Below are positions 1-64,000 of a stretch of DNA of 64,000 nucleotides, piece by piece (position 1 is the first letter of the stretch; each line of letters starts with the position of its first letter). The notes under the pieces are model-generated. The model was not told where the DNA came from, searched no databases, and worked only from the letters and a program-made list of their open reading frames with translations. A program made the position numbers and the translations under genes. Location: positions 787 through 64,786 of the forward strand of contig URSF01000008.1 of assembly GCA_900550445.1 (NCBI GenBank). Reading direction: 5' to 3'. The DNA is from an uncultured Rhodospirillaceae bacterium. Lineage in GTDB: Bacteria; Pseudomonadota; Alphaproteobacteria; CAAGCB01; CAG-977.

Positions 1-17
1 AGCTGAGCTACACTCCG
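1..17 (-). tRNA. 5' end of a tRNA gene cut by the window edge (isotype undeterminable)
   Basis: Reverse complement of nt 1-17 reads CGGAGTG-TA-GCTC-AGCT. This gives a 7-nt acceptor strand, U8/A9, the D-stem and the start of the conserved D-loop. The rest lies outside the window. Confidence 0.3.
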
Positions 18-98
18 AAGAAGTGTTATTGCTTATAGCGCGAAGTTTGATATACTGCAAGAGGGTTTTATCTTTTTTTTATTTTTTTAGGTGCCGTC

Positions 99-1118
99 GT
101 GAAGAAAAATATCGCTGTCGCTGTGGCCGTTCTTTTTTTTGTCGCTGCTTTATTCTTTATTTTTTACCCGGATTCTCAGGAAAATCAGGTGCTTCCTTTT
201 TCGGACGAACCGTCCCTTCAAAGTGAAACAACCGATATTCCGTTTGAAAATCCCGGCAGGTCTGCGGACAGTGAAAAAAAGACTCCGACTGAAAATATCG
301 CGGAAAATGATTCGACTGTTCCGGCTTTGAAGGCTTCGTTTGATATTGTCCGAGTCGAAAAAGACGGCAGTATGGTCGCGGCCGGTAAGGGTACGGCCGG
401 CGCCGTCGTTTCTTTGATGGACGGCGAAAGTGTTTTAACTGAATTTACCGTCAATGAAAACGGCGAGTGGGTTTATATTCCTTCGGAACCTCTTGTTTCA
501 GGAACGCATGAAATATGGCTGCGCGACGATTCGATGAACACGCGCGACGAATCTGAAGTCGTCGTTGTTGATGTCCCCGAACCTGAGCGCGCAGGGGAAG
601 CTTTGGCTGTCATGATGTCGCCCGATGCCGAAGATGTCAGCGTTTTACAGGCGCCGGCGCCGCAGGTGCAGATTGATATTGATATCCGTTCCGTTAATTA
701 TGTTAATGACGCGTTCGTCATACGGGGGACAATTCGGGAATCCGGACGCATTAATTTATACGCCGATAATTTGTTTTTAGGCAATATTTGGGCCGAATCC
801 GGCGAGTGGTCTTTGCGTGTTCCCAGAAAACTGGAAGCCGGTCGGAAATATTTAATCCGGGCGGACAAAGTGGATTTAAAAGGAAAAGTCACCGCTCGCG
901 TTGAAGTTCCTTTTGAAATCGAAAAAGGAATCGAAAAAGCCAAACGCCGCCGTATCCGTGTCGTCAAAGGCGATTGTCTGTGGAAAATCGCAAAACATTT
1001 ATATGGTACGGGGTTTGCTTATGTGACGATTTATCAGGCCAATAAAAATCAAATTAAAAATCCCGATTTGATTTATCCGAATCAGGTTTTTGTTTTGCCG
1101 CCTAATCCGGAAAAATAA
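99..1118 (+). CDS. LysM domain-containing membrane-anchored protein
   Basis: 339-aa ORF with GTG start and N-terminal hydrophobic anchor (AVAVAVLFFVAALFFIFY). C-terminal LysM motif VVKGDCLWKIAKHLYG...YQANKNQIKNPDLIYPNQVFVLP. Confidence 0.85.
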   Translation: MKKNIAVAVAVLFFVAALFFIFYPDSQENQVLPFSDEPSLQSETTDIPFENPGRSADSEKKTPTENIAENDSTVPALKASFDIVRVEKDGSMVAAGKGTAGAVVSLMDGESVLTEFTVNENGEWVYIPSEPLVSGTHEIWLRDDSMNTRDESEVVVVDVPEPERAGEALAVMMSPDAEDVSVLQAPAPQVQIDIDIRSVNYVNDAFVIRGTIRESGRINLYADNLFLGNIWAESGEWSLRVPRKLEAGRKYLIRADKVDLKGKVTARVEVPFEIEKGIEKAKRRRIRVVKGDCLWKIAKHLYGTGFAYVTIYQANKNQIKNPDLIYPNQVFVLPPNPEK

Positions 1119-1199
1119 AGGAAAGGCGAAAAAATACTTTTTTCTCTTGAAATGTTGGCTTACAACTACAGCCGTCAATAAACTTAAAAGGAGCTTTTA

Positions 1200-1907
1200 A
1201 TGTCCCGAGTTGATTTATCCTGGCGCCGTTTTATCCTTCCTCCGATTCACCTGGAAGGTTGGCGGTTTGTCGGAGTTTTTGCCGCCGTAACCGTTTTAAT
1301 GTGGATGTTGTTCAAGCCGGTCGGCGTTGTCTGTCTGGCTTTAACGGTATGGTGCTATTTCTTTTTCCGCGATCCGCGCCGGGCCGTTCCCGCAGGCGAT
1401 ACGCTGGTTTTGTCTCCGGCAGACGGGATTGTCAGCGCGATTGCCGAAGTCGTCCCGCCCAAAGAACTGGAAATCGGCGAAGAACCGATGACGCGGATCA
1501 GCATTTTTATGAGCGTTTTCAGCGTTCACGTCAACCGGGCGCCGATGACGGGAAAAATTACGAAAATGTTTTACAGGCCTGGGGCTTTTGTTGATGTTTC
1601 TTTGGATAAAGAAAGTGAAAACAACGAACGTCAGGAATTGGCGATGGAAACCGTTACGGGACAAAAAATCGCTTTTGTTCAAATTGCCGGACTGGTTGCG
1701 CGCCGGATTCTGACTTTTGTCAAAGAAGGTGACCAGTTAAAAGCCGGAGAACGCTTCGGTTTGATTCGTTTCGGCAGCCGGCTGGACGTTTATCTGCCCA
1801 AAGGCGTCGCACCGTTGGTTCTGGAAGGCCAGACCGCGGTCGCCGGAGAAACGATTTTGGCGGACATGGCTGTTTCAGGTCCTGCGCGCAAGGGGGAAAT
1901 TGTCTGA
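1200..1907 (+). CDS. psd: phosphatidylserine decarboxylase proenzyme (short type)
   Basis: 235 aa with N-terminal TM segments. LIRFGSRLDVYLP contains the G-S autocleavage site typical of short Psd enzymes. SD AAAAGGAG lies upstream, and the gene overlaps pssA by 8 nt. Confidence 0.9.
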   Translation: MSRVDLSWRRFILPPIHLEGWRFVGVFAAVTVLMWMLFKPVGVVCLALTVWCYFFFRDPRRAVPAGDTLVLSPADGIVSAIAEVVPPKELEIGEEPMTRISIFMSVFSVHVNRAPMTGKITKMFYRPGAFVDVSLDKESENNERQELAMETVTGQKIAFVQIAGLVARRILTFVKEGDQLKAGERFGLIRFGSRLDVYLPKGVAPLVLEGQTAVAGETILADMAVSGPARKGEIV

Positions 1908-2688
1908 TATGTTAAAAGATTCCCGTAAACGAATTAAAGATCTGCCGTTAAATCGGATCGCGCCCAATCTGGTGACATTATTTGCTTTGTCGTCCGGCGT
2001 AACGTCTATTCGTTTCGCAATGGAAGGCAAATTCGAATTTGCCGTCTTTTCTATTTTAATGGCTTCTGTTTTTGATGCTTTGGACGGCCGTGTCGCGCGT
2101 ATGCTGCGCGGAACGTCCGATTTCGGGGCGGAACTGGATTCTTTGTCCGATGTTGTCTGCTTTGGCGTTGCACCCGGGCTGCTGATGTATTTCTGGGCGC
2201 TGGGAACGACGTCGCCGGTCGGCTGGATTTTTGCCTTGCTGGTGCCGATCTGCTGCGCTTTGCGTTTGGCCCGGTTCAATATTATGCTGGACGAAGGGCC
2301 TCAACCGTCTTATTGGAAACATTTCTTTGTCGGCTTGCCGGCGCCGGGCGGCGCTTATATCGCTTTGGTGCCGATTATGCTGTATTTCCACAGCGGCAAC
2401 GAATTTTTCCGCAGCGGCCCGTTTGTCGAAGCTTTTTTGTTTATCAGTGCATTTTTAATGGCTTCAAGGTTGCCGACCATTTCGTTAAAGCATTTTCGCG
2501 TTCCTGTCCGGTTCGTTGTTTTGCTGTTGGCTTTAGCCGGTTTTTATGCCGGCGCGCTGGTATATAAACCCTGGTTGACCGTCAGCACGACTTTCGTTCT
2601 TTATTTGCTCAGCGTTCCGCTTTGTTCTTATGTGTTTTTAAAGCTGAAAGCTAAAGAAGAAGGAAAAGCTGAAAAAACGCAGGAATAA
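1900..2688 (+). CDS. pssA: CDP-diacylglycerol--serine O-phosphatidyltransferase
   Basis: 262 aa, polytopic. CDP-alcohol phosphatidyltransferase signature DGRVARMLRGTSDFGAELDSLSD. Coupled to psd. Confidence 0.9.
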   Translation: MSDMLKDSRKRIKDLPLNRIAPNLVTLFALSSGVTSIRFAMEGKFEFAVFSILMASVFDALDGRVARMLRGTSDFGAELDSLSDVVCFGVAPGLLMYFWALGTTSPVGWIFALLVPICCALRLARFNIMLDEGPQPSYWKHFFVGLPAPGGAYIALVPIMLYFHSGNEFFRSGPFVEAFLFISAFLMASRLPTISLKHFRVPVRFVVLLLALAGFYAGALVYKPWLTVSTTFVLYLLSVPLCSYVFLKLKAKEEGKAEKTQE

Positions 2689-2700
2689 TAAAAGACATAA

Positions 2701-2728
2701 AAAAGGCCGGAGTTATCCGGCCTTTTTT
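2701..2728. terminator. bidirectional intrinsic terminator between convergent pssA and ABC permease
   Basis: GGCCGGA-GTTA-TCCGGCC stem-loop (2705-2722) with an A-run upstream and a T6 run downstream. Confidence 0.7.
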
Positions 2729-2750
2729 GTGTAACTGAGTTTCCAAAAGA

Positions 2751-3965
2751 TTATTGATATCTCAATGCTTCAATGGGATCCAGTTTCATGGCTTTATAAG
2801 CCGGGAAAACCCCGGAAACAACCCCGACGACAAAAGCGACGGTAAAGGATAAAATAACCGGCCACAGGCTGAAAGGAACGTCAACATGATAAATATGACC
2901 GCCCAGCTGCGAAAAACCGATACCCAAAATCAATCCGATTGTCCCGCCGATCATGGATATTAAAACGGCTTCAAATAAAAACTGAAGCATAATCCAATTG
3001 TTTGGCGCTCCCAGTGCTTTTCTGATCCCGATTTCACGCGTTCGTTCCGTAACGGAAACCAGCATCATATTGACAATCCCGATTGCGCCGACCACAAGGG
3101 AAATTGAAGCAATCGCCGCCAGCAAAATTGATAAAACCGTCCCGATCAGTTTGATGTTTTCGACGAATTCCGCAATGTTGAAAATGCGGAAATCGTCCGG
3201 GTCTTCATCTTTGATTTTATGGCGGGCACGCAAAAAGCGTGTAATCCGCTGTTCAACAAGGTTTAAGTTTTCCGTTTCCGAAAATTTAACGGCAATATGA
3301 TTGACGGCGTTTAGTTTGGCATAACGGTTAAAACGTCTTTGAACGGTCAGCAGCGGCATCATAACCGCCGAGTCCTGATTAGCGCCTCCCGTGCTGGAGC
3401 CTTTTTCTTTTAAAACGCCGACGATATTGAACGGCTGGTTTTTAATGCGGATCGTTTTCCCGATCGGATCTTCGTAAGGATACAGTTCCGTCATGACTTC
3501 GTGGCCGATAACGACGTTTGTCGTTCCCTTGCGGATATCTTGCTGGTCTAACCCGCGGCCTTTGGCTATTTCCCAGTTAGCCGTTTTCATGTAATCGGGA
3601 GTCGTTCCGGTGATGGAAACGCTCCAGTTATACGGGCCGTTGATCGCCTGGGCGCTGGTACTGAGCACCGGCGCAACGACGTCAAGTCCTCGCAGTGTTT
3701 TTAATGCGATGGCATCGTCCAATGTAATGGACGTCATGGGTTCAGAGGTCCTGACGGCAGCCCTGGGACGTTGAGAACGGATAATCAGCAAGTTTGCGCC
3801 CATAGCGACAAAACGTTCCTGAATGATATTCTGTACGGTCTGGCCGGCGGCAACCATCATGACGACCGCGCAGACGCCGATGATAATTCCCAGTGTTGTT
3901 AAAAAAGACCGCAGTTTGTTTCCTGTCATGGACAGGCAGGCTTCATGAAAAATGGCTTTAATCAT
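2751..3965 (-). CDS. MacB/FtsX-type ABC transporter permease
   Basis: 404 aa: N-terminal TM, ~230-aa periplasmic domain, C-terminal 3-TM FtsX-like domain. Overlaps the upstream ATPase gene by 4 nt. Confidence 0.9.
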   Translation of the reverse strand: MIKAIFHEACLSMTGNKLRSFLTTLGIIIGVCAVVMMVAAGQTVQNIIQERFVAMGANLLIIRSQRPRAAVRTSEPMTSITLDDAIALKTLRGLDVVAPVLSTSAQAINGPYNWSVSITGTTPDYMKTANWEIAKGRGLDQQDIRKGTTNVVIGHEVMTELYPYEDPIGKTIRIKNQPFNIVGVLKEKGSSTGGANQDSAVMMPLLTVQRRFNRYAKLNAVNHIAVKFSETENLNLVEQRITRFLRARHKIKDEDPDDFRIFNIAEFVENIKLIGTVLSILLAAIASISLVVGAIGIVNMMLVSVTERTREIGIRKALGAPNNWIMLQFLFEAVLISMIGGTIGLILGIGFSQLGGHIYHVDVPFSLWPVILSFTVAFVVGVVSGVFPAYKAMKLDPIEALRYQ

Positions 3966-4681
3966 TTCTGCTGTTCCATATAAGCATTAACATCACCGTC
4001 ATAAGCGACCTGTCCGTCAACAATCCTGACCAGGCGGCGCGCATATTGGGCAATATCGGGTTCATGCGTTACCAGAACGATCGTAATGCCTTGTTCCCGG
4101 TTAAGTTGTTGCAGAAAAAGCATAATTTCATCGCTGGTTTTGCTGTCCAGATTACCGGTCGGTTCGTCGGCCAAAATCATTTCCGGATTATTGATCAAAG
4201 CGCGGGCGATTGCTACACGCTGCTGCATACCGCCTGAAATCTGATTGGGAAAACGATCCGTAAAGCCTTTCAATCCGACAAGTTCCAATTTTTCGACGGC
4301 GCGTTTGATGCGTTCTTCTTTTGTCGTATCATTTGCGTAAATCAAAGGCAGAGAAACGTTATCCGTCAGTGTTCGGCGCATCAAAAGGTTAAATCCCTGA
4401 AACACAAAACCGATCATGTGATTGCGGATATAAGCCTGTTCATTGTCGTTCATGGCGGAAACTTCTTTGCCGCCCAGAATATACGTTCCCGATGTCGGGC
4501 GGTCCAGGCAACCCAGAACATTCATAAATGTCGATTTGCCGGCCCCGGAAGGCCCCATAATGGCAACGAATTCCCCTTCTTCCACGGTCATGTTGACGTT
4601 TTTTAATACGTCCTGTTTCATGCCGCCGCCCATAAAGTAGGTTTTACAGACGTCTTTGATCTCTATGACCTTTTTGCTCAT
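3962..4681 (-). CDS. ABC transporter ATP-binding protein (MacB/LolD type)
   Basis: Walker A GPSGAGKST, signature ISGGMQQRVAIARAL, Walker B ILADEPTGNLD, H-loop VTHE. Confidence 0.95.
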   Translation of the reverse strand: MSKKVIEIKDVCKTYFMGGGMKQDVLKNVNMTVEEGEFVAIMGPSGAGKSTFMNVLGCLDRPTSGTYILGGKEVSAMNDNEQAYIRNHMIGFVFQGFNLLMRRTLTDNVSLPLIYANDTTKEERIKRAVEKLELVGLKGFTDRFPNQISGGMQQRVAIARALINNPEMILADEPTGNLDSKTSDEIMLFLQQLNREQGITIVLVTHEPDIAQYARRLVRIVDGQVAYDGDVNAYMEQQK

Positions 4682-5835
4682 GGAGGCCCTCCGCGTTTGG
4701 CCGAAGCGGTTGTTGACAGGTCTTCCAGAATTACTTTTTCGCCTTCTGTCAGTCCGTCAAGGATTTCCGTTACCAGTAAATTGGAAATGCCTTTTGTTAC
4801 TTTGCGGGCAACCGGTTTGTTGTCCTGCAGAACGTAGACAATTTCCTGATTGGGCTTTAATGTTTTGCGTTCCTGAATCAGGCGCTGGCGGTCGGCGTTC
4901 GATATTTTTCTGGTTGATTTGATGCCCTGGCTGGCGGGACGGAATTGAAAGGCCATGTTTTGCAGTCTTAAAACGCTGGGTTTTTCTTCAACCGTAATGG
5001 TGACATAGGCCGTCATGCCCGGCAAAAGACGCAGATCATCGTTCGATATGGAAATAACGACCGTATACATGACGACGTTTGAATCTTCTGTCGGCTGCAG
5101 ACGAACCTGAGAAACGGTTCCTTTGAAAATATCGGCAGGGAAGGTGTCAACCGTAAAGTTAACCAAAAGCCCCGGTTTGATCTGACCGATATCGGCTTCG
5201 GAAATTTCGGCTTCAATCTGCATTTTGGTCAGATCTTCCGCGATTGTAAACAGTTCGGGCGTCTGGAAACTGGACGCGACGGTCTGGCCTTCTTCGACTT
5301 CTTTGGTGACGATAATGCCGTTGACGGGCGAAATGATGTTCGCGTACCCCAGGTTGCGTTTTGCTTTTTTGGCCTGCGCTATTGCTTTATCGTAAGTCGC
5401 CTGCGCGTTGACAACGTCCAGATCGGCTTCTTCCCATTCGTAACGGGCGATAAAGTTTTGTTCGTACAATTCTTTATTGCGTTTTGCGTTTAATTTCGCG
5501 TAATCCAGTTTTGCTTTGGCGTCTGTTACGGCCGCCTGCGCTTCTTTTAAGTCTTCGGCCAGCGTAAACGTTTCCAGCTGAGCGATCAGGTCGCCTTTTT
5601 TTACGATGGAATTATAATCGACGAATACTTTTTCAATAATGCCGGACACCTGCGTGCCGACGCTGACGATATTGACCGGCTGAATTGTACCGGAAGCTGT
5701 TACGTCAACGCGGATCGGACCGCGGGAAACCGTCGTCGTATCGTAAACGATATCGGATTTTTTACCGAAATGTTTGTAATAAAGACCGGCACCGGCCAAA
5801 GCCAAAACGATAAGAATAACAAACGCTTTTTTCAT
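4678..5835 (-). CDS. efflux periplasmic adaptor subunit (MacA/HlyD family)
   Basis: 385 aa with N-terminal anchor, long coiled-coil hairpin region (AQAAVTDAKAKLDYAKLNAKRNKELYEQ...) and beta-barrel C-terminal part. 4-nt overlap with the ATPase gene. Confidence 0.9.
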   Translation of the reverse strand: MKKAFVILIVLALAGAGLYYKHFGKKSDIVYDTTTVSRGPIRVDVTASGTIQPVNIVSVGTQVSGIIEKVFVDYNSIVKKGDLIAQLETFTLAEDLKEAQAAVTDAKAKLDYAKLNAKRNKELYEQNFIARYEWEEADLDVVNAQATYDKAIAQAKKAKRNLGYANIISPVNGIIVTKEVEEGQTVASSFQTPELFTIAEDLTKMQIEAEISEADIGQIKPGLLVNFTVDTFPADIFKGTVSQVRLQPTEDSNVVMYTVVISISNDDLRLLPGMTAYVTITVEEKPSVLRLQNMAFQFRPASQGIKSTRKISNADRQRLIQERKTLKPNQEIVYVLQDNKPVARKVTKGISNLLVTEILDGLTEGEKVILEDLSTTASAKRGGPP

Positions 5836-5838
5836 GGG

Positions 5839-7209
5839 TTAAAATCCTTTTTTCGTTCTGAAGGGATCAATCAGCCCGATTTTCCTGATAATATTTGTCT
5901 TGGCAATCAAGAGTTCATAAAAAGAACGGCTTCTGGTCGAACGAACGTCGGCCAGCCTTGACTGCGCGTCTAAAACGGTCAGAATGCTTCCTTTGCCGGC
6001 TTTGTACGCGCCTAAGGCGACTTTGGCATTTTGATCCGCGGAAGCAAACATGGTTAAAGAAATTTCATAGGTTTTCTTGGCGGTGAAAAAGTTTTGAAAA
6101 GTTGTCCAGACTTCATGCCTGATATCGTTTTCCAGCTGCTTGAGTTCCGCTTTTTTCTGTTCCAGCTGATAACGCGCCTGAGAAATCTGATATTGGTTTT
6201 TAAATCCCGTAAACAGCGGCACCGTCATCGTCAGTCCGACGGAACTGGAGTAAGAGCGTTGTCCGCCCTTTGTCAATTCGTCGTCGGCGTTCAGACCGGC
6301 CGACACGGCGAAAGACGGCGCGTTTTTTGATTTTTGCAGCTCTATTGTCGATTCGGCTTGTTTGATTGCGGCTTTTTGGGACAGAATATCGGCGCGATTG
6401 TTCAAAGCCGTTTGAAACAGAGCGTCAATGTCCTGCGGCAGGGAAAAATAATCCATGGAATATTTTTCTTCGTACAGTTCCAGCTGCTGATCCGGGGTGA
6501 AGTTGAGTAAAACGGCCAGTCGTCCTTTGGCCAATTCCAAAGCTTCCTCGGCTTTGGTAACGCTCAGCTGCGCTTCGGAATAAGACGTTTCCGCCTGCAG
6601 CTTGTCTGACAGGGCCGCCAGTCCCAGTTCATAACGCTTGGACGCCGCTTCGTAAGCGGACAGTGCGGATTCCAAAGTCGCGTTGGAATTTTTATATTCT
6701 TCCTGTGCGGCGAAAACCAGATAGTAAGCTTCCGCCGCGTCGAATATCAGGCTTTGCAGGGTGTCGGAACGCGTTGCCAAAGCGGCGTTCAGGGATTGTC
6801 TGACAATTTCCGTTGACGCTTCCCGCCCGCCGAAGTCGTACAGCAGCCAGTCCAAAGATACGCCCGCCGTCACCGGAGAAGCATTTGAATCCCTGCCGTG
6901 CCGGACATGGGTGTCCGTCTGGCGTATGCCGGCCGATAAATCTATTGTCGGCAGATAGTCCGCTTTGGCTTGTCCGTATTCGGCAGCCGAGGCCAAAGCG
7001 CCCATATAAAGTTGGCGGGTTTGCGGATTTTGGCATAATGCCAGATTGATAACGTCTGCCAAACGCAGTTTTTCGGCCGTAATGTTTGACGAAGAACAAA
7101 CCGGAGCAGTCGGCAAAACCGGCACCGTTTTTTCAACGTCAAACGGATCTGCCGCCGCTGTCGTACAAAACCCCGCGAAAACTAAAAAGATCAAAAAGTA
7201 AATTTTCAT
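5839..7209 (-). CDS. TolC-family outer membrane efflux protein
   Basis: Two internal repeats of TolC-type helical/beta segments. The likely start is the ATG at 7209 (MKIYFLIFLVFAGFCTTAAA signal peptide), not the ORF-track start at 7257. Confidence 0.85.
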   Translation of the reverse strand: MKIYFLIFLVFAGFCTTAAADPFDVEKTVPVLPTAPVCSSSNITAEKLRLADVINLALCQNPQTRQLYMGALASAAEYGQAKADYLPTIDLSAGIRQTDTHVRHGRDSNASPVTAGVSLDWLLYDFGGREASTEIVRQSLNAALATRSDTLQSLIFDAAEAYYLVFAAQEEYKNSNATLESALSAYEAASKRYELGLAALSDKLQAETSYSEAQLSVTKAEEALELAKGRLAVLLNFTPDQQLELYEEKYSMDYFSLPQDIDALFQTALNNRADILSQKAAIKQAESTIELQKSKNAPSFAVSAGLNADDELTKGGQRSYSSSVGLTMTVPLFTGFKNQYQISQARYQLEQKKAELKQLENDIRHEVWTTFQNFFTAKKTYEISLTMFASADQNAKVALGAYKAGKGSILTVLDAQSRLADVRSTRSRSFYELLIAKTNIIRKIGLIDPFRTKKGF

Positions 7210-7313
7210 TATCCCGTTATTCCGTCGAAAAGGAAAAAGGTTCTTTTTGTTTGACATTGTTTTTTAATACGTCCAAAGTCAACGTTATCTTATTCCATTG
7301 TAAAGAGTCAACG

Positions 7314-8810
7314 ATGTTTCATTCTTTCTTTAAAGGGAAAAAAATTAAAGGATTGTTTTCCTTATGTTTTTTCTTCGCCTTATGTTTTATCCTTAACGCA
7401 TGTAAAGAAGAAAAACTTGCGAAATATGTTTTCTTTTTTATCGGCGACGGGGCTTCGTACGCGCAACGGCGTTTAACCGAACTGGCCGGCGGGGACCGGC
7501 TGTTTATCAATACGCTGCCGATTCAAGGCAGTGCAACGACGGCGGCCGTCCAGTCGAATCTGGCGGATACGGCGGCTTCGGCCGGGGCGCTGGCTTCCGG
7601 AAAGCTGGGAAAAGAAGGAATGGTTTCCATGCTGGGAGAAAATGATCCCGCCGTTCCGTTAATAACGTCCGTCGCCGTGCAAAACGGTTATGCCGTCGGC
7701 ATTATTACGGATTCTTCTCTGGACGGCGTTGTTCCCGCGTCTTTTTACGCTCATTCTGCCAAAAAACAGAATTATTACGACATCGCCGTTCAAGCCAAAG
7801 ACAGCGGCGTTGCTTTGATGATGGGGCAGGCTTTTAAACGTCAGAAATCGTTCAAAAAAGAAGATTTAAGCGTCGTTTTGAAATCAGGCGGGTATAAACA
7901 GATTTCTTCGCTGAAGGGGCAGGAAAAGTTGCCTGCGGGCAAAGTCGTCGCGGCGTTTAAAAATATTCCTTTCGCCATTGACGCAAAGCCGGATTCTCCG
8001 TCTTTGGCCGGTTTCGTTGAAAAAGCCGTTGAAAAATTCAAAACGGAAAAAGGTTTCGTTTTAATCACAATCGCCGGAAAAATGAATCAGGCGGCGGAAA
8101 TGCATGATACGGCGGCTTTGATCCGGGAAATGGACGCTTTTGATCAGGCGGTGAAAAAAGCGTATGATTTTTATCGCGAACGGCCGCAGGAAACTTTGAT
8201 CGTCGTTACCGGAACGGTTGAAACGGGCGGTATGACGCTGGGAATTGACAATTCCGCGGATCTGAACGTCGGTGTTTTTAAAAGTCAGAAAATTTCGGCG
8301 GAAGCGTTTAAAACTGCCGTTAACCGTTTTCGTAAACGTCGGCAGATCGGGGCGACTCTGGAAAATTTTATGCCGCAGATCGAAAAAAATTTCGGATTGC
8401 GGCTGTTATCCAAAGAGCAGAAAAAAGAATTGACGAATCAGGCGGGAAAAGGAAACGAAGACGCCAAACTGGCTTTGGACATGAATTTGAACGCTGTGGA
8501 ACTGTCCGCGCTACGCGAAGCATTTCGATACAGTATGGCGGAACCGGCAAAACGACCGAAAACCGAAGCTTATTTAAATAAATACGGAAAATATGATCCC
8601 TTACAGACGGCGCCGATCAAAATTCTGGCGCGGCGGGCGGGCGTCGGATATTCGACGTTTGGTCAGACTGCCGTGCCGATTCCTGTTTCCGCCGTCGGAA
8701 ATGGCGCTTTTTTCTTTATGGGAAGTTATCCGCAAACGGCTTTGTTCGGAAAAATTCTGGGCGCTATGGGGCTGACGACCGTGCCGGCCGATCAGAAAAA
8801 AGAACCGTAG
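7314..8810 (+). CDS. alkaline phosphatase-family lipoprotein, probably catalytically degenerate
   Basis: Start reassigned to ATG 7314 because the ORF-track start overlaps tolC. Lipobox FILNAC. PhoA-like motif order: FFFIGDG, ADTAASAGALASGK, GIITDSSLDGVVPASFYAHS, TLIVVTGTVETGG, FGQTAVPIPVSAVGNGA. Confidence 0.75.
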   Translation: MFHSFFKGKKIKGLFSLCFFFALCFILNACKEEKLAKYVFFFIGDGASYAQRRLTELAGGDRLFINTLPIQGSATTAAVQSNLADTAASAGALASGKLGKEGMVSMLGENDPAVPLITSVAVQNGYAVGIITDSSLDGVVPASFYAHSAKKQNYYDIAVQAKDSGVALMMGQAFKRQKSFKKEDLSVVLKSGGYKQISSLKGQEKLPAGKVVAAFKNIPFAIDAKPDSPSLAGFVEKAVEKFKTEKGFVLITIAGKMNQAAEMHDTAALIREMDAFDQAVKKAYDFYRERPQETLIVVTGTVETGGMTLGIDNSADLNVGVFKSQKISAEAFKTAVNRFRKRRQIGATLENFMPQIEKNFGLRLLSKEQKKELTNQAGKGNEDAKLALDMNLNAVELSALREAFRYSMAEPAKRPKTEAYLNKYGKYDPLQTAPIKILARRAGVGYSTFGQTAVPIPVSAVGNGAFFFMGSYPQTALFGKILGAMGLTTVPADQKKEP

Positions 8811-10179
8811 TTTCTTCGGCTTTTCTTTCTTTTTCCAGGCGGCTGTATTTTCTGAACTGCCGGACGGCAATCGGAATTGAAATCAGAAAGCCAAGAAAAT
8901 CTGCCGCCGGAAAAGCGTAAAAAACGCCTTCCAGGCCTAAGTAACGCGGCAGAATGATCAATCCGGGAATGATAAAAATCAGCTGGCGGCTGAGTGCTAA
9001 AAACGTCGCCGTGCGGGGGCATCTGGTCGCTTGCAGCAGAAACGTCGTTGCGACAGGCAGGCCGATCAGCGGATACAGTAAGCTGAGAATCTTCAAAGAA
9101 TTCGATCCGATCGTAATCAATTCCTGATCGCTGCGGTTAAATATCTGTATAATTTGAACGGAAAATAACTGCAAAATACTGCAGCTGATAATAAAAAACA
9201 GTGTCGAAATCATCAATGTCAGCCGGTAGATTTTTAACAGGCGGCCATATTTTTTCGCTCCCAGGTTAAAGCTGATGACAGGCTGAGCACCTTCACACAG
9301 GCCGATCACGGGCATAAACAGCAGAATTGTTACGGCAATCGTCGCGCCCATGGCGGAAACGGCTATGTCGCCGCCGTACAGAACAAGCGATTTGTTGATG
9401 ATCGTCTGCATTAATCCGTTGGCCAGCTGAATCATAAACGGAGCCGTACCGACAAAACAGATCATCAGCAAAATTTTAACGGAAAAAGAGGCATATCTTT
9501 TTCTGAACCGGTAAGGGGCTTTTGACGACAGAAAAAAAGAAAATGCCCAGAGAAAAGAAACAACCTGAGCTATGACCGTAGCATAGGCGGCTCCAGCAAT
9601 TCCCCAGTGAAAAATGAAAATAAAAACCGGATCCAAAATAGTGTTCGTGACGGCGCCGATCAGCATGGTATACATGGCGATATGGGGAAAACCGCTGGCT
9701 CGGATAAAGTTATTCAGCGTCATGTTCGTCATCATGAACAATGCACCGCACAGTGTGATTTTTAAATAAGTTTTGGCATACGGCATGATTGTCGGCGTCG
9801 CGCCGTAAAGTTTCAGCAGAGATTCCAAAAATAAAAAATGAATAATGATAAAAATAATTGCCAACAGTCCGATCAGCATAACGGCGTTGGTAAAAATCCG
9901 TTCGGCTCGGGGAATCTTTTTTTGTCCCAAACTGACGGCAAAATTAACGCTGCCGCCGATACCGACCATTAATCCGAAAGCCATTTGCAGGACGGTTGTC
10001 GGAAAGGAAACGGCAACTCCGGCCAATCCCAAAGCCCCGATTCCGTTGCCGATAAAAATACGGTCGACCAGATTATAAGACGCATTAATCAACAGGCCGA
10101 TTACGGCTGGCAGAGCAAATGTCCATAATAATCGGGGAATGGGGTCTGTTCCCAGCTGCAGTCGTCTTGTGTCCGTCAT
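8764..10179 (-). CDS. MATE family efflux transporter
   Basis: 471 aa with 12 predicted TM. N-terminus PIPRLLWTFALPAVIGLLINASYNLVDRIFIG is typical of MATE proteins. Confidence 0.9.
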   Translation of the reverse strand: MTDTRRLQLGTDPIPRLLWTFALPAVIGLLINASYNLVDRIFIGNGIGALGLAGVAVSFPTTVLQMAFGLMVGIGGSVNFAVSLGQKKIPRAERIFTNAVMLIGLLAIIFIIIHFLFLESLLKLYGATPTIMPYAKTYLKITLCGALFMMTNMTLNNFIRASGFPHIAMYTMLIGAVTNTILDPVFIFIFHWGIAGAAYATVIAQVVSFLWAFSFFLSSKAPYRFRKRYASFSVKILLMICFVGTAPFMIQLANGLMQTIINKSLVLYGGDIAVSAMGATIAVTILLFMPVIGLCEGAQPVISFNLGAKKYGRLLKIYRLTLMISTLFFIISCSILQLFSVQIIQIFNRSDQELITIGSNSLKILSLLYPLIGLPVATTFLLQATRCPRTATFLALSRQLIFIIPGLIILPRYLGLEGVFYAFPAADFLGFLISIPIAVRQFRKYSRLEKERKAEETTVLFSDRPARSSAP

Positions 10180-10227
10180 TGTTTTTCCTGTTCCTTATCG
10201 ACGATTGGAACAGGTGTATAGGGAATT

Positions 10228-12468
10228 TTATTTTTTATCCAGTAAAAAAGGATTCTTTTTTTCAAAAACGGCAAAGGCAAGAATCAGCGGCGCGGCGGCG
10301 ATCATCGGCATGGCGTAACGCAGCAGTCCATTGACCGGCGAAGCGACGCAGACCAAAATATTGATCAGCACCGGAACAAAAGGCGCGGCGCTTTTTTCTT
10401 TTTTCCGGCATAGCAGGTAAATCCACAGCAATATGCTGAAGTTTGTATAAAACGCGCAACTGTAAAACAGATTTAAAATCGGGATATACCATAAAAAAGA
10501 ATAATAAAGCCAGTCTGATATATCTTTGAGCGGTAAAGCGTCGCCGCCTGTTTCCGACGTATTCAGCCATTCCGTCAGAACAACGACCCGGGAAGGCAGT
10601 GAAAGCAGGTTGGGAATAAAGGTATAGTACTGTGACGATTGGCTTAAAAATGCCTGAAAATAAGTGACGGGGTGTTTGAAAAACATCTTTGCCCAGACGA
10701 AAAGATAATTCGCCAGAAAAGCGTTTTCCTTTTCCGCGTCATTCAGTTTGTATGTTTTTTTGACAGGGTCGGAAGAATAACGGTAATAATTTCTGCCGAG
10801 TTCATGGAACGAAAGCACGCGGTCAATCGTCAGGTATTCTTCGGCGGTGATTTCCGTTCCGTGTCGTTTTACGTAAAACGCCGTTTGTTGAAACGGAATT
10901 GAGAATATTTCTTTTTTACTGCCGGGCGGAAATCCCATGGCGGGAAAAACGTATTGTGTCAGGGCGGGGTAAACGGTTAAAACCGTTAAAAAAGCAATCC
11001 CTGCCGTTTTTTTATGCGAAGTGCGGAAAAATAAAAAAAGCAGCGTCGGCAGGATAATGTAAACGCCGTTGTTGCGCAGCAGGCATACCATTAATCCCGT
11101 CAATATATAAGAAATCAGATTTTTGAAAAAACGACCTCTGTCGTTTTCCGTGACAAGCGATATCGTCTGCAGTAAAAACAGAGTGAAAAAGGCGCTGTAA
11201 GGGACGTCTTTTACTCCCCAGATCATGAATATGCCGAAAGGAACCGCGGCAAAAAAGATTAAAGTTCCCGCCTGAAAAAGCACGGGCAATTCCCAGCGTC
11301 TGATTTTTTTCTGGCAGGCGGCAAAAACCGCGGCGCAAATAAGGCTTTGCAATAAAATATAAAGAAAAGCGCCCAGCCGGCCGTCTTTTAAAAACAGACC
11401 GGTCTTAAAACAGATTCCCATTAAAAAAGTCGATAAAAACGGGTGATGCTGGGATTGTTCGGAAATACCCGAAATTTGCGCCAGCTGCAGAACCATATCC
11501 GGCGAGATGCGGCCGGGGTAGTAAATCAGGGCTAAAATCAGATATACGCTCAGAATAAGGCAGAAGGAAACGGCAAAAGTATATTTTTGATAAAATCTGA
11601 ACCATCGGGCGGAAAAATCATTTCGCCGTGTTCCCAGATAATCCCAAAACCTGAACAGATAAGAACAAAGCGCATAAGTCAGAGCCGTTTCGCCGGCAAC
11701 GGAAACGACAGAAAACAGCATATTATTTTTGATAACCGAAAAAGTAAGAGAAAAACGCAGGCTGTAAGCAAAAAGGGATAATAAACTGAAAATCAGGCTG
11801 AAACCGAAAAGAAGGCCTTTTTCCTTTTTGTTTAATCGGTTTTCTTCGGCTTTACGGTAAAAAACGTATAAACCCGCAGTCAGCAGCAAAGTGAAAAAGG
11901 TATTTTCTTTTCCCAGATTGGTATCGAAATAAAAAGAAAAGCAAAAGTATCCCGCAATCGCCGCGGCCGTGGCGCGAGCTGCCTTAAACCGGAAAAGACA
12001 ATAAAACGCGATAAAGGAAAAAAACGCCGAAACAAAAGCGGCAAAGAAAGAAAACTTTGTTTTTCCTTCAATGTCTAACGGCGTTGTCAGAGACAGTTCA
12101 AAAGTGTCCGGCGTAATCAGGTCGTTTTCTTCCAGCTGCAAGACCCGGGTTGTTTTCCCTTCAATCCTGATTTGGTCAATCTTTATCTGTTGCTGCGGCT
12201 GAACGGAAAACGTCAAAATCATTTGGTGCAGTTTTTGGGCGGGAACATCAAAAAAGACAAAATCCGACGTTTTCGGGCAAAAGTTTTTTTCTAAAAAGTA
12301 TTTTTGAATATTTTCATTTTCGTTCTGCGTATAGTTCAGATAAACTCGGGCGCCCGTGTCGGATAAGGCATGAAAGCTGACGCGGACTGTCGGCGTCAGG
12401 TAAAAAGGAGCGATCGGCAGCATAAAAAAGAGCGTGCAGATCAGGCTGAAAACGATATGTTTTTTCAT
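10228..12468 (-). CDS. large polytopic membrane protein, uncharacterised (paralog B)
   Basis: 746 aa: signal-anchor, ~140-aa extracytoplasmic domain, then >10 TM segments. Shares blocks with the upstream paralog (HHPFLSTFLMGICF, FSIPFQQTAFYVKRHGTEITAEEY, ASPVNGLLRY). Confidence 0.8.
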   Translation of the reverse strand: MKKHIVFSLICTLFFMLPIAPFYLTPTVRVSFHALSDTGARVYLNYTQNENENIQKYFLEKNFCPKTSDFVFFDVPAQKLHQMILTFSVQPQQQIKIDQIRIEGKTTRVLQLEENDLITPDTFELSLTTPLDIEGKTKFSFFAAFVSAFFSFIAFYCLFRFKAARATAAAIAGYFCFSFYFDTNLGKENTFFTLLLTAGLYVFYRKAEENRLNKKEKGLLFGFSLIFSLLSLFAYSLRFSLTFSVIKNNMLFSVVSVAGETALTYALCSYLFRFWDYLGTRRNDFSARWFRFYQKYTFAVSFCLILSVYLILALIYYPGRISPDMVLQLAQISGISEQSQHHPFLSTFLMGICFKTGLFLKDGRLGAFLYILLQSLICAAVFAACQKKIRRWELPVLFQAGTLIFFAAVPFGIFMIWGVKDVPYSAFFTLFLLQTISLVTENDRGRFFKNLISYILTGLMVCLLRNNGVYIILPTLLFLFFRTSHKKTAGIAFLTVLTVYPALTQYVFPAMGFPPGSKKEIFSIPFQQTAFYVKRHGTEITAEEYLTIDRVLSFHELGRNYYRYSSDPVKKTYKLNDAEKENAFLANYLFVWAKMFFKHPVTYFQAFLSQSSQYYTFIPNLLSLPSRVVVLTEWLNTSETGGDALPLKDISDWLYYSFLWYIPILNLFYSCAFYTNFSILLWIYLLCRKKEKSAAPFVPVLINILVCVASPVNGLLRYAMPMIAAAPLILAFAVFEKKNPFLLDKK

Positions 12469-14720
12469 TGACGGTCCTCCGCCTGTTTTTCAGTGTTTAT
12501 TTGCGGCGCGGCGCAAAAGGCAAAAACAACGGGCATGGCGGTAATAACCGGCAGATACAGGCGCAACAGTCCGTTTAACGGAGAAGCGACGCATATCAGA
12601 ACAGACATCGCCGACGCCGTCAGGAAAAGCAGTTTTTTCCGCCGGCCGGACGTGTAAACATAAAGTCCGAGCAGCACCAGAAGCCAGGTATAAACCGGTG
12701 CTCTGACGCCCGTGTAAAGCAGGGAGGAAGCCATTTCGTTATTATAAAACACGCCGACAGCCGTTCTGGCATTTTCAAATTTGTCGGGAAAAACGGTACA
12801 AAACAAAGGATCGAAAGGTTCCTGCTGCTCTATGACAAAATACGGTGTAAAGGCATAATAACCGAAGCTGTTGGCCATAGTCGCCTGAATACCTGTCAGC
12901 GGGTGTCTGAAAAACAGTTTGACCGCGGTTTTCAAATAGGCTGCCAGTTTTTTGTTTTCTTCGGGATCTCCTTCTATTTTATAGGTTTTTTTAGTATGTG
13001 CCGCGGTAAACGGCGCATAATCGCGTATGATTTCCGGAATGTCCAAAATTCGGCTGATTATCCGGTATTCTTCTGCCGTAATGTCGGACGGGTGGGTTTT
13101 CAGGTAACGCGCCGTTTGTTGGAACGGAATGGATAAGGCTTCTTTTTTCGGGCCCGGCGCATATCCTAATGACAGAAAAACAACCTGATTAAGCAAAAAG
13201 AAGCAGCAGACGGCCGTTCCCGTTAAAAGGGCCGTTATTTTTTTCGTTTTGACGGGAATATCCGAAAACAGCAGCAAAGCTGCGGTTGTCGGCAGAGCGA
13301 CGAATATTCCGTTGCGCCGCAGCAGGCAGACCAGCAGAAAAACAACGGCATAAGCGCAGAGTTGTTTTTTATCGGCGAAATATTTTTCAGGATCATGCAG
13401 ACCGGACAGTGTCTGCAGTACAAAAAGGGTCGTCATGCCGGCGTAAAGCGTGTCTTTCATATCCCAAACGGCGATAAAACCGCCGATCGGGTAAATGGAA
13501 AAGAAAATCAGGCTGATCAGTTGAAAGTAAAAATTTAATCCCAGCTGTTTTATGCGGTTCAGGCATAATGCGAAAACAAAAGCACAGAAGCAGGACTGCA
13601 GCGCGGTATAAAAATAAATGCCGAGGTTATAGTCTTTGATCCGGCTGCCTGCTTGGAAACAGGCGCTGAGCAAAAATGTCGACAATACCGGGTGTCTTTG
13701 CGATTTTGTCAGCAGATCCATCGTCTGTTTAATTTGGCCTTTGGAATCCCAGGGAAAAATACCGGGATAATATATAAAATGCCAGGGCAGCCAGCAGGCC
13801 AGAATAATTAAAAAAGCGCATAACACCGTATGGCGCCGGTAAAAATCAATCAGACGCGGTATATACTGTCGTCCCGTATACGGTTTTAAAAAGAATCCGT
13901 CGGACATAAATTTAAAAAAACACAGGCCGACGGCATAAAACAAAATTCCCTGTCCGACAGCGCCCGCCGTGCAAAGCAAGGCGTTTTGCGCAATGAAATC
14001 CCATGAATCAAAACGATACAGAGAAAGAGATAAAAGATTAACCGTGCCAAAGATAATCCCGGCCGTCGCCAAAGGAAAATTCAGCGGCGTTTCTTTTGTA
14101 TAAAGGCGGTTGTAAAAAAAGAACAAAAAGGCAAAAATCAAAGTTCCGAAAAGCATATTCAGCTGCGCCGGGTTGATATTGCAGCTTAATGAAATTCCCG
14201 TGTAGCCGGCGGCTGCCGCAAATAAAAGGCGTGCTGTCCCGTTGTTTTTCAGGGCAAAGAAAAGCAGCGAAGCTGATATGAAGATGAAAATGAATAAAGC
14301 GGTATCAAAATGCCGGTCTGCTGTAAACGAGAGTTCGTTAAAGGAAAACGTTTCATTTTTTTCAACGGGAAAAACGATTTCCGTTCGGCCGGGGGCGGGA
14401 AAAAACGTCTTTTCGGTCTGCCCGCGCAAATGCAATTCGCCCACCCGGATATTCATGTCGGTGTGCACTTCAAAATTAATGTTTATGGCGGACAGCTCCG
14501 GCGTCTGTATCGTAAAACGCAGTTTTTGCCGGTCTTTGACGGAAAATGTTGTCAGATGAACGGGGCTGTCCGTTCCCGCCGGAACATAAGAAAGTTGCGC
14601 TTTGATCAACGAAGGTGTTGAAATCTCCGTTTCAGCCTGAATGACCGGCCGGAAATAAACCGGAATCGTAAGAATCAGAATCGCTGCAATACCGAAAAAA
14701 TAAAAAAAGAATGTTTTCAT
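12465..14720 (-). CDS. large polytopic membrane protein, uncharacterised (paralog A)
   Basis: 751 aa with the same architecture as 10228-12468 (RHPVLSTFLLSACF, LSIPFQQTARYLKTHPSDITAEEY, ASPLNGLLRLY). 4-nt stop/start overlap with the paralog. Confidence 0.8.
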   Translation of the reverse strand: MKTFFFYFFGIAAILILTIPVYFRPVIQAETEISTPSLIKAQLSYVPAGTDSPVHLTTFSVKDRQKLRFTIQTPELSAININFEVHTDMNIRVGELHLRGQTEKTFFPAPGRTEIVFPVEKNETFSFNELSFTADRHFDTALFIFIFISASLLFFALKNNGTARLLFAAAAGYTGISLSCNINPAQLNMLFGTLIFAFLFFFYNRLYTKETPLNFPLATAGIIFGTVNLLSLSLYRFDSWDFIAQNALLCTAGAVGQGILFYAVGLCFFKFMSDGFFLKPYTGRQYIPRLIDFYRRHTVLCAFLIILACWLPWHFIYYPGIFPWDSKGQIKQTMDLLTKSQRHPVLSTFLLSACFQAGSRIKDYNLGIYFYTALQSCFCAFVFALCLNRIKQLGLNFYFQLISLIFFSIYPIGGFIAVWDMKDTLYAGMTTLFVLQTLSGLHDPEKYFADKKQLCAYAVVFLLVCLLRRNGIFVALPTTAALLLFSDIPVKTKKITALLTGTAVCCFFLLNQVVFLSLGYAPGPKKEALSIPFQQTARYLKTHPSDITAEEYRIISRILDIPEIIRDYAPFTAAHTKKTYKIEGDPEENKKLAAYLKTAVKLFFRHPLTGIQATMANSFGYYAFTPYFVIEQQEPFDPLFCTVFPDKFENARTAVGVFYNNEMASSLLYTGVRAPVYTWLLVLLGLYVYTSGRRKKLLFLTASAMSVLICVASPLNGLLRLYLPVITAMPVVFAFCAAPQINTEKQAEDRQ

Positions 14721-14801
14721 AAGAGATGCTTTTCTGTCAGGTCGGTCTCAGCATATCAGGTTTTAATTCATTTTAAAAATTTTTTATATTGAAATGCAAT
14801 T

Positions 14802-14829
14802 AAAAAACCCCGCGGCGCCGCGGGATTTT
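14802..14829. terminator. GC-rich hairpin flanked by A-run and T-run
   Basis: CCCGCGG-CG-CCGCGGG palindrome (14809-14824) preceded by A6 and followed by ATTTT. Lies between the AKR gene and the membrane-protein pair. Confidence 0.5.
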
Positions 14830-14896
14830 GAATTTAAATACGGCAAATGCGAAACGTCGTTTTTTCGGCCGGGATTAAATGAAAAAAGCGTTTACG

Positions 14897-14930
14897 AAAA
14901 AGGCGGCCGTTGTTTCGTTAAACGGCCGCC
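14897..14930 (-). terminator. intrinsic terminator of the aldo/keto reductase gene
   Basis: GGCGGCCGTT...AACGGCCGCC 10-bp stem (14902-14930) followed on the minus strand by T5, 26 nt after the stop codon. Confidence 0.7.
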
Positions 14931-14955
14931 TTGTATAAGTCGGAACAATGTCGTT

Positions 14956-16116
14956 TTATTTTCCGACCAGAGCGGATTGTACGGCATCATAGCGGTCGCC
15001 CATTATTTTGATGTCTGCCGCGGCCTGATTTAATTCTTCGATTTCCGCAGAAGACAGTTTAAATTCGGGTGTGCGCAGGTTTTCTTCCAGATGGGATAAT
15101 TTGGTTGTTCCGGGGATCGGCACAATCTGATCATTTTGCGCCATCAGCCAGCCCAAAGCAATTTGGGCGGGCGTAGATCCTCTGGTCCGTCCGAAAGCGT
15201 TGAGTTTTTCGACAAGCCGCAGATTGTGGCGGATTGCCTGCGGGGTAAAGCGGGGCAGTGTCTGCCGGTTGTCGTTTTGAGGATCAAAACGGGTATATTC
15301 GGTAATGGATCCCGTTAAAAAGCCGCGGCAAAGCGGGCTGTAAGGGACAAAACCGATGCCGAGTTCTTTTAACGTCGGCAAAAGGTCGTTTTCCGGACGG
15401 CGCCACATCAGGGAATATTCGCTTTGCACGGCTGTGACCGGGTATTCTTTGTGGGCTTTGCGCAAAGTGTCCGCGCCGATTTCGCACAGCCCGAAATGGC
15501 GGACTTTGCCTTCTTTGATCAGTTCTCCGACAGTACCGGCGACGTCCTCGATCGGGGTGTTGACGTCAAATCTGTGTTGGTAAAACAGGCCGATCGAATC
15601 TGTTTTTAAACGTTTCAGGCATTCGTCGCAGACTTGCCGGATATGTTCGGGCCGGCTGTCTTCGTGACTGAGGTCGCGTTTGCCGTCTTTATATGCGTGC
15701 CCGAATTTGGTCGCAATGATGACTTTGTCCTTATAAGGAGACAGCGCTTCGCCGACAAGTTCCTCGTTGGTAAAGGGACCGTAGCCTTCCGCCGTGTCAA
15801 AAAAAGTAACGCCGTGGTCAACGGCCTGATGCAGCAGTTTAATCAGTTCTTTTTTTTCGGGGTGTTCGCCGCGGTGATAATTCAGTCCCATACAGCCGAA
15901 TCCGACTTCGGAAACTTTTAAAGCCGCTTTGCCGCTGCCCAGAATCCTTTGGCCTTCGCTGACCGGCGGATCGGAAAGAACGCGGTCGGACATACGGGAA
16001 ACCGCCGCCGCTTTGGCCGTGCCGGCCGCCGCGCCGAGAACCATGCTTCCGGTAACCAGAAAGCCCGTTTTTAAAAAATCACGGCGGTTAAAATCAGAAG
16101 TTTTATTGTTTGACAT
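14956..16116 (-). CDS. aldo/keto reductase with twin-arginine signal peptide
   Basis: 386 aa. N-terminus SDFNRRDFLKTGFLVTGSMVLGAAAGTAKA matches the Tat consensus. The AKR body includes GFGCMGL, FFDTAEGYG and IPGTTKLSHLEEN. Confidence 0.9.
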   Translation of the reverse strand: MSNNKTSDFNRRDFLKTGFLVTGSMVLGAAAGTAKAAAVSRMSDRVLSDPPVSEGQRILGSGKAALKVSEVGFGCMGLNYHRGEHPEKKELIKLLHQAVDHGVTFFDTAEGYGPFTNEELVGEALSPYKDKVIIATKFGHAYKDGKRDLSHEDSRPEHIRQVCDECLKRLKTDSIGLFYQHRFDVNTPIEDVAGTVGELIKEGKVRHFGLCEIGADTLRKAHKEYPVTAVQSEYSLMWRRPENDLLPTLKELGIGFVPYSPLCRGFLTGSITEYTRFDPQNDNRQTLPRFTPQAIRHNLRLVEKLNAFGRTRGSTPAQIALGWLMAQNDQIVPIPGTTKLSHLEENLRTPEFKLSSAEIEELNQAAADIKIMGDRYDAVQSALVGK

Positions 16117-16134
16117 TGTTTTCTCCTTTCAAAA

Positions 16135-17262
16135 TCAATCCAGTCCTTTTGCATGCAGCCAGCCGGACAGCAGATCCGCTATTTCAACGTTGTTTAAATC
16201 GGAAAACGGAAAATGAGTGTTGCCTTTAACGCCTGCTTCGGGTAGGTGCACAACCGTTACGTCGCCGCCGCGTTTGTTAACCGCGTCCGCCCAGCGGCGG
16301 GCGATCCGCAGGCGTTGATGCCAGCGTTTTTGTTCTTCGGTATATCTGTCGTCCGATCCCATAAAATCGCCGTAGTAGATAATAATGGGAAATTTTGTAT
16401 ACGCAGTTAGTTCGGCTTCGGAAACTTCTACGGTTTCTCCTTGTCCTGATTCCGTTTTTTCTGCGGTTGGGTTTTCTTCTTTAACAAACGGAAAGCTGCC
16501 GCCGGGTTCGTAAGCGGCGATTGCTTTGATTTTTTCGCTTTTCAGAGCGGTAAACCACCCGACGGCGCCGCTGTCGACGACGGCGGCAACATGAGTAATG
16601 ATATTGTAGGTTCCGAAAACATCAAGCTTTGACAATTCTTTTCCAAGCCAACTTTCCAATTCTTTTTGAATAGCGGAACGGTCTGACACGATAAGCGGAA
16701 GAGATGCCAGATCTTCTTTGGTAATGTTTCTTTTAGCGGCAAGCGGGCTTTTCGCCTGAAACAAAAGCCCCCATTTTTCCTTTACCGGCATGCGAAGATA
16801 GTCAAATTTGCTAACATCTGTCGGTTCAAGCAATACTCCAAAATCAAGCAAACCCTGTTCCAGCTTTTCTTTGATATAATCGGCGCTGTTCGTATAAAAA
16901 TGATATTGCACTTTGGGATATTTACGGCGAAAGCTGTCAAAAATAGGAGTTAAAGACTGTAATGCCGTCAGACCGCCGCCGCCGATGGAAATGATTCCAC
17001 CGGTTTCGGTTTGTTCTTCAAATTCATTTTTAATTTTCGCTATCAGAGATGTTACTTCTTCGGCGCGCTGTCGCAGCATAATACCGGCATCTGTTAAAAC
17101 AAGGCGTTTGCCTCGAATAAAGAGCTGCGTACCAAGTTCTTCTTCGAGTTGAGACATTTGCCTGCTGAGCGCCGGTTGAGCAATATGCAAAACCTCAGCC
17201 GCCCGGGATATGTTTTCCTCTCTGACAACAACCAAAAAATTTTTTAATATTCTTAATTCCAT
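16135..17262 (-). CDS. LysR-family regulator fused in frame to the C-terminal third of an alpha/beta hydrolase (chimeric ORF)
   Basis: Residues 1-~235 form a LysR wHTH (ISRAAEVLHIAQPALSRQMSQLEEELG) plus most of the substrate-binding domain. Residues ~236-375 (GWFTALKSEKIKAIAAYEPGG ... VKGNTHFPFSDLNN) look like the Asp/His-bearing C-terminal part of an esterase, with no GxSxG elbow. Confidence 0.7.
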   Translation of the reverse strand: MELRILKNFLVVVREENISRAAEVLHIAQPALSRQMSQLEEELGTQLFIRGKRLVLTDAGIMLRQRAEEVTSLIAKIKNEFEEQTETGGIISIGGGGLTALQSLTPIFDSFRRKYPKVQYHFYTNSADYIKEKLEQGLLDFGVLLEPTDVSKFDYLRMPVKEKWGLLFQAKSPLAAKRNITKEDLASLPLIVSDRSAIQKELESWLGKELSKLDVFGTYNIITHVAAVVDSGAVGWFTALKSEKIKAIAAYEPGGSFPFVKEENPTAEKTESGQGETVEVSEAELTAYTKFPIIIYYGDFMGSDDRYTEEQKRWHQRLRIARRWADAVNKRGGDVTVVHLPEAGVKGNTHFPFSDLNNVEIADLLSGWLHAKGLD

Positions 17263-17449
17263 CCTCGCCGTATTATTGATATAAACGAGTGATTAAATTT
17301 TTAATAAAATTTAAAAAATAAAGAAGTATAAGTAAACGAGTTCGGAAAATTCTCCCAAAATGCAATTTTAAAATTTACAACATTTGAACTCAGTTGGGCG
17401 CTTGATGCTTAAAAGAAAAACAGTCCCCCGGAGTGGGAGCTGTTAACTA

Positions 17450-17685
17450 TGGCTGGGGAACTCGGAGGTATGATTTTGATTTTTTGATGATATTAAATGA
17501 CGGATTTCTGGGATTTTTAACAAGATGTTTTTCCCTTTTTATAAAAAATATTAGCAGTTTTGTTAGTATGTTTATCACGTTAAATTATGCCTTTGAGATT
17601 GTAAACGGAGAAAAAGGAAAACTATAAAAATCTTTAAGGACAATTATAATTGAATGCCGTAAAAAGCCGGAATCGCCTGTGAAAT
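17450..17685 (-). repeat. inverted relic copy of the tRNA-Gln island right end (attR-like)
   Basis: By eye this is a near-colinear reverse-complement match to 42555-42793. It includes the tRNA-Gln 3'-end fragment TGGCTGGGGAAC (17450-17461). Confidence 0.75.
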
Positions 17686-17807
17686 GCAAGTTCGGCAAAC
17701 CGCTAAAGAAAATAAAATCCGAAAATGTGATCATTTGTTCAAAATGTCCGGATTAGGACGAAAACTGTTTATGATTATCTCTATCCTTGAACATTGGGTA
17801 AGCACCT

Positions 17808-17896
17808 CCTTTTTATCAAGGCTTCTTCTCCTCTTTCTCCCTTGCCATAAAAAAAGCGCCTTATCGGCGCTTTTAAATGGCTTAAGAGAAAGGGAT
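17808..17896. repeat. direct repeat copy A (~89 bp) of tRNA-Ser 3' end plus its downstream terminator
   Basis: Almost identical to 17972-18060: CTTTTTATCAAGGCTTCTTCTCCTCTTTCTCCCT(T/C)GCCATAAAAAAAGCGCCTTATCGGCGCTTTTAAATGGC...GAGAAAGGGATT. Confidence 0.85.
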
Positions 17897-17947
17897 TGTT
17901 CACTTTCGTTCACCCCTCAAGGGGGTCGCTCGGACTATCGTCCTGCG
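17878..17947 (-). pseudogene. degenerate, internally deleted tRNA-Ser copy
   Basis: The minus strand reads ...GATAGTCCGAGCGACC...CAATCCCTTTCTCTTAAGCCA, against GATGTCCGAGAGGCC...GAATCCCTTTCTCTCCGCCA in the intact gene. The acceptor no longer pairs and the anticodon arm is missing. Confidence 0.5.
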
Positions 17948-17971
17948 CGTCGTCACCAAAGGTGACCGAAC

Positions 17972-18060
17972 CCTTTTTATCAAGGCTTCTTCTCCTCTTT
18001 CTCCCTCGCCATAAAAAAAGCGCCTTATCGGCGCTTTTAAATGGCGGAGAGAAAGGGATT
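17972..18060. repeat. direct repeat copy B (contains the real tRNA-Ser 3' end and terminator)
   Basis: See copy A. The period between copies is ~165 bp. Confidence 0.85.
18013..18038 (-). terminator. intrinsic terminator of tRNA-Ser
   Basis: Minus strand AAAAGCGCCGATAAGGCGCTTTTTTT, immediately after the CCA end. Confidence 0.7.
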
Positions 18061-18133
18061 CGAACCCTTGATAGGCTTTGACACCTATACTTGATTTCCA
18101 ATCAAGCTCCTTCGGCCTCTCGGACATCTCTCC
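18042..18133 (-). tRNA. tRNA-Ser (anticodon GGA), CCA encoded
   Basis: Manual fold: acceptor GGAGAGA/TCTCTCC, anticodon stem CTTGA/TCAAG with loop TTGGAAA, long variable arm ATAGG...CCTAT, T-arm AAGGG-TTCGAAT-CCCTT, discriminator G, then CCA. Confidence 0.9.
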
Positions 18134-18291
18134 TTAATCGGATAGGGGTACAAATACCCCATTCACTGCTAAAAAACAACATTTTTTTTATTTTTTCTTC
18201 TGATAGTTCATTTTTTCCTTGTATTTTTAATCTTTTTTAAAAATATTCTTTTTATCTTGAATAAAGAAAAAAACAAAACAGAAGGTTAAAC

Positions 18292-18567
18292 ATGTTTTTG
18301 GGACGTCTTTTGGGGTGGACCTTTCTTTTACTGGCTGTATTCACCGCTTCAGCCGAAGCCGTCGCCGCCCTCAGTACCGGCGAATATATCAGTCTGGCGA
18401 CCTCTGACGTTCTGACCATTATTACCGGAATTTCTCCGCAGACCGCGGATACGTTTACCGGACGGTTGCTGCTCTGGCCGGCCTGGGCCAGCATCGGATT
18501 GACCGGGCTGGTTCTGATTTTCCTGTGCCGCAAAAAGAAATATAAAAACTCCTTTTCGGTAAAATAA
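18292..18567 (+). CDS. small hypothetical membrane protein
   Basis: 91 aa with a signal-like N-terminus (WTFLLLAVFTASAEA), a C-terminal TM and a KKKYK tail. Weak SD GAAGG. No recognisable family. Confidence 0.45.
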   Translation: MFLGRLLGWTFLLLAVFTASAEAVAALSTGEYISLATSDVLTIITGISPQTADTFTGRLLLWPAWASIGLTGLVLIFLCRKKKYKNSFSVK

Positions 18568-18568
18568 T

Positions 18569-20371
18569 TTATTCGTCCCCGATTCTTAACGCGGAAATAA
18601 AGGCTGACTGCGGAATTTCGACCTTACCGAACTGCCGCATCTTTTTCTTGCCCTCTTTCTGCTTTTCCAGCAGCTTGCGCTTTCTGGTAATATCGCCGCC
18701 ATAGCATTTTGACGTAACGTCCTTGCGGAAAGCCGCGATATCCTCGCGCGCAATAATTTTTCCGCCGATTGCCGCCTGAATGGGAATCTTAAATTGATGA
18801 CGCGGAATTAAAACCTTTAACCGCTCGCAAATCTGCCGGCCGCGACGTTCCGCGTCTGACCGGTGCGCTAAAAACGACAAAGCGTCAACGGTTTCTCCGT
18901 TTACCAAAATCGTTACTTTCACCAGATCTCCAGTCTGATAGCCGGCGACTTCGTAATCAAAACTGGCATAACCGCGCGTAATTGATTTTAAACGGTCATA
19001 AAAATCAAACACGATTTCATTTAATGGCAGGTCATAAACCAACATCGCCCGCGATCCGACATAAGTCAGATCTTTTTGCACGCCGCGGCGTTCCGTACAC
19101 AGCTGCAAAACAGAGCCCAGATACTCATCGGGCACCAAAATGGACGCGTTGACCCAGGGTTCTTCAATCGAATCGATTTTCGTCACTTCCGGGAAATCCG
19201 CCGGATTATGCAATTCTTTTAACGTTCCGTCCGTCATATGCATTTTGTAAACAACGCTTGGCGCCGTTGTAATCAAATCAAGCCCGAATTCGCGTTCCAA
19301 ACGCTCTTCAATGATTTCCATATGCAAAAGTCCCAGAAAACCACACCTGAATCCCTGGCCCAACGCCGCAGATTTTTCCGGCGTAAATTCAAAACTGGCG
19401 TCGTTCAGCTGCAGCTTGCCCAAAGCGTCGCGCAGATTTTCGTAATAACTGGTATCCAGAGGGAACATCGAACAAAATACGACAGGCACACTGGGTTTGA
19501 AGCCGGGCAGAGCCTCTGCCGCGGGGCGCTTGTCGTCCGTAATCGTATCGCCGACTTTGGTATCGCCGACCGTTTTAATGCCGGCGGTGATAAATCCCAG
19601 CTCTCCGGCAGTCAGCTGCCCGATATCTTTCATTTTAGGCGTAAAGATGCCGACTCGTTCGACTTCATGCGTCGTGCCGTTTGCCATCATTCTGATTTTC
19701 ATGCCTTTTTTCAAAACGCCGTCTTTGACTCTCACCAGAATAATAACCCCCAGATACGGATCGTACCAGGAATCGACTAGCATCGCTTTCAACGGCGCTT
19801 CCGCATCACCCTGCGGCGCGGGCAACTGTGTAACAATGCTTTCCAAAACATCATCAATACCAACGCCTGTTTTAGCGGAAGTTTCAACCGCATTTGACGT
19901 ATCAATACCGATCACATCTTCAATTTGCGCTTTAACTTCTTCCGGGTGCGCCGCCGGCAGATCAATTTTGTTGATAACGGTCACCAATTCGTGATTCGCG
20001 TCCAAAGCTTTATAGACGTTTGCCAAAGTCTGCGCTTCCACCCCCTGTGAAGCGTCAACGACCAGTAAAGAACCTTCGCAAGCGGCCAAAGACCGGCTGA
20101 CTTCATACGTAAAATCGACATGCCCCGGCGTGTCAATCAGGTTCAGCTGATATTCCCGCCCGTCTTTGGCTTTATAGTTCAGCCGGACCGTCTGCGCTTT
20201 AATCGTAATCCCGCGTTCGCGTTCCAGATCCATGGAATCCAATATCTGATCGCGCATTTCGCGTTCGGTCAACCCGCCGCATCTTTGGATCAGGCGGTCG
20301 GCCAAAGTCGATTTGCCGTGGTCAATATGAGCCACAATGGAAAAATTGCGAATATGAGATAAATCCGTCAT
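18569..20371 (-). CDS. lepA: translation elongation factor 4
   Basis: 600 aa. G-domain motifs [17 protein letters not shown] and NKID, plus the LepA-specific C-terminal domain (...[24 protein letters not shown]). Confidence 0.97.
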
Positions 20372-20511
20372 TTAAAACCTTCATTCAACAAACAACTGGC
20401 AATAACATATATGAAACCGTCGTATGATTAAACAAAATCTTTTTTCCCCTCTTTTATTTTCTGTTTTATTTATGCTATCCTGTTAAAAAGTTTAAAAAAA
20501 GGGTCTTAAAC

Positions 20512-21138
20512 ATGACAGCATTTTTTGATTTGTTCCTTCCGTCGTTTACGATGCTGTTTGTCACTATGGATCCGATCGGCAACATGCCGATTTTCATGAG
20601 CCTGACGGAAAGCCCGCGTCCGGGATATCGGTTATTAATGGCCAAACGATCTGTTTTGATCGGCTTTTCCGTTATGTTTTTTTTCGCTTATGCCGGCGAA
20701 GCTTTTTTAAATCTGCTGGGGATATCGATACCGGCGTTTCGTATTGCGGGCGGAATTATGCTGTTTATTGTCGCTCTGCAAATGATTTTTATTGACGAAC
20801 AAAAAGAAAAAGCGGCTGAAGAAGCTTCTGATCACCCGTATGAAAACGACGTATCCGTTTTTCCTTTGGCGGTTCCTTTAATCGCGGGCCCCGGCTCAAT
20901 TGCTTCGATTATACTTTTGATGTCCGAAAGACATGGTAACATCAGCCAACAGGCGTATGTTATCGGATCGCTGATTGCCGTTTGCTTAATTACCTATTTT
21001 TTATTCAGACTGTCGAATCACTTTGCCCGCCTGTTCGGCCAGACGATCAACACGGTTATTTCCAAACTGCTCGGCATTATTTTAGGCGCGATGGCGTCAC
21101 AGTTTATTATAGACGGCGTACACGGCCTGATCGCATAA
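20512..21138 (+). CDS. marC: MarC-family (UPF0056) integral membrane protein
   Basis: 208 aa with 6 TM. N-terminal FVTMDPIGNMPIFMSL and PLAVPLIAGPGSI motifs are typical of MarC/YhgN proteins. Confidence 0.85.
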   Translation: MTAFFDLFLPSFTMLFVTMDPIGNMPIFMSLTESPRPGYRLLMAKRSVLIGFSVMFFFAYAGEAFLNLLGISIPAFRIAGGIMLFIVALQMIFIDEQKEKAAEEASDHPYENDVSVFPLAVPLIAGPGSIASIILLMSERHGNISQQAYVIGSLIAVCLITYFLFRLSNHFARLFGQTINTVISKLLGIILGAMASQFIIDGVHGLIA

Positions 21139-21205
21139 TAAAAAAATTCAAAAAAACTCTTGTCAAAAAAAGCGTGAAGGGTTATATAAATCATAAATTA
21201 TTCAT

Positions 21206-21279
21206 TGGGGAATAGTTTAATGGTAGAACAGCGGACTCTGACTCCGTTAGTCTTGGTTCGAGTCCAGGTTCCCCAGCCA
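21206..21279 (+). tRNA. tRNA-Gln (anticodon CTG), CCA encoded
   Basis: Manual fold: acceptor TGGGGAA/TTCCCCA, D-arm GTTT-AATGGTA-GAAC, anticodon stem GCGGA/TCCGT with loop CTCTGAC, T-loop TTCGAGT, discriminator G, then CCA. Confidence 0.9.
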
Positions 21280-21486
21280 CCTTGAAAGCCAAGTCGTTGA
21301 AAACAAACGAACTTGGCTTTTTTATGCTCGGGGAAATGTTAGCAGTGCTAACAAAACTGCTAACAAACCTTGTTAGCACGGGCGGTTGTCATGACATTGT
21401 ACAATCGCGGCTATTCTTATTATGCCATACTGCGTGTTTCCCGAAACGCCTGCCATTCTTCCGGTAAAAAACAGGTCTGGATTTCT
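21263..21486 (+). repeat. attL plus left copy of the ~220-bp direct repeat (tRNA 3' end, terminator, integrase 5' end)
   Basis: TCCAGGTTCCCCAGCCAC (21263-21280) recurs exactly at 42776-42793. Similarity then continues, with mismatches, through the terminator and the first ~95 nt of int. Confidence 0.85.
21287..21324 (+). terminator. intrinsic terminator of tRNA-Gln
   Basis: AGCCAAGTCGTT...ACGAACTTGGCT stem followed by T6. Duplicated at 42800-42836. Confidence 0.75.
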
Positions 21487-23115
21487 TTGCGAACGACAGA
21501 CAAAAAAATAGCTCAACAACGTTATATTGTGGTAGCATCGAAAATCTTAAATCAAGAGTTAAGCAAACATCAAAAACGTGAAAAAATGGGCTACAACAAA
21601 GACGACAATACTTTGGACTTTGACAGGCAGCAGGCAGAAACCTTCGCTTATGAATGGCTGTTGAATGCCATCAATGAGGAAAAAGCCAAACAAGCGGGTA
21701 AGGTGCTGACTTCCGAACCTTATATGCAACAGTTTGCCATGTTGCGTTCGAAGTATTCTTTGGCGGATTATTCGGATATGGAAAAAACGGTCAGCTTGTT
21801 TTTGTTGCGCAACGGCTACCCGTTTCCTTCGGAAGAAACTGCCGATATTTTGTTTGAAGCTTTTATGCGTGCCGTTTTGCAGTTTTGTTCTTTTATGGCG
21901 AAAATGGCCGCCGGGGAGACCCAAAATTTCCCCGAACGTCTGTTAAGCGGTGTCCCGGCGGCTATTACGTTCGGATCTTATGCATCAGGAATAACGACAA
22001 CAACGGCTAAGCCGCTCAAACCCGACCTGACATTGGTTCAGTTGGCAGAAACGTATAACAACCTGGAATCCCGCAAAAATGCGACAAAGGATTCACAGGA
22101 GCGCATCTTAGCCAAAACTCGCGTTTGGCAAGAGCTGCTCGGAAAAGAAAAGACCATTCGCACGCTTACCAGTGACGACCTGCAAAAAGCGGTGGCGGAA
22201 CTCCCCTTTATCACCAAAGGCTTTGCGCGGACACATCAAGGAAACTACAACGTATTTCACGACATAGCAGAGGGTCGCAAACACCCCTCAAAACGCATTT
22301 CTTCCAAGACATTGGGGGAATATATCAGCATTGTGAAAAAACTGTTGTCCTGGGCTGTGCGTTTCAAGTACCTGCAGGAAAACCCTTTTGATTGCGTTGA
22401 CGTACCGGTTGCGAAAAACGATGACGAAGGCGTTAAAAGGCTTCCCTTTACGTTAAATCAATTAAACGCAATTTTTCACGCGCCGATATATACGGGGTGT
22501 CGCGATGATAAATCGGGATATAACATTGTCGGGGAAGCTCACCCCCGCCGCGCACGATTTTGGGTGCCGTTATTAGGATTGTTTACCGGAGCCAGATGTA
22601 ACGAGCTGTGCCAGTTATTGCCGTCAGACATTCATCAAACGGAGGGTGTTTGGGTTATCAGCATTAACGATGAAGGCGACAAACACGTTAAGACAAAAGC
22701 CGGCATTCGCGAAATCCCCGTTCACCCTGAGCTGATAAAGATGGGCTTTTTGGATTATGTTCGGCAAATGAGAAGGGAAAAGCGACTGTTTCCGGAACTG
22801 AAACCTAATGCCCGAGGAGCCTATTCGGACGAGATGTCCCGTTGGTTCGGTCGTTTTTTAGAAACCGTCAACCGGACATTAAAGGCGAAAGACCGAATGG
22901 GGCAAGGTCATGTTTTCCACAGTTTTCGACACACGTTTCGTACCGAGTTGCGCAATAACGATGCAAGCAATGAGCACGTTCTGCGCTTAGGCGGTTGGGA
23001 GCGCGGTTCTTCTTTGGCTGACCATTACGGGACGATCAGCATGAAAGTCCTTGAGAAGACAATGATTGAAAAAGTCCGATATGACGGTCTGGATTTAAAT
23101 CATTTGTACGTATAG
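21391..23115 (+). CDS. int: tyrosine-type site-specific integrase
   Basis: ~575 aa from the ATG at 21391 (the ORF track starts at TTG 21370). Catalytic signature TGARCNELCQL, HSFRHTFRTEL and LGGWERGSSLADHYG (R...HxxR...W/H...Y). Confidence 0.9.
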   Translation: MTLYNRGYSYYAILRVSRNACHSSGKKQVWISLRTTDKKIAQQRYIVVASKILNQELSKHQKREKMGYNKDDNTLDFDRQQAETFAYEWLLNAINEEKAKQAGKVLTSEPYMQQFAMLRSKYSLADYSDMEKTVSLFLLRNGYPFPSEETADILFEAFMRAVLQFCSFMAKMAAGETQNFPERLLSGVPAAITFGSYASGITTTTAKPLKPDLTLVQLAETYNNLESRKNATKDSQERILAKTRVWQELLGKEKTIRTLTSDDLQKAVAELPFITKGFARTHQGNYNVFHDIAEGRKHPSKRISSKTLGEYISIVKKLLSWAVRFKYLQENPFDCVDVPVAKNDDEGVKRLPFTLNQLNAIFHAPIYTGCRDDKSGYNIVGEAHPRRARFWVPLLGLFTGARCNELCQLLPSDIHQTEGVWVISINDEGDKHVKTKAGIREIPVHPELIKMGFLDYVRQMRREKRLFPELKPNARGAYSDEMSRWFGRFLETVNRTLKAKDRMGQGHVFHSFRHTFRTELRNNDASNEHVLRLGGWERGSSLADHYGTISMKVLEKTMIEKVRYDGLDLNHLYV

Positions 23116-23642
23116 CAAGGAAAGAAACGCGGCATTTTAGCGAATCGCTTTTGCTTTCACAGCGCAACAGATTTGCAACTTATAGATGAATCAATTACAA
23201 CAAAAACAGCCTTGATGGGCATTTTTGAAGATGGGCTGTTTTTTTGAGAATTTTGAGCGGTTTAACATATTGAAAATAAAAAGAATTTTGTTGTTCTTTT
23301 TTTTGGATAAAAAAGTTTTTTTTCTTCCATTTTTTGTGGTTTTTTGCTAATATAATTAAGTAATCAACAAATGGATTTTTTCCAAATTGCGGGCGTTTGT
23401 TGGTTGAACTTCGTTAACCCGCTAAAGAGGAGGCCAAAATGGCAATAATTCTAAAATCTCCATCACCATAAATATATAGATAAAACTGTTGCACGGTTTC
23501 ATGTGTGTATGTGTTTATTTCGCATTAACACATGTTGCTTCTTTGCGCACGTTATAAATCTATATCTTAACTTCGTTAATATTGGCGAATGCGTTTGCCA
23601 ATACAGTGTAATTTTGTGCCCAAAAGGCTGAAAGGTCAAAGC

Positions 23643-24329
23643 ATGTTTAATTTAAATACCGGTGATAATCACAGTAATCAAACACAAGCGGAAAGCATCG
23701 TAGATAAGGCTATTCTCGAAATCCGGGGATATATTAAAACGGAAGAAGATTCCTATAAAAAACATCAGGAAACGGGGATCGATTTGCTTGTTTCTTTATG
23801 TCAAAAAACGGCTCAGATAAAAAAGTCTGACACCGCTAAAAAGGAGCTAAAGGAAAGAGCAAATGAAATCATAAAGCGGGTTACAAAAAACGGCAAACAA
23901 CCGGTTTGTAACAGCCTCTTTTTAAAGCTCTTCTATGTCTGTTTTTATCGCGATGACAATGAGAGTGTGACGTCAAATGCGTTTTCTCAAAAGAAGATGA
24001 CCTATTACAACGCATATCTGTATTGTGACAGGAAATATGGAAATGAAGATTCTTCATTTTCTAACTTAAAAGAGAAGCTTCAAGATGACGGGATTACATC
24101 CGTTCGGAAATTATATGAGCTGTATTCTAAAGAATATTCGGATAGAAACAAAGAGGATCGTACGAAATATCCGACCTTTACTCATAAGGACAAACTCTTT
24201 TCCATACATTCGAAACTTTTCAAAAAAGTTGTGGATGAGGATAAAGAATTTGTCGAAACTTTTGAGGAAAACGGTTTCGAAATAACAGTTCAGGTTTCCA
24301 AAAAATCGTACGAGAAGGCCGCTTCTTAA
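23643..24329 (+). CDS. hypothetical protein (island cargo)
   Basis: 228 aa from the internal ATG (MFNLNTGDNH...). Lys/Glu-rich with no motif I recognise. First gene of a co-directional trio with the next two. Confidence 0.55.
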   Translation: MFNLNTGDNHSNQTQAESIVDKAILEIRGYIKTEEDSYKKHQETGIDLLVSLCQKTAQIKKSDTAKKELKERANEIIKRVTKNGKQPVCNSLFLKLFYVCFYRDDNESVTSNAFSQKKMTYYNAYLYCDRKYGNEDSSFSNLKEKLQDDGITSVRKLYELYSKEYSDRNKEDRTKYPTFTHKDKLFSIHSKLFKKVVDEDKEFVETFEENGFEITVQVSKKSYEKAAS

Positions 24330-24526
24330 ATCTAACGACTGTTCGCTTGATGCATGAATAAAACGCATCAAGCGAATAATTGCACGTTCTGTCATGGAGG
24401 TGTGAAGATGTATCAAGCGAACATCTCCTGTGTAGCTGTACGCGGGAACAGAAGCGTAAGGCTATGTTTCGTGTATATGTGCAAATGTGTATCAAACGAA
24501 CACTTAATTGTTTATGGAGAATGCTA

Positions 24527-25351
24527 ATGAAAAAAGTTCAAATTACTAAAATAAAGAAAAAAAACCGATCAAAACAAACAAGACGTCATGTACTGTTTGC
24601 AGAAGAATTTGATAAAAATGCAAAATATCAATTAAAGAAGCTAAGCAAAGCTATAACCGAATATGAAGAAAATGCAGGAGAAGCAGGAAAGCTTCTTAAA
24701 CGCATATCAGGTAATAGTAAGATTTTAATTCAGCCAAGGGCACTAGCTCCTTTTGCTAAGAGAATAACATCAAAACTTAACGAGTACGGATGTAATTCGG
24801 CATATATGTTTACTATTATCATAGGAGACCTTTTATTTGGAATAGATGACCTTGAAAGGAAATCCAAGGAAATTGCAAATTTCAGAAGGCAGGTTCAGGA
24901 ATGGTTAGAAGGCTATGACTATATAGCAACCGTCGCTTTTGATTTTTTCAACAATGTAAAATTTGCCAATAGCGGGACATGTGTGTCTCCTCATATTCAC
25001 GGGATCTTTTTTGATGAAATAAAGAAAAGAGGCAAAGAAAAGATAAGCAGGAAAATCAAGAATGATTCGGAGGAAAACTGCATTCTAAGGCCTTTTGAAA
25101 TTAAAGAGTACAGCAGGCTGATTGATGCGGTTCATTATGCTTTCAAGGGCCCTTTTGGCGGGAAGAATTACTATGAAATCGTTGAGGGGAAAAAGGGGAA
25201 AAAAGTTCGCAAAAGAACACCTCTAACATTGAAGGACTTGATAACCATTATTCAAAACTTCAAAGACACCCCTATAGACGCATACTGTTTCGCCGGAGGG
25301 AAGGGCATTAGTCTCTTACAAGAAATTCGTAAGGAGATGAAGAATGCATAA
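24527..25351 (+). CDS. putative HUH-superfamily (rolling-circle Rep-like) endonuclease
   Basis: Start chosen at ATG 24527, 6 nt after GGAGA. Three ordered motifs: YMFTIIIG (motif 1-like), SPHIHGIFF (HUH), VHYAFKG (YxxK). 8-nt overlap with the helicase gene. Confidence 0.4.
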   Translation: MKKVQITKIKKKNRSKQTRRHVLFAEEFDKNAKYQLKKLSKAITEYEENAGEAGKLLKRISGNSKILIQPRALAPFAKRITSKLNEYGCNSAYMFTIIIGDLLFGIDDLERKSKEIANFRRQVQEWLEGYDYIATVAFDFFNNVKFANSGTCVSPHIHGIFFDEIKKRGKEKISRKIKNDSEENCILRPFEIKEYSRLIDAVHYAFKGPFGGKNYYEIVEGKKGKKVRKRTPLTLKDLITIIQNFKDTPIDAYCFAGGKGISLLQEIRKEMKNA

Positions 25352-26633
25352 ATTAACTAAAGAACAAAACGATGTCGTGTTTTGCAATAAACCCCGCATT
25401 TACATAAATGCGGGGGCAGGAACCGGTAAGACCAGTACGATATTAACCTCTATTGCTCAGCGGATTGAAGAGGCGGTTCCACCTTCCAATATTCTTGTTT
25501 TGGCATACAATAAAAAGATACAGCAGGAAATTCAAAAAAAAGTTCCGAGGAATGTTCTTGTCTGCACCTTTCATGCGTTTGCGAAGAAAGAATTAAAACG
25601 ATATATGCAAAAAGTTCCAGACCTGCTCTCTCCGGAAGAGACGGAAGCGTTGATTATTCGTGCAAAGAAAGAAACAAAAACAAAGGGGAAAAGCGAAGAT
25701 TTTGTGCAAGCCGTTTTGGCGGCGAGAGAGAATCCCTCATATTTAAAAAAATTTAAACCTGCGTATCGAACTGTTTATGAGAGGTATGGTTCTCTTTTAA
25801 AAGAAACCCATCGATTTGATTTTGCGAAGTTAATCCGGAAACTTATTTTTGTTTTAAAAAAAGATGAGGTTTTTCTGAAAGAACTTCAATCTCGGTACAC
25901 GCACATTTATATTGACGAGTTCCAAGACATTTCTAGGAAAAGATTGAAGCTGTTAGAATGTTTAACATCCGAGCGAACACATCTCTTTTGTGTCGGAGAT
26001 TCCGATCAATCCATTTACGGTTGGAATGGAATTGACGAAAAAAACGTTGAAATCGCCATAAAGATATTAAAATTAAGAGTTTTTAATTTGACGCGAAGCT
26101 ATCGTTTGCCCACAAAAATTGTTTGTGCGGTAAATCAATTATTGAAGCACAATCAAAACCCTTTAAGGAAGAGTTTAACTTCTGCCAAAAAGGCTGATGG
26201 AATAATAAAGGTCTTAAGCTTTTCTAAAGGAGAAGAAGAGATTTCTTTTATAAAACAGAAGATAAAGGCGTTGCGTCAAAAAGGCATTCTCGACAAGGAT
26301 ATTGCTTTATTATTTCGAGTAAAAAAAATGTGCACGGAATATAAAAATTGTTTGCAAGTGAATTGTTATTTTTCAACAGTTCATCAAGCAAAGGGATTGG
26401 AATTTAAATATGTTTTTGTCGTAGGAGCCGAAGACGGTCTTTTCCCGTGTATTCCAAACATGAACAAATTGAGTGAAAAAGAGTGCGCGGTGAAAATGCG
26501 GGAAGAAAGAAGGATTTTTGCAGAAGCAATCACACGAGCCTCTAAGGGAGTTTATATTACACACTTAAATAAGTGCCTGCGTAAAAACAGAATAGCTACT
26601 CCTTCTCCCTTTTTGTCCGAATTAAAGCTATAA
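25344..26633 (+). CDS. minimal UvrD/Rep-type SF1 helicase
   Basis: 429 aa. Motif I AGAGTGKTS, II YIDEFQD, III VGDSDQSIYGWNG, IV LTRSYR, VI VHQAKGLEFKYVFVVG. SD AAGGAG lies 7 nt upstream. Confidence 0.85.
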   Translation: MHKLTKEQNDVVFCNKPRIYINAGAGTGKTSTILTSIAQRIEEAVPPSNILVLAYNKKIQQEIQKKVPRNVLVCTFHAFAKKELKRYMQKVPDLLSPEETEALIIRAKKETKTKGKSEDFVQAVLAARENPSYLKKFKPAYRTVYERYGSLLKETHRFDFAKLIRKLIFVLKKDEVFLKELQSRYTHIYIDEFQDISRKRLKLLECLTSERTHLFCVGDSDQSIYGWNGIDEKNVEIAIKILKLRVFNLTRSYRLPTKIVCAVNQLLKHNQNPLRKSLTSAKKADGIIKVLSFSKGEEEISFIKQKIKALRQKGILDKDIALLFRVKKMCTEYKNCLQVNCYFSTVHQAKGLEFKYVFVVGAEDGLFPCIPNMNKLSEKECAVKMREERRIFAEAITRASKGVYITHLNKCLRKNRIATPSPFLSELKL

Positions 26634-26649
26634 TGAGCATGCTCATTAT
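26630..26649. repeat. 20-bp perfect palindrome, copy 1
   Basis: ATAATGAGCATGCTCATTAT. It overlaps the helicase stop codon. Confidence 0.9.
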
Positions 26650-26957
26650 GCCCCCACGATTGATAAGGTGCAGAAGGAAGAATGACTGTATGTCTGCTGA
26701 ATTAGAGGCAACGGGTATCCGGTAACTATTAAATTGGTCAATCTTATGTGCACCGGCGCCGGCTTTTCGACGATTTTTCGATACAGTGATAAAATGGTCG
26801 AAATTCTTAAAAGCATCAATTAAGATGAGCTCTTAAAAAAAAGAATTTAACCAAAAAAATATTTATAATGTATTTGTTTTTACGGTTATAGTCGTAAAAA
26901 TATTTGATTGAAGATGTGTTTTGCGGTATTATCTTTTTGCGGTTTGGAGAAGAACAT

Positions 26958-28166
26958 ATGATTTTAAGACCTGATTATATTAATGCAATAACCCCGTATA
27001 TTGACGCACCGTTTGTTAAAATTCTGACAGGTATCCGACGTTCCGGAAAATCAACCATATTAAAAATGTTGGCTGAGGAACTGAAGGGGCGCGGTGTTCC
27101 TGAGAAAAATATTATAACGTACAAGCTTGATAACATTGAGTATGAGGATATAACGGCAAAGGCCTTTTATGACAGAGTAAAAACGGAACTTGCGCAAACC
27201 GGTAAAACGTATTTGTTTTTTGATGAAATTCAGGAAATCCCGTCATGGGAGAAAATTGTCAATGATTTAATGCAAAATGAAAACGTCGATATCTGTGTTA
27301 CCGGTTCGAACTCTCGAATGTTATCGTCTGAAATATCAACATACTTAACCGGCAGGTATGTTTCTTTTTTAGTGTATCCTTTATCTTTTACAGAATTTTT
27401 GACCTTTAAAAAACAATACACGCAGATTAAAGACCCGCATCAGGAGTTGCTTGATTATATTCAATGCGGCGGTTTTCCGGCGACACGTCTAAAGGAATAC
27501 ACCCCTGATGAAGTCTATACGATTGTTCGGGATATTTATTCGTCAACAATTTACACCGATATCGTCAAACGCAATCAGATCAGAAAAGCAGATTTGTTAG
27601 AACGTGTCGTGCGTTATACATTCAGCAATATCGGTCAGACATTCTCAGCTTATTCCATTGCGAAATACTTGAAATCGGAAAACAGAAAAATTGATAACGA
27701 AACAATTTACAGTTATTTGGAAAAGCTCGAAAAAGCCTTTATTTTGTTCAGATGCTCCCGTTATGATTTGCAGGGTAAAGAGATACTGAAAACACAGGAA
27801 AAATTTTATGTGGCTGACCCTACTTTGCGTTATGCGGTTTTGGGGTACTCTCCGGACAGCGTGGCCGGCATGCTTGAAAACATCATCTATTTAGAACTTC
27901 GCAGAAGGGGATATTCCGTATATGTCGGAAAAACTTTAAAGGGAGAAATTGATTTTGTGGCGACCAAGCAAAATGAAAAGATTTATGTACAGGTAACACA
28001 GAAAATTAACAACCATGAAACCGAATTGCGCGAATACTCTCGATTGTTGGACATTCAGGACAACTATCCTAAATACGTTTTAAGAACCGATGATTTTGCA
28101 AAGGGAAACTATCAAGGGATCCGCACAATGCACGTAGCCGACTTTTTGTTGGATAACAGCTTTTAA
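26958..28166 (+). CDS. AAA-type ATPase of the DUF4143 class (COG1373-like)
   Basis: Start at ATG 26958, 7 nt after GGAGA. P-loop GIRRSGKSTIL, Walker B YLFFDEIQ. The C-terminal part resembles DUF4143 proteins. Confidence 0.8.
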   Translation: MILRPDYINAITPYIDAPFVKILTGIRRSGKSTILKMLAEELKGRGVPEKNIITYKLDNIEYEDITAKAFYDRVKTELAQTGKTYLFFDEIQEIPSWEKIVNDLMQNENVDICVTGSNSRMLSSEISTYLTGRYVSFLVYPLSFTEFLTFKKQYTQIKDPHQELLDYIQCGGFPATRLKEYTPDEVYTIVRDIYSSTIYTDIVKRNQIRKADLLERVVRYTFSNIGQTFSAYSIAKYLKSENRKIDNETIYSYLEKLEKAFILFRCSRYDLQGKEILKTQEKFYVADPTLRYAVLGYSPDSVAGMLENIIYLELRRRGYSVYVGKTLKGEIDFVATKQNEKIYVQVTQKINNHETELREYSRLLDIQDNYPKYVLRTDDFAKGNYQGIRTMHVADFLLDNSF

Positions 28167-28185
28167 AATGAGCATACTCATTATG
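28166..28185. repeat. palindrome copy 2 (imperfect)
   Basis: AAATGAGCATACTCATTAT, directly after the ATPase stop codon. Confidence 0.8.
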
Positions 28186-28215
28186 TCATCTTGACGATTT
28201 TTTTATAAGAACTTT

Positions 28216-28237
28216 CATAATGAGCATGCTCATTATG
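28216..28237. repeat. 22-bp perfect palindrome, copy 3
   Basis: CATAATGAGCATGCTCATTATG. Confidence 0.9.
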
Positions 28238-28311
28238 TCGCCAGATTTCCGTTGTTAGTAACTAACCGATTTTTTGATGTTTTTATAATTGCATTTCTCT
28301 GTTAGTTACAA

Positions 28312-28905
28312 TCACCCAATCGACTGCAAGGCCTGAATAATGTTTTTCGGATTTGACCGGTAGTAACCGGATAAGGTACTAACCGACGAATGTCCGGATA
28401 TCTGCTGAATTAAAGGCAACGGGTATCCGGCATCCATCAGTCGGGTCAACACGGTCGCTCTTAAACTATGGCACCGATACTGGTTATCAAGTCCGACCGC
28501 ATCAAACACCTGCCTGAACATATAGATGATCTGTTGCTTCGACAGAAAGCCGCCTTTGTTTGACCGAAACAGATAGTCATCAGAGCTAACCGACGGATTT
28601 AAACCCGAAAGGTATTTCGAATACCGTTTCAGCTCTTTGCGCAGTCGGTCGTTTATATAAACCTGTAACGACTTCTTGTGCCCCTTGTTTTGTTCGGGTT
28701 GTAACAAGAAACTGTCACGCGGCACCCAACCCTCATCATAAACTTGACCGATGGTCAGCTTCTGAACCGAGTGCACCCGTAAAGCTGTGTTCAACATAAA
28801 CTCAAACATCGCTCGATTGCGTTCACCGTTCGGCATGTCGTCAATACACCGTAAACAGTTTTTGATGTCGATTTCAGTTAACAATTTTGCTTTACCCCGT
28901 TTCAT
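28312..28905 (-). CDS. short (catalytic-domain-only) tyrosine recombinase
   Basis: 197 aa from the ATG at 28905 (SD GGGAGG). Motifs: NTALRVHSV (Arg I), HSLRATVLT (HxxR), GHSSVSTLSGYY (H...Y). There is no N-terminal core-binding domain, and the size is that of FimB/FimE. Confidence 0.8.
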   Translation of the reverse strand: MKRGKAKLLTEIDIKNCLRCIDDMPNGERNRAMFEFMLNTALRVHSVQKLTIGQVYDEGWVPRDSFLLQPEQNKGHKKSLQVYINDRLRKELKRYSKYLSGLNPSVSSDDYLFRSNKGGFLSKQQIIYMFRQVFDAVGLDNQYRCHSLRATVLTRLMDAGYPLPLIQQISGHSSVSTLSGYYRSNPKNIIQALQSIG

Positions 28906-29010
28906 GGCGTTACCTCCCAAAAATCTTCATTAAAGTAAAAATCCTTTATGTTAATGAATATGTCGTTTTTTACCCCTGTTTTTGTTGTTTTTAAAAACCG
29001 CAGGATTCTG

Positions 29011-29055
29011 CGAAAAAATAAAAAAATCTGAATTAATGTGTATTAATTCAGATTT
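29011..29055 (-). terminator. intrinsic terminator of the 29043-29934 operon
   Basis: 14-bp perfect stem AAATCTGAATTAAT/ATTAATTCAGATTT (29024-29055) followed on the minus strand by a T-rich run. It includes the stop codon. Confidence 0.7.
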
Positions 29056-29576
29056 CGTAATCGCAAATAATAGATGCCGTCCGTTCGAAGCGTGTATCTT
29101 GTCCGATAACCGACAGAAACTTCCTTTAACGGCAAACTCGCCATGTGAGCACTGTCGATCAGCTTTATCCGTTCCGCCTCAATTCGGTCGAATGCCGAAT
29201 AATGGTCAAGCGCATTTGAAAAAAATCGGACAATGACCCCGTTGTTGCAACTGCGTTCGTGTTCCATATCAAAAAGTACGGTTTCAAAGTCGGGTGTTTT
29301 GTGTCGGTACGGTCGCATCACTTCGATTTGCTTGTCGTATACGTCATGAAGAACTTTATTTAACCGACGCGCAAGCTTCATTACCTCTTTGTGTTCGGCT
29401 CCGTTCAGCATCAGATCCTTCAAATCAGCCGAAGACAGGTTTTCAATAATATCGTCCGCAACAGCCTGCGTTTGCAAGCGGGTTAATTTAAATCCCGTTG
29501 ACCGAACCGCGTTAATCAAAGCATACAGGGAGCAAAGCCGGTCAAGCTCCCCTTGTTTATATGGCCTAATATTCAT
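29043..29576 (-). CDS. hypothetical protein, possible papain-fold Cys peptidase-like
   Basis: 177 aa. N-terminal GELDRLCSLYALINAV (candidate nucleophile Cys) and later LDHYSAF (candidate His). 11-nt overlap with the upstream DUF3768 gene. Confidence 0.55.
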   Translation of the reverse strand: MNIRPYKQGELDRLCSLYALINAVRSTGFKLTRLQTQAVADDIIENLSSADLKDLMLNGAEHKEVMKLARRLNKVLHDVYDKQIEVMRPYRHKTPDFETVLFDMEHERSCNNGVIVRFFSNALDHYSAFDRIEAERIKLIDSAHMASLPLKEVSVGYRTRYTLRTDGIYYLRLRNLN

Positions 29577-29919
29577 CAGCCCTCATCACCGTTAAAACAC
29601 GACGGGTAACAGTTTCATCACTGGGATCGGGAGACAAACATTCCAGATCAATATCGTAGTAATCAATCTTCCAAAAATAAGCCGTACCATTCAGGTCAAT
29701 TTTACCGAAGTCGTGTTCACCGTACGGGTCGTTGTTACCGTTAAACTCATTAAAGGTACGGACAAGGTTCATTAAAGTTATCAGCTCCGATTGAGGCAAA
29801 CTTGATACCCCTGAGGTCATGAATACTTGTCCGCCGATAAACGTTCGTCTGAACCGGTCGTTTAATACCTGTATTTTTAAGGTTTTTTCGTCAAAATGAC
29901 GTTTATTTTCATGGCTCAT
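29566..29919 (-). CDS. DUF3768-like protein
   Basis: ~117 aa from the ATG at 29919 (the ORF track starts at GTG 29934). The block NDPYGEHDFGKIDLNGTAYFWKIDYYD...DPSDETVTRRVLTVMRADEY matches my recollection of DUF3768. Confidence 0.65.
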   Translation of the reverse strand: MSHENKRHFDEKTLKIQVLNDRFRRTFIGGQVFMTSGVSSLPQSELITLMNLVRTFNEFNGNNDPYGEHDFGKIDLNGTAYFWKIDYYDIDLECLSPDPSDETVTRRVLTVMRADEY

Positions 29920-30007
29920 AACTTTAACCCCCACCCCTTAAAAAACGCACAAAAGTATCCTGCCGCCAAGAAGCGGTTAAACAGTTTCAAATTGTGCGAG
30001 ATTGCTC

Positions 30008-30048
30008 AAAAAAAAATACCTACCACCGTTTTTTCGATGGTAGGTATA
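30008..30048 (-). terminator. intrinsic terminator of the 30113-30964 operon
   Basis: ATACCTACCA/TGGTAGGTAT 10-bp stem (30016-30048) followed on the minus strand by T8. Confidence 0.65.
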
Positions 30049-30112
30049 GTATACAAAAAACAGGTCAAATTGTCAAATTATTGCCGTTTTTCAATATGTT
30101 AGTCGTTTCCGC

Positions 30113-30613
30113 CTAAGCTGTTTTCGCCAGATTAAATAATCGATATAAAGCCGTATCTTTTTTCAAACGAACCGTCTCCGGAAATTCGTCATAGTTCAAA
30201 CTGTCGGTCAACAACCCGATGGTACTGATCGATTGTTCCCAGTGCAGGGCAACAAACTCGTCTTGGGGGTGCAGATAGCCTCCGATTATAAATGAGTTAA
30301 ACTCCTCTGAATAGCTCATGCCAAAAATGTACAGGGTTTCCTTTCCTTTTCTTTGCACCCAGTATTCGGATCGTTCCCAGAGCTTATACAGATTGTTCAC
30401 AGAAAGAATAACCTGTTCATCGTTGTTCTCTATTCCGATACCGTCGATAAACGTGTTGGGCGGATAAACGGGAATACCTTTTAAATACTTCGGAAAGTCT
30501 TCAATCACTTTACGAAGCTTGTCTTTATCAACATTTTGAAAAGCGTAATCCCTGTCTTCCGGGCTTAGGATATAAGAGCGGAGCTGCTCTTTCATTGTCT
30601 TATTCTTTTTCAT
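30113..30613 (-). CDS. hypothetical protein
   Basis: 166-aa ORF, 3-nt gap from the upstream gene. No family recognised with confidence. Confidence 0.55.
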   Translation of the reverse strand: MKKNKTMKEQLRSYILSPEDRDYAFQNVDKDKLRKVIEDFPKYLKGIPVYPPNTFIDGIGIENNDEQVILSVNNLYKLWERSEYWVQRKGKETLYIFGMSYSEEFNSFIIGGYLHPQDEFVALHWEQSISTIGLLTDSLNYDEFPETVRLKKDTALYRLFNLAKTA

Positions 30614-30616
30614 GGG

Positions 30617-30964
30617 CTATTTCCTCCTGTTTCGACGGACGGTGTTTCGTTTTCTTTCCTGTCGCTCCTGATAGTAGCTTGAGCTTTCATAAGTGGCACG
30701 TCTGAGCCATCTAGACGCCCTCAGCATTTCTGAAATCGGTGCCGTCGCAACATTAAAAATGCCCTTTATTTCATAGAAAATATCGTAAAGACTTTCAGGC
30801 AGTTTGGGCAGGTAATATCCTTTCTGATATGCCCATTGGTATCGGATAAGATATTTTCTCAGTTCTTGCTGATTGTATGTGTGGTGCGGCCGTTTATTTT
30901 TACCGGTAATACCGCACTGACCGTAGCCGACATAGCTGTAGTTATTGAATTTTTTTCTATACAT
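30617..30964 (-). CDS. hypothetical protein with a basic C-terminal tail
   Basis: 115-aa ORF. The tail is QERQERKRNTVRRNRRK. No family recognised. Confidence 0.5.
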   Translation of the reverse strand: MYRKKFNNYSYVGYGQCGITGKNKRPHHTYNQQELRKYLIRYQWAYQKGYYLPKLPESLYDIFYEIKGIFNVATAPISEMLRASRWLRRATYESSSYYQERQERKRNTVRRNRRK

Positions 30965-31067
30965 GTTTTACCTCGCGAGTAAAAAATAACCACCCGACAA
31001 CCGTGTGGTTTTCATGTATAAAATTATTCAATTACCAAAATGAGGGGGCTTACTCTTTTAAAAACAA

Positions 31068-31733
31068 TCAATAACAGAGAAGTTTCTTTTCGAACTTTGC
31101 TTTAATTTCTTTCCAGTTCGGCATTTTCGAAGACAGGAGCCTGTAAAAATCTTCATCATGCCGCGGATAAAAGGTATGGCAAAGTTCGTGAATAATAACG
31201 TAATCAATCGCTTGCTTACTCGCTTTAATCAGATCGGGATTCAAAACGATTTCGTGTCGTTTCAAGTAACTGCCCCAACGCTTTTTCAGGCGTCTGATCT
31301 TTAATTCGGGCGGCGACAAATTCGGAAAAGACTTTAAACATTCCGTCAGCCGTTGTGTGAAAACGACTTTTGCCCGCGACAAAAGCCAACGTTGAAAATC
31401 GGCCGTGATTTCATCGGATTTTTGTGGCGCTGAGGATAAAATATACAACCTGTTTTTCGTTATTTTAACGCGGTTTTTATAAGCAGCTTTTTCGATAATG
31501 ACCTGATATTGACGCCCCAGATACAAGACGGAAGATCCTGAAAGAAATTCCGTCGGTTCTTTTCTGTTGAACTGTTGAAAATATTTTTTTTGCTTTTCGA
31601 TCCATGCTTCTTTGCGTTTAATGAACGCGTTAATCTGTGTATCGCTTGCCTCTGTCGGTGCTTTTATCACAACGGACAGATCGGGATGAACTTCTGCCGC
31701 AATCGATTTTCGAAGTTCCCTTATAATATTCAT
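31068..31733 (-). CDS. DUF45/YgjP-type zinc metallopeptidase (M48-like)
   Basis: 221 aa. HExxH in VIIHELCHTFYPRHDEDF. 1-nt overlap with hsdR. This family is commonly found next to hsdR. Confidence 0.85.
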   Translation of the reverse strand: MNIIRELRKSIAAEVHPDLSVVIKAPTEASDTQINAFIKRKEAWIEKQKKYFQQFNRKEPTEFLSGSSVLYLGRQYQVIIEKAAYKNRVKITKNRLYILSSAPQKSDEITADFQRWLLSRAKVVFTQRLTECLKSFPNLSPPELKIRRLKKRWGSYLKRHEIVLNPDLIKASKQAIDYVIIHELCHTFYPRHDEDFYRLLSSKMPNWKEIKAKFEKKLLCY

Positions 31734-34700
31734 CAGAGCATATCCTTGTTCTGCACCGCAAGATTCCAGGCTGTTTGCGCAATTTGTTCCACGGTATCGG
31801 CGTTTAATTTTTCTTCGACCTCGTCAAACAAATAGTCTTCAATATCATTGATTACATTGCGTCGGACGCTTAAATCGTTTTGAAAATCAACGATTTTACG
31901 ACTTTGGATAATATGGACGATTTTAGAAATGATCGCATTGTACGTTTCGTCCGGCACATTTAGAAATGGCTTGATGTTGCGATAAAAGGGGTGAAAGGTC
32001 TTTGTGGTTCTGAACATTTCGGGAATATCCGAATCCGTATAATCCTCTACGGCCTGCTGATACGCCTTGGCTTGATTAAGCAGAGCCTTCAAGTCTTCTT
32101 GTTTCGCTGTTTTCAAATCGGAAAGAAGTTTTTCGATCAGATCGCTGAATTTTTTATAAAAGATCTCGTCCTGTCCCCATTTTTCCCGAATGACCTTTTT
32201 TGTCTGAGCCAAGATCGCATCAGCTTTTGATCTGTCCGACAAACCGTTTTTCTGATCTTCGATATAACGGTTAAACTCCTGCATATCGGACAGGCTGATT
32301 TCTTTGGACAGGATTTCTGCCTCGCCCGCGTTGACATATTTATCCAGCAGTTTGATAATCTGATCTTTGTATTTTGAAAAGTCGACCGTTTGCGCGCATG
32401 CCAGTTGGGTTGTTTTTTTGATTTCGATATATTTTTTCAAAGTAAAACGGTATCGTTCCAACGTATCAGCGTCGACTTTATCGTAAAAATCGTACAAAGA
32501 CGTGCAGACGGAAAACTGATTGATACAAGCATTCACGTCTTCATAAAAAGCCTCGCGAATTCGTTCGTCGTTTTTCAACAACATAACGTAGGCGTCCGTA
32601 TTATTCTTATCTGTGACGGGGGAAAAAGCGGCATCCAAGCGATCAAAGATATTTTTTAATAATTCGATTTGACTGTCCGTGTCCAGCAGAGCGTTTTCAA
32701 TATCTTTTGGATCGAAATTTGAAAACAGTTCAAGGGCGTTTTTCAGATTTTTCGCGTTTTTGGAATAATCGATGATCAGTCCGGCTTTTTTGCATTGTTT
32801 GCCCGCATCACCGTTAAAGACGCGGTTGACACGTGCGATTGCTTGCAACAGATTATGATCCTTTAGCTGTTTTGCCAAATACAACACCGTGTCGCGCGGT
32901 GCATCGAAACCGGTCAAAAGTTTGTCTACGACGATCAAGAGTTCGCATCCTTCAGGATTCTTTTTATAGTCCCGAATGATTTGTTTTTCGCGCGTTTCCA
33001 AAGATCCGTATTTGTGTTTTTGTTCAGAAAGGTAGTCCGTAACGACTTTTTTATGATCGGCAAGAGCATCGTCAGCGCCATCTTCCGCAGGCGAGTCCGA
33101 AATTACGACTTCACAACGCAAATCCCCCAACATTTCAAACGCTTTTTTGAACATAACGGCGGCATATTTACTGGGCGCGACAAGCTGACCTTTCAGCCCC
33201 GTATCTCTGAAATTTTCCATAAAATGATCAAACACATCCAAAGCAATCATTTCTATGCGTTGCGCCGTTTCTTCCAATACGGATGCCGATACGCATTTTT
33301 TATTGAAATCTGCGCGTTGCTCCGGCGTCATTTTATCGAATATGCGTTCGTAAAATTTATCGGCGTTCGGGTTGACCGTCTGTTCAACAAAGCGCCCCTG
33401 ATAGATCAAAGGCAAAACGGCTCCGTCGGCTTCTGCTTCCGAAATCGTATATTCGTCAATCAATCCGCCAAATTTGTTGATGGATTGAGATTTAGTCAGG
33501 AAGCCGTCTTTTGTCTTTATCTTTTTCATCAACGGCGTGCCGGTAAACGCGATCTGACATGCACGAGGGAGGATTTGGTTCATCATGCCGTTGGCATCAC
33601 CGCCCTGAGTACGATGCGCTTCGTCAATCAAAACGAACAGGTTTTCATCGTTGTCGGTAAAATCCGTTTTCTGGTCGAACTTATGCACCAACGTTGTAAT
33701 GACGTCCGACGTTTTTGACCGTATTTTTTCGATCAGGTCGTTGCAGGACGTCGCCTGCTGAACGCCTTTTTTGATGTTGCACGCGGCGAAAGTATCACGA
33801 ATTTGCACGTCAAGATCACGGCGATCGGTTACGACGATAATGCGCGGATTTTTAACGGTTTCGATCAGGTTTTTAACCAACATCACCATCGTTAGCGATT
33901 TTCCCGATCCCTGCGTGTGCCAGATCAGTCCTCCGTGGCGTTTGCCGTTTTCGTCGCGTTCTTTAACGCGTTTTATTGTTTTTTTTATGGCGAAGAACTG
34001 CTGATATCGTGCGATTTTTTTGACGCCGTTATCGTAGACGATAAAGTTTTTCACAAGCTCAATCAATCGTTCGGGACGCAGAATGCTAAAGATGCCGCGA
34101 TCCTGTTGTGTCGGCGTTTCCTTTGGTTTTTGCAAATAAGCCCCGCGTAACAGGTCGGCGCCGATCTGTTTGACAATGTCAGGGTCTACGGGACGATTGA
34201 CGCTGTCAAGCACTGCGGCGGTAAATGAATCGTCCGCCCCCCGTTCTTTCCAATGCGAATAAAATTCGAACGGCGTCAACATCGTTCCATATCTGATTTG
34301 ACTGATGTTCGAACAGACTAACAGCTGAGGGAACAAAAAGAATTTAGGTGTTTGCCCCTGTTTTTGATTGCGAACCATCTGATAAACCGCTTCGTCCACG
34401 GAAACGGAGGCTTTTTTGTTTTCGATAACGGCAAAGGGAATACCGTTGACAAACAGGACGATATCGGGGCGACGATTACGATCTTCCGAAATTTCAAATT
34501 CCGCAACGACGTGATAAGTATTTTTCGTCGGATCGTCCCAGTTGATAAAGCGCATTTGGGGCGAAGTTTTTTTCCCGTTTAACAGTTCAGACACGGCTTT
34601 TCCGCTTAAAAGGTCGGAAAATATATTTTCCGATGCGGCGATCATACCGTCGTCAAGCCGAACTTTTTCCAAAGAAAAAATCGCTTCGCGAATGCTTTTG

Positions 34701-34894
34701 TCGGAAATGGTTTCATCGTTGATTGCGCGGACGGCGTTAAACGCGATATCGCGCAGGATATACTGATTTTTGCCGTCGCGTAATTCGTTGACCTTGTGGC
34801 GCGGGATATAGCGATAGCCCAGATTGATCAGCTGAAGCAAAGCGGGAATCTGCGACGAAGACGCTTCGTCAAAATCGGGAAGTGAGAAAGTCAT
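31733..34894 (-). CDS. hsdR: type I restriction endonuclease subunit R
   Basis: 1053 aa. N-terminal nuclease region, SF2 motor with HTQGSGKS (motif I) and LIDEAHRTQGG (DEAH), and a helical C-terminal domain. Confidence 0.95.
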   Translation of the reverse strand: MTFSLPDFDEASSSQIPALLQLINLGYRYIPRHKVNELRDGKNQYILRDIAFNAVRAINDETISDKSIREAIFSLEKVRLDDGMIAASENIFSDLLSGKAVSELLNGKKTSPQMRFINWDDPTKNTYHVVAEFEISEDRNRRPDIVLFVNGIPFAVIENKKASVSVDEAVYQMVRNQKQGQTPKFFLFPQLLVCSNISQIRYGTMLTPFEFYSHWKERGADDSFTAAVLDSVNRPVDPDIVKQIGADLLRGAYLQKPKETPTQQDRGIFSILRPERLIELVKNFIVYDNGVKKIARYQQFFAIKKTIKRVKERDENGKRHGGLIWHTQGSGKSLTMVMLVKNLIETVKNPRIIVVTDRRDLDVQIRDTFAACNIKKGVQQATSCNDLIEKIRSKTSDVITTLVHKFDQKTDFTDNDENLFVLIDEAHRTQGGDANGMMNQILPRACQIAFTGTPLMKKIKTKDGFLTKSQSINKFGGLIDEYTISEAEADGAVLPLIYQGRFVEQTVNPNADKFYERIFDKMTPEQRADFNKKCVSASVLEETAQRIEMIALDVFDHFMENFRDTGLKGQLVAPSKYAAVMFKKAFEMLGDLRCEVVISDSPAEDGADDALADHKKVVTDYLSEQKHKYGSLETREKQIIRDYKKNPEGCELLIVVDKLLTGFDAPRDTVLYLAKQLKDHNLLQAIARVNRVFNGDAGKQCKKAGLIIDYSKNAKNLKNALELFSNFDPKDIENALLDTDSQIELLKNIFDRLDAAFSPVTDKNNTDAYVMLLKNDERIREAFYEDVNACINQFSVCTSLYDFYDKVDADTLERYRFTLKKYIEIKKTTQLACAQTVDFSKYKDQIIKLLDKYVNAGEAEILSKEISLSDMQEFNRYIEDQKNGLSDRSKADAILAQTKKVIREKWGQDEIFYKKFSDLIEKLLSDLKTAKQEDLKALLNQAKAYQQAVEDYTDSDIPEMFRTTKTFHPFYRNIKPFLNVPDETYNAIISKIVHIIQSRKIVDFQNDLSVRRNVINDIEDYLFDEVEEKLNADTVEQIAQTAWNLAVQNKDML

Positions 34895-34921
34895 GACCGC
34901 TTTTCCTTTCGTTACATAAAA

Positions 34922-35881
34922 TTAAATTAAATCATAATTTCGCGTTATATAGGGCTTTGTTTCAGCTATATCATAAAGATTATCGATAATTTTCCCATTT
35001 TGAAAATGGAAGGGAACCGTAAAGGCGCCGGAATAAGAACGCTTTCCTTCAATGACGGGAATATAAAAATCATTTGTGTTTTCTATTCTATAATCAAGGG
35101 AACTTCTTGCTAATTGGGAACAGGTATCAATTTCGTTATATAAAGACATGGGGGAATAACGTACGGCAAACAGAATTAACTTAGCGGCGATTGCATTGAG
35201 GCAATTTTCAAGCGTTGCCAGATGAAAAACCTTATTTCCTTTGTGCTTTAAATTGTTATAAGCATCGTACCAAGGTATTGATTTAGTCGGTTCTTTTGCA
35301 TTCCAATTTTCAAAGGGGCAACATTTAAACGGGTTGGCATACCCGACTAATGATATTTTATATTTAGTTAAATCAACTAAATCCAATAATTTAACATAGT
35401 CAGATGTTCTTTCATTTTTTCCTAAATTATACAGTTTAAAGCTGTTTTCAATTTCCGTACAGGAAAGAATGAGTAATTCTTTTATCTTATGGCTATACGT
35501 TCTTAATCCTTCTGCGGAAGGTTCTACATAAAGCAATATCTCTTGTAATTTTTGGATAAGAATTCCTAAATCCCGCTTTGCTCTGCACAGCTCGACAGTA
35601 GTAAAAGCCAACTCATCTTGGATTTTGACATTTAAAAACGGTTTCCAGATATGTTTGTTTTTTATACCTATATCCATTCTTTCTTTTTTTATTATTTCAT
35701 ATTCAAAATAATTTTTTATAACATCTTCTATGTCATGCGAGTTATCAAAAATAGTCGTGTTTATTATCTGCGGAGCAAAATCATATTTATCAATTTGTAA
35801 AAAAACATTTTGCCGTTTTTCATTTTCATATGCGATTAAGCGATACTTTTCTTTTTTAGAAAAATAAACATCTGTTTTCAT
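34922..35881 (-). CDS. hypothetical protein inserted between hsdS and hsdR
   Basis: 319-aa ORF in strongly AT-rich DNA. 1-nt gap from hsdS and 27 nt from hsdR. No P-loop. Conserved-looking block IPWYDAYNNLKHKG...ATLENCLNAIAA. Confidence 0.65.
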   Translation of the reverse strand: MKTDVYFSKKEKYRLIAYENEKRQNVFLQIDKYDFAPQIINTTIFDNSHDIEDVIKNYFEYEIIKKERMDIGIKNKHIWKPFLNVKIQDELAFTTVELCRAKRDLGILIQKLQEILLYVEPSAEGLRTYSHKIKELLILSCTEIENSFKLYNLGKNERTSDYVKLLDLVDLTKYKISLVGYANPFKCCPFENWNAKEPTKSIPWYDAYNNLKHKGNKVFHLATLENCLNAIAAKLILFAVRYSPMSLYNEIDTCSQLARSSLDYRIENTNDFYIPVIEGKRSYSGAFTVPFHFQNGKIIDNLYDIAETKPYITRNYDLI

Positions 35882-35882
35882 T

Positions 35883-37097
35883 TTAATTCACTTTCACTCG
35901 GATTTTCCCGGTCAGAAGTTTTTGCATCAGGGCTTTTTTTTCCAGTTTAAAAGCCTCCAGTTTTTTGTTTAACAGTTCGATTTCTTCATCGGCTTTGGAA
36001 AGAATGTCCGCGATAGCCTTTTGCTCTTCCTGGCAAGGGCATTGAATAGGCAAAGATTTAATAATTTCTGCAGATAAATTTCCTTGCCCACCCTGTAAAT
36101 ATTTTCTTAAAATATTTTTCTTTTTATTTTGCAATAGGCAGCATAAAAAATATGAACCTATATATTGGCTGCGAATACATAAAATTGCCTGATTAATTGC
36201 ACCATCTATTTTTGAAATATTTACTTCTCCACTTGTTGCCCCATATAATGCATATAGCACATCTCCTTTGGATACTAATTTTGCAGATGAGCTTTCTAAC
36301 GCTTTGTTTGTAATAAAAAGTTCAGTCCTACCCAAATGTATTTCACCTGAACGAATAAAGGGGATGTTTCCTCCATAATATGTCTGATTTTTTACAGACG
36401 GAGTGCCCCCCGAAAAAGTTTTACAAACATCCCCCAACTTAACTTCGTACCAAGGGGTGGAGAAGCCTTTGAGGCGGTGTTTGCCGGTAAGGAGCTGTTG
36501 CATCAAGGCTTTTTTCTGAATTTTCTTTTTTTCAATCAACGCCGACAATTTTTCAATGCCTTCATCCCAACAGCTTAAAATCTCCGCAATCTTCTCTTGC
36601 TCTGCTAATGGGGGAAGAAGAATTGGAAGTAAGGAATATTCTTCAGAGTTTATACCTGGCTGACCACTTCTCATTGAATAAACCTTTACCCAATTCCAAT
36701 ATTTTTGCGTGTGGCTATACAGAAAAAGAAAGTATGGATTTATTTTGTTTTCATCTAAGATAAATCTTATTAAGTATCCTGCAAAAGCTATTTTTTCATT
36801 TGTAATACCATGCAAATATGTTTTCCCGACTGTAGCTCCAGTCCTTGCAAATAAAAGATTATTTTTAGAAAGTAATTTTTCTAATTTATAGTATTTAACA
36901 GACACTCGACCTTCGCTAATATATTTACCATCTTCTGAAATATCTGTTATTCTTAAATATAAGGGGAGATCTCTATTAAATGGGACGGCAGATTCATTTA
37001 GACCATAATCCGGACTATTTAAGCAAAGCTCTCCCAGCTTTTTAACACTCCACCCCTCAGGAATCTTCTGATCAATCTTTGTCATTAGCTTTAACAT
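35883..37097 (-). CDS. hsdS: type I R-M specificity subunit, two TRDs
   Basis: 404 aa. The two conserved helical spacers are IQKKALMQQLLTGKHRLKG and LEKKALMQKLLTGKIRVK, with two variable TRDs. Confidence 0.9.
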   Translation of the reverse strand: MLKLMTKIDQKIPEGWSVKKLGELCLNSPDYGLNESAVPFNRDLPLYLRITDISEDGKYISEGRVSVKYYKLEKLLSKNNLLFARTGATVGKTYLHGITNEKIAFAGYLIRFILDENKINPYFLFLYSHTQKYWNWVKVYSMRSGQPGINSEEYSLLPILLPPLAEQEKIAEILSCWDEGIEKLSALIEKKKIQKKALMQQLLTGKHRLKGFSTPWYEVKLGDVCKTFSGGTPSVKNQTYYGGNIPFIRSGEIHLGRTELFITNKALESSSAKLVSKGDVLYALYGATSGEVNISKIDGAINQAILCIRSQYIGSYFLCCLLQNKKKNILRKYLQGGQGNLSAEIIKSLPIQCPCQEEQKAIADILSKADEEIELLNKKLEAFKLEKKALMQKLLTGKIRVKVN

Positions 37098-38950
37098 CCT
37101 TTTGTTTTTTGTATAATGGCTTCTGTTAATTTTTTTAATAAAGGATGTTTTGTTTCAAAACTAGATGTGTTAAACTTTTCAGCCAGATCACTTTTTAGTT
37201 TATAAATAATCTCATCAGATTTATCGTTCAATCCATTTTTATGAAGAAAAATTTTTATTTTTTCCAAAATAGGGCGAGATGTATTTTCATCTTCAAAATT
37301 GAGTTCAGCATTTTCCTTTTTGATAAGAGGATTAAGACACGCTTTAATGAACTCTAGATTCAATGTATCTTCTATTGTCCCTCCAACAATAATATCTCCA
37401 CACAAGTCTCTAATAGTCATTACATTGGATGGTGAAAATGGAGCCCCTAACTCTATAATTTTTTCTTTATATTTTTTTCCATCATCGTCGTCATCTACAA
37501 TAACAATACAATCAACATCTGAATATTTTAATAACGAGGCAACCTGAACAATGTTTCCTCCTTGCCCATTTGTAATTCCAATGCAAGAGTTCACATCAAC
37601 TTTTTTTATACTTTTTCTTAATAGGTTAAAGTCAGATTTCCCTTCAACTAACACTTTATACGGTGTCAGTAAATCTTTAAGAACATTGATGCCAAAACCC
37701 ATTCTTAAAACTTCTTCATCTGCTAATATGATATCTTCTCTTATTTGCTTTATCTGAGTTTTCCCTTTTGATTTTTTGACAATAAAGTGGCGACTCATAT
37801 TTTTATTATCAATCATAAAAGGAGAATGAGTGGCGACAAAAACGTAATTATTTTTTCCAATCTTAATAAGTTCATCTCGCATATACCGGATTCCCGATGG
37901 ATGCAGGTGATTTTCTGGCTCATCAATTATAATAATTTGATCTTTACATTTTTCTTTTTTGTTTGAAATTGATAAATGGAGAATTAAAGATATAAAATGC
38001 TTAAACCCCTGGCTCCTTTCATCCATTCCAAAAAACTCATCTTCATTATCTTTATCCGTTATATATACATTTAATATTTTAGTTGAATTTTCTATCTCTA
38101 CATCAATTGAAACCCCATGCTCCTTCCATACTTCATTGATATATTTAGTTGCATTTTTGCTGAGTTGCCGAGATAGCGTACGTGTTTCTGCTGGTGTAAG
38201 AGATGATATTTTTTCTTGAATTTTCTCTTTAGTATCTAAATCACAAAGAGCAAATAAATTTGTCAAAGGAATCGAAATAGAATTATCTGCAGCAAATGCG
38301 TTTAAATCAATAGACTTTGTTATTAGATACTTTTCTTCAGCTTTCCATATTGATAATTCTTGATTAGGTGTTTTTAAGTTTGAAAAAACGTATTTTTGCA
38401 AAAGTTCAAATAAATTATCTTCATCTAATAAAGTGTATGACTTTTTTTCTTCTTCTGTTATTCCGTCATTATCTTTTATAGTGCATAATTTTTCATTTGG
38501 ATTTTGGCTTTGCTGTATCATAGCAAAAGAAAATTGGCTTATATCAAATGGCTCCCACAATATATTATAGACAGAAGAAAATGATGTCTTATCTTTCTCT
38601 AAGAAGACATTTTTTTCATATTCAGTTATTTTAAATACTTTTTCAAATTTAGGAGAACAATTTACATATTTTTTTAATTCTTTTTTCCATTCGTCTTCTT
38701 TATTAAATTTATATCTATAATACAAATCTACATATTTTTCTTTTGAATCTCTATATGCTATATCTTTAAATTTATATGTTTTTTTATTAATTGTCTCTGA
38801 CAGTAATGAAATTGCATCTAATAAATTACTTTTTCCGGCTTCATTTAATCCGACAAATACAGAAGTCCAACTATCTCCGTATTTCTCAATGGGGATAACG
38901 ACATCATAAATTGATTTATAATTACGTATTTCTATTTCACTTAAATACAT
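37091..38950 (-). CDS. OLD-family ATP-dependent endonuclease (ABC-type ATPase + TOPRIM)
   Basis: 619 aa. Walker A GLNEAGKSNLLDAI, Walker B IIIIDEPENHLHP, VATHSP. TOPRIM Glu in VLVEGKSD and the acidic DxD cluster VIVDDDDDG. 7-nt overlap with hsdS and 13 nt after hsdM. Confidence 0.85.
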   Translation of the reverse strand: MYLSEIEIRNYKSIYDVVIPIEKYGDSWTSVFVGLNEAGKSNLLDAISLLSETINKKTYKFKDIAYRDSKEKYVDLYYRYKFNKEDEWKKELKKYVNCSPKFEKVFKITEYEKNVFLEKDKTSFSSVYNILWEPFDISQFSFAMIQQSQNPNEKLCTIKDNDGITEEEKKSYTLLDEDNLFELLQKYVFSNLKTPNQELSIWKAEEKYLITKSIDLNAFAADNSISIPLTNLFALCDLDTKEKIQEKISSLTPAETRTLSRQLSKNATKYINEVWKEHGVSIDVEIENSTKILNVYITDKDNEDEFFGMDERSQGFKHFISLILHLSISNKKEKCKDQIIIIDEPENHLHPSGIRYMRDELIKIGKNNYVFVATHSPFMIDNKNMSRHFIVKKSKGKTQIKQIREDIILADEEVLRMGFGINVLKDLLTPYKVLVEGKSDFNLLRKSIKKVDVNSCIGITNGQGGNIVQVASLLKYSDVDCIVIVDDDDDGKKYKEKIIELGAPFSPSNVMTIRDLCGDIIVGGTIEDTLNLEFIKACLNPLIKKENAELNFEDENTSRPILEKIKIFLHKNGLNDKSDEIIYKLKSDLAEKFNTSSFETKHPLLKKLTEAIIQKTKGC

Positions 38951-38963
38951 TTTAACTCCTTTC

Positions 38964-40463
38964 TTAGATTTCTAATTCTTTAAGATATGCAGACATTTTG
39001 TCCTGAACAGCACTAAGTTGTGCTTCCAAATCGGCGATTTCGGCTTTGACGGCGGACAAGTCAATTTCCTCTTCCTCCTCAAACGTATCGACATAACGCG
39101 GAATATTCAGGTTAAAGTCGTTTTCTTCAATCTCGTCAAAGCTTGCCAAATGCGAAAATTTTTCAATTTCCGAACGGTTTTTATAAGTCTCAAATATCTT
39201 GGTGATGTGCTCCGGTTCAAGCGTGTTTTGATTTTTTCCCGCCTTAAATTCTTTGCTGGCATCAATAAACAAGACGTCTTTTCGTTCTTGATTTTTACCG
39301 CCTTCCTGTCGGGACTTGTCAAAAATCAAAATGGCGACGGGAATTCCCGTCGTTTGGAACAATCCTGCCGGCAAACCGATAACCGCATCCAGCAGATTTT
39401 CCTTTATCAGCGCTTGGCGGATGCGCCCCTCCGAACTGCCGCGAAACAAAACACCGTGCGGAACAATTACCGCAACGCGCCCCGATTTTTCTTTGGCGGT
39501 GGCGATCATATGCGAAATAAACGCATAATCCCCCTTGCTGGCCGGAGGCATTCCGCGATCAAAACGATGATAGATGTCATTTTCCAAATGCTTTTCGCCC
39601 CATTTATCTAAAGAAAAAGGAGGGTTTGCGACAATCACATCGAACTGCATCAGTTTTTCATCCTCTTTCAGCAAAGGATTGTTCAGCGTGTCTCCCCATT
39701 CCAAACGGGCGGAATCTTTGTGGTGCAAAAACATATTCATACGCGCCAGATTGTACGTCGCTCCGGTTTTTTCCTGACCGTACAAGGCATAGTCTTTGGA
39801 TTCTTGTTTTTCGACTTCTTCGCCCGCCAACAAAAGCAGACCGCCCGAACCGCAGGTCGGGTCGCAAATGCGATCCCCGGGCTTTGGCATCGCCAGTTTT
39901 GCCAGCAATGACGCAACGACTTTCGGGGTGTAGAACTCACCCGCCTTTTTCCCCGCATCCGACCCAAAGCGTTCGATCAGATACATATACGCGTTACCCA
40001 GCAGGTCGCCGTCAACTTCCGACAGGTCAACTTTGCTAAAATCACTGATCATATCCCGCAACATTTTGTTACGTTGTGATGTCTGACCCAAAACGGACTG
40101 GCTATTAAAATCAACCGTAAAAATATCGTGCAAAGGTCCGTTTGCCTCTTCAATTTTATGTAACGCGATGTTCAGAAGTTCGCCTATATTGTCCGCGTTC
40201 TGGTTTTCATAAATGTCGGAAAAGGTCGCCCCCTCAGGCAAAACAAAGCGCGCGTTTTTCAGTTTCAACGCAATGCGATCTTTGTCGTCACCGTAACGGT
40301 CTTTCAGTTTTTTGACTTCGGCTTGCTTGATGTCGCTGATATATTTAAAGAATAAAAACGCTAAAATATAATCCTTAAAAATACTGCTATCCACAACGCC
40401 CCGCGCAGAATCCGCAGCGTTCCACAGCAGTTTATTCAATTCGTCTTGAGTTAAAACAGCCAT
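38964..40463 (-). CDS. hsdM: type I R-M DNA methyltransferase subunit M
   Basis: 499 aa. HsdM N-terminal domain, AdoMet motif ICDPTCGSGGLL, catalytic VIVANPPFS. Confidence 0.95.
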   Translation of the reverse strand: MAVLTQDELNKLLWNAADSARGVVDSSIFKDYILAFLFFKYISDIKQAEVKKLKDRYGDDKDRIALKLKNARFVLPEGATFSDIYENQNADNIGELLNIALHKIEEANGPLHDIFTVDFNSQSVLGQTSQRNKMLRDMISDFSKVDLSEVDGDLLGNAYMYLIERFGSDAGKKAGEFYTPKVVASLLAKLAMPKPGDRICDPTCGSGGLLLLAGEEVEKQESKDYALYGQEKTGATYNLARMNMFLHHKDSARLEWGDTLNNPLLKEDEKLMQFDVIVANPPFSLDKWGEKHLENDIYHRFDRGMPPASKGDYAFISHMIATAKEKSGRVAVIVPHGVLFRGSSEGRIRQALIKENLLDAVIGLPAGLFQTTGIPVAILIFDKSRQEGGKNQERKDVLFIDASKEFKAGKNQNTLEPEHITKIFETYKNRSEIEKFSHLASFDEIEENDFNLNIPRYVDTFEEEEEIDLSAVKAEIADLEAQLSAVQDKMSAYLKELEI

Positions 40464-40464
40464 T

Positions 40465-41019
40465 TTATATCTCCGTATTTAAAGACAATTCCAATAATTT
40501 TGCTTTTTTCTCTGCCAAACGTCGCGACAATTCCTTTTCCTTTAAAAGCAAAAAGTATGTTTCCGCAAGAAGTTTCTGCCGTTTCAAGGGCAACGGCGGA
40601 ATATCCAAACTTTCAATGCCCGATCGAACAATAGCCTGCAAAGTGCCGGGATTCCTGCGAGAGGACATTTGTGCTTGTCCCGATTTTGAATTAAGATAAA
40701 AAACCAGAAACTTGGGCAAAAAATGTTTGTCCCGAACGGAAAGCACAAACAACAAATTGGAAGCAATGGCGTCATGAGCACCTTGATACAGTGCGGCTTT
40801 AAATTCGCCTCTGCTTGACAGAAGAACGTCCTCTGCCTTTAACAGATAATCCTTCTTGAAATGTTTGGGAGTGAAACAAACCGGGACATCCGCGATAATC
40901 CCGCCGCCGATCACGTCCTTCGGCTGAACAACTTGATATAATCCGTCCGACATATTCGGCACTGCTCCTCGAAAAGGATAGCCTGCTCTGATTTCGGCAA
41001 TGTCACAAAGTCGTGTCAA
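40465..41019 (-). CDS. half-size HsdS-like protein (single TRD + one conserved helix)
   Basis: 184 aa. N-terminus LCDIAEIRAGYPFRG is typical of S-subunit TRDs. C-terminal coiled helix LLKEKELSRRLAEKKAKLLELSL. 1-nt gap from hsdM. Confidence 0.75.
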   Translation of the reverse strand: MTRLCDIAEIRAGYPFRGAVPNMSDGLYQVVQPKDVIGGGIIADVPVCFTPKHFKKDYLLKAEDVLLSSRGEFKAALYQGAHDAIASNLLFVLSVRDKHFLPKFLVFYLNSKSGQAQMSSRRNPGTLQAIVRSGIESLDIPPLPLKRQKLLAETYFLLLKEKELSRRLAEKKAKLLELSLNTEI

Positions 41020-41253
41020 TGTAATTCCTCCAGGTTTTTAAACAGAATAGATAAAACAGATGGAAATTACAATAGAAAAAAAACGCACTTTTTTATTGAC
41101 AGCGACGCCGCAAAAAGATATCTCTAAAAAAAGAGGGCGGAAGTCCGCCCTCTTTGACAGCCGGAACAACGCCCGACAATCTTTCGCAAATTTTGTTTTA
41201 TCGCGTTATTTCCGCCGCTGTCAAGGTTTAAACTTTATTAAGCGGAGGTCTGT

Positions 41254-41544
41254 ATGACAGCGAACATGACAATAGCATCAGATATTTTGAAACACGTAGG
41301 TTGGGATTCCAAGTCCGATTGGTATGTCGGAATTGCGTCGGATGCATCAACCCGTTTATTTCATGACCACAACGTTGACGAAAAAAACGGTCGTTGGATT
41401 TATCGTGACGCCCAAAGCGAAACGGACGCACGAGACACGGAACGATACTTGTTGCAGAATTATCCTTTTCAAGGCGGTACGGGCGGCGGAAATTATCCAC
41501 GCTATGTTTATGCGTATAAAATCACCCCTACGACCAAAGAATAG
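41254..41544 (+). CDS. small hypothetical protein (possibly GIY-YIG-like)
   Basis: 96 aa. WYVGIASDASTRLFHDH ... ARDTERYLL ... YVYAYK loosely recalls the GIY-YIG motif order. Confidence 0.4.
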   Translation: MTANMTIASDILKHVGWDSKSDWYVGIASDASTRLFHDHNVDEKNGRWIYRDAQSETDARDTERYLLQNYPFQGGTGGGNYPRYVYAYKITPTTKE

Positions 41545-41714
41545 TATCAGCTCTGCATTTATCGGGTGTCCGTAAATATGGGATTCCGGTAAGACGACAT
41601 AAACGCTTTGGCCTATTTAAGTCCCAAAAGGTTTTTATAACGGAAGTTTTCAATATGTCCGCATATGCAGATAATTAAGAAAGATTTATGCGACGTGAAA
41701 GGCAGGTGATATAT

Positions 41715-41891
41715 ATGGCAACAAATCCGCCGAAGGGCGACGGACACCGTAACGGTGCAATCAAAGATCGGTCTCAGGTTTATAATCCGAAAACAGATCG
41801 TTGGGTTAAACGCGATGCCGATACGGGGCGGTTTATTGACCAAAAGGCCGATGACAAACCGTTTATAAGCGTTCGCAAAGAAAAGCAATAA
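41715..41891 (+). CDS. small conserved hypothetical protein
   Basis: 58 aa from the ATG at 41715 (SD AGGTGA). Sequence MATNPPKGDGHRNGAIKDRSQVYNPKTDRWVKRDADTGRFID..., followed by a terminator. Confidence 0.5.
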   Translation: MATNPPKGDGHRNGAIKDRSQVYNPKTDRWVKRDADTGRFIDQKADDKPFISVRKEKQ

Positions 41892-41905
41892 TTCTTAAAA
41901 AAAAG

Positions 41906-41938
41906 CCGCTCTGATAAAAATCAGGGCGGTAGCTTTTT
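41906..41938 (+). terminator. intrinsic terminator
   Basis: CCGCTCTGAT-AAAA-ATCAGGGCGG (1 mismatch) followed by TAGCTTTTT. Confidence 0.55.
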
Positions 41939-42199
41939 AGTGCTGTTTTGGGAATTTGTTTTTGAGGCTTTTAAACAGTTTTAAAAAAAAGATGTTTAAG
42001 CAAACTGATAAAAACACTCCTGTTTAATATCGACTTTAAACCTGTTTTTATATCGGCATACGATCGGGAATGATTTCGAGATTGCTAAGCTACGAAGGCA
42101 AGTTCAAGAAGGATTATCAAGACCATACCGGTTTGATTAACTTCTGGGTCGTTTTACCTGAAATACGCAGGCGGGGCATTAAGGTTCCGCCTGTTTTGT

Positions 42200-42541
42200 T
42201 TATTCCTCTGCCGATTTAAACCAGTTTTTTCGTCTGTGTTCAAGGGCGTTCAGTACTTTTAAAACGTTGCCGACCTGAACGGTCGTATCCCCGTGCAACA
42301 GCTTTAAAACCGTCGGCTTGGACAGTTTCGCCTCTTTGGCCAGGACGTCCGCAGAAACGCCCAATATCGTTTTGTAACGGTTTATTTGTTCGACAATAAT
42401 GCGCCACTTTAAAATGTCGGTCACTTTATCGTTCGTGAAATCGATTTTCGGAACGCCGTACGTTTTTCGTTTTTGTTTGCTGTTGCGTTTCTTTTTTACA
42501 AAATCAAAATCGGTATCAACATCATCAAAATCAGCTGTCAT
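42200..42541 (-). CDS. HTH DNA-binding protein (XRE-like) at the island right end
   Basis: 113 aa. LGVSADVLAKEAKLSKPTVLKLLHG is a helix-turn-helix. Acidic N-terminus, then a basic linker. Confidence 0.65.
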   Translation of the reverse strand: MTADFDDVDTDFDFVKKKRNSKQKRKTYGVPKIDFTNDKVTDILKWRIIVEQINRYKTILGVSADVLAKEAKLSKPTVLKLLHGDTTVQVGNVLKVLNALEHRRKNWFKSAEE

Positions 42542-42775
42542 GGCGTCTCCCGTTTTCTTTACAGGCTATTCCGGCTTTTTATGTTAGTCAATTATAATTA
42601 TCTTTAAGGATTTTTATATTTATCCCTTTTCTCTGTTTACAAGATTAAGGGTATGATTTAACGTGATAAATATGCTAACAAAACTGCTAACATTTTTTTA
42701 TGAAAAGGAGCTCAAGACTTGATAAAAACCGCAAAAATCCGTCATTTAACGTCATCAAAAAATCAAAATCATACC

Positions 42776-42996
42776 TCCAGGTTCCCCAGCCACTTTGAAA
42801 GCCAAGTCGTTGAAAAAACGAACTTGGCTTTTTTATGATCGGGGAAATGTTAGTGGTACTAATAAAGCTGCTAACGATGTTCGTTCGCACAGGCGATTGT
42901 CATGACATTGTACAATCGCGGTTATTCTTAATTATGCCATTCTGTACGTTTCTTGAAATACCTGTCTTTCTCCTGATGAAAAACAGATCTGGATTT
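42776..42996 (+). repeat. attR plus right copy of the ~220-bp direct repeat
   Basis: Exact 18-nt core TCCAGGTTCCCCAGCCAC, a copy of the tRNA terminator, and a diverged copy of the int 5' end. Confidence 0.85.
42902..42996 (+). pseudogene. integrase 5' stub (remnant of an older element)
   Basis: ATGACATTGTACAATCGCGGTTATTCTTAA gives MTLYNRGYS*, against MTLYNRGYSYYAIL in the intact int. Homology stops at about 42996. Confidence 0.75.
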
Positions 42997-43434
42997 AAGC
43001 CATCTGTATGTGTAGGTACGAACGGCATTTAGCTTTAAAAGACTTTCTGAAAAGGAGGCTTCTTTAAAAAGGAAACACATTTAGGCAGATTTTTCACATA
43101 TTTTTCGAGCCCTTACAATTTTCCTATAAAGTTTGCGCTTTCTACAGAAATCTACAGGACATTTGAAAGGGCCGTTGGCGCATTGGGAACTTTAAATGCC
43201 CTTGAATTAAAATACATCACGAGATGTATAACAGAGGGGCTTTTGGGGAGTTGTTTTTTGGGAATAAAAAAGAGAAAATCAATCACCGCTAAATTAACTC
43301 TGAAATACACGTTTGAATCATAAGAAACATGAAAGCCGCTTATTATGAAAACGTTTAGAAGAAGAAAAAAATTCCTTGACATTTTAGCAAAAATAATAAC
43401 AATATGTGATATGCTGAAAATACACTTATTGTCT

Positions 43435-43461
43435 AAGCAGGATATGATGCCTGCTTTTTTT
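43435..43461 (+). terminator. hairpin plus T-run in the leader of the tail-fibre gene
   Basis: AAGCAGG-ATATGATG-CCTGCTT followed by T6, ending 14 nt before ATG 43475. A TTGACA box lies at 43376-43381. Confidence 0.45.
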
Positions 43462-43474
43462 ATGGGAAAAAATA

Positions 43475-44377
43475 ATGACGGTAAGCACAACAATAAATAA
43501 AATGTCTTATATCGGAAACGGAATTGCCACAAGCTTTGCCATTCCTTTTCCTTATTTAGACATTTCTCATTTAAAGGTGTATCAGCTTTTAAATGACATT
43601 CAGACAGAAAGAACGGATTGGACGGTTCAAAACGGCAATCTGATTTTTGAAACGGCTCCGGTGATGGACGCTCAGATTGTGATTATTCGGGAATTGCCTT
43701 TTATTCAAGAAACCGATTATCAGGAAAACGAAATACTGGCAGCAGAAACTTTGGAGAAAAACTTTGATGCTTTAACAATGCAAATACAGCAGTTGAAGGA
43801 ACAAGCCGACAGAGCCGTGACGGTGGATCTGTTTGACGAAACGGCCGCTTCGGATTTACTGCCTAGCATCAGATCTGCTGTTTCCAATGCCGCCGAGTAT
43901 GCTCAATCGTCGGCAGAACAAGCAAATAATGCCGCACAATCCGCCCAAACAGCAACGGAAAAAGCTTTAATCGCGACAAACAAGGCTCAAGAAGCGATAA
44001 ATACATTGGCAAACAAAGCTGATAAAAGTGTATATGCTTCAAAAACCGTTCGCGGTGTGGCAATGTGGGCAAACACGTATTCTAATGTGACAGAAAATCG
44101 TCCTGCTACAGTTATCATCAGTTATGTCAACGGTTCTTCTTGGTATCGTTTGTGGTCCGACGGTTGGATCGAACAAGGCTTTTCAATTTCCGGCGATTCA
44201 AATATGTTAAATTGGCCGAAGCCTTTTTCTAATACAAATTATACGGTAACGAGTACCCCTGTTGTATATAATAATTATGGAGTGCAGGCTGTTTCCATTA
44301 CATCAAAAACCGCGGCAGGGATTGTCTGGGCTGGAACGAATTATTCCTCGACCTGTTGGTATGCCTGCGGTTATTAA
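43475..44377 (+). CDS. phage tail fibre protein with T7 gp17-like N-terminal adaptor domain
   Basis: 300 aa. The N-terminus (YIGNGIATSFAIPFPYLDISHLKVY ... IVIIRELPFIQETDYQEN ... LTMQIQQLKEQADR) parallels the T7 gp17 N-terminal region. It has an Ala/Gln-rich coiled coil and a C-terminal tip with WYRLWSDGWIEQG. Confidence 0.75.
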   Translation: MTVSTTINKMSYIGNGIATSFAIPFPYLDISHLKVYQLLNDIQTERTDWTVQNGNLIFETAPVMDAQIVIIRELPFIQETDYQENEILAAETLEKNFDALTMQIQQLKEQADRAVTVDLFDETAASDLLPSIRSAVSNAAEYAQSSAEQANNAAQSAQTATEKALIATNKAQEAINTLANKADKSVYASKTVRGVAMWANTYSNVTENRPATVIISYVNGSSWYRLWSDGWIEQGFSISGDSNMLNWPKPFSNTNYTVTSTPVVYNNYGVQAVSITSKTAAGIVWAGTNYSSTCWYACGY

Positions 44378-44391
44378 TGGGAGATTGATCA

Positions 44392-44721
44392 ATGAAAACA
44401 CTACGACAGATTTCTGACGAACAACCTGTTCTGTATGCACAAATGGCTTTAGAGGCAAACAATGCAGGGAAATTGTTGATTGTTGATAATAACGATCAGT
44501 TGCAGTTGGCAGACTATCCGGAAAAAACAGATGAGGAAAAAGCCGCTGATATCAGAAAACACAGAAATGCTTTATTGGAGGCGACTGATAAATATATGTT
44601 GGAAGATTTTCCGATTTCAACAGAAAAGAAACAAGCCTATAAAGACTATCGCCAACAACTGCGTGATATAACGGCGACAGAAAATTTTCCGTACGATATA
44701 AAATTTCCGGTAATGCCGTAA
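44392..44721 (+). CDS. tail fibre assembly chaperone
   Basis: 109 aa. RKHRNALLEATDKYMLEDFPIS...AYKDYRQQLRDITATENFPYDIKFPVMP is the typical Tfa C-terminal signature. Confidence 0.75.
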   Translation: MKTLRQISDEQPVLYAQMALEANNAGKLLIVDNNDQLQLADYPEKTDEEKAADIRKHRNALLEATDKYMLEDFPISTEKKQAYKDYRQQLRDITATENFPYDIKFPVMP

Positions 44722-44726
44722 TGAAA

Positions 44727-44768
44727 TAGCATCACCGCCTAAATGGCGGTGATGCTATTGTTTTTATT
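44727..44768. terminator. strong hairpin terminator between convergent tfa and the acyltransferase gene
   Basis: TAGCATCACCGCC-TAAAT-GGCGGTGATGCTA (13-bp stem) followed by TTGTTTTTATT. Confidence 0.8.
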
Positions 44769-45903
44769 AAAAAACAGAATGGGTATCTTTTGCAATCTTT
44801 TCTAAAAAAAGCCTTATCGGTTTTTCAACAAAAGCATAACAGATAATACCGACACTTACGGTAATGATTATACATAATATATAAATACCCATCATTGCGA
44901 TATCAGGCAAGTTTGACAAATCTGAATAAAAGAATTCAATTCCTTTTCTAAAAAAAATAAAACAGACTTCTTGCATTATATATGTTGCGTAAGAAATATC
45001 TCCTAATTTTCCAAAAAATTTGCGATCTAAAAAATTTGACAGATAAGATTTTTTCAACATAAATACCAGAATCAGAGCTGCAATGCTCAGCGTCATCAGC
45101 AGATCATTTTGATATTTAAAATAATGAAAAGCCACATTCCTGAAAACAAAGATAAACAGTACTGTTTCAATGATACCAAAAATCATTTTTTCTTTTTTGA
45201 TCGGGGAAAGAAAATGTTTTGATAAAATATCATACATATGTCCCACACCCAATCCCAACCCCATTTCTGAGACAGCCCGCAACATTCCAAAATTGAGCAA
45301 AGAGTAAAATGTCGGTTTAAGATGAGCGTTAAAGGATCCGTTGTTTCCATGAACCATTAAAACAAAAGCGAAATAAGCGATTAAAGAGACCGTCAGAAAA
45401 AATCCTCGCTCCGAAAGAACAGAGTGTAAAATATAATAAAATAGACAGCTCCAGAACAGAGAAGAAACAAACCATGCCGAAGCATTATTGCCAAAAACCA
45501 ACGTCAATCCACTGTTTTGTAAAAATAGTAAATTTAATATATTACTGTATTTTTCAAATGCGACCAATTCGAGTAATGAAGCGCACCAAAAACAAAAGAT
45601 GGAAAAAAATAACAGAGGCCATAAGCGCATAAACTTTTTCCAGACAAAAGAATTTATACTATTTGGCGACCTTTTAAGAGTTCTTTGCAACCAGACACCA
45701 CTGAGTATAAAAAAGAATTCAACCCCCATGTATCCTTTTGCGGCATATGAACGCATTGTAGCTATCAGCGGGGACACGTGAACAAAATCAACAAACAATC
45801 CCGTCAAACAGGAGAGGTGATGATTTATAATGACGAGCGCGAACAGAAATCTTAAAAAATCCAAATTATAAAATCTGGTTGCGGATTCTTTATCTTTCCA
45901 CAT
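44767..45903 (-). CDS. acyltransferase family 3 membrane O-acyltransferase
   Basis: 378 aa with ~10 TM. N-terminal RFYNLDFLRFLFALVIINHH is typical of OafA/Acyl_transf_3 proteins. 14-nt overlap with the upstream gene. Confidence 0.85.
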   Translation of the reverse strand: MWKDKESATRFYNLDFLRFLFALVIINHHLSCLTGLFVDFVHVSPLIATMRSYAAKGYMGVEFFFILSGVWLQRTLKRSPNSINSFVWKKFMRLWPLLFFSIFCFWCASLLELVAFEKYSNILNLLFLQNSGLTLVFGNNASAWFVSSLFWSCLFYYILHSVLSERGFFLTVSLIAYFAFVLMVHGNNGSFNAHLKPTFYSLLNFGMLRAVSEMGLGLGVGHMYDILSKHFLSPIKKEKMIFGIIETVLFIFVFRNVAFHYFKYQNDLLMTLSIAALILVFMLKKSYLSNFLDRKFFGKLGDISYATYIMQEVCFIFFRKGIEFFYSDLSNLPDIAMMGIYILCIIITVSVGIICYAFVEKPIRLFLEKIAKDTHSVF

Positions 45904-47074
45904 TTATGATCCTTGATAATTCTTTGATTAAATCATGCCCGTCCCAAATCACATCAATGTTCAGAGCTTTTCCTATAGGAACAATACGATCAATTCCTCG
46001 TGTATTTGAAGCGATAAGAGCGCTGCACAATTTTTCAGGATCAATGCCGAAATATGTAATTGTCTGAAATTTTTCTGTAATGACTGCGAATAATTCTTTT
46101 TCGTCCTTTAAAGCGTATTCGAAAAAATATCCGCCTTTGCCGCGGTGATTGACAATGTCCGACGTTAATGTTTTCAATTCTTCGCGATACAGCAAATTAT
46201 CATGATGCGTGCAGCGTTCCATATTATTGTTTAAAATGCTTTCCGTACAAAACAGTGTATATTTATCAACCGCAACAGCATCTTGCAGCGTGTATTTTTC
46301 TCGGGCTGTACGCTCTGCCGCCGTCCAGAATTTTTCACGAGCCGCCTTGCTGTCGTTCAGCCACAAGATTGTTTGTGCGGAAGAACAGGCATTCTGATCC
46401 ATCAGCCACGTGTCGTTATAAAAGTTCTCGGATAAACGTTTCATTTGCGTTTCATCAGCATTTAAAACGGCGTCGGCATCAATCATCGCAATCGAGTACC
46501 GGTCGGCAAAAGCAATATCAACGCATCTGGGAAGGGCCGGCAGAGATTTAATGTTTTCGATTGTTTTGTCTCCTCCCCAGATCATACGCGCGTCCGCGAT
46601 TTTACAAAACTCTGCCGTTATTTCGTCACTGCGGGGGTAACGTACAAAAGCCGTTCTTTTTTCAATTTCCGGATATCTTTGCAATATTTCTTTTATTGTT
46701 GCGCACAAAGCGTCAACCTGCGGAAAAATTTTAGACGGCAAACGGACAATGTTTGCGTTGCCGGCCAATAATCCGAATACATATGTAAAAGCAAAATTGA
46801 CGGGAATATTTGACGGTGCGATATGAAAACACAGTCCGCGCCCCAAACGTCTTTCCGTCGAACCGAAATCGGATTTTAATTTTTGCAGGTTGGCTTTACG
46901 TCCCCAAAAAGCCAACGCCGACAAATCGGGAAAAACACGTATCAAAGGCGATTTCATCAGTGTCGCAGATATTTCCGCGATAAAAGCGCATACGCTGTCG
47001 TTGTAAACAGGCAGTGGAGTCCGATTTATATCCGACGTTCCGACAATATAATCAACGTTTTTCATAGGTATCAC
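45890..47074 (-). CDS. LuxC-like acyl-CoA/acyl-ACP reductase
   Basis: 394 aa. HIAPSNIPVNFAFTYVFGLLAGNANIVRLPSK resembles the LuxC family core. Confidence 0.7.
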   Translation of the reverse strand: MIPMKNVDYIVGTSDINRTPLPVYNDSVCAFIAEISATLMKSPLIRVFPDLSALAFWGRKANLQKLKSDFGSTERRLGRGLCFHIAPSNIPVNFAFTYVFGLLAGNANIVRLPSKIFPQVDALCATIKEILQRYPEIEKRTAFVRYPRSDEITAEFCKIADARMIWGGDKTIENIKSLPALPRCVDIAFADRYSIAMIDADAVLNADETQMKRLSENFYNDTWLMDQNACSSAQTILWLNDSKAAREKFWTAAERTAREKYTLQDAVAVDKYTLFCTESILNNNMERCTHHDNLLYREELKTLTSDIVNHRGKGGYFFEYALKDEKELFAVITEKFQTITYFGIDPEKLCSALIASNTRGIDRIVPIGKALNIDVIWDGHDLIKELSRIINVER

Positions 47075-48128
47075 TGCACCCTCTCAATTCAGCGCTTTTA
47101 ATGCGCCCGTGAATTTTGAAATACTTTCCTTTACGCCCGCAGGGACAATTGTCAATACCTAAAATTTCACCTTCATCTTCGGTTAATAAAACGTGACCGG
47201 GGTACGATGTAGGCAAAACGGATAATAATTCCATCAGCCCTTTTTCTCCGATATCGGCGGAACTGAAATCTTTGGGACGGCGAATAATTACGTCGGAATA
47301 ATTGGAACAGTGCATATGCCCGTGTTCGCATTCGACAAAAACGGATCCAAGTTGTTCCGCCATTCCGTAGTAATTATAAACTTTGACATTTCCTAATCTT
47401 GCTTGCACACGGCGGTTAAATTCCAAAGCGTCAACCGCTTGGTCTTTTAATTTTTTCCAACCGCCGATATGAAATAAAACGGCGTTTTGCGCATTGAATG
47501 AGATATTTTTTTCTTCCAAAGCGCGAACAACAAACTGCCAAATCATATACGTGTAGCCGAACATTAAAATCGGTTCGTTTTTGTGTTCTTCAAAAAAAGA
47601 GGAAACCTTCTCAAGATCAATATTCATTTCGGCGTCCAAAGCGTAAGTGCTGTTACGCCCGAAAATCGAAAAACCGATAATGCCGGCGCCTCTGGCGGAA
47701 TACATCGACCGGTCTTTTTTTATCATTTCCGTGTCCAGCAACAATAAAGGCAAACGCTGTTTGCCGATAAACGAAGAGATAATCTCATTGAGTGTTTTGC
47801 TTTGAGCTCGAACGTTATCCGCGCTTAAAAAAATCTTGGACACAGCTTGACCGGACGTCCCTGACGAAGTCAGTGTCTTTGTGATTTGTTCTTGAGGAAC
47901 GGATCGTAATTCAAACTCTTTAAACAACCGGACGGGAATAAAAGGAAGCTCTGCACAGGTATGATTTTTTGACGCATCGAAAGACAAAGCGTTTAATATC
48001 CGAGCGTATTCGGGACAGTTGGCGTAATGCCAATGTGTCAAATCCGATAGGATTTCAGACAAAGCCCGTTCTTTTTGAGAAGCTCCAAGCGAATAAGGAG
48101 CCAATTGAAACAAATCATTCAACGTCAT
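47052..48128 (-). CDS. LuxE-like acyl-protein synthetase (adenylate-forming)
   Basis: 358 aa. TSSGTSGQAVSKIF P-loop-like motif, HWHYANCPEYARIL N-terminal block, and C-terminal C..CGRKGKYFKIHGR. Confidence 0.7.
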   Translation of the reverse strand: MTLNDLFQLAPYSLGASQKERALSEILSDLTHWHYANCPEYARILNALSFDASKNHTCAELPFIPVRLFKEFELRSVPQEQITKTLTSSGTSGQAVSKIFLSADNVRAQSKTLNEIISSFIGKQRLPLLLLDTEMIKKDRSMYSARGAGIIGFSIFGRNSTYALDAEMNIDLEKVSSFFEEHKNEPILMFGYTYMIWQFVVRALEEKNISFNAQNAVLFHIGGWKKLKDQAVDALEFNRRVQARLGNVKVYNYYGMAEQLGSVFVECEHGHMHCSNYSDVIIRRPKDFSSADIGEKGLMELLSVLPTSYPGHVLLTEDEGEILGIDNCPCGRKGKYFKIHGRIKSAELRGCSDTYEKR

Positions 48129-48765
48129 GACTTACCTCTTTAATAAAGATATCCTGCGGTTCGGAAAAAACGGCTCCAAAAGCCGCATAAACATTCATTA
48201 CGGCAGTGTTTTGCGTACTGATACGTCCTTCTAATTTTTTATAACCGCGTTGTTTCGCAACTTTACAGGCGTTGGCGTATAAAGCCATTGCCGCTCCTGT
48301 CATGCGGTATTTTTCAGATACGGCGGCCAAATGTACAAACAGTGTATCCGCAGATGTTTCTTTCAAAGCCAAAAATCCGATCGGCAATTCTTTAAACAAA
48401 GCCACAAAAACCGCGTCTAATTCATCTACCCATTGTTTTAAAACCATTCCGGAAATATCTGTCGAACAATCGGGAAGTATATGAAAACGGCGATCATAAA
48501 CAAAAGATTCAACCGCTATTTTCAGAATATCCTCTTTGTATCGTGTCGTTTCGATAATCGGCAAACGGATAAACTTATCCAGATCCGTCTCGCATTTCGC
48601 AAGGCTGATAGCCGTTTTAACCGTTCTGTCGGCTAAAAAAAATCCTTGACGCTGATATATCGTCTCCGTTTCGGCATTTGTCGGTTTGACGATGCGCAAA
48701 ACCGAAACACCGTCGGTTTTTGTTTCATCATCGCTTATTACGATATTGCCATACGTTAAAATCAT
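48115..48765 (-). CDS. GNAT-fold acyltransferase
   Basis: 216 aa. Acyl-CoA-binding core HLAAVSEKYRMTGAAMALYANACKVAKQRGYKKLEGRISTQNTAVMNVY. Confidence 0.6.
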   Translation of the reverse strand: MILTYGNIVISDDETKTDGVSVLRIVKPTNAETETIYQRQGFFLADRTVKTAISLAKCETDLDKFIRLPIIETTRYKEDILKIAVESFVYDRRFHILPDCSTDISGMVLKQWVDELDAVFVALFKELPIGFLALKETSADTLFVHLAAVSEKYRMTGAAMALYANACKVAKQRGYKKLEGRISTQNTAVMNVYAAFGAVFSEPQDIFIKEVSHDVE

Positions 48766-50195
48766 TTATCATCTAATTCCGCATAAAGTGTTTTACCGGC
48801 ATCGTTTTTAGGAATTTCAGCCAAGTATTCAACGTGAAACGCCGTAAAATTCAAATGTGTTTTTTCCGCTACAAAAGACTGAATTTCTTTTAACTTTGTT
48901 TCGTCGGTGATAAAAATTTTCATTGCGTCGTCTTTGCCTGCGCAAGCACAATCAAAGTCCGGATAATGCGTTTTAATTAGCCGTTCCGTTTCATCAAGAT
49001 TGACGCGATTGCCGAAAATTTTTAAAAATCGCTTTTTGCGACCGACAATATAAAAATATCCGTCAGCATCGAATTTAGCCATGTCACCTGTTTGCAATAT
49101 TCCGCCGCGTTCGTCGCCTTTAATCAAATCTTCTCCGCAAACGGCATAGCCGAGTGTAACGTTATCGCCTTTATAGAGCAATTCCCCGACCGTGTCAGGT
49201 GTCGTGATTTGCTCTCCTTTGTCGTCAATCAAAGTCAGCGTGCCGCCCGGAATCGCGATGCCCATCGATCCCTTTTTCACCAAAGCTTTATCCGCCGGCA
49301 AATATGCCATGCGTGCGGTTGCTTCCGCTTGTCCGTACATGACAACGAACTTTTTTCCTTCTCGTTCAGCATATTCCGCGAATTTTTGATGCAAGTCGGG
49401 CAGGATTTTACCGCCGGCTTGGGTCATTGTCCGCAAATCAGGCAGTTTTCTGCGAAAGAACATTAGCTTGTCCAACATTTCGTAAGTATATGGCACACCG
49501 CCGAAAGAAGTCGCTTTCTGTTTCGTAAACAAATTCCAAAACTCGCGCTGCATCAATGTTGATCGAGTAAGGATAATGGTGGCTCCTACCGCAAAATGCG
49601 TATTGATAATCGATAAACCGTAAGTGTAGTTCATCGGCAATGTCGTAATCGCGCGTTCCGTTGAATCCAAGGCTAAATATTCAACGATAGATGACGTGTT
49701 CGCTTTGATGTTTTTATAGCTTTGGCGCACAAACTTGGGTGATCCCGTCGACCCAGAAGTCGTCAGCAGTAAAGCCAATTCTTCATACAACGGATAAACG
49801 TGCTCGTCTGTTCGTTTAAGCAATGAGTAGCCGTTTGAAGAATAGATGATATCCCCTGTGAAATCTTTGGTTTTGTCTGAAGGCAGCCAAAGATAATCGG
49901 GTTTGTAATGATTTAGAAAATTATTCAATAATTCTAAATCAATATGCTCATCCAACATCAACGGCACAATACCGTGATTTAAAAAAGCGATATATCCGAT
50001 CAAAGATCCGATTGTATTGGAACATAAGTTGAAAACCAAACAACGGGAAGGGATATGCGCAACCAAAGCTTTTGCCGCTTCGTCGATTTGCGCGTAAGAA
50101 AATGTTTCTTCGTTTTCGGTTACAACCGCTGTTTTATCTTTAAACTCAAGCAAATTCCACATTGTATTTTGCAAGGATTTCTTTCCCTTTTTCAT
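48762..50195 (-). CDS. AMP-dependent synthetase/ligase (ACP-loading type)
   Basis: 477 aa. LLLTTSGSTGSPKFV (A3), YGQAE, GDMAKFDADGYFYIVGRKKRFLKIFGNRV (A8). The start is uncertain because the ORF overlaps the ACP gene end. Confidence 0.9.
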   Translation of the reverse strand: MKKGKKSLQNTMWNLLEFKDKTAVVTENEETFSYAQIDEAAKALVAHIPSRCLVFNLCSNTIGSLIGYIAFLNHGIVPLMLDEHIDLELLNNFLNHYKPDYLWLPSDKTKDFTGDIIYSSNGYSLLKRTDEHVYPLYEELALLLTTSGSTGSPKFVRQSYKNIKANTSSIVEYLALDSTERAITTLPMNYTYGLSIINTHFAVGATIILTRSTLMQREFWNLFTKQKATSFGGVPYTYEMLDKLMFFRRKLPDLRTMTQAGGKILPDLHQKFAEYAEREGKKFVVMYGQAEATARMAYLPADKALVKKGSMGIAIPGGTLTLIDDKGEQITTPDTVGELLYKGDNVTLGYAVCGEDLIKGDERGGILQTGDMAKFDADGYFYIVGRKKRFLKIFGNRVNLDETERLIKTHYPDFDCACAGKDDAMKIFITDETKLKEIQSFVAEKTHLNFTAFHVEYLAEIPKNDAGKTLYAELDDK

Positions 50196-50385
50196 AGCTG
50201 TTTAAATCGACGATGTCGTCGGGTTCCAACATAATGTCGAAAGCCTCTTCAATTTGGGCGACCAACCCCATGTGACCGACAGAATCCCATGCATCAATTG
50301 CTTGAAATGTCAGGCTTTTGGCTGTTTCAGGCTCTATATCAAAAGCCTGACAAAATGCGTTGGCGTATTTTTCTTCGTTTGTCAT
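50146..50385 (-). CDS. acyl carrier protein
   Basis: 79 aa. Phosphopantetheine site AWDSVGHMGLV. Confidence 0.85.
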   Translation of the reverse strand: MTNEEKYANAFCQAFDIEPETAKSLTFQAIDAWDSVGHMGLVAQIEEAFDIMLEPDDIVDLNSYEKGKEILAKYNVEFA

Positions 50386-51362
50386 TTACAAATCTCCTCA
50401 TAAGTGTTTTTTATTTTTAAAGCAATTTTTTCGGGCGTAAGATCATGAACGTCATGCATATAAGCATACTCTCCGGCATGCGGATAAAATGGCTTCGTCC
50501 CGATTATTAAATGCGCGGGACGTTGGCTTTTTAACGCCATCGTTTCTTCAATCGCACTGCCTAATCCCCCGATTGTCGAATGTTCCTCAACGGAAACAAT
50601 CAATTTTGCATCACAGGCGGTTGTAACAGCCTGAACGTCTAAAGGCTTGATGGTATGGATATCAACCACTTTAACGGATATATCGTTTTCTTCAAGCTTT
50701 TCAGCGGCTTTTAACGCATTATGAACCATACTTCCCGTCGCCATTATGACAACATCTGAACCGTCGCGCAAAGTTATCGCTTTACCGATTTCAAAATCGA
50801 AATCTTTTTGATACACGATCGGATTATTCATTGTTCCCGACAAACGAAGGTATACGGGAGCGGAAATCTTTGCCGCCGCTTCCACGGCCTTTTCCGTTTC
50901 CAATCCGTCGGCCGGAGAAAGAATGATCATATTATTGATCGCCCGAAGAGCCGCAATATCTTCCAATGCATAATGCGTTGTCCCGAACATACCAAATGAA
51001 AATCCGGCGCCAAAACCGACCAGTTTCACATTTTCGCGCATATATCCCAAAAAGTGCCGAACCTGTTCACAAGAACGTAACGACGCAAAGTTTGAAAATG
51101 TCGCCGCAAACGGTATTTTGCCGCAAGAAGCCAGTCCGGCCGCAATTCCGATCATATTTTGTTCGGCAATTCCGGTATTATAAAAACGTTGCGGAAAAGT
51201 CTTTTGGAATCTGTCCAGTCCGGAGGTATTACATAAATCCGCCGCTAACGCGACGATATTTTCGTTTTGTTCAGCCAATCGCGTTAAGGTTGTTCCAAAA
51301 ACCCCTCTTTGCCCTAACATGGATAAAGTACGCAAATAAGAAGGTTTAATTTCCATAACCAC
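50382..51362 (-). CDS. transketolase, C-terminal (pyrimidine-binding) subunit
   Basis: 326 aa. FYNTGIAEQNMIGIAAGLA and the FGMFGTTHYALEDIA blocks. Confidence 0.9.
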   Translation of the reverse strand: MVMEIKPSYLRTLSMLGQRGVFGTTLTRLAEQNENIVALAADLCNTSGLDRFQKTFPQRFYNTGIAEQNMIGIAAGLASCGKIPFAATFSNFASLRSCEQVRHFLGYMRENVKLVGFGAGFSFGMFGTTHYALEDIAALRAINNMIILSPADGLETEKAVEAAAKISAPVYLRLSGTMNNPIVYQKDFDFEIGKAITLRDGSDVVIMATGSMVHNALKAAEKLEENDISVKVVDIHTIKPLDVQAVTTACDAKLIVSVEEHSTIGGLGSAIEETMALKSQRPAHLIIGTKPFYPHAGEYAYMHDVHDLTPEKIALKIKNTYEEICK

Positions 51363-52140
51363 CCTCCGTTATTTCTGAAATCGCCTGCGTTAGCTGTGCT
51401 TGTGTTAATTTCCCGTGATGCCATTCGCGGGCGTTTTCCATAAAAGAAACGCCTTTTCCTTTAACCGTATGCGCCAAAATGACTTTCGGTTGATTATGTG
51501 CTTGCGACAATTTGATTTTTAACGCTTGCACATCATGTCCGTTACATTCTTCAACAATCCAACCGCAAGCTTCCCACATTTTTTTTATATCAAACGTTAA
51601 AATGTCAGCGGATTTCCCATCTGCCTGCATTCCGTTCAGATCGACAATGACGGTCAAATCTTGGATTTTCCGATGACCGGCGAACATGGCACTTTCCCAA
51701 ATGCTGCCTTCGTTACATTCTCCGTCACCTAAAATGACGAAAACCCTTCTTCCCGCCAAAGCCAAACCGATGCCGTAAGACAAGCCCATACCCAGACTGC
51801 CGCCTGAAAATTCAATTCTTTTTTCAATGTTTTTTGACGGTTGTCCCGGAAAGTCGCCTCCGTTTTCTTCAAAAGAATCATAGTCTTTCTGCGAAATCAA
51901 ACCGGTTTCATACAATGCGGCGTACAAAGCCAATCCGGCATGACCTTTGCTTAAAATCAAACGATCCCGCGCTTCGTCAAAAGGATCGGATTTATTATAT
52001 TTTAATATGCCGTTATATAATGCCGTCAGTATTTCCACACATGATAAAGACGGCGCAATATGCGCGCCGTTATTACCGGCTTTAAAAGCGGACGTCAGAA
52101 TATTTTTACGCATGTTTTCAGCAAATGTCACATCTTCCAT
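51346..52140 (-). CDS. transketolase, N-terminal (ThDP-binding) subunit
   Basis: 264 aa. HIAPSLSCVEIL, SKGHAGLALYA and the ThDP motif GDGECNEGSIWE. Confidence 0.9.
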   Translation of the reverse strand: MEDVTFAENMRKNILTSAFKAGNNGAHIAPSLSCVEILTALYNGILKYNKSDPFDEARDRLILSKGHAGLALYAALYETGLISQKDYDSFEENGGDFPGQPSKNIEKRIEFSGGSLGMGLSYGIGLALAGRRVFVILGDGECNEGSIWESAMFAGHRKIQDLTVIVDLNGMQADGKSADILTFDIKKMWEACGWIVEECNGHDVQALKIKLSQAHNQPKVILAHTVKGKGVSFMENAREWHHGKLTQAQLTQAISEITEGGYGN

Positions 52141-52901
52141 TATAAACCTCCGTCTATGCGAATCACCTGGCCATTAATGAAGGACGATCTGTCCGAAGCT
52201 AAAAAAACGGCCGTGTCCGCAACTTCTTTCGGCGTGCCAAAACGTTTCATCGGCGTTAAATCTTTAGTCTTTTCCAATTCGTCAGCGGGCATCGTTTGCA
52301 AGATTTCTGTTTCAATCACACCGGGAGCAATACAATTCGATCGTATGCCTTGCGCCCCCAATTCATTGGCGATAACGCGCGACATCGCGATTAAAGCCGC
52401 CTTGGCCGAACCATATATCGCTTTCCCGGGATTCCCGTCCAATGCCGCCATGGAAGCTATGTTCACAATACTGCCGTGTCCTTGACGAACCATCAAATTG
52501 GAAATCATTTGCGTTAAGAAAAACGGCGCAAAAAAGTCCGTTTCAAAAATATCTCTCAAAGCTTTTTCTGCGGACATTTGAAACGAAGCGTTATGCATCA
52601 CGCCGGCATTGTTTATCAAAGCGTCCACCGGCAATTTTGAAGATCGAATTGATATGATCGCTTTTTTTACCGCTTCTTTGTCCGTCATATCAAAATAAAC
52701 GGGGCGAATTTCGATTTGATGTTTTACAGACAAATCCGAAACCAACTTGATAAAATCGGGCGTTTCCCGACGCGCATGAGCCCATACGGAAGCACCGTTC
52801 TCGACGCATTTTTCTAAAATGGCTTTGCCGATTCCACGATTCGTTCCCGTAATTAAAATATTTTTTCCTCTAAGCATTGTTTCCTTCCTTAAAGAAATCA
52901 A
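52140..52901 (-). CDS. SDR-family oxidoreductase (FabG-like)
   Basis: TGTNRGIG cofactor motif, NNAG, YGSAKAA catalytic YxxxK. Confidence 0.9.
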   Translation of the reverse strand: MISLRKETMLRGKNILITGTNRGIGKAILEKCVENGASVWAHARRETPDFIKLVSDLSVKHQIEIRPVYFDMTDKEAVKKAIISIRSSKLPVDALINNAGVMHNASFQMSAEKALRDIFETDFFAPFFLTQMISNLMVRQGHGSIVNIASMAALDGNPGKAIYGSAKAALIAMSRVIANELGAQGIRSNCIAPGVIETEILQTMPADELEKTKDLTPMKRFGTPKEVADTAVFLASDRSSFINGQVIRIDGGL

Positions 52902-54012
52902 TCCAATACTTGATTTTTTCTTCTCGCGTCATTTTATCCGAAGGCGTCTGATATAAACGAATCCCCCCGACATAAGTTTTAGACGTATTAACAACGCAAA
53001 ATCCCCAAGACAATCCCACACCGAATGTCGCCATACATAATGTGTTGACCGGATTATCCTTTAACTGTCTGCAAATGTCGGTCGTCACCGAAGCCGAACT
53101 GCAATTGCCATACTGTGTGAACGTTTCCGTCGACCATTTTTCCTTAGGCAGTTTGGCATACATGGCAACAGTTCGCACAATCTGTTTGTTTGCCTGATGG
53201 AACGCAAAATAATCAATCTCTTCCGTTTTTTTGCCGGCATATTCCAAAATTTCGTTAATACCGCGGGGACCGACGTCCGTTGTAAACTTAAAAACGTCCA
53301 TACCCTTCATGATATCGTCCCATAAATGCCAGACATTACCCGTGGCATCTGTGATTTCCAAAGAGGAAATATCTTCGCGCACGGGCAAATCGTAACCGCC
53401 CGCGGGCGCAATCAGCTTATCCCAATCTTTTCCGCGTGTCCCCGTATAAAAATAAGCCGTGTTTTCATCATCGGTATATTCCAATAACGTCGCGGACCCC
53501 GCATCGCCGAACAACATATTGGAATTGCGATTGCGCCGATCCGAATGTCTGCTGACAATATCGCCGGCCAAAACCAAACATTTCGAAGCGGTTTTTGCCG
53601 AAATCATCGAATGAGCCAACATTAATCCGTGAACGTAAGCCGAACAAGCCAACCCGGAAACATCAAAGCAAGTGCATTCCTCTTTTAATCCCAATCTGCC
53701 GTGCAACACGCATGCGGACGCGGGATAATGATAATCATGTGAGGCGGAAACAACGATCAAAGCGTCAATCGTATTTTTATCAATATTCAAACGCTCAAAT
53801 AAATCGTTTGCGGCGGCTTCGCATAAATCCGCGTTCGTCGTGCGTTCATCGGCCACATAACGCGTCCCCAATCCCAGAATTTTTTTATTACGTTCCAACA
53901 ACTTAAGATCATTGTTAAAGAACTCGATTTCGTCATCGATATTGATAAAATGTTCCGGAACGACAGCGGTAATGCCGGTGATTTTGACGTGCTCGAACTT
54001 GGATTTAGGCAT
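52870..54012 (-). CDS. KAS III (FabH)-like condensing enzyme, copy 2
   Basis: 380 aa. Cys in DVSGLACSAYVHG, His in FHQANKQIV, Asn in YGNCSSASV. Has a ~45-aa C-terminal extension shared with copy 1. Confidence 0.85.
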   Translation of the reverse strand: MPKSKFEHVKITGITAVVPEHFINIDDEIEFFNNDLKLLERNKKILGLGTRYVADERTTNADLCEAAANDLFERLNIDKNTIDALIVVSASHDYHYPASACVLHGRLGLKEECTCFDVSGLACSAYVHGLMLAHSMISAKTASKCLVLAGDIVSRHSDRRNRNSNMLFGDAGSATLLEYTDDENTAYFYTGTRGKDWDKLIAPAGGYDLPVREDISSLEITDATGNVWHLWDDIMKGMDVFKFTTDVGPRGINEILEYAGKKTEEIDYFAFHQANKQIVRTVAMYAKLPKEKWSTETFTQYGNCSSASVTTDICRQLKDNPVNTLCMATFGVGLSWGFCVVNTSKTYVGGIRLYQTPSDKMTREEKIKYWIDFFKEGNNA

Positions 54013-54023
54013 AAAAAAACTCC

Positions 54024-54764
54024 CTAACGACTGGCGCAGTCAACAACATAATTCTGACCGGTAATCCATTTGGCCTTATCGGACAACAAAAATACGACAA
54101 CATTGGCGACATCTTGCGGTTCGCCAAACCCCATCGGATAAAATTGACGCACTTTATCCATGATTTCAGGAATTCTTTGTGTCATGGGCGTATCTATATC
54201 AGACGGTGAAACCGTATTAAAACGAATACCCTTCGGAGCAAATTCTTTGGCAATCGCCACCATGGAGGCGACCAAAGCCGCTTTTGATCCCGAATAAGAA
54301 ATAATCGCTTTGGCCGGACGGTCGTAAGCACATGATGATATGGAAACAAAGCTGGAACCGGCACCGATGTTTACGCGTTTGTCGGCAAAGCCTTTGGCCA
54401 TCATGACGGGGGCAAAATAATTAATCTCAAACAGCTGTTTCATCGCATCAACATCTAATGCGCGCAACGGACGCGTTTCCGTTATGCCGGCGCAACAGGC
54501 GACACCTTTGAATTTACCGTATTTGTCTTTCAGCATGTTCATGAATTCAGGCAAAGCCGCAACATCTTGCGCCAAATCCTTTTGTTCGCAAAAAAACTTT
54601 TCGGGAAAAGCCGCTTTGTTCCGAACAGTATCAAGAGCTGCCGCATTACGAGCGATTCCAACAACCGTCGCTCCTTTCGCGTTCAAAGTTAATGCGACAG
54701 CTTCTCCGATTCCCGAAGAAGCCCCCGTAACAATAAAAAAATCCGTGTTATTGAAGGTAGGCAC
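54024..54764 (-). CDS. SDR-family oxidoreductase
   Basis: TGASSGIG and YSGSKAA. Paralog of 56540-57271. Confidence 0.9.
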   Translation of the reverse strand: MPTFNNTDFFIVTGASSGIGEAVALTLNAKGATVVGIARNAAALDTVRNKAAFPEKFFCEQKDLAQDVAALPEFMNMLKDKYGKFKGVACCAGITETRPLRALDVDAMKQLFEINYFAPVMMAKGFADKRVNIGAGSSFVSISSCAYDRPAKAIISYSGSKAALVASMVAIAKEFAPKGIRFNTVSPSDIDTPMTQRIPEIMDKVRQFYPMGFGEPQDVANVVVFLLSDKAKWITGQNYVVDCASR

Positions 54765-55180
54765 TACTGTTTCTCCTTTAATTGAACCAATTCGACGATC
54801 ATCGAATTACGAAACGCCAGATAACACCATGCCGCAATATCGGTATTGTCTTCGTCAACATAAGTGATCGGAACTAAAAACATTCCGCCGTTTTCTCGGA
54901 TCATTTTTTCTGCGTCGGCATTAATATCATCACTGATATAGGCAAAATGAAAAATTTTGCGCTTGGCCTGCAAATGAGGACTGACAGGCCCTTCCTTATT
55001 CAGATTAGTCACCAGTTCCAAATCAGGTTGTCCTTCCGCTTTTAAAAATTGAACCTGAATTTCCGACGACACGTCCATCCGTTTTTCCCCGTTGGGCATA
55101 TAACCGAATAAGGAAAAAAAGCCGATGTCTTTATCAATGTTTTTTGAAGCAATCCCTATATGATGCAAAGCTTTAATCAT
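54764..55180 (-). CDS. VOC/glyoxalase-fold protein (epimerase-like)
   Basis: 138 aa. LHHIGIASKNIDK N-terminal metal-ligand motif, typical of methylmalonyl-CoA epimerase/glyoxalase I folds. Confidence 0.7.
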   Translation of the reverse strand: MIKALHHIGIASKNIDKDIGFFSLFGYMPNGEKRMDVSSEIQVQFLKAEGQPDLELVTNLNKEGPVSPHLQAKRKIFHFAYISDDINADAEKMIRENGGMFLVPITYVDEDNTDIAAWCYLAFRNSMIVELVQLKEKQ

Positions 55181-55395
55181 AATCCGGCCTTTTTCGCAAT
55201 ATCTCCGATTGTTGTGACTTCATGATAATCTTTCATGGTCGTCTTGACGCCGAACGATTTTTCCAAAAAAGCCATCGTTGCCATTACGGACAAAGAATCC
55301 CATTCATCCAAATCTTCCAAAACCGTTTCGTAAGACAAATCTTCTTCTGTCTGCAAAACATCTTGCATTTCCGCCAAAAATTCTTCTTTAGTCAT
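55177..55395 (-). CDS. acyl carrier protein
   Basis: 72 aa. Phosphopantetheine site EWDSLSVMATM. Confidence 0.85.
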   Translation of the reverse strand: MTKEEFLAEMQDVLQTEEDLSYETVLEDLDEWDSLSVMATMAFLEKSFGVKTTMKDYHEVTTIGDIAKKAGL

Positions 55396-56536
55396 GTTCT
55401 TCTCCTTTAAAGTAGTTTATCCAATTCATAATTTGTTCCGATCGCGTTTTTCCGTTTTTCGGAACGGTGTAAGTTGAAATGCCTCCGTTGTACATTTCTG
55501 ATAAATCAACCGCCGCTCCGCCCCATGACAATCCGATCCCGAATGTGCAAAGAACCGTGTTTCCGATTGTTTTTCCGACAGCTTGATCACATAAAACCGT
55601 CACGACTGAATTAACCGAATTATTTGCATATCTTGAAAAGGTTTCTGTCGGTGCTTTTTCAAACGGTATTCCCGCTTTCGCAACGATCATTTCGACAATT
55701 TGTTTGTTTGCCTGATGAATGGCAAACAAATCAACGTCTTGTATCGTCCAAGCTGCGGCATTCATCGTATCCGACAATAACTTGGGAGCGACTTCCATTG
55801 TGAAATTAAAAACGTCTTCTCCTTTCATCAATCCCTGATCCGCAGTCCAAATGTTGCCGTTTCCGTCTACCACGGAAAGATCAAAGTCTTTTTTTTGGTA
55901 CGGCAAACGTTGCCCGCCGAACGGGTGGATTATTTTGTCCCAGTTCTTTCCGTCAGTCCCGGTGACGAAAAATGACTTGGGCGCTCCTTTCTCATATTTT
56001 AAAATTGTCGCGGATACGGCGTCTCCGAAAACAGGCGCTATTTTTCTGTTTTGAACCCGTATGTCATGAGCGGGATTATCTCCGGTCAACAACAAAGCCG
56101 TTTTAAAAGCTCCGGACGACATTAATCCCGATGCACACATCAAAGCATGTACATATCCGGAACAGCCCAGATTGATGCTTAAACAGGTACAGCTTTTGTT
56201 CAGTTCCAACAAACCGTGAACGATACAGGCATCGCTGGGACGCGGATAATCCGGATTTTGATTAACGAAAATCAGTAAATCTATTTCATCGGGAGAAATT
56301 CCCATTTCCTGTAATAACTTAACAGCAGCGTCTGTCGCCATATCCGTAACGGTTGTGTTTTGATCGGCAATATACCGTTTCCCGTATCCGATCATTTTTT
56401 TTGCGCGCGCCAATTTTTTTGGATTATCGTCAAAATATTCCAGTTCGTCATCAATATTGACACAGTGTTCCGGAATAACAGTTTTTATTCCTTTTATTTG
56501 AATATTTTCAAAACAAGTCGTTGTCATGACGGTCAC
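55388..56536 (-). CDS. KAS III (FabH)-like condensing enzyme, copy 1
   Basis: 382 aa. Cys in NLGCSGYVHA, His in IHQANKQIV, Asn in YANNSVNSV. Confidence 0.85.
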   Translation of the reverse strand: MTVMTTTCFENIQIKGIKTVIPEHCVNIDDELEYFDDNPKKLARAKKMIGYGKRYIADQNTTVTDMATDAAVKLLQEMGISPDEIDLLIFVNQNPDYPRPSDACIVHGLLELNKSCTCLSINLGCSGYVHALMCASGLMSSGAFKTALLLTGDNPAHDIRVQNRKIAPVFGDAVSATILKYEKGAPKSFFVTGTDGKNWDKIIHPFGGQRLPYQKKDFDLSVVDGNGNIWTADQGLMKGEDVFNFTMEVAPKLLSDTMNAAAWTIQDVDLFAIHQANKQIVEMIVAKAGIPFEKAPTETFSRYANNSVNSVVTVLCDQAVGKTIGNTVLCTFGIGLSWGGAAVDLSEMYNGGISTYTVPKNGKTRSEQIMNWINYFKGEEHD

Positions 56537-56539
56537 CCA

Positions 56540-57271
56540 TTAAAAACTGCAACAATCCAGAACGTAATTTTGTCCTGTTATCCAAGAAGCTTCTTTAGAA
56601 AGTAAAAATGCCGCCAGCTCTGCCACATCGATCGGTTCACCGAAACCCATCGGATATTGTTGTATCTGCGAATCAATATATTCCTGCGGAGATTTCGATG
56701 TGCGAATATTAGAAGGCAGAATACAGTTCATCCGAATTTTATTTTTTGCATACTCCTTAGCCATAGATTTAACGGCCGCACATAAAGCCGCTTTGCTGCC
56801 GGCATAGGCTAAGTGCCCTTTATCTGAAATATAAGCTGCGGCAGACGACAAGAAAACCATCGAAGTACCCGCACCGATATTGTTTCGTTTATCGGCCATT
56901 CCCTTAGCCAAAAAAATTGGAGCCAAATAATTAATATTCAGTGTGTTTTGTACGGTGTTTATATCTGTTATTGCCAAAGGCTGAATTGGAACAACGCCCG
57001 CGCAGTAAACCATTCCGCTGAATTTACCATATTTTTCTTTCAACTTTTTAACATAAGAGGATAAGTCTTCAATATTCGCCGTTAAATCTTTCTGCTCAAC
57101 AAAAACATTTTCCGGACGGAAGGCATTTGATTTCATTTCGTTCAACCGCCCTGTATCCCGTCCGATACCGATAACCGTTGCTCCCAGTCGATTTAGAAAC
57201 AAAGCGATTTCTTTTCCTATTCCGGAAGAAGCTCCTGTTATAATAAAGCGTTGTTTTGATGAAAATAACAT
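56540..57271 (-). CDS. SDR-family oxidoreductase
   Basis: TGASSGIG and YAGSKAA. Confidence 0.9.
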   Translation of the reverse strand: MLFSSKQRFIITGASSGIGKEIALFLNRLGATVIGIGRDTGRLNEMKSNAFRPENVFVEQKDLTANIEDLSSYVKKLKEKYGKFSGMVYCAGVVPIQPLAITDINTVQNTLNINYLAPIFLAKGMADKRNNIGAGTSMVFLSSAAAYISDKGHLAYAGSKAALCAAVKSMAKEYAKNKIRMNCILPSNIRTSKSPQEYIDSQIQQYPMGFGEPIDVAELAAFLLSKEASWITGQNYVLDCCSF

Positions 57272-57294
57272 TTAAAATAACTCTCTTTAAAAGA

Positions 57295-58395
57295 TCATAT
57301 TTTTTTTAGCATATTTTTCAGAAGATTATATTTCTTCTTGTTTTTTTTGCATTTTTTTCCAAAAGTAATAATTGAAAGAATTCTATATACAATGCTTCCT
57401 CCCTTTAATACTTTTTTTATCAGTTTTGGGTTGTTCAAAATTTGATATGTAAGTCCTTCTTCGATTGAAGACAAATCTTCTTGATCATAAGGACGATTTG
57501 ACCAGTCATAATAAGATCCTCTATTTCTTATCAATCTTTCAATTACGTCGTATTTCCCGAAATAAATAGAGGCCAAAACAATATTATGAATAATTTCTGC
57601 TCTTTTATTATCAATTTCCATGCCGAAACGTTCCTGACATTCATCTAGAAAAGCCAAAAATGTTTCTCCTCTGTGCAACCAAAAACGGTTTGTTGAAAAA
57701 GGATCACAAAGCAGCCGACCGAACCAAATACCGTTTTTTTGAACACGCCATACGGACATTTCTTTTTTTATAAATCCGAAATTTCCTTTCTGCAAATGTG
57801 ACAGGTGCATAAACCAATCACCCGGATCTATATTACGTTTCGGCCACCAGTCCTCTATTTTATCGTCCGTCCTGTTAAATCGCCAGCGATACATAATACT
57901 GGCATTTGAAATAAAGTTTTCTTGTTCCAGCAGATCTTTTAAGGTAATAACATCAGGATTCCCGGGTATTTCAGGACATTTTACTATATCCGCATGAGAG
58001 CCATCTGAAAAAACAGTTTTATGTTGATGGAAACAGCCTGCAAAATCAGGATGGGAATCTAAAAAATCAACCTGCATTTGCAGTTTATTCGGATCAGTCC
58101 AATAATCATCTCCTTCACAATTCGCAAAATATTCACAATCGACGGCTTTCCAGCTATCGGAATAATTTTCCTGAGCGTTTGTATTTACTGTTCGTAATAA
58201 TGGTTTAATAATGTCGGGATATTTTTGGGCATATTCCTTAATAATTTCCTGAGTCCCATCGGTTGAAGCGTCATCATTCACATGAACTTCAAAAGGAAAG
58301 TTCGTTTTTTGCATGACGAAACCTTCCAAGGCATCTCGAATATAATTTACTTGATTATACGTGCAGCAATTTACATAAACGCGAGGTTTGTTCAT
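57295..58395 (-). CDS. family 2 glycosyltransferase
   Basis: 366 aa. N-terminal GT-A fold with CCTYNQVNYIRDALEGF...HVNDDASTDGT and a DxD-like GDDYW. Confidence 0.85.
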   Translation of the reverse strand: MNKPRVYVNCCTYNQVNYIRDALEGFVMQKTNFPFEVHVNDDASTDGTQEIIKEYAQKYPDIIKPLLRTVNTNAQENYSDSWKAVDCEYFANCEGDDYWTDPNKLQMQVDFLDSHPDFAGCFHQHKTVFSDGSHADIVKCPEIPGNPDVITLKDLLEQENFISNASIMYRWRFNRTDDKIEDWWPKRNIDPGDWFMHLSHLQKGNFGFIKKEMSVWRVQKNGIWFGRLLCDPFSTNRFWLHRGETFLAFLDECQERFGMEIDNKRAEIIHNIVLASIYFGKYDVIERLIRNRGSYYDWSNRPYDQEDLSSIEEGLTYQILNNPKLIKKVLKGGSIVYRILSIITFGKKCKKNKKKYNLLKNMLKKI

Positions 58396-58397
58396 TT

Positions 58398-58946
58398 TTA
58401 TTCACCCCTTACCCAATTGAAAAATTTTTCTTTTTGTGAATTAAAAATATCTTTTTTCAAAATAAAATATATTTCATTTTCATCTTCACCGACAACTTCG
58501 TGTCCTGTAATTTTATGCCATCGAATGACTTTTTTATTTGTTTTCAAAACATCACACTTCTTTATTTCCATTCCCAAAACATTGAATGCGTATCCGTCAC
58601 CCAACAAGGGGGCTTCCAGCATTTCTTCTGCAGAACTGCCGTCCTGCATTGCCCAACGACCTCCCGTATAAGAAGTTCCTTCAATGTTATAAATTGATGT
58701 CATACCGATCGGTTCATGATTTTTGTTTTCAATAATAAGTAGATATTCAGATTCGCTTTCCGTGCTTTTACGGATAAACGTTTTTTGTCGTTCAATATCG
58801 TTCAACACGGCGTGACAAAAACATTTTGCTTTTTTGGGATTATTTCTTAAAGCCAACATAAATTCGGCATCTTGTTGTGTAGCCAAACGAAGATTGACAA
58901 ATTTTCCTTGTAATGTTTCCGGCTTTTGTAAAGTTTTCATTTTCAA
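58398..58946 (-). CDS. GNAT N-acyltransferase (RimJ/RimL-like), paralog 1
   Basis: 182 aa. Paralogous to 60321-60854 (GKFVNLR/GKYVNLR, SIYNI, GRWAM/GRWCM blocks). Confidence 0.75.
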   Translation of the reverse strand: MKMKTLQKPETLQGKFVNLRLATQQDAEFMLALRNNPKKAKCFCHAVLNDIERQKTFIRKSTESESEYLLIIENKNHEPIGMTSIYNIEGTSYTGGRWAMQDGSSAEEMLEAPLLGDGYAFNVLGMEIKKCDVLKTNKKVIRWHKITGHEVVGEDENEIYFILKKDIFNSQKEKFFNWVRGE

Positions 58947-59164
58947 CCTGTCAATTTATGATTCAATCGGTATCGGGGATTAAAAAATCTAAAATCCGCC
59001 GGAATAAAATTGATTCTTTTTTGAATACCGCCGTCACCCCATAACCAATCAAAAGGTCCGGCTTTTTTTCTTAACTTCAAAACCAACATTGCTGCAGTCG
59101 GGCAAGCTTGTCCCGACGAAATAACCGCATCATATTGTTTCGGGTTTTCAGACGCAAACATCAA
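58943..59164 (-). pseudogene. 73-aa N-terminal fragment of a DUF1796-like protein
   Basis: ISSGQACPTAAMLVLKLRKKAGPFDWLWG resembles the N-terminus of 62597-63352 ([14 protein letters not shown]...GLFSW), but the ORF stops after 73 codons at the GNAT start. Confidence 0.35.
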
Positions 59165-59170
59165 GCCCTC

Positions 59171-60304
59171 TCATTTTGCGTATTTTTTAACCATTTCAGC
59201 GACATATGTCACATCGTCATGTGTTAAACGCATATGCAGGGGTAACGACAAAGTATGTTCGGAAGCGTGCAAAGAATTCGGACAGGTTCCTTTGGCATAA
59301 GCGTACATTTTGTATTCAGTGTTATCACGATAATGAACGCCAGGGAAAATGCCGACTTCATTCAAAGAAAGCAATAATTCGTCTCTGTTTTCAACTAAAA
59401 TCTGATATAAATGACGTGAGGATTCACAATTTGGAGCGCACGGAATAGAACGAACTTTGTTGCAGTTTTCAAAGGCTGCATCATACCAACCAGCCATCGT
59501 GCGGCGATAAGCATTATCTCTGTCCAAATATTTTAATGAAACCAAACCGATTGAAGCCATTATAGAATTACCGTGATCTTTATGTCCGATATATTCAACA
59601 TCGTATTTCCATTTATATGCACCGCCGCCGGCAGATCGAGCAAAAGTATCTTTGTTAATACCCAGCCATGATTTTTTACGCACAATTTCATCATTTTCGG
59701 CGTCTTTAAAACAGATCATACCGCTATCGCCTGTCGGACAATTTTTAACAGCCTGATATGAATATATAATAACATCGGCATCTGTTCCGGGCAAAGAACC
59801 GTCCGTATAGCGTGTTCCCGCCATATGAGCCGCATCCAAAATTAGTTTTAAACCCCGTTCTTTACAAATTTTTGCAATATCGGCGTAGCGTCTGGTATTT
59901 CCGCCTAAACCAACGAACATAACGGCCTTTGTTTTGGCGGTAATTCGTTCTTCAACGGATTTCGGGTCTAAACACAGGTATTCGTCAACATCTGCAAAAA
60001 CGACTTTCATCTTGTTATATAAAATAGCATGATTCGTCGAAACGAATGTCATTGGTGTCGATATGATTTCGTCACCGTCCTGCCAACCGTTTTGTTCTTT
60101 TAAAACATTAACAGCCAAGTCTAATCCGACAGTTGCGGAATTTAAATAATGAGCATGGGGCAAACCAGTATATTCTTTCCATTTTTCTTCCAACTGAATG
60201 GTTTTAAAACCTAATCCGGTCCATCCTTTTTCTAAGCATTCTCGAATTTCTTCTAAACATTCTTCTGTTCTGAAAGTAGGAACAAACAATTGAATTTGTT
60301 TCAT
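59171..60304 (-). CDS. DegT/DnrJ/EryC1-type PLP-dependent sugar aminotransferase
   Basis: 377 aa. Candidate PLP-Lys in YSYQAVKNCPTGDSG. DAAHMAG block. Confidence 0.9.
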   Translation of the reverse strand: MKQIQLFVPTFRTEECLEEIRECLEKGWTGLGFKTIQLEEKWKEYTGLPHAHYLNSATVGLDLAVNVLKEQNGWQDGDEIISTPMTFVSTNHAILYNKMKVVFADVDEYLCLDPKSVEERITAKTKAVMFVGLGGNTRRYADIAKICKERGLKLILDAAHMAGTRYTDGSLPGTDADVIIYSYQAVKNCPTGDSGMICFKDAENDEIVRKKSWLGINKDTFARSAGGGAYKWKYDVEYIGHKDHGNSIMASIGLVSLKYLDRDNAYRRTMAGWYDAAFENCNKVRSIPCAPNCESSRHLYQILVENRDELLLSLNEVGIFPGVHYRDNTEYKMYAYAKGTCPNSLHASEHTLSLPLHMRLTHDDVTYVAEMVKKYAK

Positions 60305-60320
60305 TTTTTTCTCCTTTTTT

Positions 60321-60854
60321 TTATAAAAGGTCTAAAAACCGCTGTTTGTTTTGATTAAACATGTCACGCGTCATTTCAAAAAAGATATCTTCTTTACCTT
60401 CTTTGATATAACGAGTTCCCCATATTTCATGGTAGCGCAGTACTTTTTTATTGTTTTTTCGGACGTCATAGTAATCTTTACGCAAATTCAGAACGTTAAA
60501 AGCGTAGTTCCATCCGAGAATAGAGCTTTCCAGAACTTCTTCCGGTAAAGAATGTTCAACCATACACCAACGACCGCTGGTAAATTCATCTTCATGAATA
60601 TTATATATGGAAACTGTCCCCAAAGGCGTTCCGTCTTTGCGTTCTATGATAAAATAGTATTCATTGTCCAAAGTCAGATATCGTTTGATATAATCAATTT
60701 GCTTTTGTAAATTATTTTCTGTTTTATGAAGAAATTTTACCGCTTTACCTGTAGTGCGCAGCTGCAAGATAAAAGCCGCGTCGTCAATGGTTACTTCGCG
60801 CAGATTAACGTACTTTCCTTCGATCGGTTTGAAATCATGCGTATTTTTAATCAT
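60321..60854 (-). CDS. GNAT N-acyltransferase, paralog 2
   Basis: 177 aa. See 58398-58946. Confidence 0.75.
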   Translation of the reverse strand: MIKNTHDFKPIEGKYVNLREVTIDDAAFILQLRTTGKAVKFLHKTENNLQKQIDYIKRYLTLDNEYYFIIERKDGTPLGTVSIYNIHEDEFTSGRWCMVEHSLPEEVLESSILGWNYAFNVLNLRKDYYDVRKNNKKVLRYHEIWGTRYIKEGKEDIFFEMTRDMFNQNKQRFLDLL

Positions 60855-61713
60855 GAAGTTCCTCGTTTAGAAAAGTTTGATAATCCCGTATGTAATCAGC
60901 TTCGCTGTAATAATCAGACGCCAGAACCAGCAATACGCAATCTGATGAAAAGTCGTGCATTTCCCGCCAGACAAGACCTTCAATAAACAGTCCCTTTGCC
61001 GGATGATCCAGTAAAAATTCTTCTGTTTTATTTTTGTACTCGCATTTGATTTTTACGCCGCCGGAAACGGCGATCAAAAGCTGCTTTAAATCCCGATGAG
61101 CGTGTTTGCCTCGAGACACACCTGTTTTTGTGTCAAAGATATAATAAACGCGTTTGACGTTAAACGGCAGATTTTTCCCGTTTTCCAATGCAATCAATGA
61201 ACCGCGATCATCGCCATGAACGTCTAAGGACATTAAAGAGACTTTGGGGGCAGTTTTCTTTTGAGAAAATTGAATTGTATTGCCTATGACAACCGCATCG
61301 GCAGGAACGTTTTTCGTAACAACGGATCCGGCGCCGATAATTGAATTTTCCCCGATTGTTAATCCGGGAAGAATGGTCGCGTTCGCGCCGATCGACGCCC
61401 CTTTTTTTATCAAAGTCCTTTCTAACAGAAAGTGACTGTTACCGGAACGGGGATATCTGTCATTGCAAAAAGTGACGTTTGATCCGATAAAAACGTTGTC
61501 TTCCAATGTAATGCCGTTCCACAACTGAACGCCGCATTTGACCGTTACGTTGTTGCCGATCAAAACGTCATTTTCTATAAAACAATGCGAACAAATATTA
61601 CAGCCCGAACCTATCCGCGCATTTGGCAAAACGACGCAATATTGCCAGATCTTAGTGCTGTCCCCAATATTTTCAGATTGAACATCTGACAAAGAATGGA
61701 TGAAAATACTCAT
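60847..61713 (-). CDS. bifunctional hexapeptide N-acetyltransferase / sugar 3,4-ketoisomerase (FdtC-FdtA, WxcM/FdtD-like)
   Basis: 288 aa. The N-terminal left-handed beta-helix repeats end at about residue 150. The C-terminal cupin has LDVHGDDRGSLIALE...VKRVYYIFD...RGKHAHR. Confidence 0.8.
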   Translation of the reverse strand: MSIFIHSLSDVQSENIGDSTKIWQYCVVLPNARIGSGCNICSHCFIENDVLIGNNVTVKCGVQLWNGITLEDNVFIGSNVTFCNDRYPRSGNSHFLLERTLIKKGASIGANATILPGLTIGENSIIGAGSVVTKNVPADAVVIGNTIQFSQKKTAPKVSLMSLDVHGDDRGSLIALENGKNLPFNVKRVYYIFDTKTGVSRGKHAHRDLKQLLIAVSGGVKIKCEYKNKTEEFLLDHPAKGLFIEGLVWREMHDFSSDCVLLVLASDYYSEADYIRDYQTFLNEELHD

Positions 61714-62594
61714 TTTTTTCCCCGGATAAAATTACGTACTTTTTTCCATTTGGCGCGCCAACCGAAACGTTTGCACCACTGCCGCTTCCACTGCTTTTTA
61801 TATCCGTGAGTAAAGCAATATTCTTTTTCATGCTTGTAAATTTGATGATAAATTTCTAATGTTTTGGCTTTAAATTCGGGATTGGAAACTGTATTGTTTC
61901 CGTGCCAGCGATAAGAAAACAAAATTTCGGGAATATATTTATATTTGCCGATCTTGGTCAGCTGAAGATGCATATACCAATCTTCCAAAAAAATGCTTTC
62001 ATCAAATTTACCGGCGTCAAGCATCGCTTGCCTTGAATATAAATATCCGTTCGGAATGTAATTCCCTTTTAACAAGTCCGCGTAAGAACCGAACTGCGGA
62101 TGTCTGTTATCATCGGGATTGATATGCAATTCGTCTCCAAATGTTTTATAGACGGCCTGATTTTCGAGTACGATTTCTCTGTTTTTTCCCCAATAAACAC
62201 GTTTTGAATCCGCATCTATGATTTCGTTGTCTCCGACAGCCAGAACATAATCCGGATTCTTCATCAAAAAAGTGCAAAGCGTTTCTATCGCATGCGGTTT
62301 TGCAACGTCGTCAGACGCTATCGTGAAAATATATTTTCCCCGCGCCATATCTATCAATTTATTGCCGGTGATTTTTGTTCCTTGATTTTTTTGCGTTTCA
62401 AAAACGACCCTGACAAACCGTTTTTCACATTCGGGTTTCAGAGATTGCAAAATCTCAAAAGTCCTGTCTGTTGACCCGTCGTCAATGACCAGCAATTCGA
62501 TGTTTTCATAAGTCTGCGCGATAATGGAGCGGATACATTCTTCGATGTATCGTTCATGGTTGTAAGCGGATATCGTTACGGAAACCAGATCCAT
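61710..62594 (-). CDS. family 2 glycosyltransferase
   Basis: 294 aa. VSVTISAYNHERYIEECIRSI...LVIDDGSTDRT, then ASDDV. Confidence 0.85.
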   Translation of the reverse strand: MDLVSVTISAYNHERYIEECIRSIIAQTYENIELLVIDDGSTDRTFEILQSLKPECEKRFVRVVFETQKNQGTKITGNKLIDMARGKYIFTIASDDVAKPHAIETLCTFLMKNPDYVLAVGDNEIIDADSKRVYWGKNREIVLENQAVYKTFGDELHINPDDNRHPQFGSYADLLKGNYIPNGYLYSRQAMLDAGKFDESIFLEDWYMHLQLTKIGKYKYIPEILFSYRWHGNNTVSNPEFKAKTLEIYHQIYKHEKEYCFTHGYKKQWKRQWCKRFGWRAKWKKVRNFIRGKK

Positions 62595-62596
62595 GT

Positions 62597-63352
62597 TTAA
62601 TCTTCCTCGAACTTATATTTTTTTGTTTTTTTGAGTTTGAATGCCGGCGCGAATTCTTTAAAAATTTTTTTCCAGGCTTTTCTGTCGTTTTTCTTGTCCG
62701 TTACTTTGTTTTCGGGCGTAAAAAAATCGACCCGCCGGATAAAAATATGTCCGTTCGCAAATTTACTTTCCGTCAATTCCGCAAAAGTTGATTTCTGCAG
62801 CACAATCAACAAATCAAATTCATTTTTAATTTGCTGTTTAAGCGTTTCATACAGTTCCGTTACCTGCCGGCAAAAAACGTTTTCATCGGTTTCGTCATGA
62901 ATTGAATATTTGTAAATATAGAGATTTTTTTTGCCGTCCCGGCCTATGGTTTTAAACTTTTCTTTTAAATAAGCCGTTCTGGTTGTTAAATCGGCTTTGT
63001 CCGCGTTCAAAGTTTCAATGTCTGTCGTATCTGTCATTTGAGTGCGGCCGTGAAAAAATACGGACGAATTCAGGTCTTTCCACATCGGGGGAACGGCTTC
63101 CCATTCGCCTGTGCCGATCCTGTCAAAATCTTTTAAAGCCCGGGTTAAAGTGGAGATATTTGTATTGTTCGTCCAGGAAAAAAGGCCGGATTCCACAAAT
63201 CTGTACTGCTGGAAAAACTGAAACGACGGTTCACAGTTATATCCCAAAGACTGGATATGACCGTAACGTCTGACGTTTTTTGAACGAAACAGATTAAATA
63301 TGTTCATTATTGGTTTGCCGGATCGGTATGGGTTATCTGTATTCATTGACAA
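62597..63352 (-). CDS. DUF1796-like hypothetical protein
   Basis: 251 aa. N-terminal [15 protein letters not shown]...GLFSW pattern as I recall it for DUF1796. Lys-rich tail. Confidence 0.5.
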
Positions 63353-64000
63353 TCCTTACGATTTCTTTTATTTCCGCGCCGGTCATGACGGGGGATATCG
63401 GCAAAGAAATAATTGTCCGGTGAATTTCTTCGCTGATCGGGTAAGACCGGTCGTTCCATTCGGCATAGGCTTCTTGTTTATGCGGCGGAGTCGGGTAATG
63501 AATGATCGTCTGTACGCCTTTGTCGGTCAGGTACTGCTGAAAACGCTCACGTTCCCGTGTGCGTACGACAAAAACATGCCACACTGCGGCTTTTTCATCA
63601 TAAGTTTGCGGCAGGATAATCAGCGGATTGGTAATATTTTTTCTGTAATACGACGCGATTTCGCGGCGGCGCGCGTTGTCCGCGTCCAAATGCGGCAGTT
63701 TGACGTCCAGCACCGCCGCCTGCAGTTCGTCTAAACGGCTGTTCGTGCCTTTGTAAATGTGGTGATATTTTCTGTCCGAGCCGTAATTCGCCAAAGCTTT
63801 GACTTTTTTATACACGTTTTCATCGTTTGTCACGACTGCGCCGCCGTCGCCCATGCAGCCGAGATTTTTACCCGGATAAAACGAAAACGCCCCCGCGTCC
63901 GACAAATTGCCGACGCGTTTGTTCTGATAAAACGCCCCGTGCGCCTGCGCGCAGTCTTCAAATACTTTCAAACCGTATTTTTTGGCGATTTCCCAAACCT
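63333..64000 (-). CDS. DegT-type sugar aminotransferase (5' end outside the window)
   Basis: The reading frame stays open to the window edge. [18 protein letters not shown] (PLP-Lys) and IISLPISP blocks. Confidence 0.85.

Follow-up and report, generated by a model that had tools for sequence, protein, structure and literature searches.

PrrC is an anticodon nuclease encoded in the EcoprrI locus, in which the genes follow the order hsdM-hsdS-prrC-hsdR; to our knowledge, it is almost the sole understood effector that is nested in a type I operon. Type I operons carrying a nested effector represent classic layered immunity. A gene nested in a type I restriction-modification (R-M) system is usually, it has been argued, a defence gene, and 145 embedded candidates found in this situation have been added to PADLOC (Payne et al. 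2024). For PrrC and RloC, a division into R-M-bound and solo forms is described in PMC3458546. Another group of proteins that is found in R-M and Abi neighbourhoods comprises the R-M-linked clades of the HEPN superfamily (Anantharaman et al. 2013, PMC3710099). The HEPN domain is defined as an up-down bundle of four helices in which an insert separates helix 2 from helix 3, its Rx4-6H motif lying where helix 3 ends and the acidic residue of helix 2 standing typically in the pattern Ex3[KR]; families that keep the His without the Arg exist (c2405, Parep1/8), as do HEPN domains that are non-catalytic (PMC3710099). Among the HEPN proteins, HepS, DARNA/PD-T7-3 and ApeA have the canonical Rx4H motif and proven tRNA cleavage, each being a single, standalone polypeptide carried by prophages or defence islands. 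Finally, the gpA-gpQ locus of P2 is an anti-phage hotspot holding old, tin, DUF4238 and other cargo (Rousset et al. 2022, PMC9122126).

The stretch of DNA that we have analysed, hereafter called the window, spans 64,000 nucleotides from an uncultured Rhodospirillaceae bacterium and contains a type I operon in which the gene in question, ORFX, occupies the same slot as PrrC, namely that between hsdS and hsdR (table 1). The first-pass annotation had placed this gene downstream of hsdS by 1 nt and upstream of hsdR by 27 nt on the same strand, and the coordinates proved exact: the stop of hsdS and the start of ORFX form the string TAA-A-ATG, and the 27-nt spacer that precedes hsdR includes AAAGGAAAAG. 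ORFX is the fifth of seven genes in a minus-strand operon with no gap longer than 27 nt, in which the stop of hsdR overlaps by 1 nt the start of the gene for a YgjP-like metallopeptidase. The OLD-family gene that had also been noticed in this operon, and which both Pfam and PADLOC recognise, is placed between hsdM and hsdS, and the half-size hsdS with which the operon begins is present in at least 12 related loci too. No terminator was found between hsdS, ORFX and hsdR in a scan for promoters and terminators, the counts of which were no higher than in shuffled sequence.

Table 1. Coordinates of the type I operon genes and of the domains and motifs of ORFX within the window.
Feature	Position	Strand	Description and evidence
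YgjP-like metallopeptidase	31068..31733	minus	Pfam PF01863, E 3.2e-52
hsdR	31733..34894	minus	1053 aa; conserved ORFX partner in 26 loci
ORFX	34922..35881	minus	319 aa, ATG start; member of PHROG 19461, family unnamed
Helical core of ORFX, residues 95-260	35102..35599	minus	pLDDT 95.4 when modelled alone
Helix-3 motif WYDAYNNLKH, residues 204-213	35243..35272	minus	Y208, K212 and H213 invariant, N209 98%; putative active site
Helix-2 motif HKIKELLILSCTEIE	35447..35491	minus	at least 99% conservation across the family for each of K/R134, E143 and E145
β-rich N-terminal domain of ORFX, residues 1-75	35657..35881	minus	AlphaFold secondary structure; alignments A1 and A2
hsdS	35883..37097	minus	two Methylase_S domains, i.e. 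two target recognition domains; Pfam Methylase_S, E 2.3e-42
OLD-family ATPase-TOPRIM gene	37091..38950	minus	619 aa; AAA_15 and OLD-like TOPRIM; PADLOC Old, E 1.8e-35
hsdM	38964..40463	minus	phmmer census
Half-size hsdS	40465..41019	minus	single target recognition domain; Pfam Methylase_S, E 1.2e-6; first gene of the operon

ORFX is a genuine protein-coding gene. The calculated probability of a stop-free run of 319 codons at 31% GC is about 6e-12, and the comparison with a 98%-identical copy in contig L001, from an uncultured gut alphaproteobacterium, gives 12 synonymous and 6 nonsynonymous codon differences. Nor is it the orphan that the first-pass annotation had taken it for, since it has 148 homologs in a protein database clustered at 90% and an exhaustive HMMER search over 1.84 billion cluster representatives (50% identity clusters) retrieved 1,524 relatives at E <= 1e-3, 874 of which at E <= 1e-10. 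The HMM of PHROG 19461, a family of unknown function, matches ORFX with an E value of 2.3e-47 and also matches each of the 94 aligned members of the family. Beyond this number no name could be attached to the protein, as previously noted: scans of ORFX with Pfam, NCBIfam and PADLOC returned no match at E <= 1, Pfam found nothing relevant in 10 distant members or in consensus sequences of the family, and searches of PDB sequences with ORFX itself and with the A1 and A2 profiles produced only noise. None of the relatives listed carries a name from its source, and a literature search by accession and number found no mention of the PHROG number or of the accessions of the homologs from E. coli and Salmonella. 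The match of one member, P0115, to PF22769 (dCTP deaminase-like) was discarded, as it lies C-terminally, beyond the shared region, in a fragment of 248 amino acids. For annotation the family itself is new, but effectors nested inside R-M operons are a known kind.

Across the 94 diverse members, W193, Y208, K212 and H213 are invariant, and K/R134, E143, E145, T159, Y162, P189, F190, W204, Y205 and N209 are conserved in at least 96% of the sequences, the position of E145 being occupied by E or D in all of them. The helix that had looked conserved to the eye, WYDAYNNLKH, is indeed conserved more strongly than any other element of the family and makes up its signature. Position 149 is more variable: within the embedded clade that is described below 98% of the sequences have K or R there, vs 54% in the wide family.

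How far does the likeness to PrrC extend beyond the gene slot? The linkage with R-M systems is conserved across taxa for both proteins, and the solo relatives of ORFX parallel RloC, the solo relative of PrrC. In contrast, PrrC has an N-terminal NTPase of ABC type with a Walker A motif, whereas ORFX has no ATPase domain in Pfam at E <= 1 and, in agreement with the initial reading that it lacks a P-loop, no GK[ST] motif, its only GK dipeptides being GKN, GKR and GKI. The PADLOC model of PrrC matched neither ORFX (E <= 1) nor any of the 94 family members (E <= 10). The length and the architecture of ORFX, which combines β-rich ends with a central helical core, are also unlike those of PrrC.

This architecture emerges from the AlphaFold model of ORFX, which has a mean pLDDT of 90.5. 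The N-terminal domain is highly conserved inside the R-M-embedded clade and divergent in solo relatives, and is a candidate sensor or docking domain; the C-terminus is predicted to form β strands. The core between these ends is modelled with helices H1 (95-118), H2 (131-149), H3 (203-221) and H4 (224-242), residues 150-202 constituting an insert, and the invariant residues E145, W193, Y208, K212 and H213 lie on, or just before, two of the core helices. Foldseek searches with the whole model found no significant match in the PDB, and the sole significant match among viral structures was a fragment of a phage-encoded homolog. When the core was searched in isolation, about half of the top 50 PDB matches were HepT/HEPN toxins, all non-significant (E 0.46-2, TM 0.41-0.51, rmsd 6-8 Å).

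Several features of the core can be set beside the R-M-linked HEPN clades, with which the ORFX family shares also the R-M and Abi neighbourhoods. In the model, a 50-residue insert separates helices 2 and 3 of the core, a layout that may correspond to the HEPN bundle; E145-x3-K149 on helix 2 fits the pattern Ex3[KR]; and Y208-N-x-x-K-H213 has the spacing of the HEPN motif, including a polar second residue, the invariant His being preceded by an Asn four residues earlier in both cases. However, the Rx4-6H motif is not found in the family, the position of the Arg being taken by Tyr in 94 of 94 members, and Y208-N-x-x-K-H213 comes early in helix 3, within its first half, instead of at its end. The Pfam models of HEPN families matched neither ORFX nor 10 distant members nor the consensus sequences; the sub-threshold matches to the RiboL-PSP, ApeA and AbiD models were confined to one or two of the 94 members, an E value of 0.066 for HEPN_RiboL-PSP being reached by only two of them. 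For a direct comparison of profiles, an alignment of DUF4145, a genuine HEPN family with the motif R-N-K-A-A-H, was built from the gene lying beside an E. coli homolog; hhalign, run in three modes, gave a probability of 0.1 and did not find a relationship with DUF4145. A regular-expression search for DUF86/HepT genes, which would have served as a second HEPN reference, retrieved none from the fetched loci. The HEPN lead of the first-pass annotation thus receives weak support: the Foldseek matches are non-significant, no HEPN profile matches, and Tyr stands in place of the catalytic Arg. We retain a HEPN-like RNase as the leading guess for the modelled core, with about one chance in three, and not as a classification. 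Inspection by eye of the motifs of PLD (HxK), MazG-like (ExxE) and PD-(D/E)xK enzymes led to their rejection for ORFX, because of misfits in spacing or secondary structure.

With HepS, DARNA/PD-T7-3 and ApeA the resemblance is one of organisation: ORFX would likewise unite, in a single chain, a part for sensing and an effector core made of helices. Apart from two sub-threshold matches to ApeA, the PADLOC models of these three systems found nothing among the 94 family members. The nesting of ORFX in a type I system is the very situation that was used for the HEC/PDC candidates (Payne et al. 2024), yet none of the HEC/PDC models in PADLOC matches ORFX or the 94 family members. A likely reason is that nearly all the genomes in which we found the embedded clade are from uncultured gut bacteria.

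To define the genomic setting of the family we compiled a neighbourhood census in which each species was represented by one genome, resulting in 80 loci. The embedded clade, defined by at least 52% identity to ORFX, accounts for 28 of these loci, which group together to the exclusion of all other sequences when 119 members of the family are placed in a neighbour-joining tree. Its hosts are gut genome bins labelled as Alphaproteobacteria, Gastranaerophilales/Melainabacteria, Elusimicrobiaceae, Treponema and clostridia. The equivalence with the slot of prrC, which had been proposed from a single operon, holds for most of this clade: the ORFX homolog lies upstream of hsdR within a type I operon in 26 of the 28 loci, the other two being outside an R-M operon. 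Of these 26 loci, 24 have ORFX overlapping hsdR or separated from it by at most 27 nt, and 20 have hsdS overlapping ORFX or separated from it by at most 3 nt.

In evolutionary terms, the embedded clade presents an uneven picture. Two lineages of HsdR carry ORFX, and between them HsdR is 34% identical and YgjP 25%, vs 62-65% for ORFX. The divergence of ORFX correlates with that of HsdR, HsdM and YgjP with Spearman coefficients of 0.31-0.43 only, while the latter three correlate among one another at 0.79-0.87; YgjP, in particular, co-diverges with HsdR (0.86) and HsdM (0.79). The conservation of ORFX across divergent HsdR lineages, combined with its weak co-divergence, shows that it has moved between R-M lineages, and yet it has landed, or has been kept, at one and the same junction. 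Since the divergence of ORFX tracks those of HsdR and HsdM weakly, these data give no indication that the protein is physically coupled to the enzyme.

The comparison of the window with contig L001 distinguishes constant from variable segments of the operon. The two are about 98% identical over positions 30645-36026, which comprise ygjP, hsdR and ORFX together with the final 143 nt of hsdS, and again over 39024-42204, covering hsdM and the region upstream of it, while the intervening segment 36027-39023, with the target recognition domains of hsdS and the OLD gene, is replaced by other genes in L001. The gap between hsdM and hsdS amounts to at least 693 nt in the 22 related loci having both genes, and in related operons this slot houses RhuM, Fic, DUF3644, DUF4238, SieB, Shedu SduA_C and AbiJ_NTD4, as well as a protein kinase and DUF6119. 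Because the OLD segment is swapped between operons that are 98% identical, and because the contents of the slot change, the OLD gene is to be considered ordinary replaceable cargo; ORFX, from the same sequence comparison, is instead part of the stable hsdR side of the operon.

The remaining 52 genome loci of the census harbour more distant members (28-45% identity), which are mostly solo genes separated from their neighbours by sizeable intergenic gaps. BLAST clustering of the neighbours within four genes, across the 80 loci, yielded no conserved partner gene for solo members, nor any small partner gene common to them that would suggest a type II toxin-antitoxin arrangement; the HTH gene upstream of member P0111, considered as a possible antitoxin partner, belongs to an adjacent HigB-like pair. 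Phage integrases provide the commonest domains in the neighbourhood of distant members, and AIPR, HNH, resolvase and M48 domains recur together with housekeeping genes. Many solo relatives have neighbours without recognisable defence function. In the vicinity of distant members PADLOC identified AbiU, Gabija, Lit, Old, SoFic and PDC-S proteins. Whenever the upstream neighbour of a distant member is tightly linked to it, that neighbour has a defence function: in L031 the member comes directly after a second, independent type I hsdR-M-S set, in L058 after an Eco57I/ResIII single-chain enzyme, in L032 after an AIPR-helicase-T5orf172 cassette and in L071 after a Sacsin/Schlafen giant protein. Another member (L045) is located between an HNH gene and an OLD gene.

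Family members are found also on conjugative plasmids and integrative elements, one of the latter carrying a 47%-identical member next to an integrase and a HigB-like pair. Among phages, SEN8 of Salmonella has a member between cos and the portal gene, and a copy 91% identical to it is present in 12 E. coli genomes; the one of these 12 that was inspected has it between gpA and gpQ of a P2-like prophage. The same gpA-gpQ placement recurs in at least 10 prophage contigs of IMG/VR, which belong to two divergent subfamilies. Among the homologs from phages and prophages are SEN8_1 and WP_227534336.1, the latter encoded by a P2-like prophage of E. coli C21. The hotspot of Rousset et al. (2022) consequently accommodates members of the ORFX family, and we found no record of the family having been tested or named among its cargo. 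Overall, the census places the family in contexts of defence and mobile elements, and neither the neighbourhoods nor the fold search pointed to homologs living mainly outside defence settings or to a housekeeping fold.

From this distribution we infer a role of ORFX in defence, so that the first-pass interpretation finds support in part. Our preferred reading, with a probability of roughly 0.5, is that ORFX constitutes a latent defence effector that is co-expressed with the type I enzyme and provides a second line when restriction fails, following the logic of PrrC. According to this reading, a large unnamed family travels as cargo of defence islands, mobile elements and prophage defence hotspots, and one monophyletic branch of it was captured at the hsdS-hsdR junction of type I operons in gut bacteria. 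ORFX is co-transcribed there with the restriction enzyme, with probable translational coupling, and would act as a single-chain latent effector once restriction has failed. Its active site may reside in the helical core, where K/R134, E143 and E145 of helix 2 are predicted to face Y208, N209, K212 and H213 of helix 3, and the β-rich N- and C-terminal parts would hold the protein off until the arrival of an infection cue. The likeliest chemistry would be metal-independent cleavage of RNA, of HEPN type; RNase activity is speculative, as is a triggering via the state of the type I enzyme.

What remains to be weighed is how closely such an effector would depend on the restriction enzyme. In a strict version of the guard exemplified by PrrC, the assembled type I enzyme would bind and silence ORFX, and a phage anti-restriction protein like Ocr, ArdA or Stp, by disabling that enzyme, would free the toxin. 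The identity of the slot with that of prrC, the near-invariant adjacency to hsdR with stop and start codons overlapping or closely spaced, and the persistence of ORFX in the constant hsdR block while other cargo is swapped are all in line with this possibility, as are the monophyly of a clade of which only two of 28 close homologs have left the R-M operon, the N-terminal domain that is specific to this clade and the parallel with PrrC and RloC in the separation of R-M-bound from solo members (PMC3458546). Yet ORFX is without a regulatory NTPase domain of the PrrC kind, the majority of its family functions without R-M, and its identity across the two HsdR lineages, together with its low correlation with the R-M subunits, speaks against it, which leaves the strict guard rather unlikely. 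The same weak co-divergence favours a different view, in which ORFX is an autonomous single-gene defence or exclusion protein having its own trigger and residing in the operon for expression and co-transfer only. Solo relatives dominate the family, the copies in the P2 hotspot stand alone beside the portal gene, and the type I operons considered here are general hotspots for cargo. Ordinary cargo, however, turns over in the hsdM-hsdS slot, whereas the junction between ORFX and hsdR is fixed across two R-M lineages; we regard this option as somewhat unlikely. Taken as alternative forms of the effector itself, a strict guard and an autonomous protein that is merely co-expressed are equally plausible for ORFX, given the weak co-divergence and the fact that most relatives have no R-M partner.

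Other explanations dispense with toxicity or with defence altogether. ORFX might be an accessory of the restriction enzyme, for instance a regulator binding nucleotides or nucleic acids by means of a non-catalytic HEPN-like domain, as in MtlR, or else a factor for assembly or restriction alleviation, or an anti-restriction decoy. The predicted pocket is rich in aromatic residues (Y162, F190, W193, W204, Y205, Y208) and would suit the binding of a ligand or base; moreover, the canonical Arg of HEPN is absent, HEPN domains devoid of catalysis exist (PMC3710099) and the linkage with hsdR is tight. But the invariant K-H pair, in company with one basic and two acidic residues that are also conserved, looks catalytic, and the members that are solo or in prophage hotspots have no restriction enzyme to assist, so we judge a non-toxic accessory distinctly unlikely. 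Even less probable is a gene of mobile elements or phages with a function other than defence, such as replication, transfer or lysogeny, that became lodged in variable regions. Integrases and resolvases are indeed among the commonest neighbours, the family occurs on conjugative plasmids and integrative elements, and it is represented in PHROGs; against this, there is no conserved link to genes for replication, transfer or structural proteins, and the positions in P2-like phages and R-M operons are those of accessory defence cargo. Finally, a bolder variant of the effector reading would have ORFX founding a new enzymatic class, with a helical core resembling HEPN only superficially and with catalytic residues of its own (Y-N-x-x-K-H, E-x-E and a basic residue, set in an aromatic pocket), which in the embedded clade would guard the type I enzyme and fire once phage anti-restriction proteins put that enzyme out of action. 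We regard this variant as unlikely, though not to the same degree as the non-toxic accessory.

The effector reading that we prefer would have consequences at different levels. If the family is active, it would represent a new single-protein defence and could be used to test whether the guarding of restriction enzymes is general, extending beyond PrrC; if its core is a HEPN variant with Tyr replacing Arg, the known chemistry of the superfamily would be widened; and if the new class of guard were true, it would amount to a second, ATPase-free answer to the problem of PrrC, widespread in gut bacteria. The relatives of ORFX residing in prophages of cultivable E. coli and Salmonella offer tractable homologs.

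The type I restriction-modification (R-M) operons that carry the clade of ORFX, the 319-aa gene lying between hsdS and hsdR, act as a hotspot for defence cargo, and the place where the cargo is lodged is the slot between hsdM and hsdS. Among the 28 loci of this R-M-embedded clade (L001-L028, with at least 52% identity to ORFX), the slot is filled in every one of the 22 loci that have both genes, with gaps ranging from 693 to 2909 nt. Its content differs from locus to locus: RhuM (six loci), DUF6119 and Fic (three each), DUF3644 and SieB (two each), and further DUF4238, the Shedu domain SduA_C, AbiJ_NTD4, a protein kinase and a GIY-YIG protein. The same variability is seen between the window and L001, the 98%-identical contig of an uncultured gut alphaproteobacterium. 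Here the target recognition domains of hsdS and the OLD gene have been exchanged as a single block (window 36027-39023) that is flanked on either side by sequence of about 98% identity; within it, the sole common stretch is the central conserved region of hsdS, 162 nt long (36463-36624), and where the window carries OLD, the slot of L001 contains a RhuM-family gene together with an ORF of 453 aa.

The G+C content is 0.23-0.39 over OLD, hsdS and ORFX versus 0.41-0.50 in hsdM and hsdR, the low stretch spanning window 34800-39000; ORFX therefore looks compositionally foreign, despite its place in a block that is constant between strains. The YgjP-like metallopeptidase (see the table), encoded by the last gene of the operon, diverges in step with HsdR (Spearman 0.86) and HsdM (Spearman 0.79), and in this respect it behaves like one of the core components of such operons. 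The half-size hsdS lies upstream of hsdM, separated from it by 1 nt, and this arrangement, with a full-size hsdS besides, is seen again in 12 or more related loci; in principle it would allow the window operon to make methyltransferases with two different specificities.

Additional genes of the type I R-M operon in the window
Feature	Position	Strand	Remark
Half-size hsdS, single target recognition domain, 184 aa	40465-41019	-	Additional to full-size hsdS
YgjP-like metallopeptidase	31068-31733	-	Start overlaps hsdR stop by 1 nt

The near-identity with L001 ends at window 30645, about 420 nt past ygjP and within a 115-aa ORF (30617-30964), and the L001 contig extends for a further 4.4 kb that has no match to the region compared, window 28000-44000. 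Neither of the two ORFs at window 30113-30964 has a Pfam match. Judging from this loss of similarity, the R-M block may be a transferable unit, or else the neighbour of a strain-variable region.

Only two members of the embedded clade were found outside R-M operons. One, in a Treponema genome bin (L025), is 61% identical but cut down to 239 aa, and its neighbourhood is not that of hsdR but of hsdM- and hsdS-like genes in divergent orientation; the other (L023) is a close homolog of full length, and the 10 kb around it contain no hsd genes.

More distant family members occupy other settings. In the SEN8-type hotspot of P2-like prophages (L081, L083, L092-L103), the family member is in every case convergent with an HNH endonuclease gene, and the prophage of E. 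coli C21 has an extra pair of genes, one annotated as encoding an RNase A-like domain protein, the other an immunity protein of contact-dependent growth inhibition. A second subfamily in P2-like prophages (L128-L130) directly abuts the portal gene, and there the HNH gene is absent. In E. coli CS18F (L084; NZ_CP074576.1, 7001-9498), a solo member adjoins a site-specific integrase. The next gene, 152 nt downstream of this member, encodes a DUF4145 (HEPN) protein of 449 aa in which the motif R-N-K-A-A-H is clear, and the two genes form a pair in a small island close to the vat gene.

Follow-up and report, generated by a model that had tools for sequence, protein, structure and literature searches.

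An OLD-family nuclease gene lying inside a type I R-M operon raises the question whether its product works together with the surrounding Hsd proteins, or is an independent defence that shares their transcript. This arrangement occurs in the 64,000-nt stretch analysed here (the window), where a preliminary description had proposed that the protein is a guard of Hsd integrity, forming a physically coupled module with the R-M system. We consider it most likely (probability about 0.6) that the OLD gene is an autonomous second-line defence, carried as exchangeable low-GC cargo in an embedding hotspot between hsdM and hsdS and co-expressed with the R-M genes.

The operon and its junctions

All genes of the operon lie on the minus strand, in the order half-size hsdS, hsdM, OLD (slot 1), hsdS, U319 (slot 2), hsdR, and M48 peptidase. 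The first gene (40465..41019) starts at a TTG and codes for an HsdS-like protein of 184 aa with one target-recognition domain (Methylase_S 1.2e-6; PADLOC Specificity_I 8e-13). It is preceded by a GGAGG ribosome-binding site and by the terminator of the preceding gene, and is kept upstream of hsdM in the sister operons L081, L083, L086, L091, L066, and L099-L110. The methyltransferase gene hsdM (38964..40463; 499 aa; GC 0.46) matches N6_Mtase (5e-104) and HsdM_N (6e-23). The full-size hsdS (35883..37097), of 404 aa from its first ATG or 400 aa from its probable start at 37085, has two target-recognition domains (Methylase_S 2e-42, in two stretches); it is 98.3% identical in nucleotides to hsdS of L099, but only 44% identical in amino acids to that of L083. 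The restriction/translocase subunit HsdR (31733..34894; 1053 aa) contains HSDR_N, SWI2_SNF2, ResIII, and T1R_D3-like domains, and the last gene of the operon (31068..31733), which overlaps the hsdR stop, encodes a YgjP-like (M48/SprT-like) metallopeptidase (PF01863 3e-52). This gene is kept behind hsdR in sister operons, an arrangement also described elsewhere (PMC12255303).

The second cargo gene, U319 (34922..35881; 319 aa), falls in a variable segment (34889..35874). It has no Pfam, PADLOC, or NCBIfam match, and its AF2 model (pLDDT 91) gave no significant structural match; it does match phrog_19461 at 2e-47, and has 148 homologs.

At the upstream junction of the OLD gene, GAAAGGAGTTAAA separates the hsdM stop TAA from the OLD ATG. 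Read from the sequence, this is a spacer of 13 nt, as the preliminary description had stated, and it contains a strong AGGAG Shine-Dalgarno motif (38956..38960, minus strand) 5 nt before the ATG. The 7-nt overlap between OLD and hsdS reported at the other end holds only if hsdS begins at its first in-frame ATG (37097). A second ATG (37085, MTKIDQ...) is favoured because homology to a 98%-identical OLD-free sister operon starts there, because the gene caller chose this start in L083, and because the hsdS ORF of L099 has 400 aa versus 404 aa here. This makes TAA-AGCTA-ATG, with a gap of 5 nt instead of an overlap, the more likely junction. Whichever hsdS start is used, there is no room for a promoter or a terminator between the two genes. 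From 34,900 to 38,960, the minus strand has no terminator-like site, and promoter-like and terminator-like matches are no more frequent than in shuffled controls. The OLD gene is thus very probably co-transcribed with hsdM and hsdS, as had been proposed.

The OLD gene and its predicted protein

The OLD gene (37091..38950, minus strand, ATG start) codes for a polypeptide of 619 aa that joins an ABC ATPase to a TOPRIM domain, and the motifs previously noticed in it are real, Pfam and PADLOC being in agreement. It matches AAA_15 (1e-26) and OLD-like_TOPRIM (PF20469, 1e-4, with a score exactly at the gathering cut-off), its best PADLOC model is Old (1.8e-35), and it has 251 homologs at E<1e-5. These predicted motif and family matches are far beyond chance.

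The ABC-ATPase region with its inserted domain (37751..38950, minus strand) covers residues 1-400. It includes Walker A GLNEAGKS (38828..38851, residues 34-41) and Walker B IIIIDEPE (37913..37936, residues 339-346), both read from the DNA and its translation. The TOPRIM domain and C-terminal helical region (37094..37669, residues 428-619) were delimited by the PF20469 match over residues 433-488 and by AF2 secondary structure. The VLVEGKSD motif (37631..37654, residues 433-440) provides the metal A ligand E436 and the metal B ligand D440, while the DDDDD run (37481..37495), part of DDDDDG at residues 486-491, provides the DxD metal A ligands D486 and D488. From motif pattern (PMC7049728) and conservation, T525-I-E527-D528 (37367..37378) is a probable metal B S/T-x-E motif.

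None of these motifs is degenerate. Among 30 homologs of 35-70% identity, the ATPase positions are invariant (Walker A G34..K40, the signature-like R312-S313-x-G315, D343-E344, D-loop H350, and H-loop H375), as are E436, D440, D486, D488, E527, and D528 of the TOPRIM domain, T525 being nearly so. A HMMER alignment with Thermus scotoductus OLD (TsOLD, PDB 6p74) pairs K40 with K34, D343 of the D343-E344 pair with E276, H350 with H283, and H375 with H310. In the metal site, E436, D486, and D488 align with the metal A residues E377, D431, and D433, and D440 with the metal B residue D381, the roles of these TsOLD residues in ATPase catalysis and metal binding and its S478-x-E480 motif being taken from PMC7049728. 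By sequence, T525-x-E527 is the probable equivalent of S478-x-E480.

The AF2 model (pLDDT 87.5) likewise has 6p74 as its best Foldseek match (E 1.7e-17), followed by GajA and then by retron Eco8. Global TM values are low (0.33-0.39), which is to be expected when the domains of multidomain proteins are posed differently. A dN/dS of 0.19 indicates purifying selection on the gene, whose GC content is 0.28 versus 0.46 for the adjacent hsdM. These data identify the ORF as a full-length, intact OLD-family ABC-ATPase/TOPRIM nuclease with a class-1-like architecture and predicted enzymatic activity.

As in class 1 OLD systems (P2 Old, TsOLD, Vibrio cholerae OLD), the gene has no helicase or reverse-transcriptase partner, and TsOLD is its best PDB match both by sequence and by fold, with aligned metal and ATPase catalytic residues. 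However, TsOLD is distant (13% identity in the fold alignment, sequence E 2e-6). The gene also lies inside a type I R-M operon, whereas class 1 genes are described as not proximal to other defence genes (PMC10568477), and the RSxG signature-like motif is conserved here, whereas the class 1 ABC signature is reported to be degenerate (PMC7049728). Class 2 (Gabija GajA) was rejected: the gene downstream of OLD is hsdS, and no UvrD domain was found among the flanking ORFs tested. Class 3 (retron effectors) was rejected because no RT domain occurs in these neighbouring ORFs, and Rfam recovers only two tRNAs in the window and no retron ncRNA.

Distribution of relatives and exchange of the cassette

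A species-level scan (one genome per species) yielded 55 full-length relatives of the OLD gene, plus 22 shorter relatives or fragments (<560 aa). Eleven of the former and 8-9 of the latter are in line with hsd genes. About a quarter of the sampled homologs are embedded in type I operons or adjacent to them, in two slots and on at least three hsd backbones. If a genome is taken to have roughly one type I system, we estimate a large enrichment of homologs near such systems, at least tens-fold; the lack of enrichment that would have refuted the preliminary description is thus not observed. For most full-length relatives (42/55), however, no hsd gene could be detected within 10 kb. We profiled the neighbours (126 ORFs) of 35 of these 42 and found no recurrent partner, no family being present in more than five. 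These neighbours include resolvases, recombinases, RhuM, Fic, assorted type II/IIG R-M, and housekeeping genes; one member is next to a kinase gene (L090), and others reside on integrative or conjugative elements (L093-L095). Compared with non-embedded members, the embedded ones carry no additional domain (alignment A1).

The embedding is most regular among the closer relatives. P0001, P0003, P0005, P0006, P0010, P0012, and P0014 (97-44% identity) all display hsdM-(0-2 genes)-OLD-hsdS, with an OLD-hsdS junction of -11 to +5 nt, and the order hsdM-OLD-hsdS is found in all but one of the checked relatives at 44-97% identity. The tight junction is retained even in L088 and L092, on unrelated hsd backbones whose HsdM is only 26% identical. 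Moreover, OLD co-diverges with its backbone in the OLD-bearing lineage, the HsdM/OLD/HsdR identities being 97/97/98, 82/70/72, 76/64/64, and 68/50/63%. This co-divergence and the kept junction exceed the stability expected from pure hitch-hiking, and leave room for a functional tie to the R-M system. In other clades, where the hsd families are unrelated, OLD occupies the hsdS-hsdR interval or follows hsdR.

At the strain level, comparison with the metagenome contig L099, whose hsdM, hsdS, and hsdR share 98.3-98.8% nucleotide identity with those here, delimits a variable cargo cassette (37108..38993, minus strand) comprising almost all of the OLD gene together with the spacer and the last ~9 hsdM codons. 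Exactly at this place, between flanks that are 98.3% identical, L099 carries 3.0 kb of unrelated low-GC DNA, and it also has unrelated DNA (PDC-S34/HAD) at the position of U319. Thus one and the same R-M enzyme, HsdS included, occurs both in the presence and in the absence of OLD. No flanking repeats were found at the cassette, which coincides with a GC trough (0.27-0.31); cargo GC is always low (0.23-0.33 versus 0.34-0.52 for hsdM).

A reverse survey by hsdM, on a different collection from that used for the OLD relatives, gave 13 informative contigs with HsdM 81-98% identical. None of these 13 close-backbone operons has OLD in the hsdM-hsdS slot, which holds instead RhuM/Fic, PDC-S72, PDC-S13, or unknown genes, PDC-S34 and DUF6680 being added to this list when all slots are considered. 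Both junctions of this operon family (hsdM-hsdS and hsdS-hsdR) are best read as hotspots for swapped defence or candidate-defence genes. The proposal of a physically coupled guard does not sit well with these results: most relatives do without hsd genes, and close R-M systems do without OLD.

Possible functions of the embedded nuclease

Nothing that we found makes the Hsd proteins necessary for OLD function, and both Vc OLD (PMC11741312) and P2 OLD (bioRxiv 10.64898/2026.07.10.737580) act alone. We infer a defence function for the protein from its analogues P2 Old, Vc OLD, GajA, and HEC-04. Cargo genes would be exchanged through recombination in the conserved hsd flanks, and OLD would be transcribed with hsdM and hsdS but translated from its own strong ribosome-binding site, with its stop within a few nt of the hsdS start. 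A single transcript would thus provide first-line restriction and a second-line nuclease, probably abortive or replication-blocking. The ABC ATPase would act as a sensor or switch for the fused two-metal TOPRIM nuclease: upon an infection cue, perceived by the ATPase or its insert domain, this nuclease may nick DNA or cleave tRNA.

A different trigger is possible, although we regard it as doubtful: an autonomous OLD might respond, like PARIS, to a phage anti-restriction protein (an Ocr/ArdA-type DNA mimic or a Stp-like peptide), its TOPRIM domain cleaving tRNA or DNA to abort infection. This would account for the strong and repeated association with type I R-M and would fit the stand-alone members, since PARIS itself does not depend on an R-M partner. 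In PARIS, Ocr is sensed by OLD-type ABC ATPases, Gabija is likewise activated by Ocr (PMC11464382), and the same logic has been proposed for BREX-embedded OLD-ABC modules (PMC12839542). PARIS also combines an OLD-type ABC ATPase with a TOPRIM nuclease, and the ATPase part here matches PADLOC AriA (5e-29). However, the likeness does not extend to detail. AriB is a DUF4435 protein, whereas the OLD ORF has no DUF4435 (PF14491) match at E<=0.01 and carries PF20469 instead; the Old model beats AriAB (1.6e-18) by 17 orders of magnitude; and no PARIS structure is present among the 50 best fold matches, which led us to reject class 4 as well. The isolated TOPRIM domain has only weak PADLOC matches (PDC-M38B 1e-4, GajA 2e-4) and none to AriB. 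Furthermore, known single-gene OLDs respond to DNA structures or replication rather than to anti-restriction proteins, and many unrelated cargo genes share the same slots (RhuM, Fic, Bro-N, HAD, unknown genes), so that an anti-restriction trigger does not follow from the location alone. Nothing found specifically favours such a trigger.

A narrower proposal concerns the hsdM-OLD-hsdS lineage (44-97% identity, two unrelated backbones), where OLD may be a true R-M guardian, its production coupled to that of HsdS and its ATPase detecting either an anti-restriction protein or that the methylase/specificity complex is lost or inhibited. We think this unlikely. If true, it would define a fifth, R-M-embedded context class of OLD, and the PrrC/PARIS principle would then hold for single-chain OLD enzymes too; the guardian idea as such is not a new concept, having clear precedents in PrrC and PARIS (PMC12707154).

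It is still less probable that OLD, as the physically coupled guard of the preliminary description, is kept latent on the HsdM/HsdS(/HsdR) complex and fires upon its inhibition or disassembly. The precedent is PrrC, which lies within EcoprrI, combines an ABC ATPase with a nuclease, and is switched on by Stp (PMC12707154). Together with RloC, it shares with the gene studied here the fusion of an ABC-type ATPase and a nuclease inside a type I R-M operon, the textbook case of R-M with an abortive back-up. The translational adjacency to hsdS, kept down to 44% identity, and the co-divergence with hsdM and hsdR point the same way. However, PrrC has a HEPN-type anticodon nuclease instead of a TOPRIM domain, occupies the hsdS-hsdR slot instead of hsdM-hsdS, and is 'almost exclusively' embedded, whereas the OLD family is mostly found outside hsd loci. 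The existence of the 98%-identical R-M of L099 without OLD and the 13 close-backbone operons lacking it further argue against latency on the complex, the other slots occupied in unrelated hsd families are hard to square with a specific protein interface, and embedded members have no domain beyond those of the non-embedded ones.

Finally, it is highly improbable that OLD is a selfish passenger or addiction element, kept by the recombination hotspot or by nuclease-mediated stabilisation of the locus with no role in phage defence: its strain-level presence/absence, low GC, and interchangeability, and the resolvases/integrases or conjugative elements often accompanying non-hsd relatives, would agree with this, but the gene is under purifying selection, all catalytic residues are retained across 35-97% identity, and characterised relatives with this architecture are defence proteins.

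As an autonomous defence gene carried as cargo, OLD belongs to an already known kind (Payne 2024; PrrC, RloAB, BREX-embedded OLD modules). RloAB of Campylobacter hsd loci and AbiL also place an ATPase and a TOPRIM-like module within type I R-M loci, in the case of RloAB since Miller 2005, according to the passages of PMC13064643 and PMC2928727 that cite it. However, these consist of two genes (an AbiLi-type ATPase and RloB, PF13707), whereas the gene studied here is a single fused ORF that lacks a PF13707 match and reaches only 1e-16 with PADLOC AbiLi. HEC-04, an ABC-TOPRIM fusion, has the same two-domain architecture, and its defence activity was experimentally confirmed to need Walker A and the TOPRIM acids (bioRxiv 10.1101/2024.01.29.577857); HEC-04 is thus proven, and the ~605-640-aa family described here is a candidate. 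The two differ in that the host system of HEC-04 is Hma rather than type I R-M, and in that the top 25 PADLOC matches of the whole OLD protein do not include HEC-04, nor does its TOPRIM domain alone match it. More generally, genes embedded in type I R-M, BREX, and DISARM are frequent (Payne 2024, bioRxiv 10.1101/2024.01.29.577857). Like other cargo of type I R-M, BREX, DISARM, and Hma systems, OLD lies between core genes in the same orientation and has homologs that are not embedded, and sister operons carry the PADLOC candidates PDC-S13, S34, and S72 in the same slots.

The OLD-family gene and its operon

The operon is encoded entirely on the minus strand and comprises, in order, a half-size hsdS-like gene with a TTG start and one target-recognition domain (40465..41019, 184 aa), which abuts hsdM (38964..40463), followed by the OLD gene (37091..38950), hsdS (35883..37097), a 319-aa gene hereafter called U319 (34922..35881), hsdR (31733..34894), and a YgjP/M48-like peptidase gene (31068..31733). 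The half-size hsdS-like gene is conserved through the operon family (contigs L081, L083, L086, L091, L066 and L099-L117), giving the operon a half specificity subunit alongside the full one. A trailing M48 peptidase is also present in the operon bearing DarTG2 (PMC12255303), which, like TgvAB, has been studied experimentally as cargo of type I operons.

The 619-aa OLD ORF is real and starts with ATG, and reading of the sequence bears out the 13-nt spacer after the hsdM stop codon (GAAAGGAGTTAAA), which contains a strong Shine-Dalgarno sequence. The 7-nt overlap with hsdS given in the preliminary description holds solely for the first in-frame hsdS ATG (37097). More probably, the junction reads TAA-AGCTA-ATG with hsdS starting at the second ATG (37085), because both the homology to a 98%-identical sister operon and the gene caller's hsdS start in L083, which carries a 97%-identical OLD homologue, begin at this position. 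Under either start the OLD/hsdS junction leaves no space for transcription signals, and on the minus strand between 34.9 and 38.96 kb consensus hits for promoters and terminators were not above shuffled controls, from which we can reasonably infer that the OLD gene is co-transcribed with the hsd genes.

The assignment to the OLD family was borne out by several lines of evidence. The protein matches AAA_15 (1e-26), AAA_21 (6e-17) and OLD-like_TOPRIM (1e-4, exactly the gathering score) in Pfam, and 'Old' is its top PADLOC match (1.8e-35), followed by AriA (5e-29, ATPase part only) and, with lower scores, GajA (1e-19) and fused AriAB (1.6e-18), while NCBIfam gave sub-threshold matches only. The closest solved relative by sequence is the class 1 OLD of Thermus scotoductus (TsOLD, 6p74). 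An AlphaFold model built on an alignment of 30 homologues is confident (pLDDT 87.5) and has as best PDB fold matches TsOLD, GajA, and the retron Eco8 effector, in that order, with no PARIS (AriA/AriB) entry among the top 50. Membership of PARIS was rejected based on the wrong TOPRIM type and the weaker scores.

We could read from the sequence a Walker A motif GLNEAGKS (38828..38851), a Walker B motif IIIIDEPE (37913..37936), and a TOPRIM motif VLVEGKSD (37631..37654), all on the minus strand, plus a DDDDDG cluster at residues 486-491. Residues K40, D343, and H350 of the ATPase align with K34, E276, and H283 of TsOLD, and E436, D440, D486, and D488 with its metal ligands E377, D381, D431, and D433 (roles from PMC7049728). 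All these positions are invariant among the 30 homologues (35-70% identity), as are R312-S313-x-G315, H375, N461-G462, E527-D528, and K586, so that the degeneracy which the preliminary description had considered possible is not observed. Comparison with a 97%-identical copy gave a dN/dS of 0.19.

Recurrent association with hsd operons

A scan taking one genome per species gave 80 loci, whose ORFs we compared with the Hsd proteins of the window. Full-length OLD relatives lie in line with hsd genes in 11 of 55 cases, and in a further two of the 55, hsd genes occur within about 7 kb but on the opposite strand. The relatives in line occur between hsdM and hsdS (L018, L052), between hsdS and hsdR (L007, L013, L015, L019, L043, L050, L054), directly 3' of hsdR (L029), or about 2 kb past an hsdR-peptidase pair (L012). 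Of the 22 relatives that are shorter or fragmentary, 8-9 are in line with hsd genes as well. These raw counts confirm the enrichment in hsd operons that the preliminary description had proposed to survey.

For eleven homologues, taken from among the closest, we also inspected the contigs. Those at 97, 70, 69, 64, 50, 45, and 44% identity all show the arrangement hsdM-(0-2 other genes)-OLD-hsdS, with the OLD stop and the hsdS start separated by -11 to +5 nt. Two of these, P0012 (L088/L089) and P0014 (L092), are associated with an unrelated hsd backbone having an HsdM only 26% identical and an EcoEI-type HsdR. The remaining four, which have identities of 45, 43, 42, and 41%, lack an embedded position and are found beside protein kinase genes, in a Fic-OLD-resolvase arrangement, after an integrase, and on a conjugative element. 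In a neighbour-joining tree, the embedded members fall into several distinct clades, with non-embedded ones in between. Within the lineage of the window, OLD diverges alongside the backbone (HsdM/OLD/HsdR identities of 97/97/98, 82/70/72, 76/64/64, and 68/50/63%), and hsdS varies independently.

Gene embedding has been described for type I R-M, BREX, DISARM, and Hma systems, with 17,432 non-redundant embedded genes collected under a 'guilt-by-embedding' approach (bioRxiv 10.1101/2024.01.29.577857). The term 'RM guardian' is in established use for PrrC and PARIS (PMC12707154), and modules combining an ATPase with a TOPRIM at hsd loci go back to Campylobacter RloAB (PMC13064643, PMC2928727). However, class 1 OLD genes were reviewed as not lying near defence genes, and the OLD scheme, with its four classes, does not include one embedded in R-M (PMC10568477), whereas the family described here is clearly and repeatedly tied to type I R-M. 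A literature search covering part of the key papers returned none combining OLD, TOPRIM, hsdR, and hsdM, and we did not find the single-chain family of ~605-640 aa with its recurrent hsdM-OLD-hsdS order in the literature examined.

At five loci or more, some within hsd operons and some elsewhere, the gene directly upstream of the OLD homologue is Fic/RhuM/SoFic-like (L081:6945-7994, PDC-S72; L084:1273-2358; L091:3963-5006; L001:584-1684; L093:5703-6806). The window has none. In OLD-less sister operons, too, RhuM/Fic is found in the hsdM-hsdS slot more often than anything else. RhuM/Fic and OLD may form a recurrent gene pair or may simply be shared hotspot cargo.

Exchange of the OLD cassette and possible modes of activation

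A reverse survey, using the window's HsdM as query, recovered related operons from metagenomes, and none of the 13 contigs with an HsdM 81-98% identical carries an OLD homologue. Their hsdM-hsdS slot instead contains RhuM/Fic-type genes, PDC-S72, PDC-S13 (Bro-N), or a string of small unknown ORFs. Between hsdS and hsdR they have U319, PDC-S34 (HAD), or a 482-aa gene that is unknown. Where the backbone is more distantly related (HsdM 53-56%), hsdM directly overlaps hsdS. The most informative comparison is with the OLD-less sister operon L099, which is 98.3-98.8% identical at the nucleotide level over 44000..38994 (flank with the half-size hsdS and hsdM), 37107..35875 (hsdS), and 34888..31234 (hsdR and the peptidase gene). 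Unrelated DNA replaces 38993..37108, i.e. the OLD gene and the last hsdM codons, as well as 35874..34889, where PDC-S34/HAD takes the place of U319. One and the same restriction enzyme, specificity subunit included, thus occurs both with and without OLD.

The cassette breakpoints lie at the 3' end of hsdM and just ahead of the hsdS ATG. Cargo GC is low in all loci (0.23-0.33; 0.28 for OLD here) versus 0.34-0.52 for hsdM. We could not find any site-specific recombination signals at the cassette borders, where repeats are short, AT-rich, and chance-like, so exchange probably proceeds via homologous recombination in the conserved hsd flanks. OLD and hsdS do not move as one cassette: in L083 OLD is 97% but HsdS only 44% identical, and in L099 hsdS is 98% identical and OLD is absent. 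Compared with L083, the operon (31012..42016) is a mosaic, with a synonymous divergence of about 0.23-0.27 in the half-size hsdS, hsdM, and the peptidase gene, and about 0.07-0.11 in OLD, U319, and hsdR; ~1 kb of hsdS (37029..36027, one target-recognition domain) has been replaced, leaving the 44%-identical HsdS amid neighbours 97-98% identical.

When the neighbours of 35 non-embedded full-length members (126 ORFs) were compared with Pfam, none of the families turned up in more than five neighbourhoods, and we found resolvases, recombinases, RhuM, Fic, assorted type II/IIG R-M genes, and housekeeping genes. The lack of a recurrent neighbour, the 13 close-backbone operons devoid of OLD and, decisively, L099 indicate that OLD is not part of the R-M machine. 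We consider it fairly probable (about 0.6) that the gene encodes a defence nuclease of the OLD family that works autonomously and is carried as exchangeable cargo of a type I operon with a two-slot hotspot, of which this locus is a clean example. The nuclease would be translated from the operon transcript using a ribosome-binding site of its own, and its gene directly precedes hsdS. By analogy with P2 OLD, a tRNase that senses ssDNA hairpins and is activated by a tetramer-to-dimer transition (bioRxiv 10.64898/2026.07.10.737580), Vc OLD, a nickase blocking phage replication (PMC11741312), GajA, and HEC-04, which requires Walker A and the TOPRIM acids (bioRxiv 10.1101/2024.01.29.577857), the ATPase and insert domain may hold the TOPRIM domain inactive until an infection cue, upon which it would nick DNA or cleave tRNA. 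Cleavage of tRNA has been reported for AriB as well as P2 OLD, and GajA, like Vc OLD, is a DNase.

Alternatively, OLD might be triggered by anti-restriction proteins in a PARIS-like manner, much as BREX-embedded OLD-ABC/TOPRIM modules were proposed to be back-up suicidal effectors against anti-restriction (PMC12839542); this is compatible with everything seen but draws no specific support, and we regard it as rather unlikely. The preliminary description had suggested a single-polypeptide guard physically coupled to the Hsd complex, which would amount to a PrrC-like latent complex; PrrC itself is almost exclusively embedded (bioRxiv 10.1101/2024.01.29.577857). Such coupling is not supported and is partly contradicted by the presence/absence data, and it appears improbable given the OLD-less twin operon, the many non-embedded relatives, and the different slots used in unrelated hsd families. 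A selfish passenger devoid of defence function is very improbable considering the purifying selection and intact catalytic sites.

The main value of the locus lies in a natural pair of near-identical operons of the same HsdS specificity, with (window) and without (L099) the cassette, making it testable whether an embedded OLD acts as an independent layer, as an anti-restriction sensor, or in dependence on Hsd.

Other cargo of the hotspot and flanking genes

At least two candidate defence genes that are uncharacterised also belong to the hotspot: U319 and, in related operons, TOPRIM-less ATPase variants. U319, the second embedded cargo gene, lies just upstream of hsdR and has no match in Pfam, PADLOC, or NCBIfam; there are 148 homologues, and it matches phrog_19461, of unknown function. 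Its AF2 model is confident (pLDDT 91, pTM 0.88) and has no significant PDB match, with only faint resemblances to HEPN toxins; in BFVD, a fragment of an uncharacterised phage protein is the sole match of significance (E 2e-4). A 47%-identical relative is located on an integrative element, beside an HTH_3 gene and an integrase. U319 is not an obligate partner of OLD, being absent from OLD-bearing L086, L088, L091, and L092, and present in OLD-less L104, L105, and L110, besides its stand-alone occurrence on an integrative element in L096-98.

Small ORFs (90-300 aa) lacking any Pfam match flank the operon on both sides (28300..31000 and 41200..44400), and are possibly further accessory or defence-island content. 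An AAA_14/DUF4143 ATPase gene (26904..28166, plus strand) lies ~3 kb from the operon end, and the same family is found 3' of hsdR in L088, L089, and L092. Also encoded in the window, whose host is an uncultured alphaproteobacterium, is a LepA identical to MBP3402689.1.

Shorter relatives of 466-507 aa occupy the same hsdM-hsdS slot (L066:9986-11425, L034:9983-11446, L055:5327-6778, L037, L058, L027, and L044), in L066 within an operon of related layout whose HsdM is 64% identical. They do not appear to be PrrC homologues, as no PrrC is present among their best 25 PADLOC matches. Their C-terminal domain of ~120 aa, which takes the place of TOPRIM, has no Pfam or PDB match and contains invariant DYHNELY and YIRNxIHH motifs. 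The OLD-type ABC ATPase is kept and TOPRIM is absent, as if the effector domain had been swapped on an unchanged sensor ATPase.

Follow-up and report, generated by a model that had tools for sequence, protein, structure and literature searches.

Why should a split transketolase lie among luciferase-type reductase genes in the surface-sugar operon of a gut bacterium? We considered this question for a stretch of 64,000 nucleotides from an uncultured Rhodospirillaceae bacterium (contig URSF01000008.1; hereafter, the window), in which seven overlapping or abutting genes occupy the minus strand between positions 45890 and 52140. A sequence-only reading had proposed this block and had assigned its members to the LuxC, LuxE, GNAT, AMP-ligase, acyl carrier protein (ACP) and split transketolase families. 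All of the genes were found at those positions, every domain call was confirmed by Pfam, with NCBIfam agreeing at the family level, and the same genes were called by an independent gene caller on identical metagenome contigs. That reading, however, omitted an eighth gene, SDR3 (52140-52877). Because an SDR gene directly adjoins and travels with the transketolase pair in 33 of the 36 transketolase-bearing loci of a LuxE-anchored survey, we regard the functional unit as the eight genes at 45890-52877 (Table 1). The seven-gene block is far beyond chance, and these genes occur together again in different phyla. The cassette is widespread and horizontally mobile. It appears to couple a luciferase-type acid-to-aldehyde reductase to a re-tooled transketolase, and its product is most likely an unusual, heavily hydroxylated acyl decoration on an amino sugar.

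Table 1. Features of the operon in the window, in order of position.
Feature	Position	Strand	Basis
Hairpin, 15-bp stem, between convergent genes	44725..44759	.	
Acyl_transf_3 membrane O-acyltransferase, last gene of the operon	44767..45903	-	Pfam 2.5e-16
LuxC-like acyl-thioester reductase, 394 aa, predicted aldehyde release	45890..47074	-	Pfam LuxC E=1e-26
LuxE-like acyl-protein synthetase, 358 aa	47052..48128	-	Pfam LuxE 2.2e-53, 182 bits, full length
GNAT acyltransferase, 216 aa	48115..48765	-	Pfam Acetyltransf_1/10, GNAT E=1.8e-8
AMP-forming ligase, 466-477 aa by start codon	48762..50162 or 50195	-	Pfam AMP-binding 1.6e-40
ACP2 carrier protein, 79 aa, motif WDSVGH	50146..50385	-	Weak PP-binding match
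Transketolase C-half	50382..51356 or 51362	-	Pfam Transket_pyr + Transketolase_C (pyrimidine-binding and C-terminal domains)
Transketolase N-half, ThDP-binding	51346..52140	-	Pfam Transketolase_N 4.4e-35
SDR3 short-chain reductase	52140..52877	-	Pfam adh_short_C2 4e-55
Upstream companion module, six genes	52870..57271	-	Pfam + NCBIfam
KAS-III	52870-54012	-	
SDR2	54024-54764	-	
VOC/glyoxalase-fold protein	54764-55180	-	
ACP1	55177-55395	-	
KAS-III, second	55388-56527	-	
SDR1	56540-57271	-	
Glycan context genes, including GT2, two Acetyltransf_3 GNATs and a further GT2	57295..63971	-	
DegT aminotransferase	59171-60304	-	
LbH acetyltransferase-FdtA isomerase fusion	60847-61713	-	
Second DegT, partial	63333-63971	-	

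The glycan setting proposed by the sequence-only reading was borne out by two DegT aminotransferases, an LbH-FdtA fusion, GT2 glycosyltransferases and an Acyl_transf_3 gene. The last of these overlaps the LuxC gene by 14 nt, and the hairpin is likely to be a bidirectional terminator at the 3′ end of the operon. The predicted product of the companion module is an acyl chain with a 3-hydroxy or 3,5-dihydroxy pattern; neither a dehydratase nor an enoyl reductase was found among the operon genes by Pfam and NCBIfam domain assignment. Elsewhere, a KAS2-like gene accompanies the cassette in 27, and ACP1 in 21, of the 48 LuxE-anchored loci.

The carrier protein ACP2 scores 18.6 bits in PP-binding, under the cut-off of 20.8; Ser35, the serine of its WDSVGH motif, is conserved in all 72 relatives. 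The AMP-ligase, closest among solved structures to oxalate-CoA ligase, malonyl-CoA synthetase and 4-hydroxybutyrate-CoA ligase, is predicted to load an acid onto ACP2. The GNAT gives a weak, nearly full-length match (29 bits) to WecD (NF008212), the dTDP-4-amino-4,6-dideoxygalactose acyltransferase, and is a predicted N-acyltransferase that would move an acyl group from ACP to a nucleotide-linked amino sugar. The LuxE-like protein is predicted to adenylate a carboxylate and then to carry the acyl group on its C-terminal cysteine: residues 6-352, which take in the C-terminal (R/K)GCS motif, align with LuxE of the bioluminescence complex (7XC6_E), Cys351 is conserved in 84 of 84 relatives, and the P-loop TSSGTSG is also kept. 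In the LuxC-like protein, Cys230 of the DQNACSS motif aligns with the catalytic cysteine motif of Photobacterium phosphoreum LuxC (7XC6_A) and is conserved in 80 of 80 relatives. Because the folds and both catalytic cysteines are common to the cassette proteins and the LuxC-LuxE(-LuxD) fatty-acid reductase of bioluminescence, the chemistry is probably the same, proceeding from acid and ATP through acyl-AMP, acyl-S-LuxE and acyl-S-LuxC to an aldehyde. In contrast, the sequences are very distant (75 bits against an NCBIfam equivalog cut-off of 550 for LuxE, and 29 against 750 for LuxC), the LuxC-like protein is smaller by about 85 residues, the cassette has neither the LuxD nor the luciferase of the bioluminescence system, and its substrate is predicted to be short and polar, whereas that of the bioluminescence system is myristate.

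The best PDB match of the transketolase C-half is 6YAJ, the split transketolase of Carboxydothermus hydrogenoformans, and that of the N-half is 6YAK. The window enzyme shares with this canonical type the two-gene architecture, the ThDP motif, the catalytic histidines and the cofactor-activating glutamate: the N-half keeps GDG...N, His37, His77 and His258, with His110 replaced by Gln, and the C-half keeps Glu366 and His473 (E. coli numbering). The canonical signature RSEHDHR, however, reads RTEGFHG in the window, with Gly at His416, Phe at Asp424 and no Arg at 474 (human numbering). His416 and Arg474 are phosphate binders, and Asp424 corresponds to E. coli D469. This aspartate (D469/D477) binds the 2-OH of the acceptor, and its replacement favours non-hydroxylated aldehydes. 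The three residues are replaced, by G/A/S and L/F, in 55 of 55 cassette transketolases; the nearest 40 of the 50%-identity representatives have the same pocket pattern, and canonical RSEHDHR split enzymes appear only from rank 41. Because two sugar-phosphate binders and the aspartate that reads the 2-OH have been lost, we consider that the cassette transketolase is not a pentose-phosphate enzyme. SDR3, whose gene abuts that of the N-half by 1 nt, is a putative ketol or aldehyde reductase.

Does the transketolase belong to the same unit as the reductase? Among the 48 fully covered genome loci of the LuxE-anchored survey, ACP2 was present in all, LuxC in 47, the ligase in 44, the GNAT in 37 and the transketolase pair in 36. 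In the reverse direction, with the transketolase as anchor, all six intact loci, including those of Paenibacillus peoriae, Burkholderia sp. F1 and a Bacteroidales MAG, held ACP, ligase, LuxE, LuxC, SDR and both transketolase halves, the SDR directly adjoining the pair each time. LuxE-LuxC-TKn-TKc-SDR is also duplicated as a single unit in four loci. LuxC and the GNAT form one fused gene in one locus (L045), and PglD-like LbH acyltransferases adjoin the ACP in place of the GNAT in others. The neighbourhoods include PseB-PseC-PseF...NeuB immediately after a full cassette (L014), FliW-CsrA-flagellin (L090), a methyltransferase 3′ of the transketolase (L089) and, in Bilophila, glycosyltransferases and Wzm/Wzt-like genes after the cassette.

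We give an even chance to the proposal that the eight genes are a portable acyl-tailoring cassette whose short, polyhydroxylated N-acyl product enters a glycan pathway. In this proposal, which upholds the earlier idea of an ACP-centred module whose short oxygenated acyl group is delivered by the GNAT to an amino sugar, the AMP-ligase would adenylate a short dicarboxylic acid of the malate, succinate or malonate type and attach one carboxyl to ACP2, and the GNAT (in other genomes, a PglD-like acyltransferase) would move the acyl group onto a nucleotide-linked deoxy sugar, at its 4-amino (or 3-amino) group. LuxE would then adenylate the remaining free carboxyl and hold the acyl group on its C-terminal cysteine, LuxC would reduce the thioester to an aldehyde, the specialised transketolase would add a two-carbon ketol unit, probably from a non-phosphorylated donor such as hydroxypyruvate, and SDR3 would reduce the new ketone, leaving a terminal 1,2,3-triol. 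The steps from LuxE to SDR3 could alternatively precede those of the ligase and the GNAT and act on the free acid. Succinate would yield a 4,5,6-trihydroxyhexanoyl group and malate a 2,4,5,6-tetrahydroxyhexanoyl (3-deoxyhexonoyl) group. Gene content, conserved catalytic residues, two-way synteny, the remodelled pocket and the glycan and pseudaminic acid neighbourhoods are observations; from these we infer the acid, the transketolase donor, the order of steps and the acceptor sugar. That the transketolase tracks LuxE-LuxC and the SDR, and has an altered pocket, fits an enzyme acting downstream of LuxC on an aldehyde, and many Firmicute loci are ordered ACP-ligase-GNAT-LuxE-LuxC-TK-SDR, colinear with the route. 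Against it, the window order (SDR-TK-ACP-ligase-GNAT-LuxE-LuxC) is not colinear, the likeness of the ligase to dicarboxylate ligases is weak (at most 88 bits), and the four double-unit loci have one ACP, ligase and GNAT, which a single dicarboxylate fails to explain. The flagellin pseudaminic acid of Treponema denticola bears a 2-methoxy-4,5,6-trihydroxy-hexanoyl group (PMC13439194), which the malate-derived product would match after O-methylation; the match is a chemical one only, and that group could equally come from 2-keto-3-deoxygluconate.

Iteration by the duplicated LuxE-LuxC-TK-SDR units is easier to picture under a different logic. Here an acid would be assembled or altered on ACP2, perhaps with KAS-III/SDR extension; a thioesterase-like activity (an MBL-fold protein or the GNAT) would release it, LuxE would re-activate it, LuxC would reduce it to an aldehyde, and the transketolase and SDR would convert the aldehyde to a polyol or ketose-like unit, either attached to the glycan through a bond other than an amide or incorporated into a higher-carbon sugar. 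A metallo-beta-lactamase-fold (MBL) gene adjoins the ACP in 24 related loci and, if its product is a thioesterase, suggests that, as in the lux system, the carboxyl freed from the ACP is also the one that is reduced; the Treponema loci recovered consist of a minimal ACP-MBL-LuxE-LuxC module standing alone in a non-glycan setting, and KAS-III/SDR/ACP1 modules often accompany the cassette. We nevertheless consider this logic rather unlikely: no MBL gene occurs in the window, most glycan-linked cassettes have an N-acyltransferase, either a GNAT or PglD-like, beside the ACP, the transketolase-less Aeromonas cassette accompanies a pseudaminic acid shifted by +60 Da, an acyl-sized difference, and the sugar pathways that the cassette joins, of dTDP type and Pse type, are unrelated, which would be expected of a substituent but not of a change in the sugar core. 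The sequence-only reading had instead made the transketolase a two-carbon donor, transferring C2 from a ketose phosphate to give glycolyl-ACP, with loading and reduction by the ligase, LuxE and LuxC. Such a system, a split transketolase with an ACP, is reportedly known from tetrahydroisoquinoline antibiotic pathways, and the split enzyme of NapB/NapD (naphthyridinomycin) and QncN/QncL/QncM (quinocarcin) adjoins a carrier protein, as in the window. A system of this type, however, needs a lipoyl-bearing E2-like domain that oxidises dihydroxyethyl-ThDP to glycolyl, and domain assignment found no Biotin_lipoyl or 2-oxoacid_dh domain in any operon gene. The window also has no NRPS, and its transketolase lacks two phosphate-binding residues that a ketose-phosphate donor requires and follows LuxE-LuxC and the SDR, rather than the ACP, in its gains, losses and duplications; the ligase, redundant if the transketolase loads the ACP, is nevertheless kept (44/48). 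We consider the donor role very improbable.

LuxC might also work oxidatively, the transketolase and SDR supplying the skeleton as a small hydroxy-aldehyde that LuxC converts to a thioester ending on the ACP. In principle, acylating aldehyde dehydrogenases can run in either direction, and no lipoyl domain would be needed for the transketolase to act upstream. No role is left, however, for an ATP-dependent LuxE whose P-loop and acyl-cysteine are kept. LuxE is accompanied by LuxC in 47 of 48 loci, and cassettes lacking the transketolase still have LuxE, LuxC and SDR, both among our loci and in Aeromonas (PMC7874193); we consider the oxidative scheme very improbable. The published reading of the flagellin-island genes, a fatty aldehyde or liposugar (PMC7874193, PMC4875605), would have a fatty acid become a long-chain aldehyde or lipid decorating the glycan, as the names LuxC, LuxE, FabG, FabH and ACP invite. 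For the cassette it is hardly credible, given that saturated chain growth would need the dehydratase and enoyl reductase missing from the operon genes, the AMP-ligase is closest to short dicarboxylate ligases, and LuxC and LuxE fall far under the equivalog cut-offs for the long-chain enzymes. A transketolase and SDR would moreover make no sense for a fatty chain, and the Aeromonas sugar is just 60 Da above diacetyl-Pse.

How, then, does the proposed acyl-tailoring cassette compare with known glycan systems? In Vibrio cholerae O1, the N-acyl group of perosamine, 3-deoxy-L-glycero-tetronyl (2,4-dihydroxybutanoyl), is reportedly attributed to rfbK-rfbO, which are said to encode an ACP, a ligase-like protein, an Fe-alcohol dehydrogenase, the LuxC/LuxE-like RfbN and an acetyltransferase. 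The likeness is one of enzyme logic within a glycan locus (for a 4-amino-6-deoxy sugar): both combine a carrier protein and an adenylating ligase with an acid reductase of LuxE/LuxC type, a second reductase and an N-acyltransferase, and the earlier analogy serves as a working model. The window differs in its separate LuxE and LuxC genes (a fusion in V. cholerae), its SDR (an iron alcohol dehydrogenase), its GNAT (an LbH transferase) and its added, specialised split transketolase. In the flagellin islands of Aeromonas group II and Enterobacteriaceae, orf1-3, luxE and luxC, encoding an ACP, a 3-oxoacyl-ACP reductase, an AMP-dependent synthetase, LuxE and LuxC, lie beside amino-sugar genes (PMC7874193, PMC4875605). 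These five gene types adjoin pseudaminic acid genes there, and cassette relatives likewise lie beside pse genes (L014) or a flagellin gene (L090), whereas the locus in the window is a DegT/FdtA-type polysaccharide operon and no flagellin island. The novelty claimed for the block is reduced accordingly, since its transketolase-less core had been noted in these islands and the block is common in public genomes; what stands is the combination of a LuxC/LuxE-type reductase with a transketolase, of which we found no description in the searchable literature, the word "transketolase" occurring in neither PMC7874193 nor PMC4875605. The transketolase-less relatives in Aeromonas flagellin islands accompany a 376.14-Da pseudaminic acid derivative and a 102-Da unknown moiety (PMC7874193). 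By mass arithmetic, the derivative equals Pse5Ac7Ac with one acetyl swapped for a dihydroxybutanoyl group, which is what malate would be expected to yield if the transketolase step were left out. We class the cassette as a variant of those of V. cholerae O1 (RfbK-O) and the Aeromonas flagellin islands, with an added transketolase.

The seven overlapping or abutting minus-strand genes that the sequence-only reading had grouped into one acyl module were all recovered as open reading frames, and their predicted domains were each matched by a Pfam model, that of the carrier protein ACP2 being a weak match (see table). NCBIfam concurred with Pfam at the family level, with LuxC, LuxE and both halves of the split transketolase (TK) falling well under the equivalog cut-offs, and an independent gene call on identical gut-metagenome contigs gave the same genes, with slightly shorter starts for the ligase, the TK C-half (TKc) and the upstream SDR. 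The cassette should be extended by one gene, SDR3, which adjoins the TK N-half (TKn). The TKc and ACP2 genes overlap by 4 nt, and the operon is gap-free from beyond 64000 down to an Acyl_transf_3 gene, past which a hairpin between convergent genes marks its end. Promoter-like sites within the block numbered 20 against 21.7 expected from shuffles; this lack of enrichment gives no support for internal promoters. Upstream on the same strand lie, in order, SDR3, a KAS-III gene, SDR2, a VOC-fold gene, a further carrier protein gene (ACP1), a second KAS-III gene, SDR1 and a GT2 gene, followed by two Acetyltransf_3 GNATs, a DegT aminotransferase, an LbH-FdtA fusion, another GT2 and a second DegT. These GT2, GNAT, DegT and LbH-FdtA genes confirm the glycan-operon setting that had been proposed. 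The window holds three GNATs and two aminotransferases, and the closest genomes are uncultured gut Alphaproteobacteria/Rhodospirillales MAGs.

Features of the window and of related genome loci (L numbers), with coordinates in the sequence named; MBL, metallo-beta-lactamase
Feature	Sequence	Coordinates	Strand	Basis or remark
LuxC-like	window	45890-47074	-	Pfam LuxC, 1e-26, 94 bits
LuxE-like	window	47052-48128	-	Pfam LuxE, 2e-53, 182 bits, residues 6-355, full length
GNAT	window	48115-48765	-	Pfam, 2e-8
AMP-ligase	window	48762-50195 (shorter start: 48762-50162)	-	Pfam AMP-binding, 2e-40
ACP2	window	50146-50385	-	Pfam PP-binding, weak, 18.6 bits
TKc	window	50382-51362 (shorter start: 50382-51356)	-	Pfam Transket_pyr and Transketolase_C
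TKn	window	51346-52140	-	Pfam Transketolase_N
SDR3	window	52140-52877 (shorter start)	-	adjoins TKn upstream
Acyl_transf_3 gene	window	44767-45903
Hairpin at operon end	window	44725-44759		15-bp stem
LbH acetyltransferase-FdtA/WxcM-like 3,4-ketoisomerase fusion	window	60847-61713	-	288 aa
251-aa ORF	window	62597-63352		no Pfam match
73-aa ORF	window	58943-59164
Convergent ORF pair	window	43475-44721	+	300 aa, no Pfam match; 109 aa, Phage_tail_APC
Type I restriction-modification cluster	window	31733-41019	-	Pfam labels
HsdM	window	38964-40463	-
Methylase_S	window	40465-41019 and 35883-37097	-
AAA_15/AAA_21 ATPase	window	37091-38950	-
1053-aa ORF	window	31733-34894	-	putative HsdR
MBL-fold gene	L027	7210-7953
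MBL-fold gene	L016	7244-7972
MBL-fold gene	L073	9346-10014
LDH/MDH-family gene	L027	12236-13219
LDH/MDH-family gene	L091	13850-14800
Two gene fusions	L045	8103-9983 and 14932-16875
Decayed SDR-TK unit	L092	6482-9978

Several further features of the locus were recorded. The LbH-FdtA fusion suggests that the operon includes a dTDP-3-acetamido-3,6-dideoxyhexose branch; the operon also holds the 251-aa ORF, and the 73-aa ORF is lodged between a GNAT and a DegT gene. GC content forms a mosaic across 44000-62000, with 42-44.5% in the cassette and KAS module (46-56 kb), lower values in the flanks (36% in the Acyl_transf_3 gene, 38-39% in the GT, GNAT and DegT genes) and about 47% in the left part of the window, a pattern consistent with modular acquisition. 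The type I restriction-modification cluster adjoins the glycan operon, with the ATPase gene between the two Methylase_S genes, and the plus-strand ORF pair converging on the operon end may be what is left of a prophage bordering the glycan locus.

How widely is the cassette shared? LuxE-like relatives number at least 7,966 at E<=1e-10 (8,000 candidates scored). From a LuxE profile scan with one genome per species we retrieved 80 loci, distributed among Alphaproteobacteria, Desulfovibrionaceae (including Bilophila wadsworthia ATCC 49260), Gastranaerophilales, Lachnospiraceae, Oscillospiraceae, Selenomonadaceae, Synergistaceae, spirochaetes and others, and labelled their ORFs using the window proteins. 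In the 48 loci with at least 7 kb upstream and at least 6 kb downstream of LuxE, ACP2 was found in all 48, LuxC in 47, the ligase in 44, an SDR3-like gene in 41, GNATa in 37, the TK pair in 36 and a KAS2-like gene in 27. The SDR3-like gene stood immediately beside the TK pair in 33 of the 36 TK-bearing loci, and the position of the SDR-TK unit relative to LuxE varied (upstream in 22 loci, downstream in 14), indicating that it travels as a unit. ACP-ligase-GNAT-LuxE-LuxC-TKn-TKc-SDR is the gene order in many Firmicute loci, and four loci (L042, L044, L054 and L055) carry two complete LuxE-LuxC-TKn-TKc-SDR sets with a single ACP, ligase and GNAT.

The reverse search used a profile of cassette TK C-halves, and seven of its matches were examined on their contigs. 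All six intact loci encode a 79-91-aa ACP, an AMP-binding protein, LuxE and LuxC beside SDR-TKn-TKc, so the coupling between this type of TK and LuxE/LuxC holds in both directions. The six are from Paenibacillus peoriae; Burkholderia sp. F1, with a PglD-like acyltransferase gene before the ACP and TPR/GT41 genes downstream; a Bacteroidales MAG, with a methyltransferase gene immediately after TK; a JGI contig with PglD-like, DegT and RmlA/C/D genes; a second JGI contig (L090), in which the cassette adjoins FliW-CsrA-flagellin; and a contig (L091) with KAS-III genes and an LDH/MDH-like gene. The remaining locus, L092, holds a decayed SDR-TK unit without LuxE or LuxC, with SDR and TKn fragmented, adjoining an IS66-family transposase fragment. 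Among the LuxE-anchored loci, L014 (82% LuxE identity) has the full cassette including TK, followed directly by PseB, PseC and PseF homologues and, beyond these, TIM-barrel, DUF4910/NAT, formyltransferase-like, NeuB/PseI and KpsS-like genes; at least eight loci have NeuB, PseF-like or DUF4910 genes close to the cassette.

The catalytic residues of the reductase pair and the carrier protein are retained. LuxE aligned over its whole length with the Photobacterium LuxC/LuxE complex (7XC6_E), ending in the (R/K)GCS motif of the acylated Cys; this Cys351 is invariant in 84 of 84 relatives, and the adenylation P-loop is also conserved. The alignment of LuxC with 7XC6_A spans the DQxAC catalytic-Cys motif (Cys230 in 80 of 80 relatives), and the ACP2 Ser is conserved in 72 of 72. 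Because the folds align to 7XC6 and the catalytic Cys residues are conserved, LuxE and LuxC are most simply predicted to form a carboxylate-to-aldehyde reductase. A PDB search with the GNAT returned generic GNAT matches only.

The TK is more unusual. Among solved structures it most resembles the split TK of Carboxydothermus hydrogenoformans (6YAK/6YAJ) and human TK. In human numbering, it keeps His37, His77, His258, Asp155-Gly-Glu and Asn185 (the GDG(E)...N ThDP motif) and Glu366, as well as the equivalent of E. coli His473; His110 is Gln in the window and His in most relatives. In the substrate channel, His416 is replaced by Gly, Asp424 by Phe and Ser345 by Thr, and Arg474 is lost, with Arg318 kept; in human TK, Arg318, Ser345, His416 and Arg474 all bind the sugar phosphate. 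Across 55 cassette TKs, Glu366 and the His473 equivalent are invariant, position 416 is Ser, Ala, Thr or Gly, and position 424 is Leu, Ser, Phe or Cys and never Asp. The changes at the phosphate-binding positions 416 and 474 are shared by these 55 TKs and by the 40 nearest representatives. In yeast, E. coli and human TK, the substrate phosphate is bound by His416 (E. coli His461) and Arg474 (E. coli Arg520), and the acceptor 2-hydroxyl by Asp424 (E. coli D469, yeast D477). Replacement of D469 is the classical route to a TK that accepts non-hydroxylated aldehydes. A search among 1.84 billion representatives gave 2,017 TKc relatives at E<=1e-30; in the best 150 of these matches, 110 are non-canonical, the canonical signature is absent from each of the top 40, and canonical RSEHDHR TKs first appear at rank 41. 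The cassette TKs therefore belong, by sequence, to a large specialised clade, one suited to an acceptor that carries neither phosphate nor an alpha-hydroxyl group.

Three other readings of these enzymes were weighed. The sequence-only reading had itself raised the objection that the TK halves could be ordinary pentose-phosphate enzymes conserved at this position; the ThDP-binding residues are those of a TK, and this possibility was rejected in view of the active site, since the positions of His416, Arg474 and Asp424 are replaced, together with the mobility of the cassette. The same reading had suggested C2 transfer by the TK, citing glycolyl-ACP formation in some tetrahydroisoquinoline antibiotic pathways. 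In such systems, of which QncN/QncL/QncM is one, a split TK likewise stands beside a carrier protein and an E2-like lipoyl domain oxidises and transfers the C2 unit. Here, in contrast, Pfam detected no lipoyl or 2-oxoacid dehydrogenase acyltransferase domain in any operon gene; the route fails because this defining domain is missing, and it also fits the co-variation data poorly. What stands of that interpretation is ACP-centred acyl tailoring within a glycan operon. Finally, a long-chain fatty aldehyde function, as in the lux operon, was rejected. The cassette proteins share the LuxE and LuxC folds, P-loop and catalytic Cys with the lux reductase; the cassette differs in that neither a luxD transferase nor a luxAB luciferase is found among the operon genes and in that orthology to the long-chain enzymes is not reached by the NCBIfam equivalogs (LuxC, 29.3 bits versus a cut-off of 750; LuxE, 75.5 versus 550).

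What might the cassette make instead? Its two ATP-dependent carboxylate activators, the ANL ligase acting with ACP and LuxE acting with LuxC, imply that two carboxyl activations are needed, and the economical reading is that the acid substrate is a short dicarboxylate, as has reportedly long been suggested for the tetronate genes of V. cholerae O1. One of the two carboxyls would be loaded onto ACP2 and passed to the sugar amine, and the other would be reduced by LuxE/LuxC to an aldehyde, a natural acceptor for the TK, which would extend it by a C2 ketol; the adjacent SDR would then reduce the ketol to a terminal triol. Succinate would give 4,5,6-trihydroxyhexanoyl, malate 2,4,5,6-tetrahydroxyhexanoyl and malonate 3,4,5-trihydroxypentanoyl, and without TK the SDR would yield an omega-alcohol only. 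Reduction and extension could each take place on the free acid, the ACP or the sugar. Because the phosphate site of the TK is lost, hydroxypyruvate or another non-phosphorylated ketol donor is favoured. We thus tentatively propose, as a possibility that we rate a little short of probable, a new logic in which a LuxE/LuxC-derived aldehyde on an amino-sugar N-acyl group or ACP-bound precursor is converted by a phosphate-blind TK to a ketol and by the SDR to a deoxy-aldonoyl chain. The two KAS-III genes with SDR1, SDR2 and ACP1 form a frequent companion module that may feed either this acyl group or another substituent; since no dehydratase or enoyl reductase is found among its genes, 3-hydroxy or 3,5-dihydroxy acyl chains are expected from it.

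Several observations in relatives bear on the dicarboxylate route. The nearest solved relatives of the ligase are oxalate-CoA ligase, malonyl-CoA synthetase and 4-hydroxybutyrate-CoA ligase, weak evidence for a dicarboxylate. Hints in its favour come from a 626-aa, Pfam-confirmed LuxC-GNAT fusion in L045 (a Lachnospiraceae MAG), from an LDH/MDH (L-lactate/malate dehydrogenase)-family gene just after LuxC in at least nine loci, which could provide or convert a 2-hydroxy acid (malate, for instance), and from an N-acyltransferase (GNAT or PglD-like) close to ACP in most glycan-linked cassettes. The second fusion in L045, a single-chain full-length TK of 647 aa, caused the TKn and TKc homologues to fall into a single cluster. 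The duplicated LuxE-LuxC-TK-SDR units are not accounted for by a single-dicarboxylate model. In 24 related loci an MBL-fold protein of about 220-247 aa with an HxHxDH motif, which may be a thioesterase, is encoded right after the ACP; the window has no such gene. Minimal ACP-(MBL)-LuxE-LuxC(-ligase) modules also occur outside glycan loci in Treponema (L073, L083-L086) and Flavonifractor/Oscillospiraceae (L066-L072, L077-L081), near HpaB/4-hydroxybutyryl-CoA-dehydratase-like, acetyl-CoA hydrolase/transferase, Fe-alcohol dehydrogenase, FabA-like and NifU genes. This looks like a separate metabolic use of the same reductase pair, and the neighbours hint at a C4-acid setting.

Two flagellin glycans offer chemical points of comparison. 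Aeromonas piscicola AH-3 carries a TK-less set of ACP, 3-oxoacyl-ACP reductase, AMP-dependent synthetase, luxE and luxC amid pse genes, read by its authors as a fatty-aldehyde or liposugar route, and its flagellin bears a 376.14-Da pseudaminic acid derivative together with a 102-Da moiety given there as unknown (PMC7874193). By our own arithmetic, 376.14 minus 316.13 (Pse5Ac7Ac) is 60.02, or C2H4O2, which corresponds to the exchange of one acetyl for a C4H6O3 (102.03 Da) dihydroxybutanoyl group. Dihydroxybutanoyl is the product that would be expected from malate without TK, and it is also the group found in the V. cholerae tetronate. In Treponema denticola, flagellin pseudaminic acid is reported to bear 2-methoxy-4,5,6-trihydroxyhexanoyl (PMC13439194). 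That structure is what malate, a C2 ketol, reduction and one O-methylation would give, a chemical match that we treat as a lead and not as proof; the group could instead derive from 2-keto-3-deoxygluconate. The Treponema loci recovered through LuxE (L073 of T. vincentii; L074, L075 and L080; L083-L086) hold only ACP-MBL-LuxE-LuxC, without the TK cassette, among HpaB/AbfD-like, acetyl-CoA-transferase and FabA-like genes, a non-glycan setting, and a T. denticola transcriptome supplement contained nothing relevant to the cassette.

The antigenicity of O-antigens, capsules and flagellins is determined in large part by acyl groups on surface amino sugars, such as the tetronate of V. cholerae O1 perosamine, and to our knowledge the genes underlying most unusual acyl substituents have not been assigned. 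The cassette is abundant, spans phyla and occurs in commensals and pathobionts of the gut and mouth. Assigning its product would make glycan chemistry predictable from sequence. It would also define a new natural TK clade for non-phosphorylated, non-alpha-hydroxylated aldehydes, the acceptance of which is sought in biocatalysis through engineered E. coli D469 variants. If the proposed route is true, the cassette would be the missing pathway for the T. denticola 2-methoxy-4,5,6-trihydroxyhexanoyl group and could account for an orphan flagellin glycan that filament assembly and motility require in that species; undescribed kindred decorations would be expected on the capsules, O-antigens and flagellins of many gut Alphaproteobacteria and Bilophila (Desulfovibrionaceae), and also in Lachnospiraceae, Selenomonadaceae, Paenibacillus and Burkholderia.

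How does the cassette compare with known systems? V. cholerae O1 RfbK-O likewise combines an ACP, a ligase, a LuxC/LuxE-type reductase, an extra reductase and an N-acyltransferase in a glycan locus; it differs in having the Fe-ADH RfbM and the fused LuxC-LuxE RfbN, whereas, by domain content, an SDR and separate genes are found here. The flagellin islands of Aeromonas group II and Enterobacteriaceae contain a similar block of ACP, 3-oxoacyl-ACP-reductase-like SDR, AMP-dependent synthetase, LuxE and LuxC (PMC7874193). Those blocks lie between pse genes or by flagellin genes, a location also seen in the relatives L014 (pseB-C-F...neuB) and L090 (flagellin), whereas the window has DegT, FdtA and GT2 genes and, within its 64 kb, neither pse nor flagellin genes. 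A full-text literature search, which covers few subscription journals, found nothing linking a transketolase with LuxC/LuxE, O-antigen, nonulosonic-acid or glycosylation-island cassettes. In its core logic the cassette matches V. cholerae O1 rfbK-O and the ACP/FabG/ligase/LuxE/LuxC blocks of flagellin islands; what appears to be new is the obligate link to a specialised split TK and SDR, the size and spread of this TK clade, and the implied C2 ketol extension of an acyl aldehyde.
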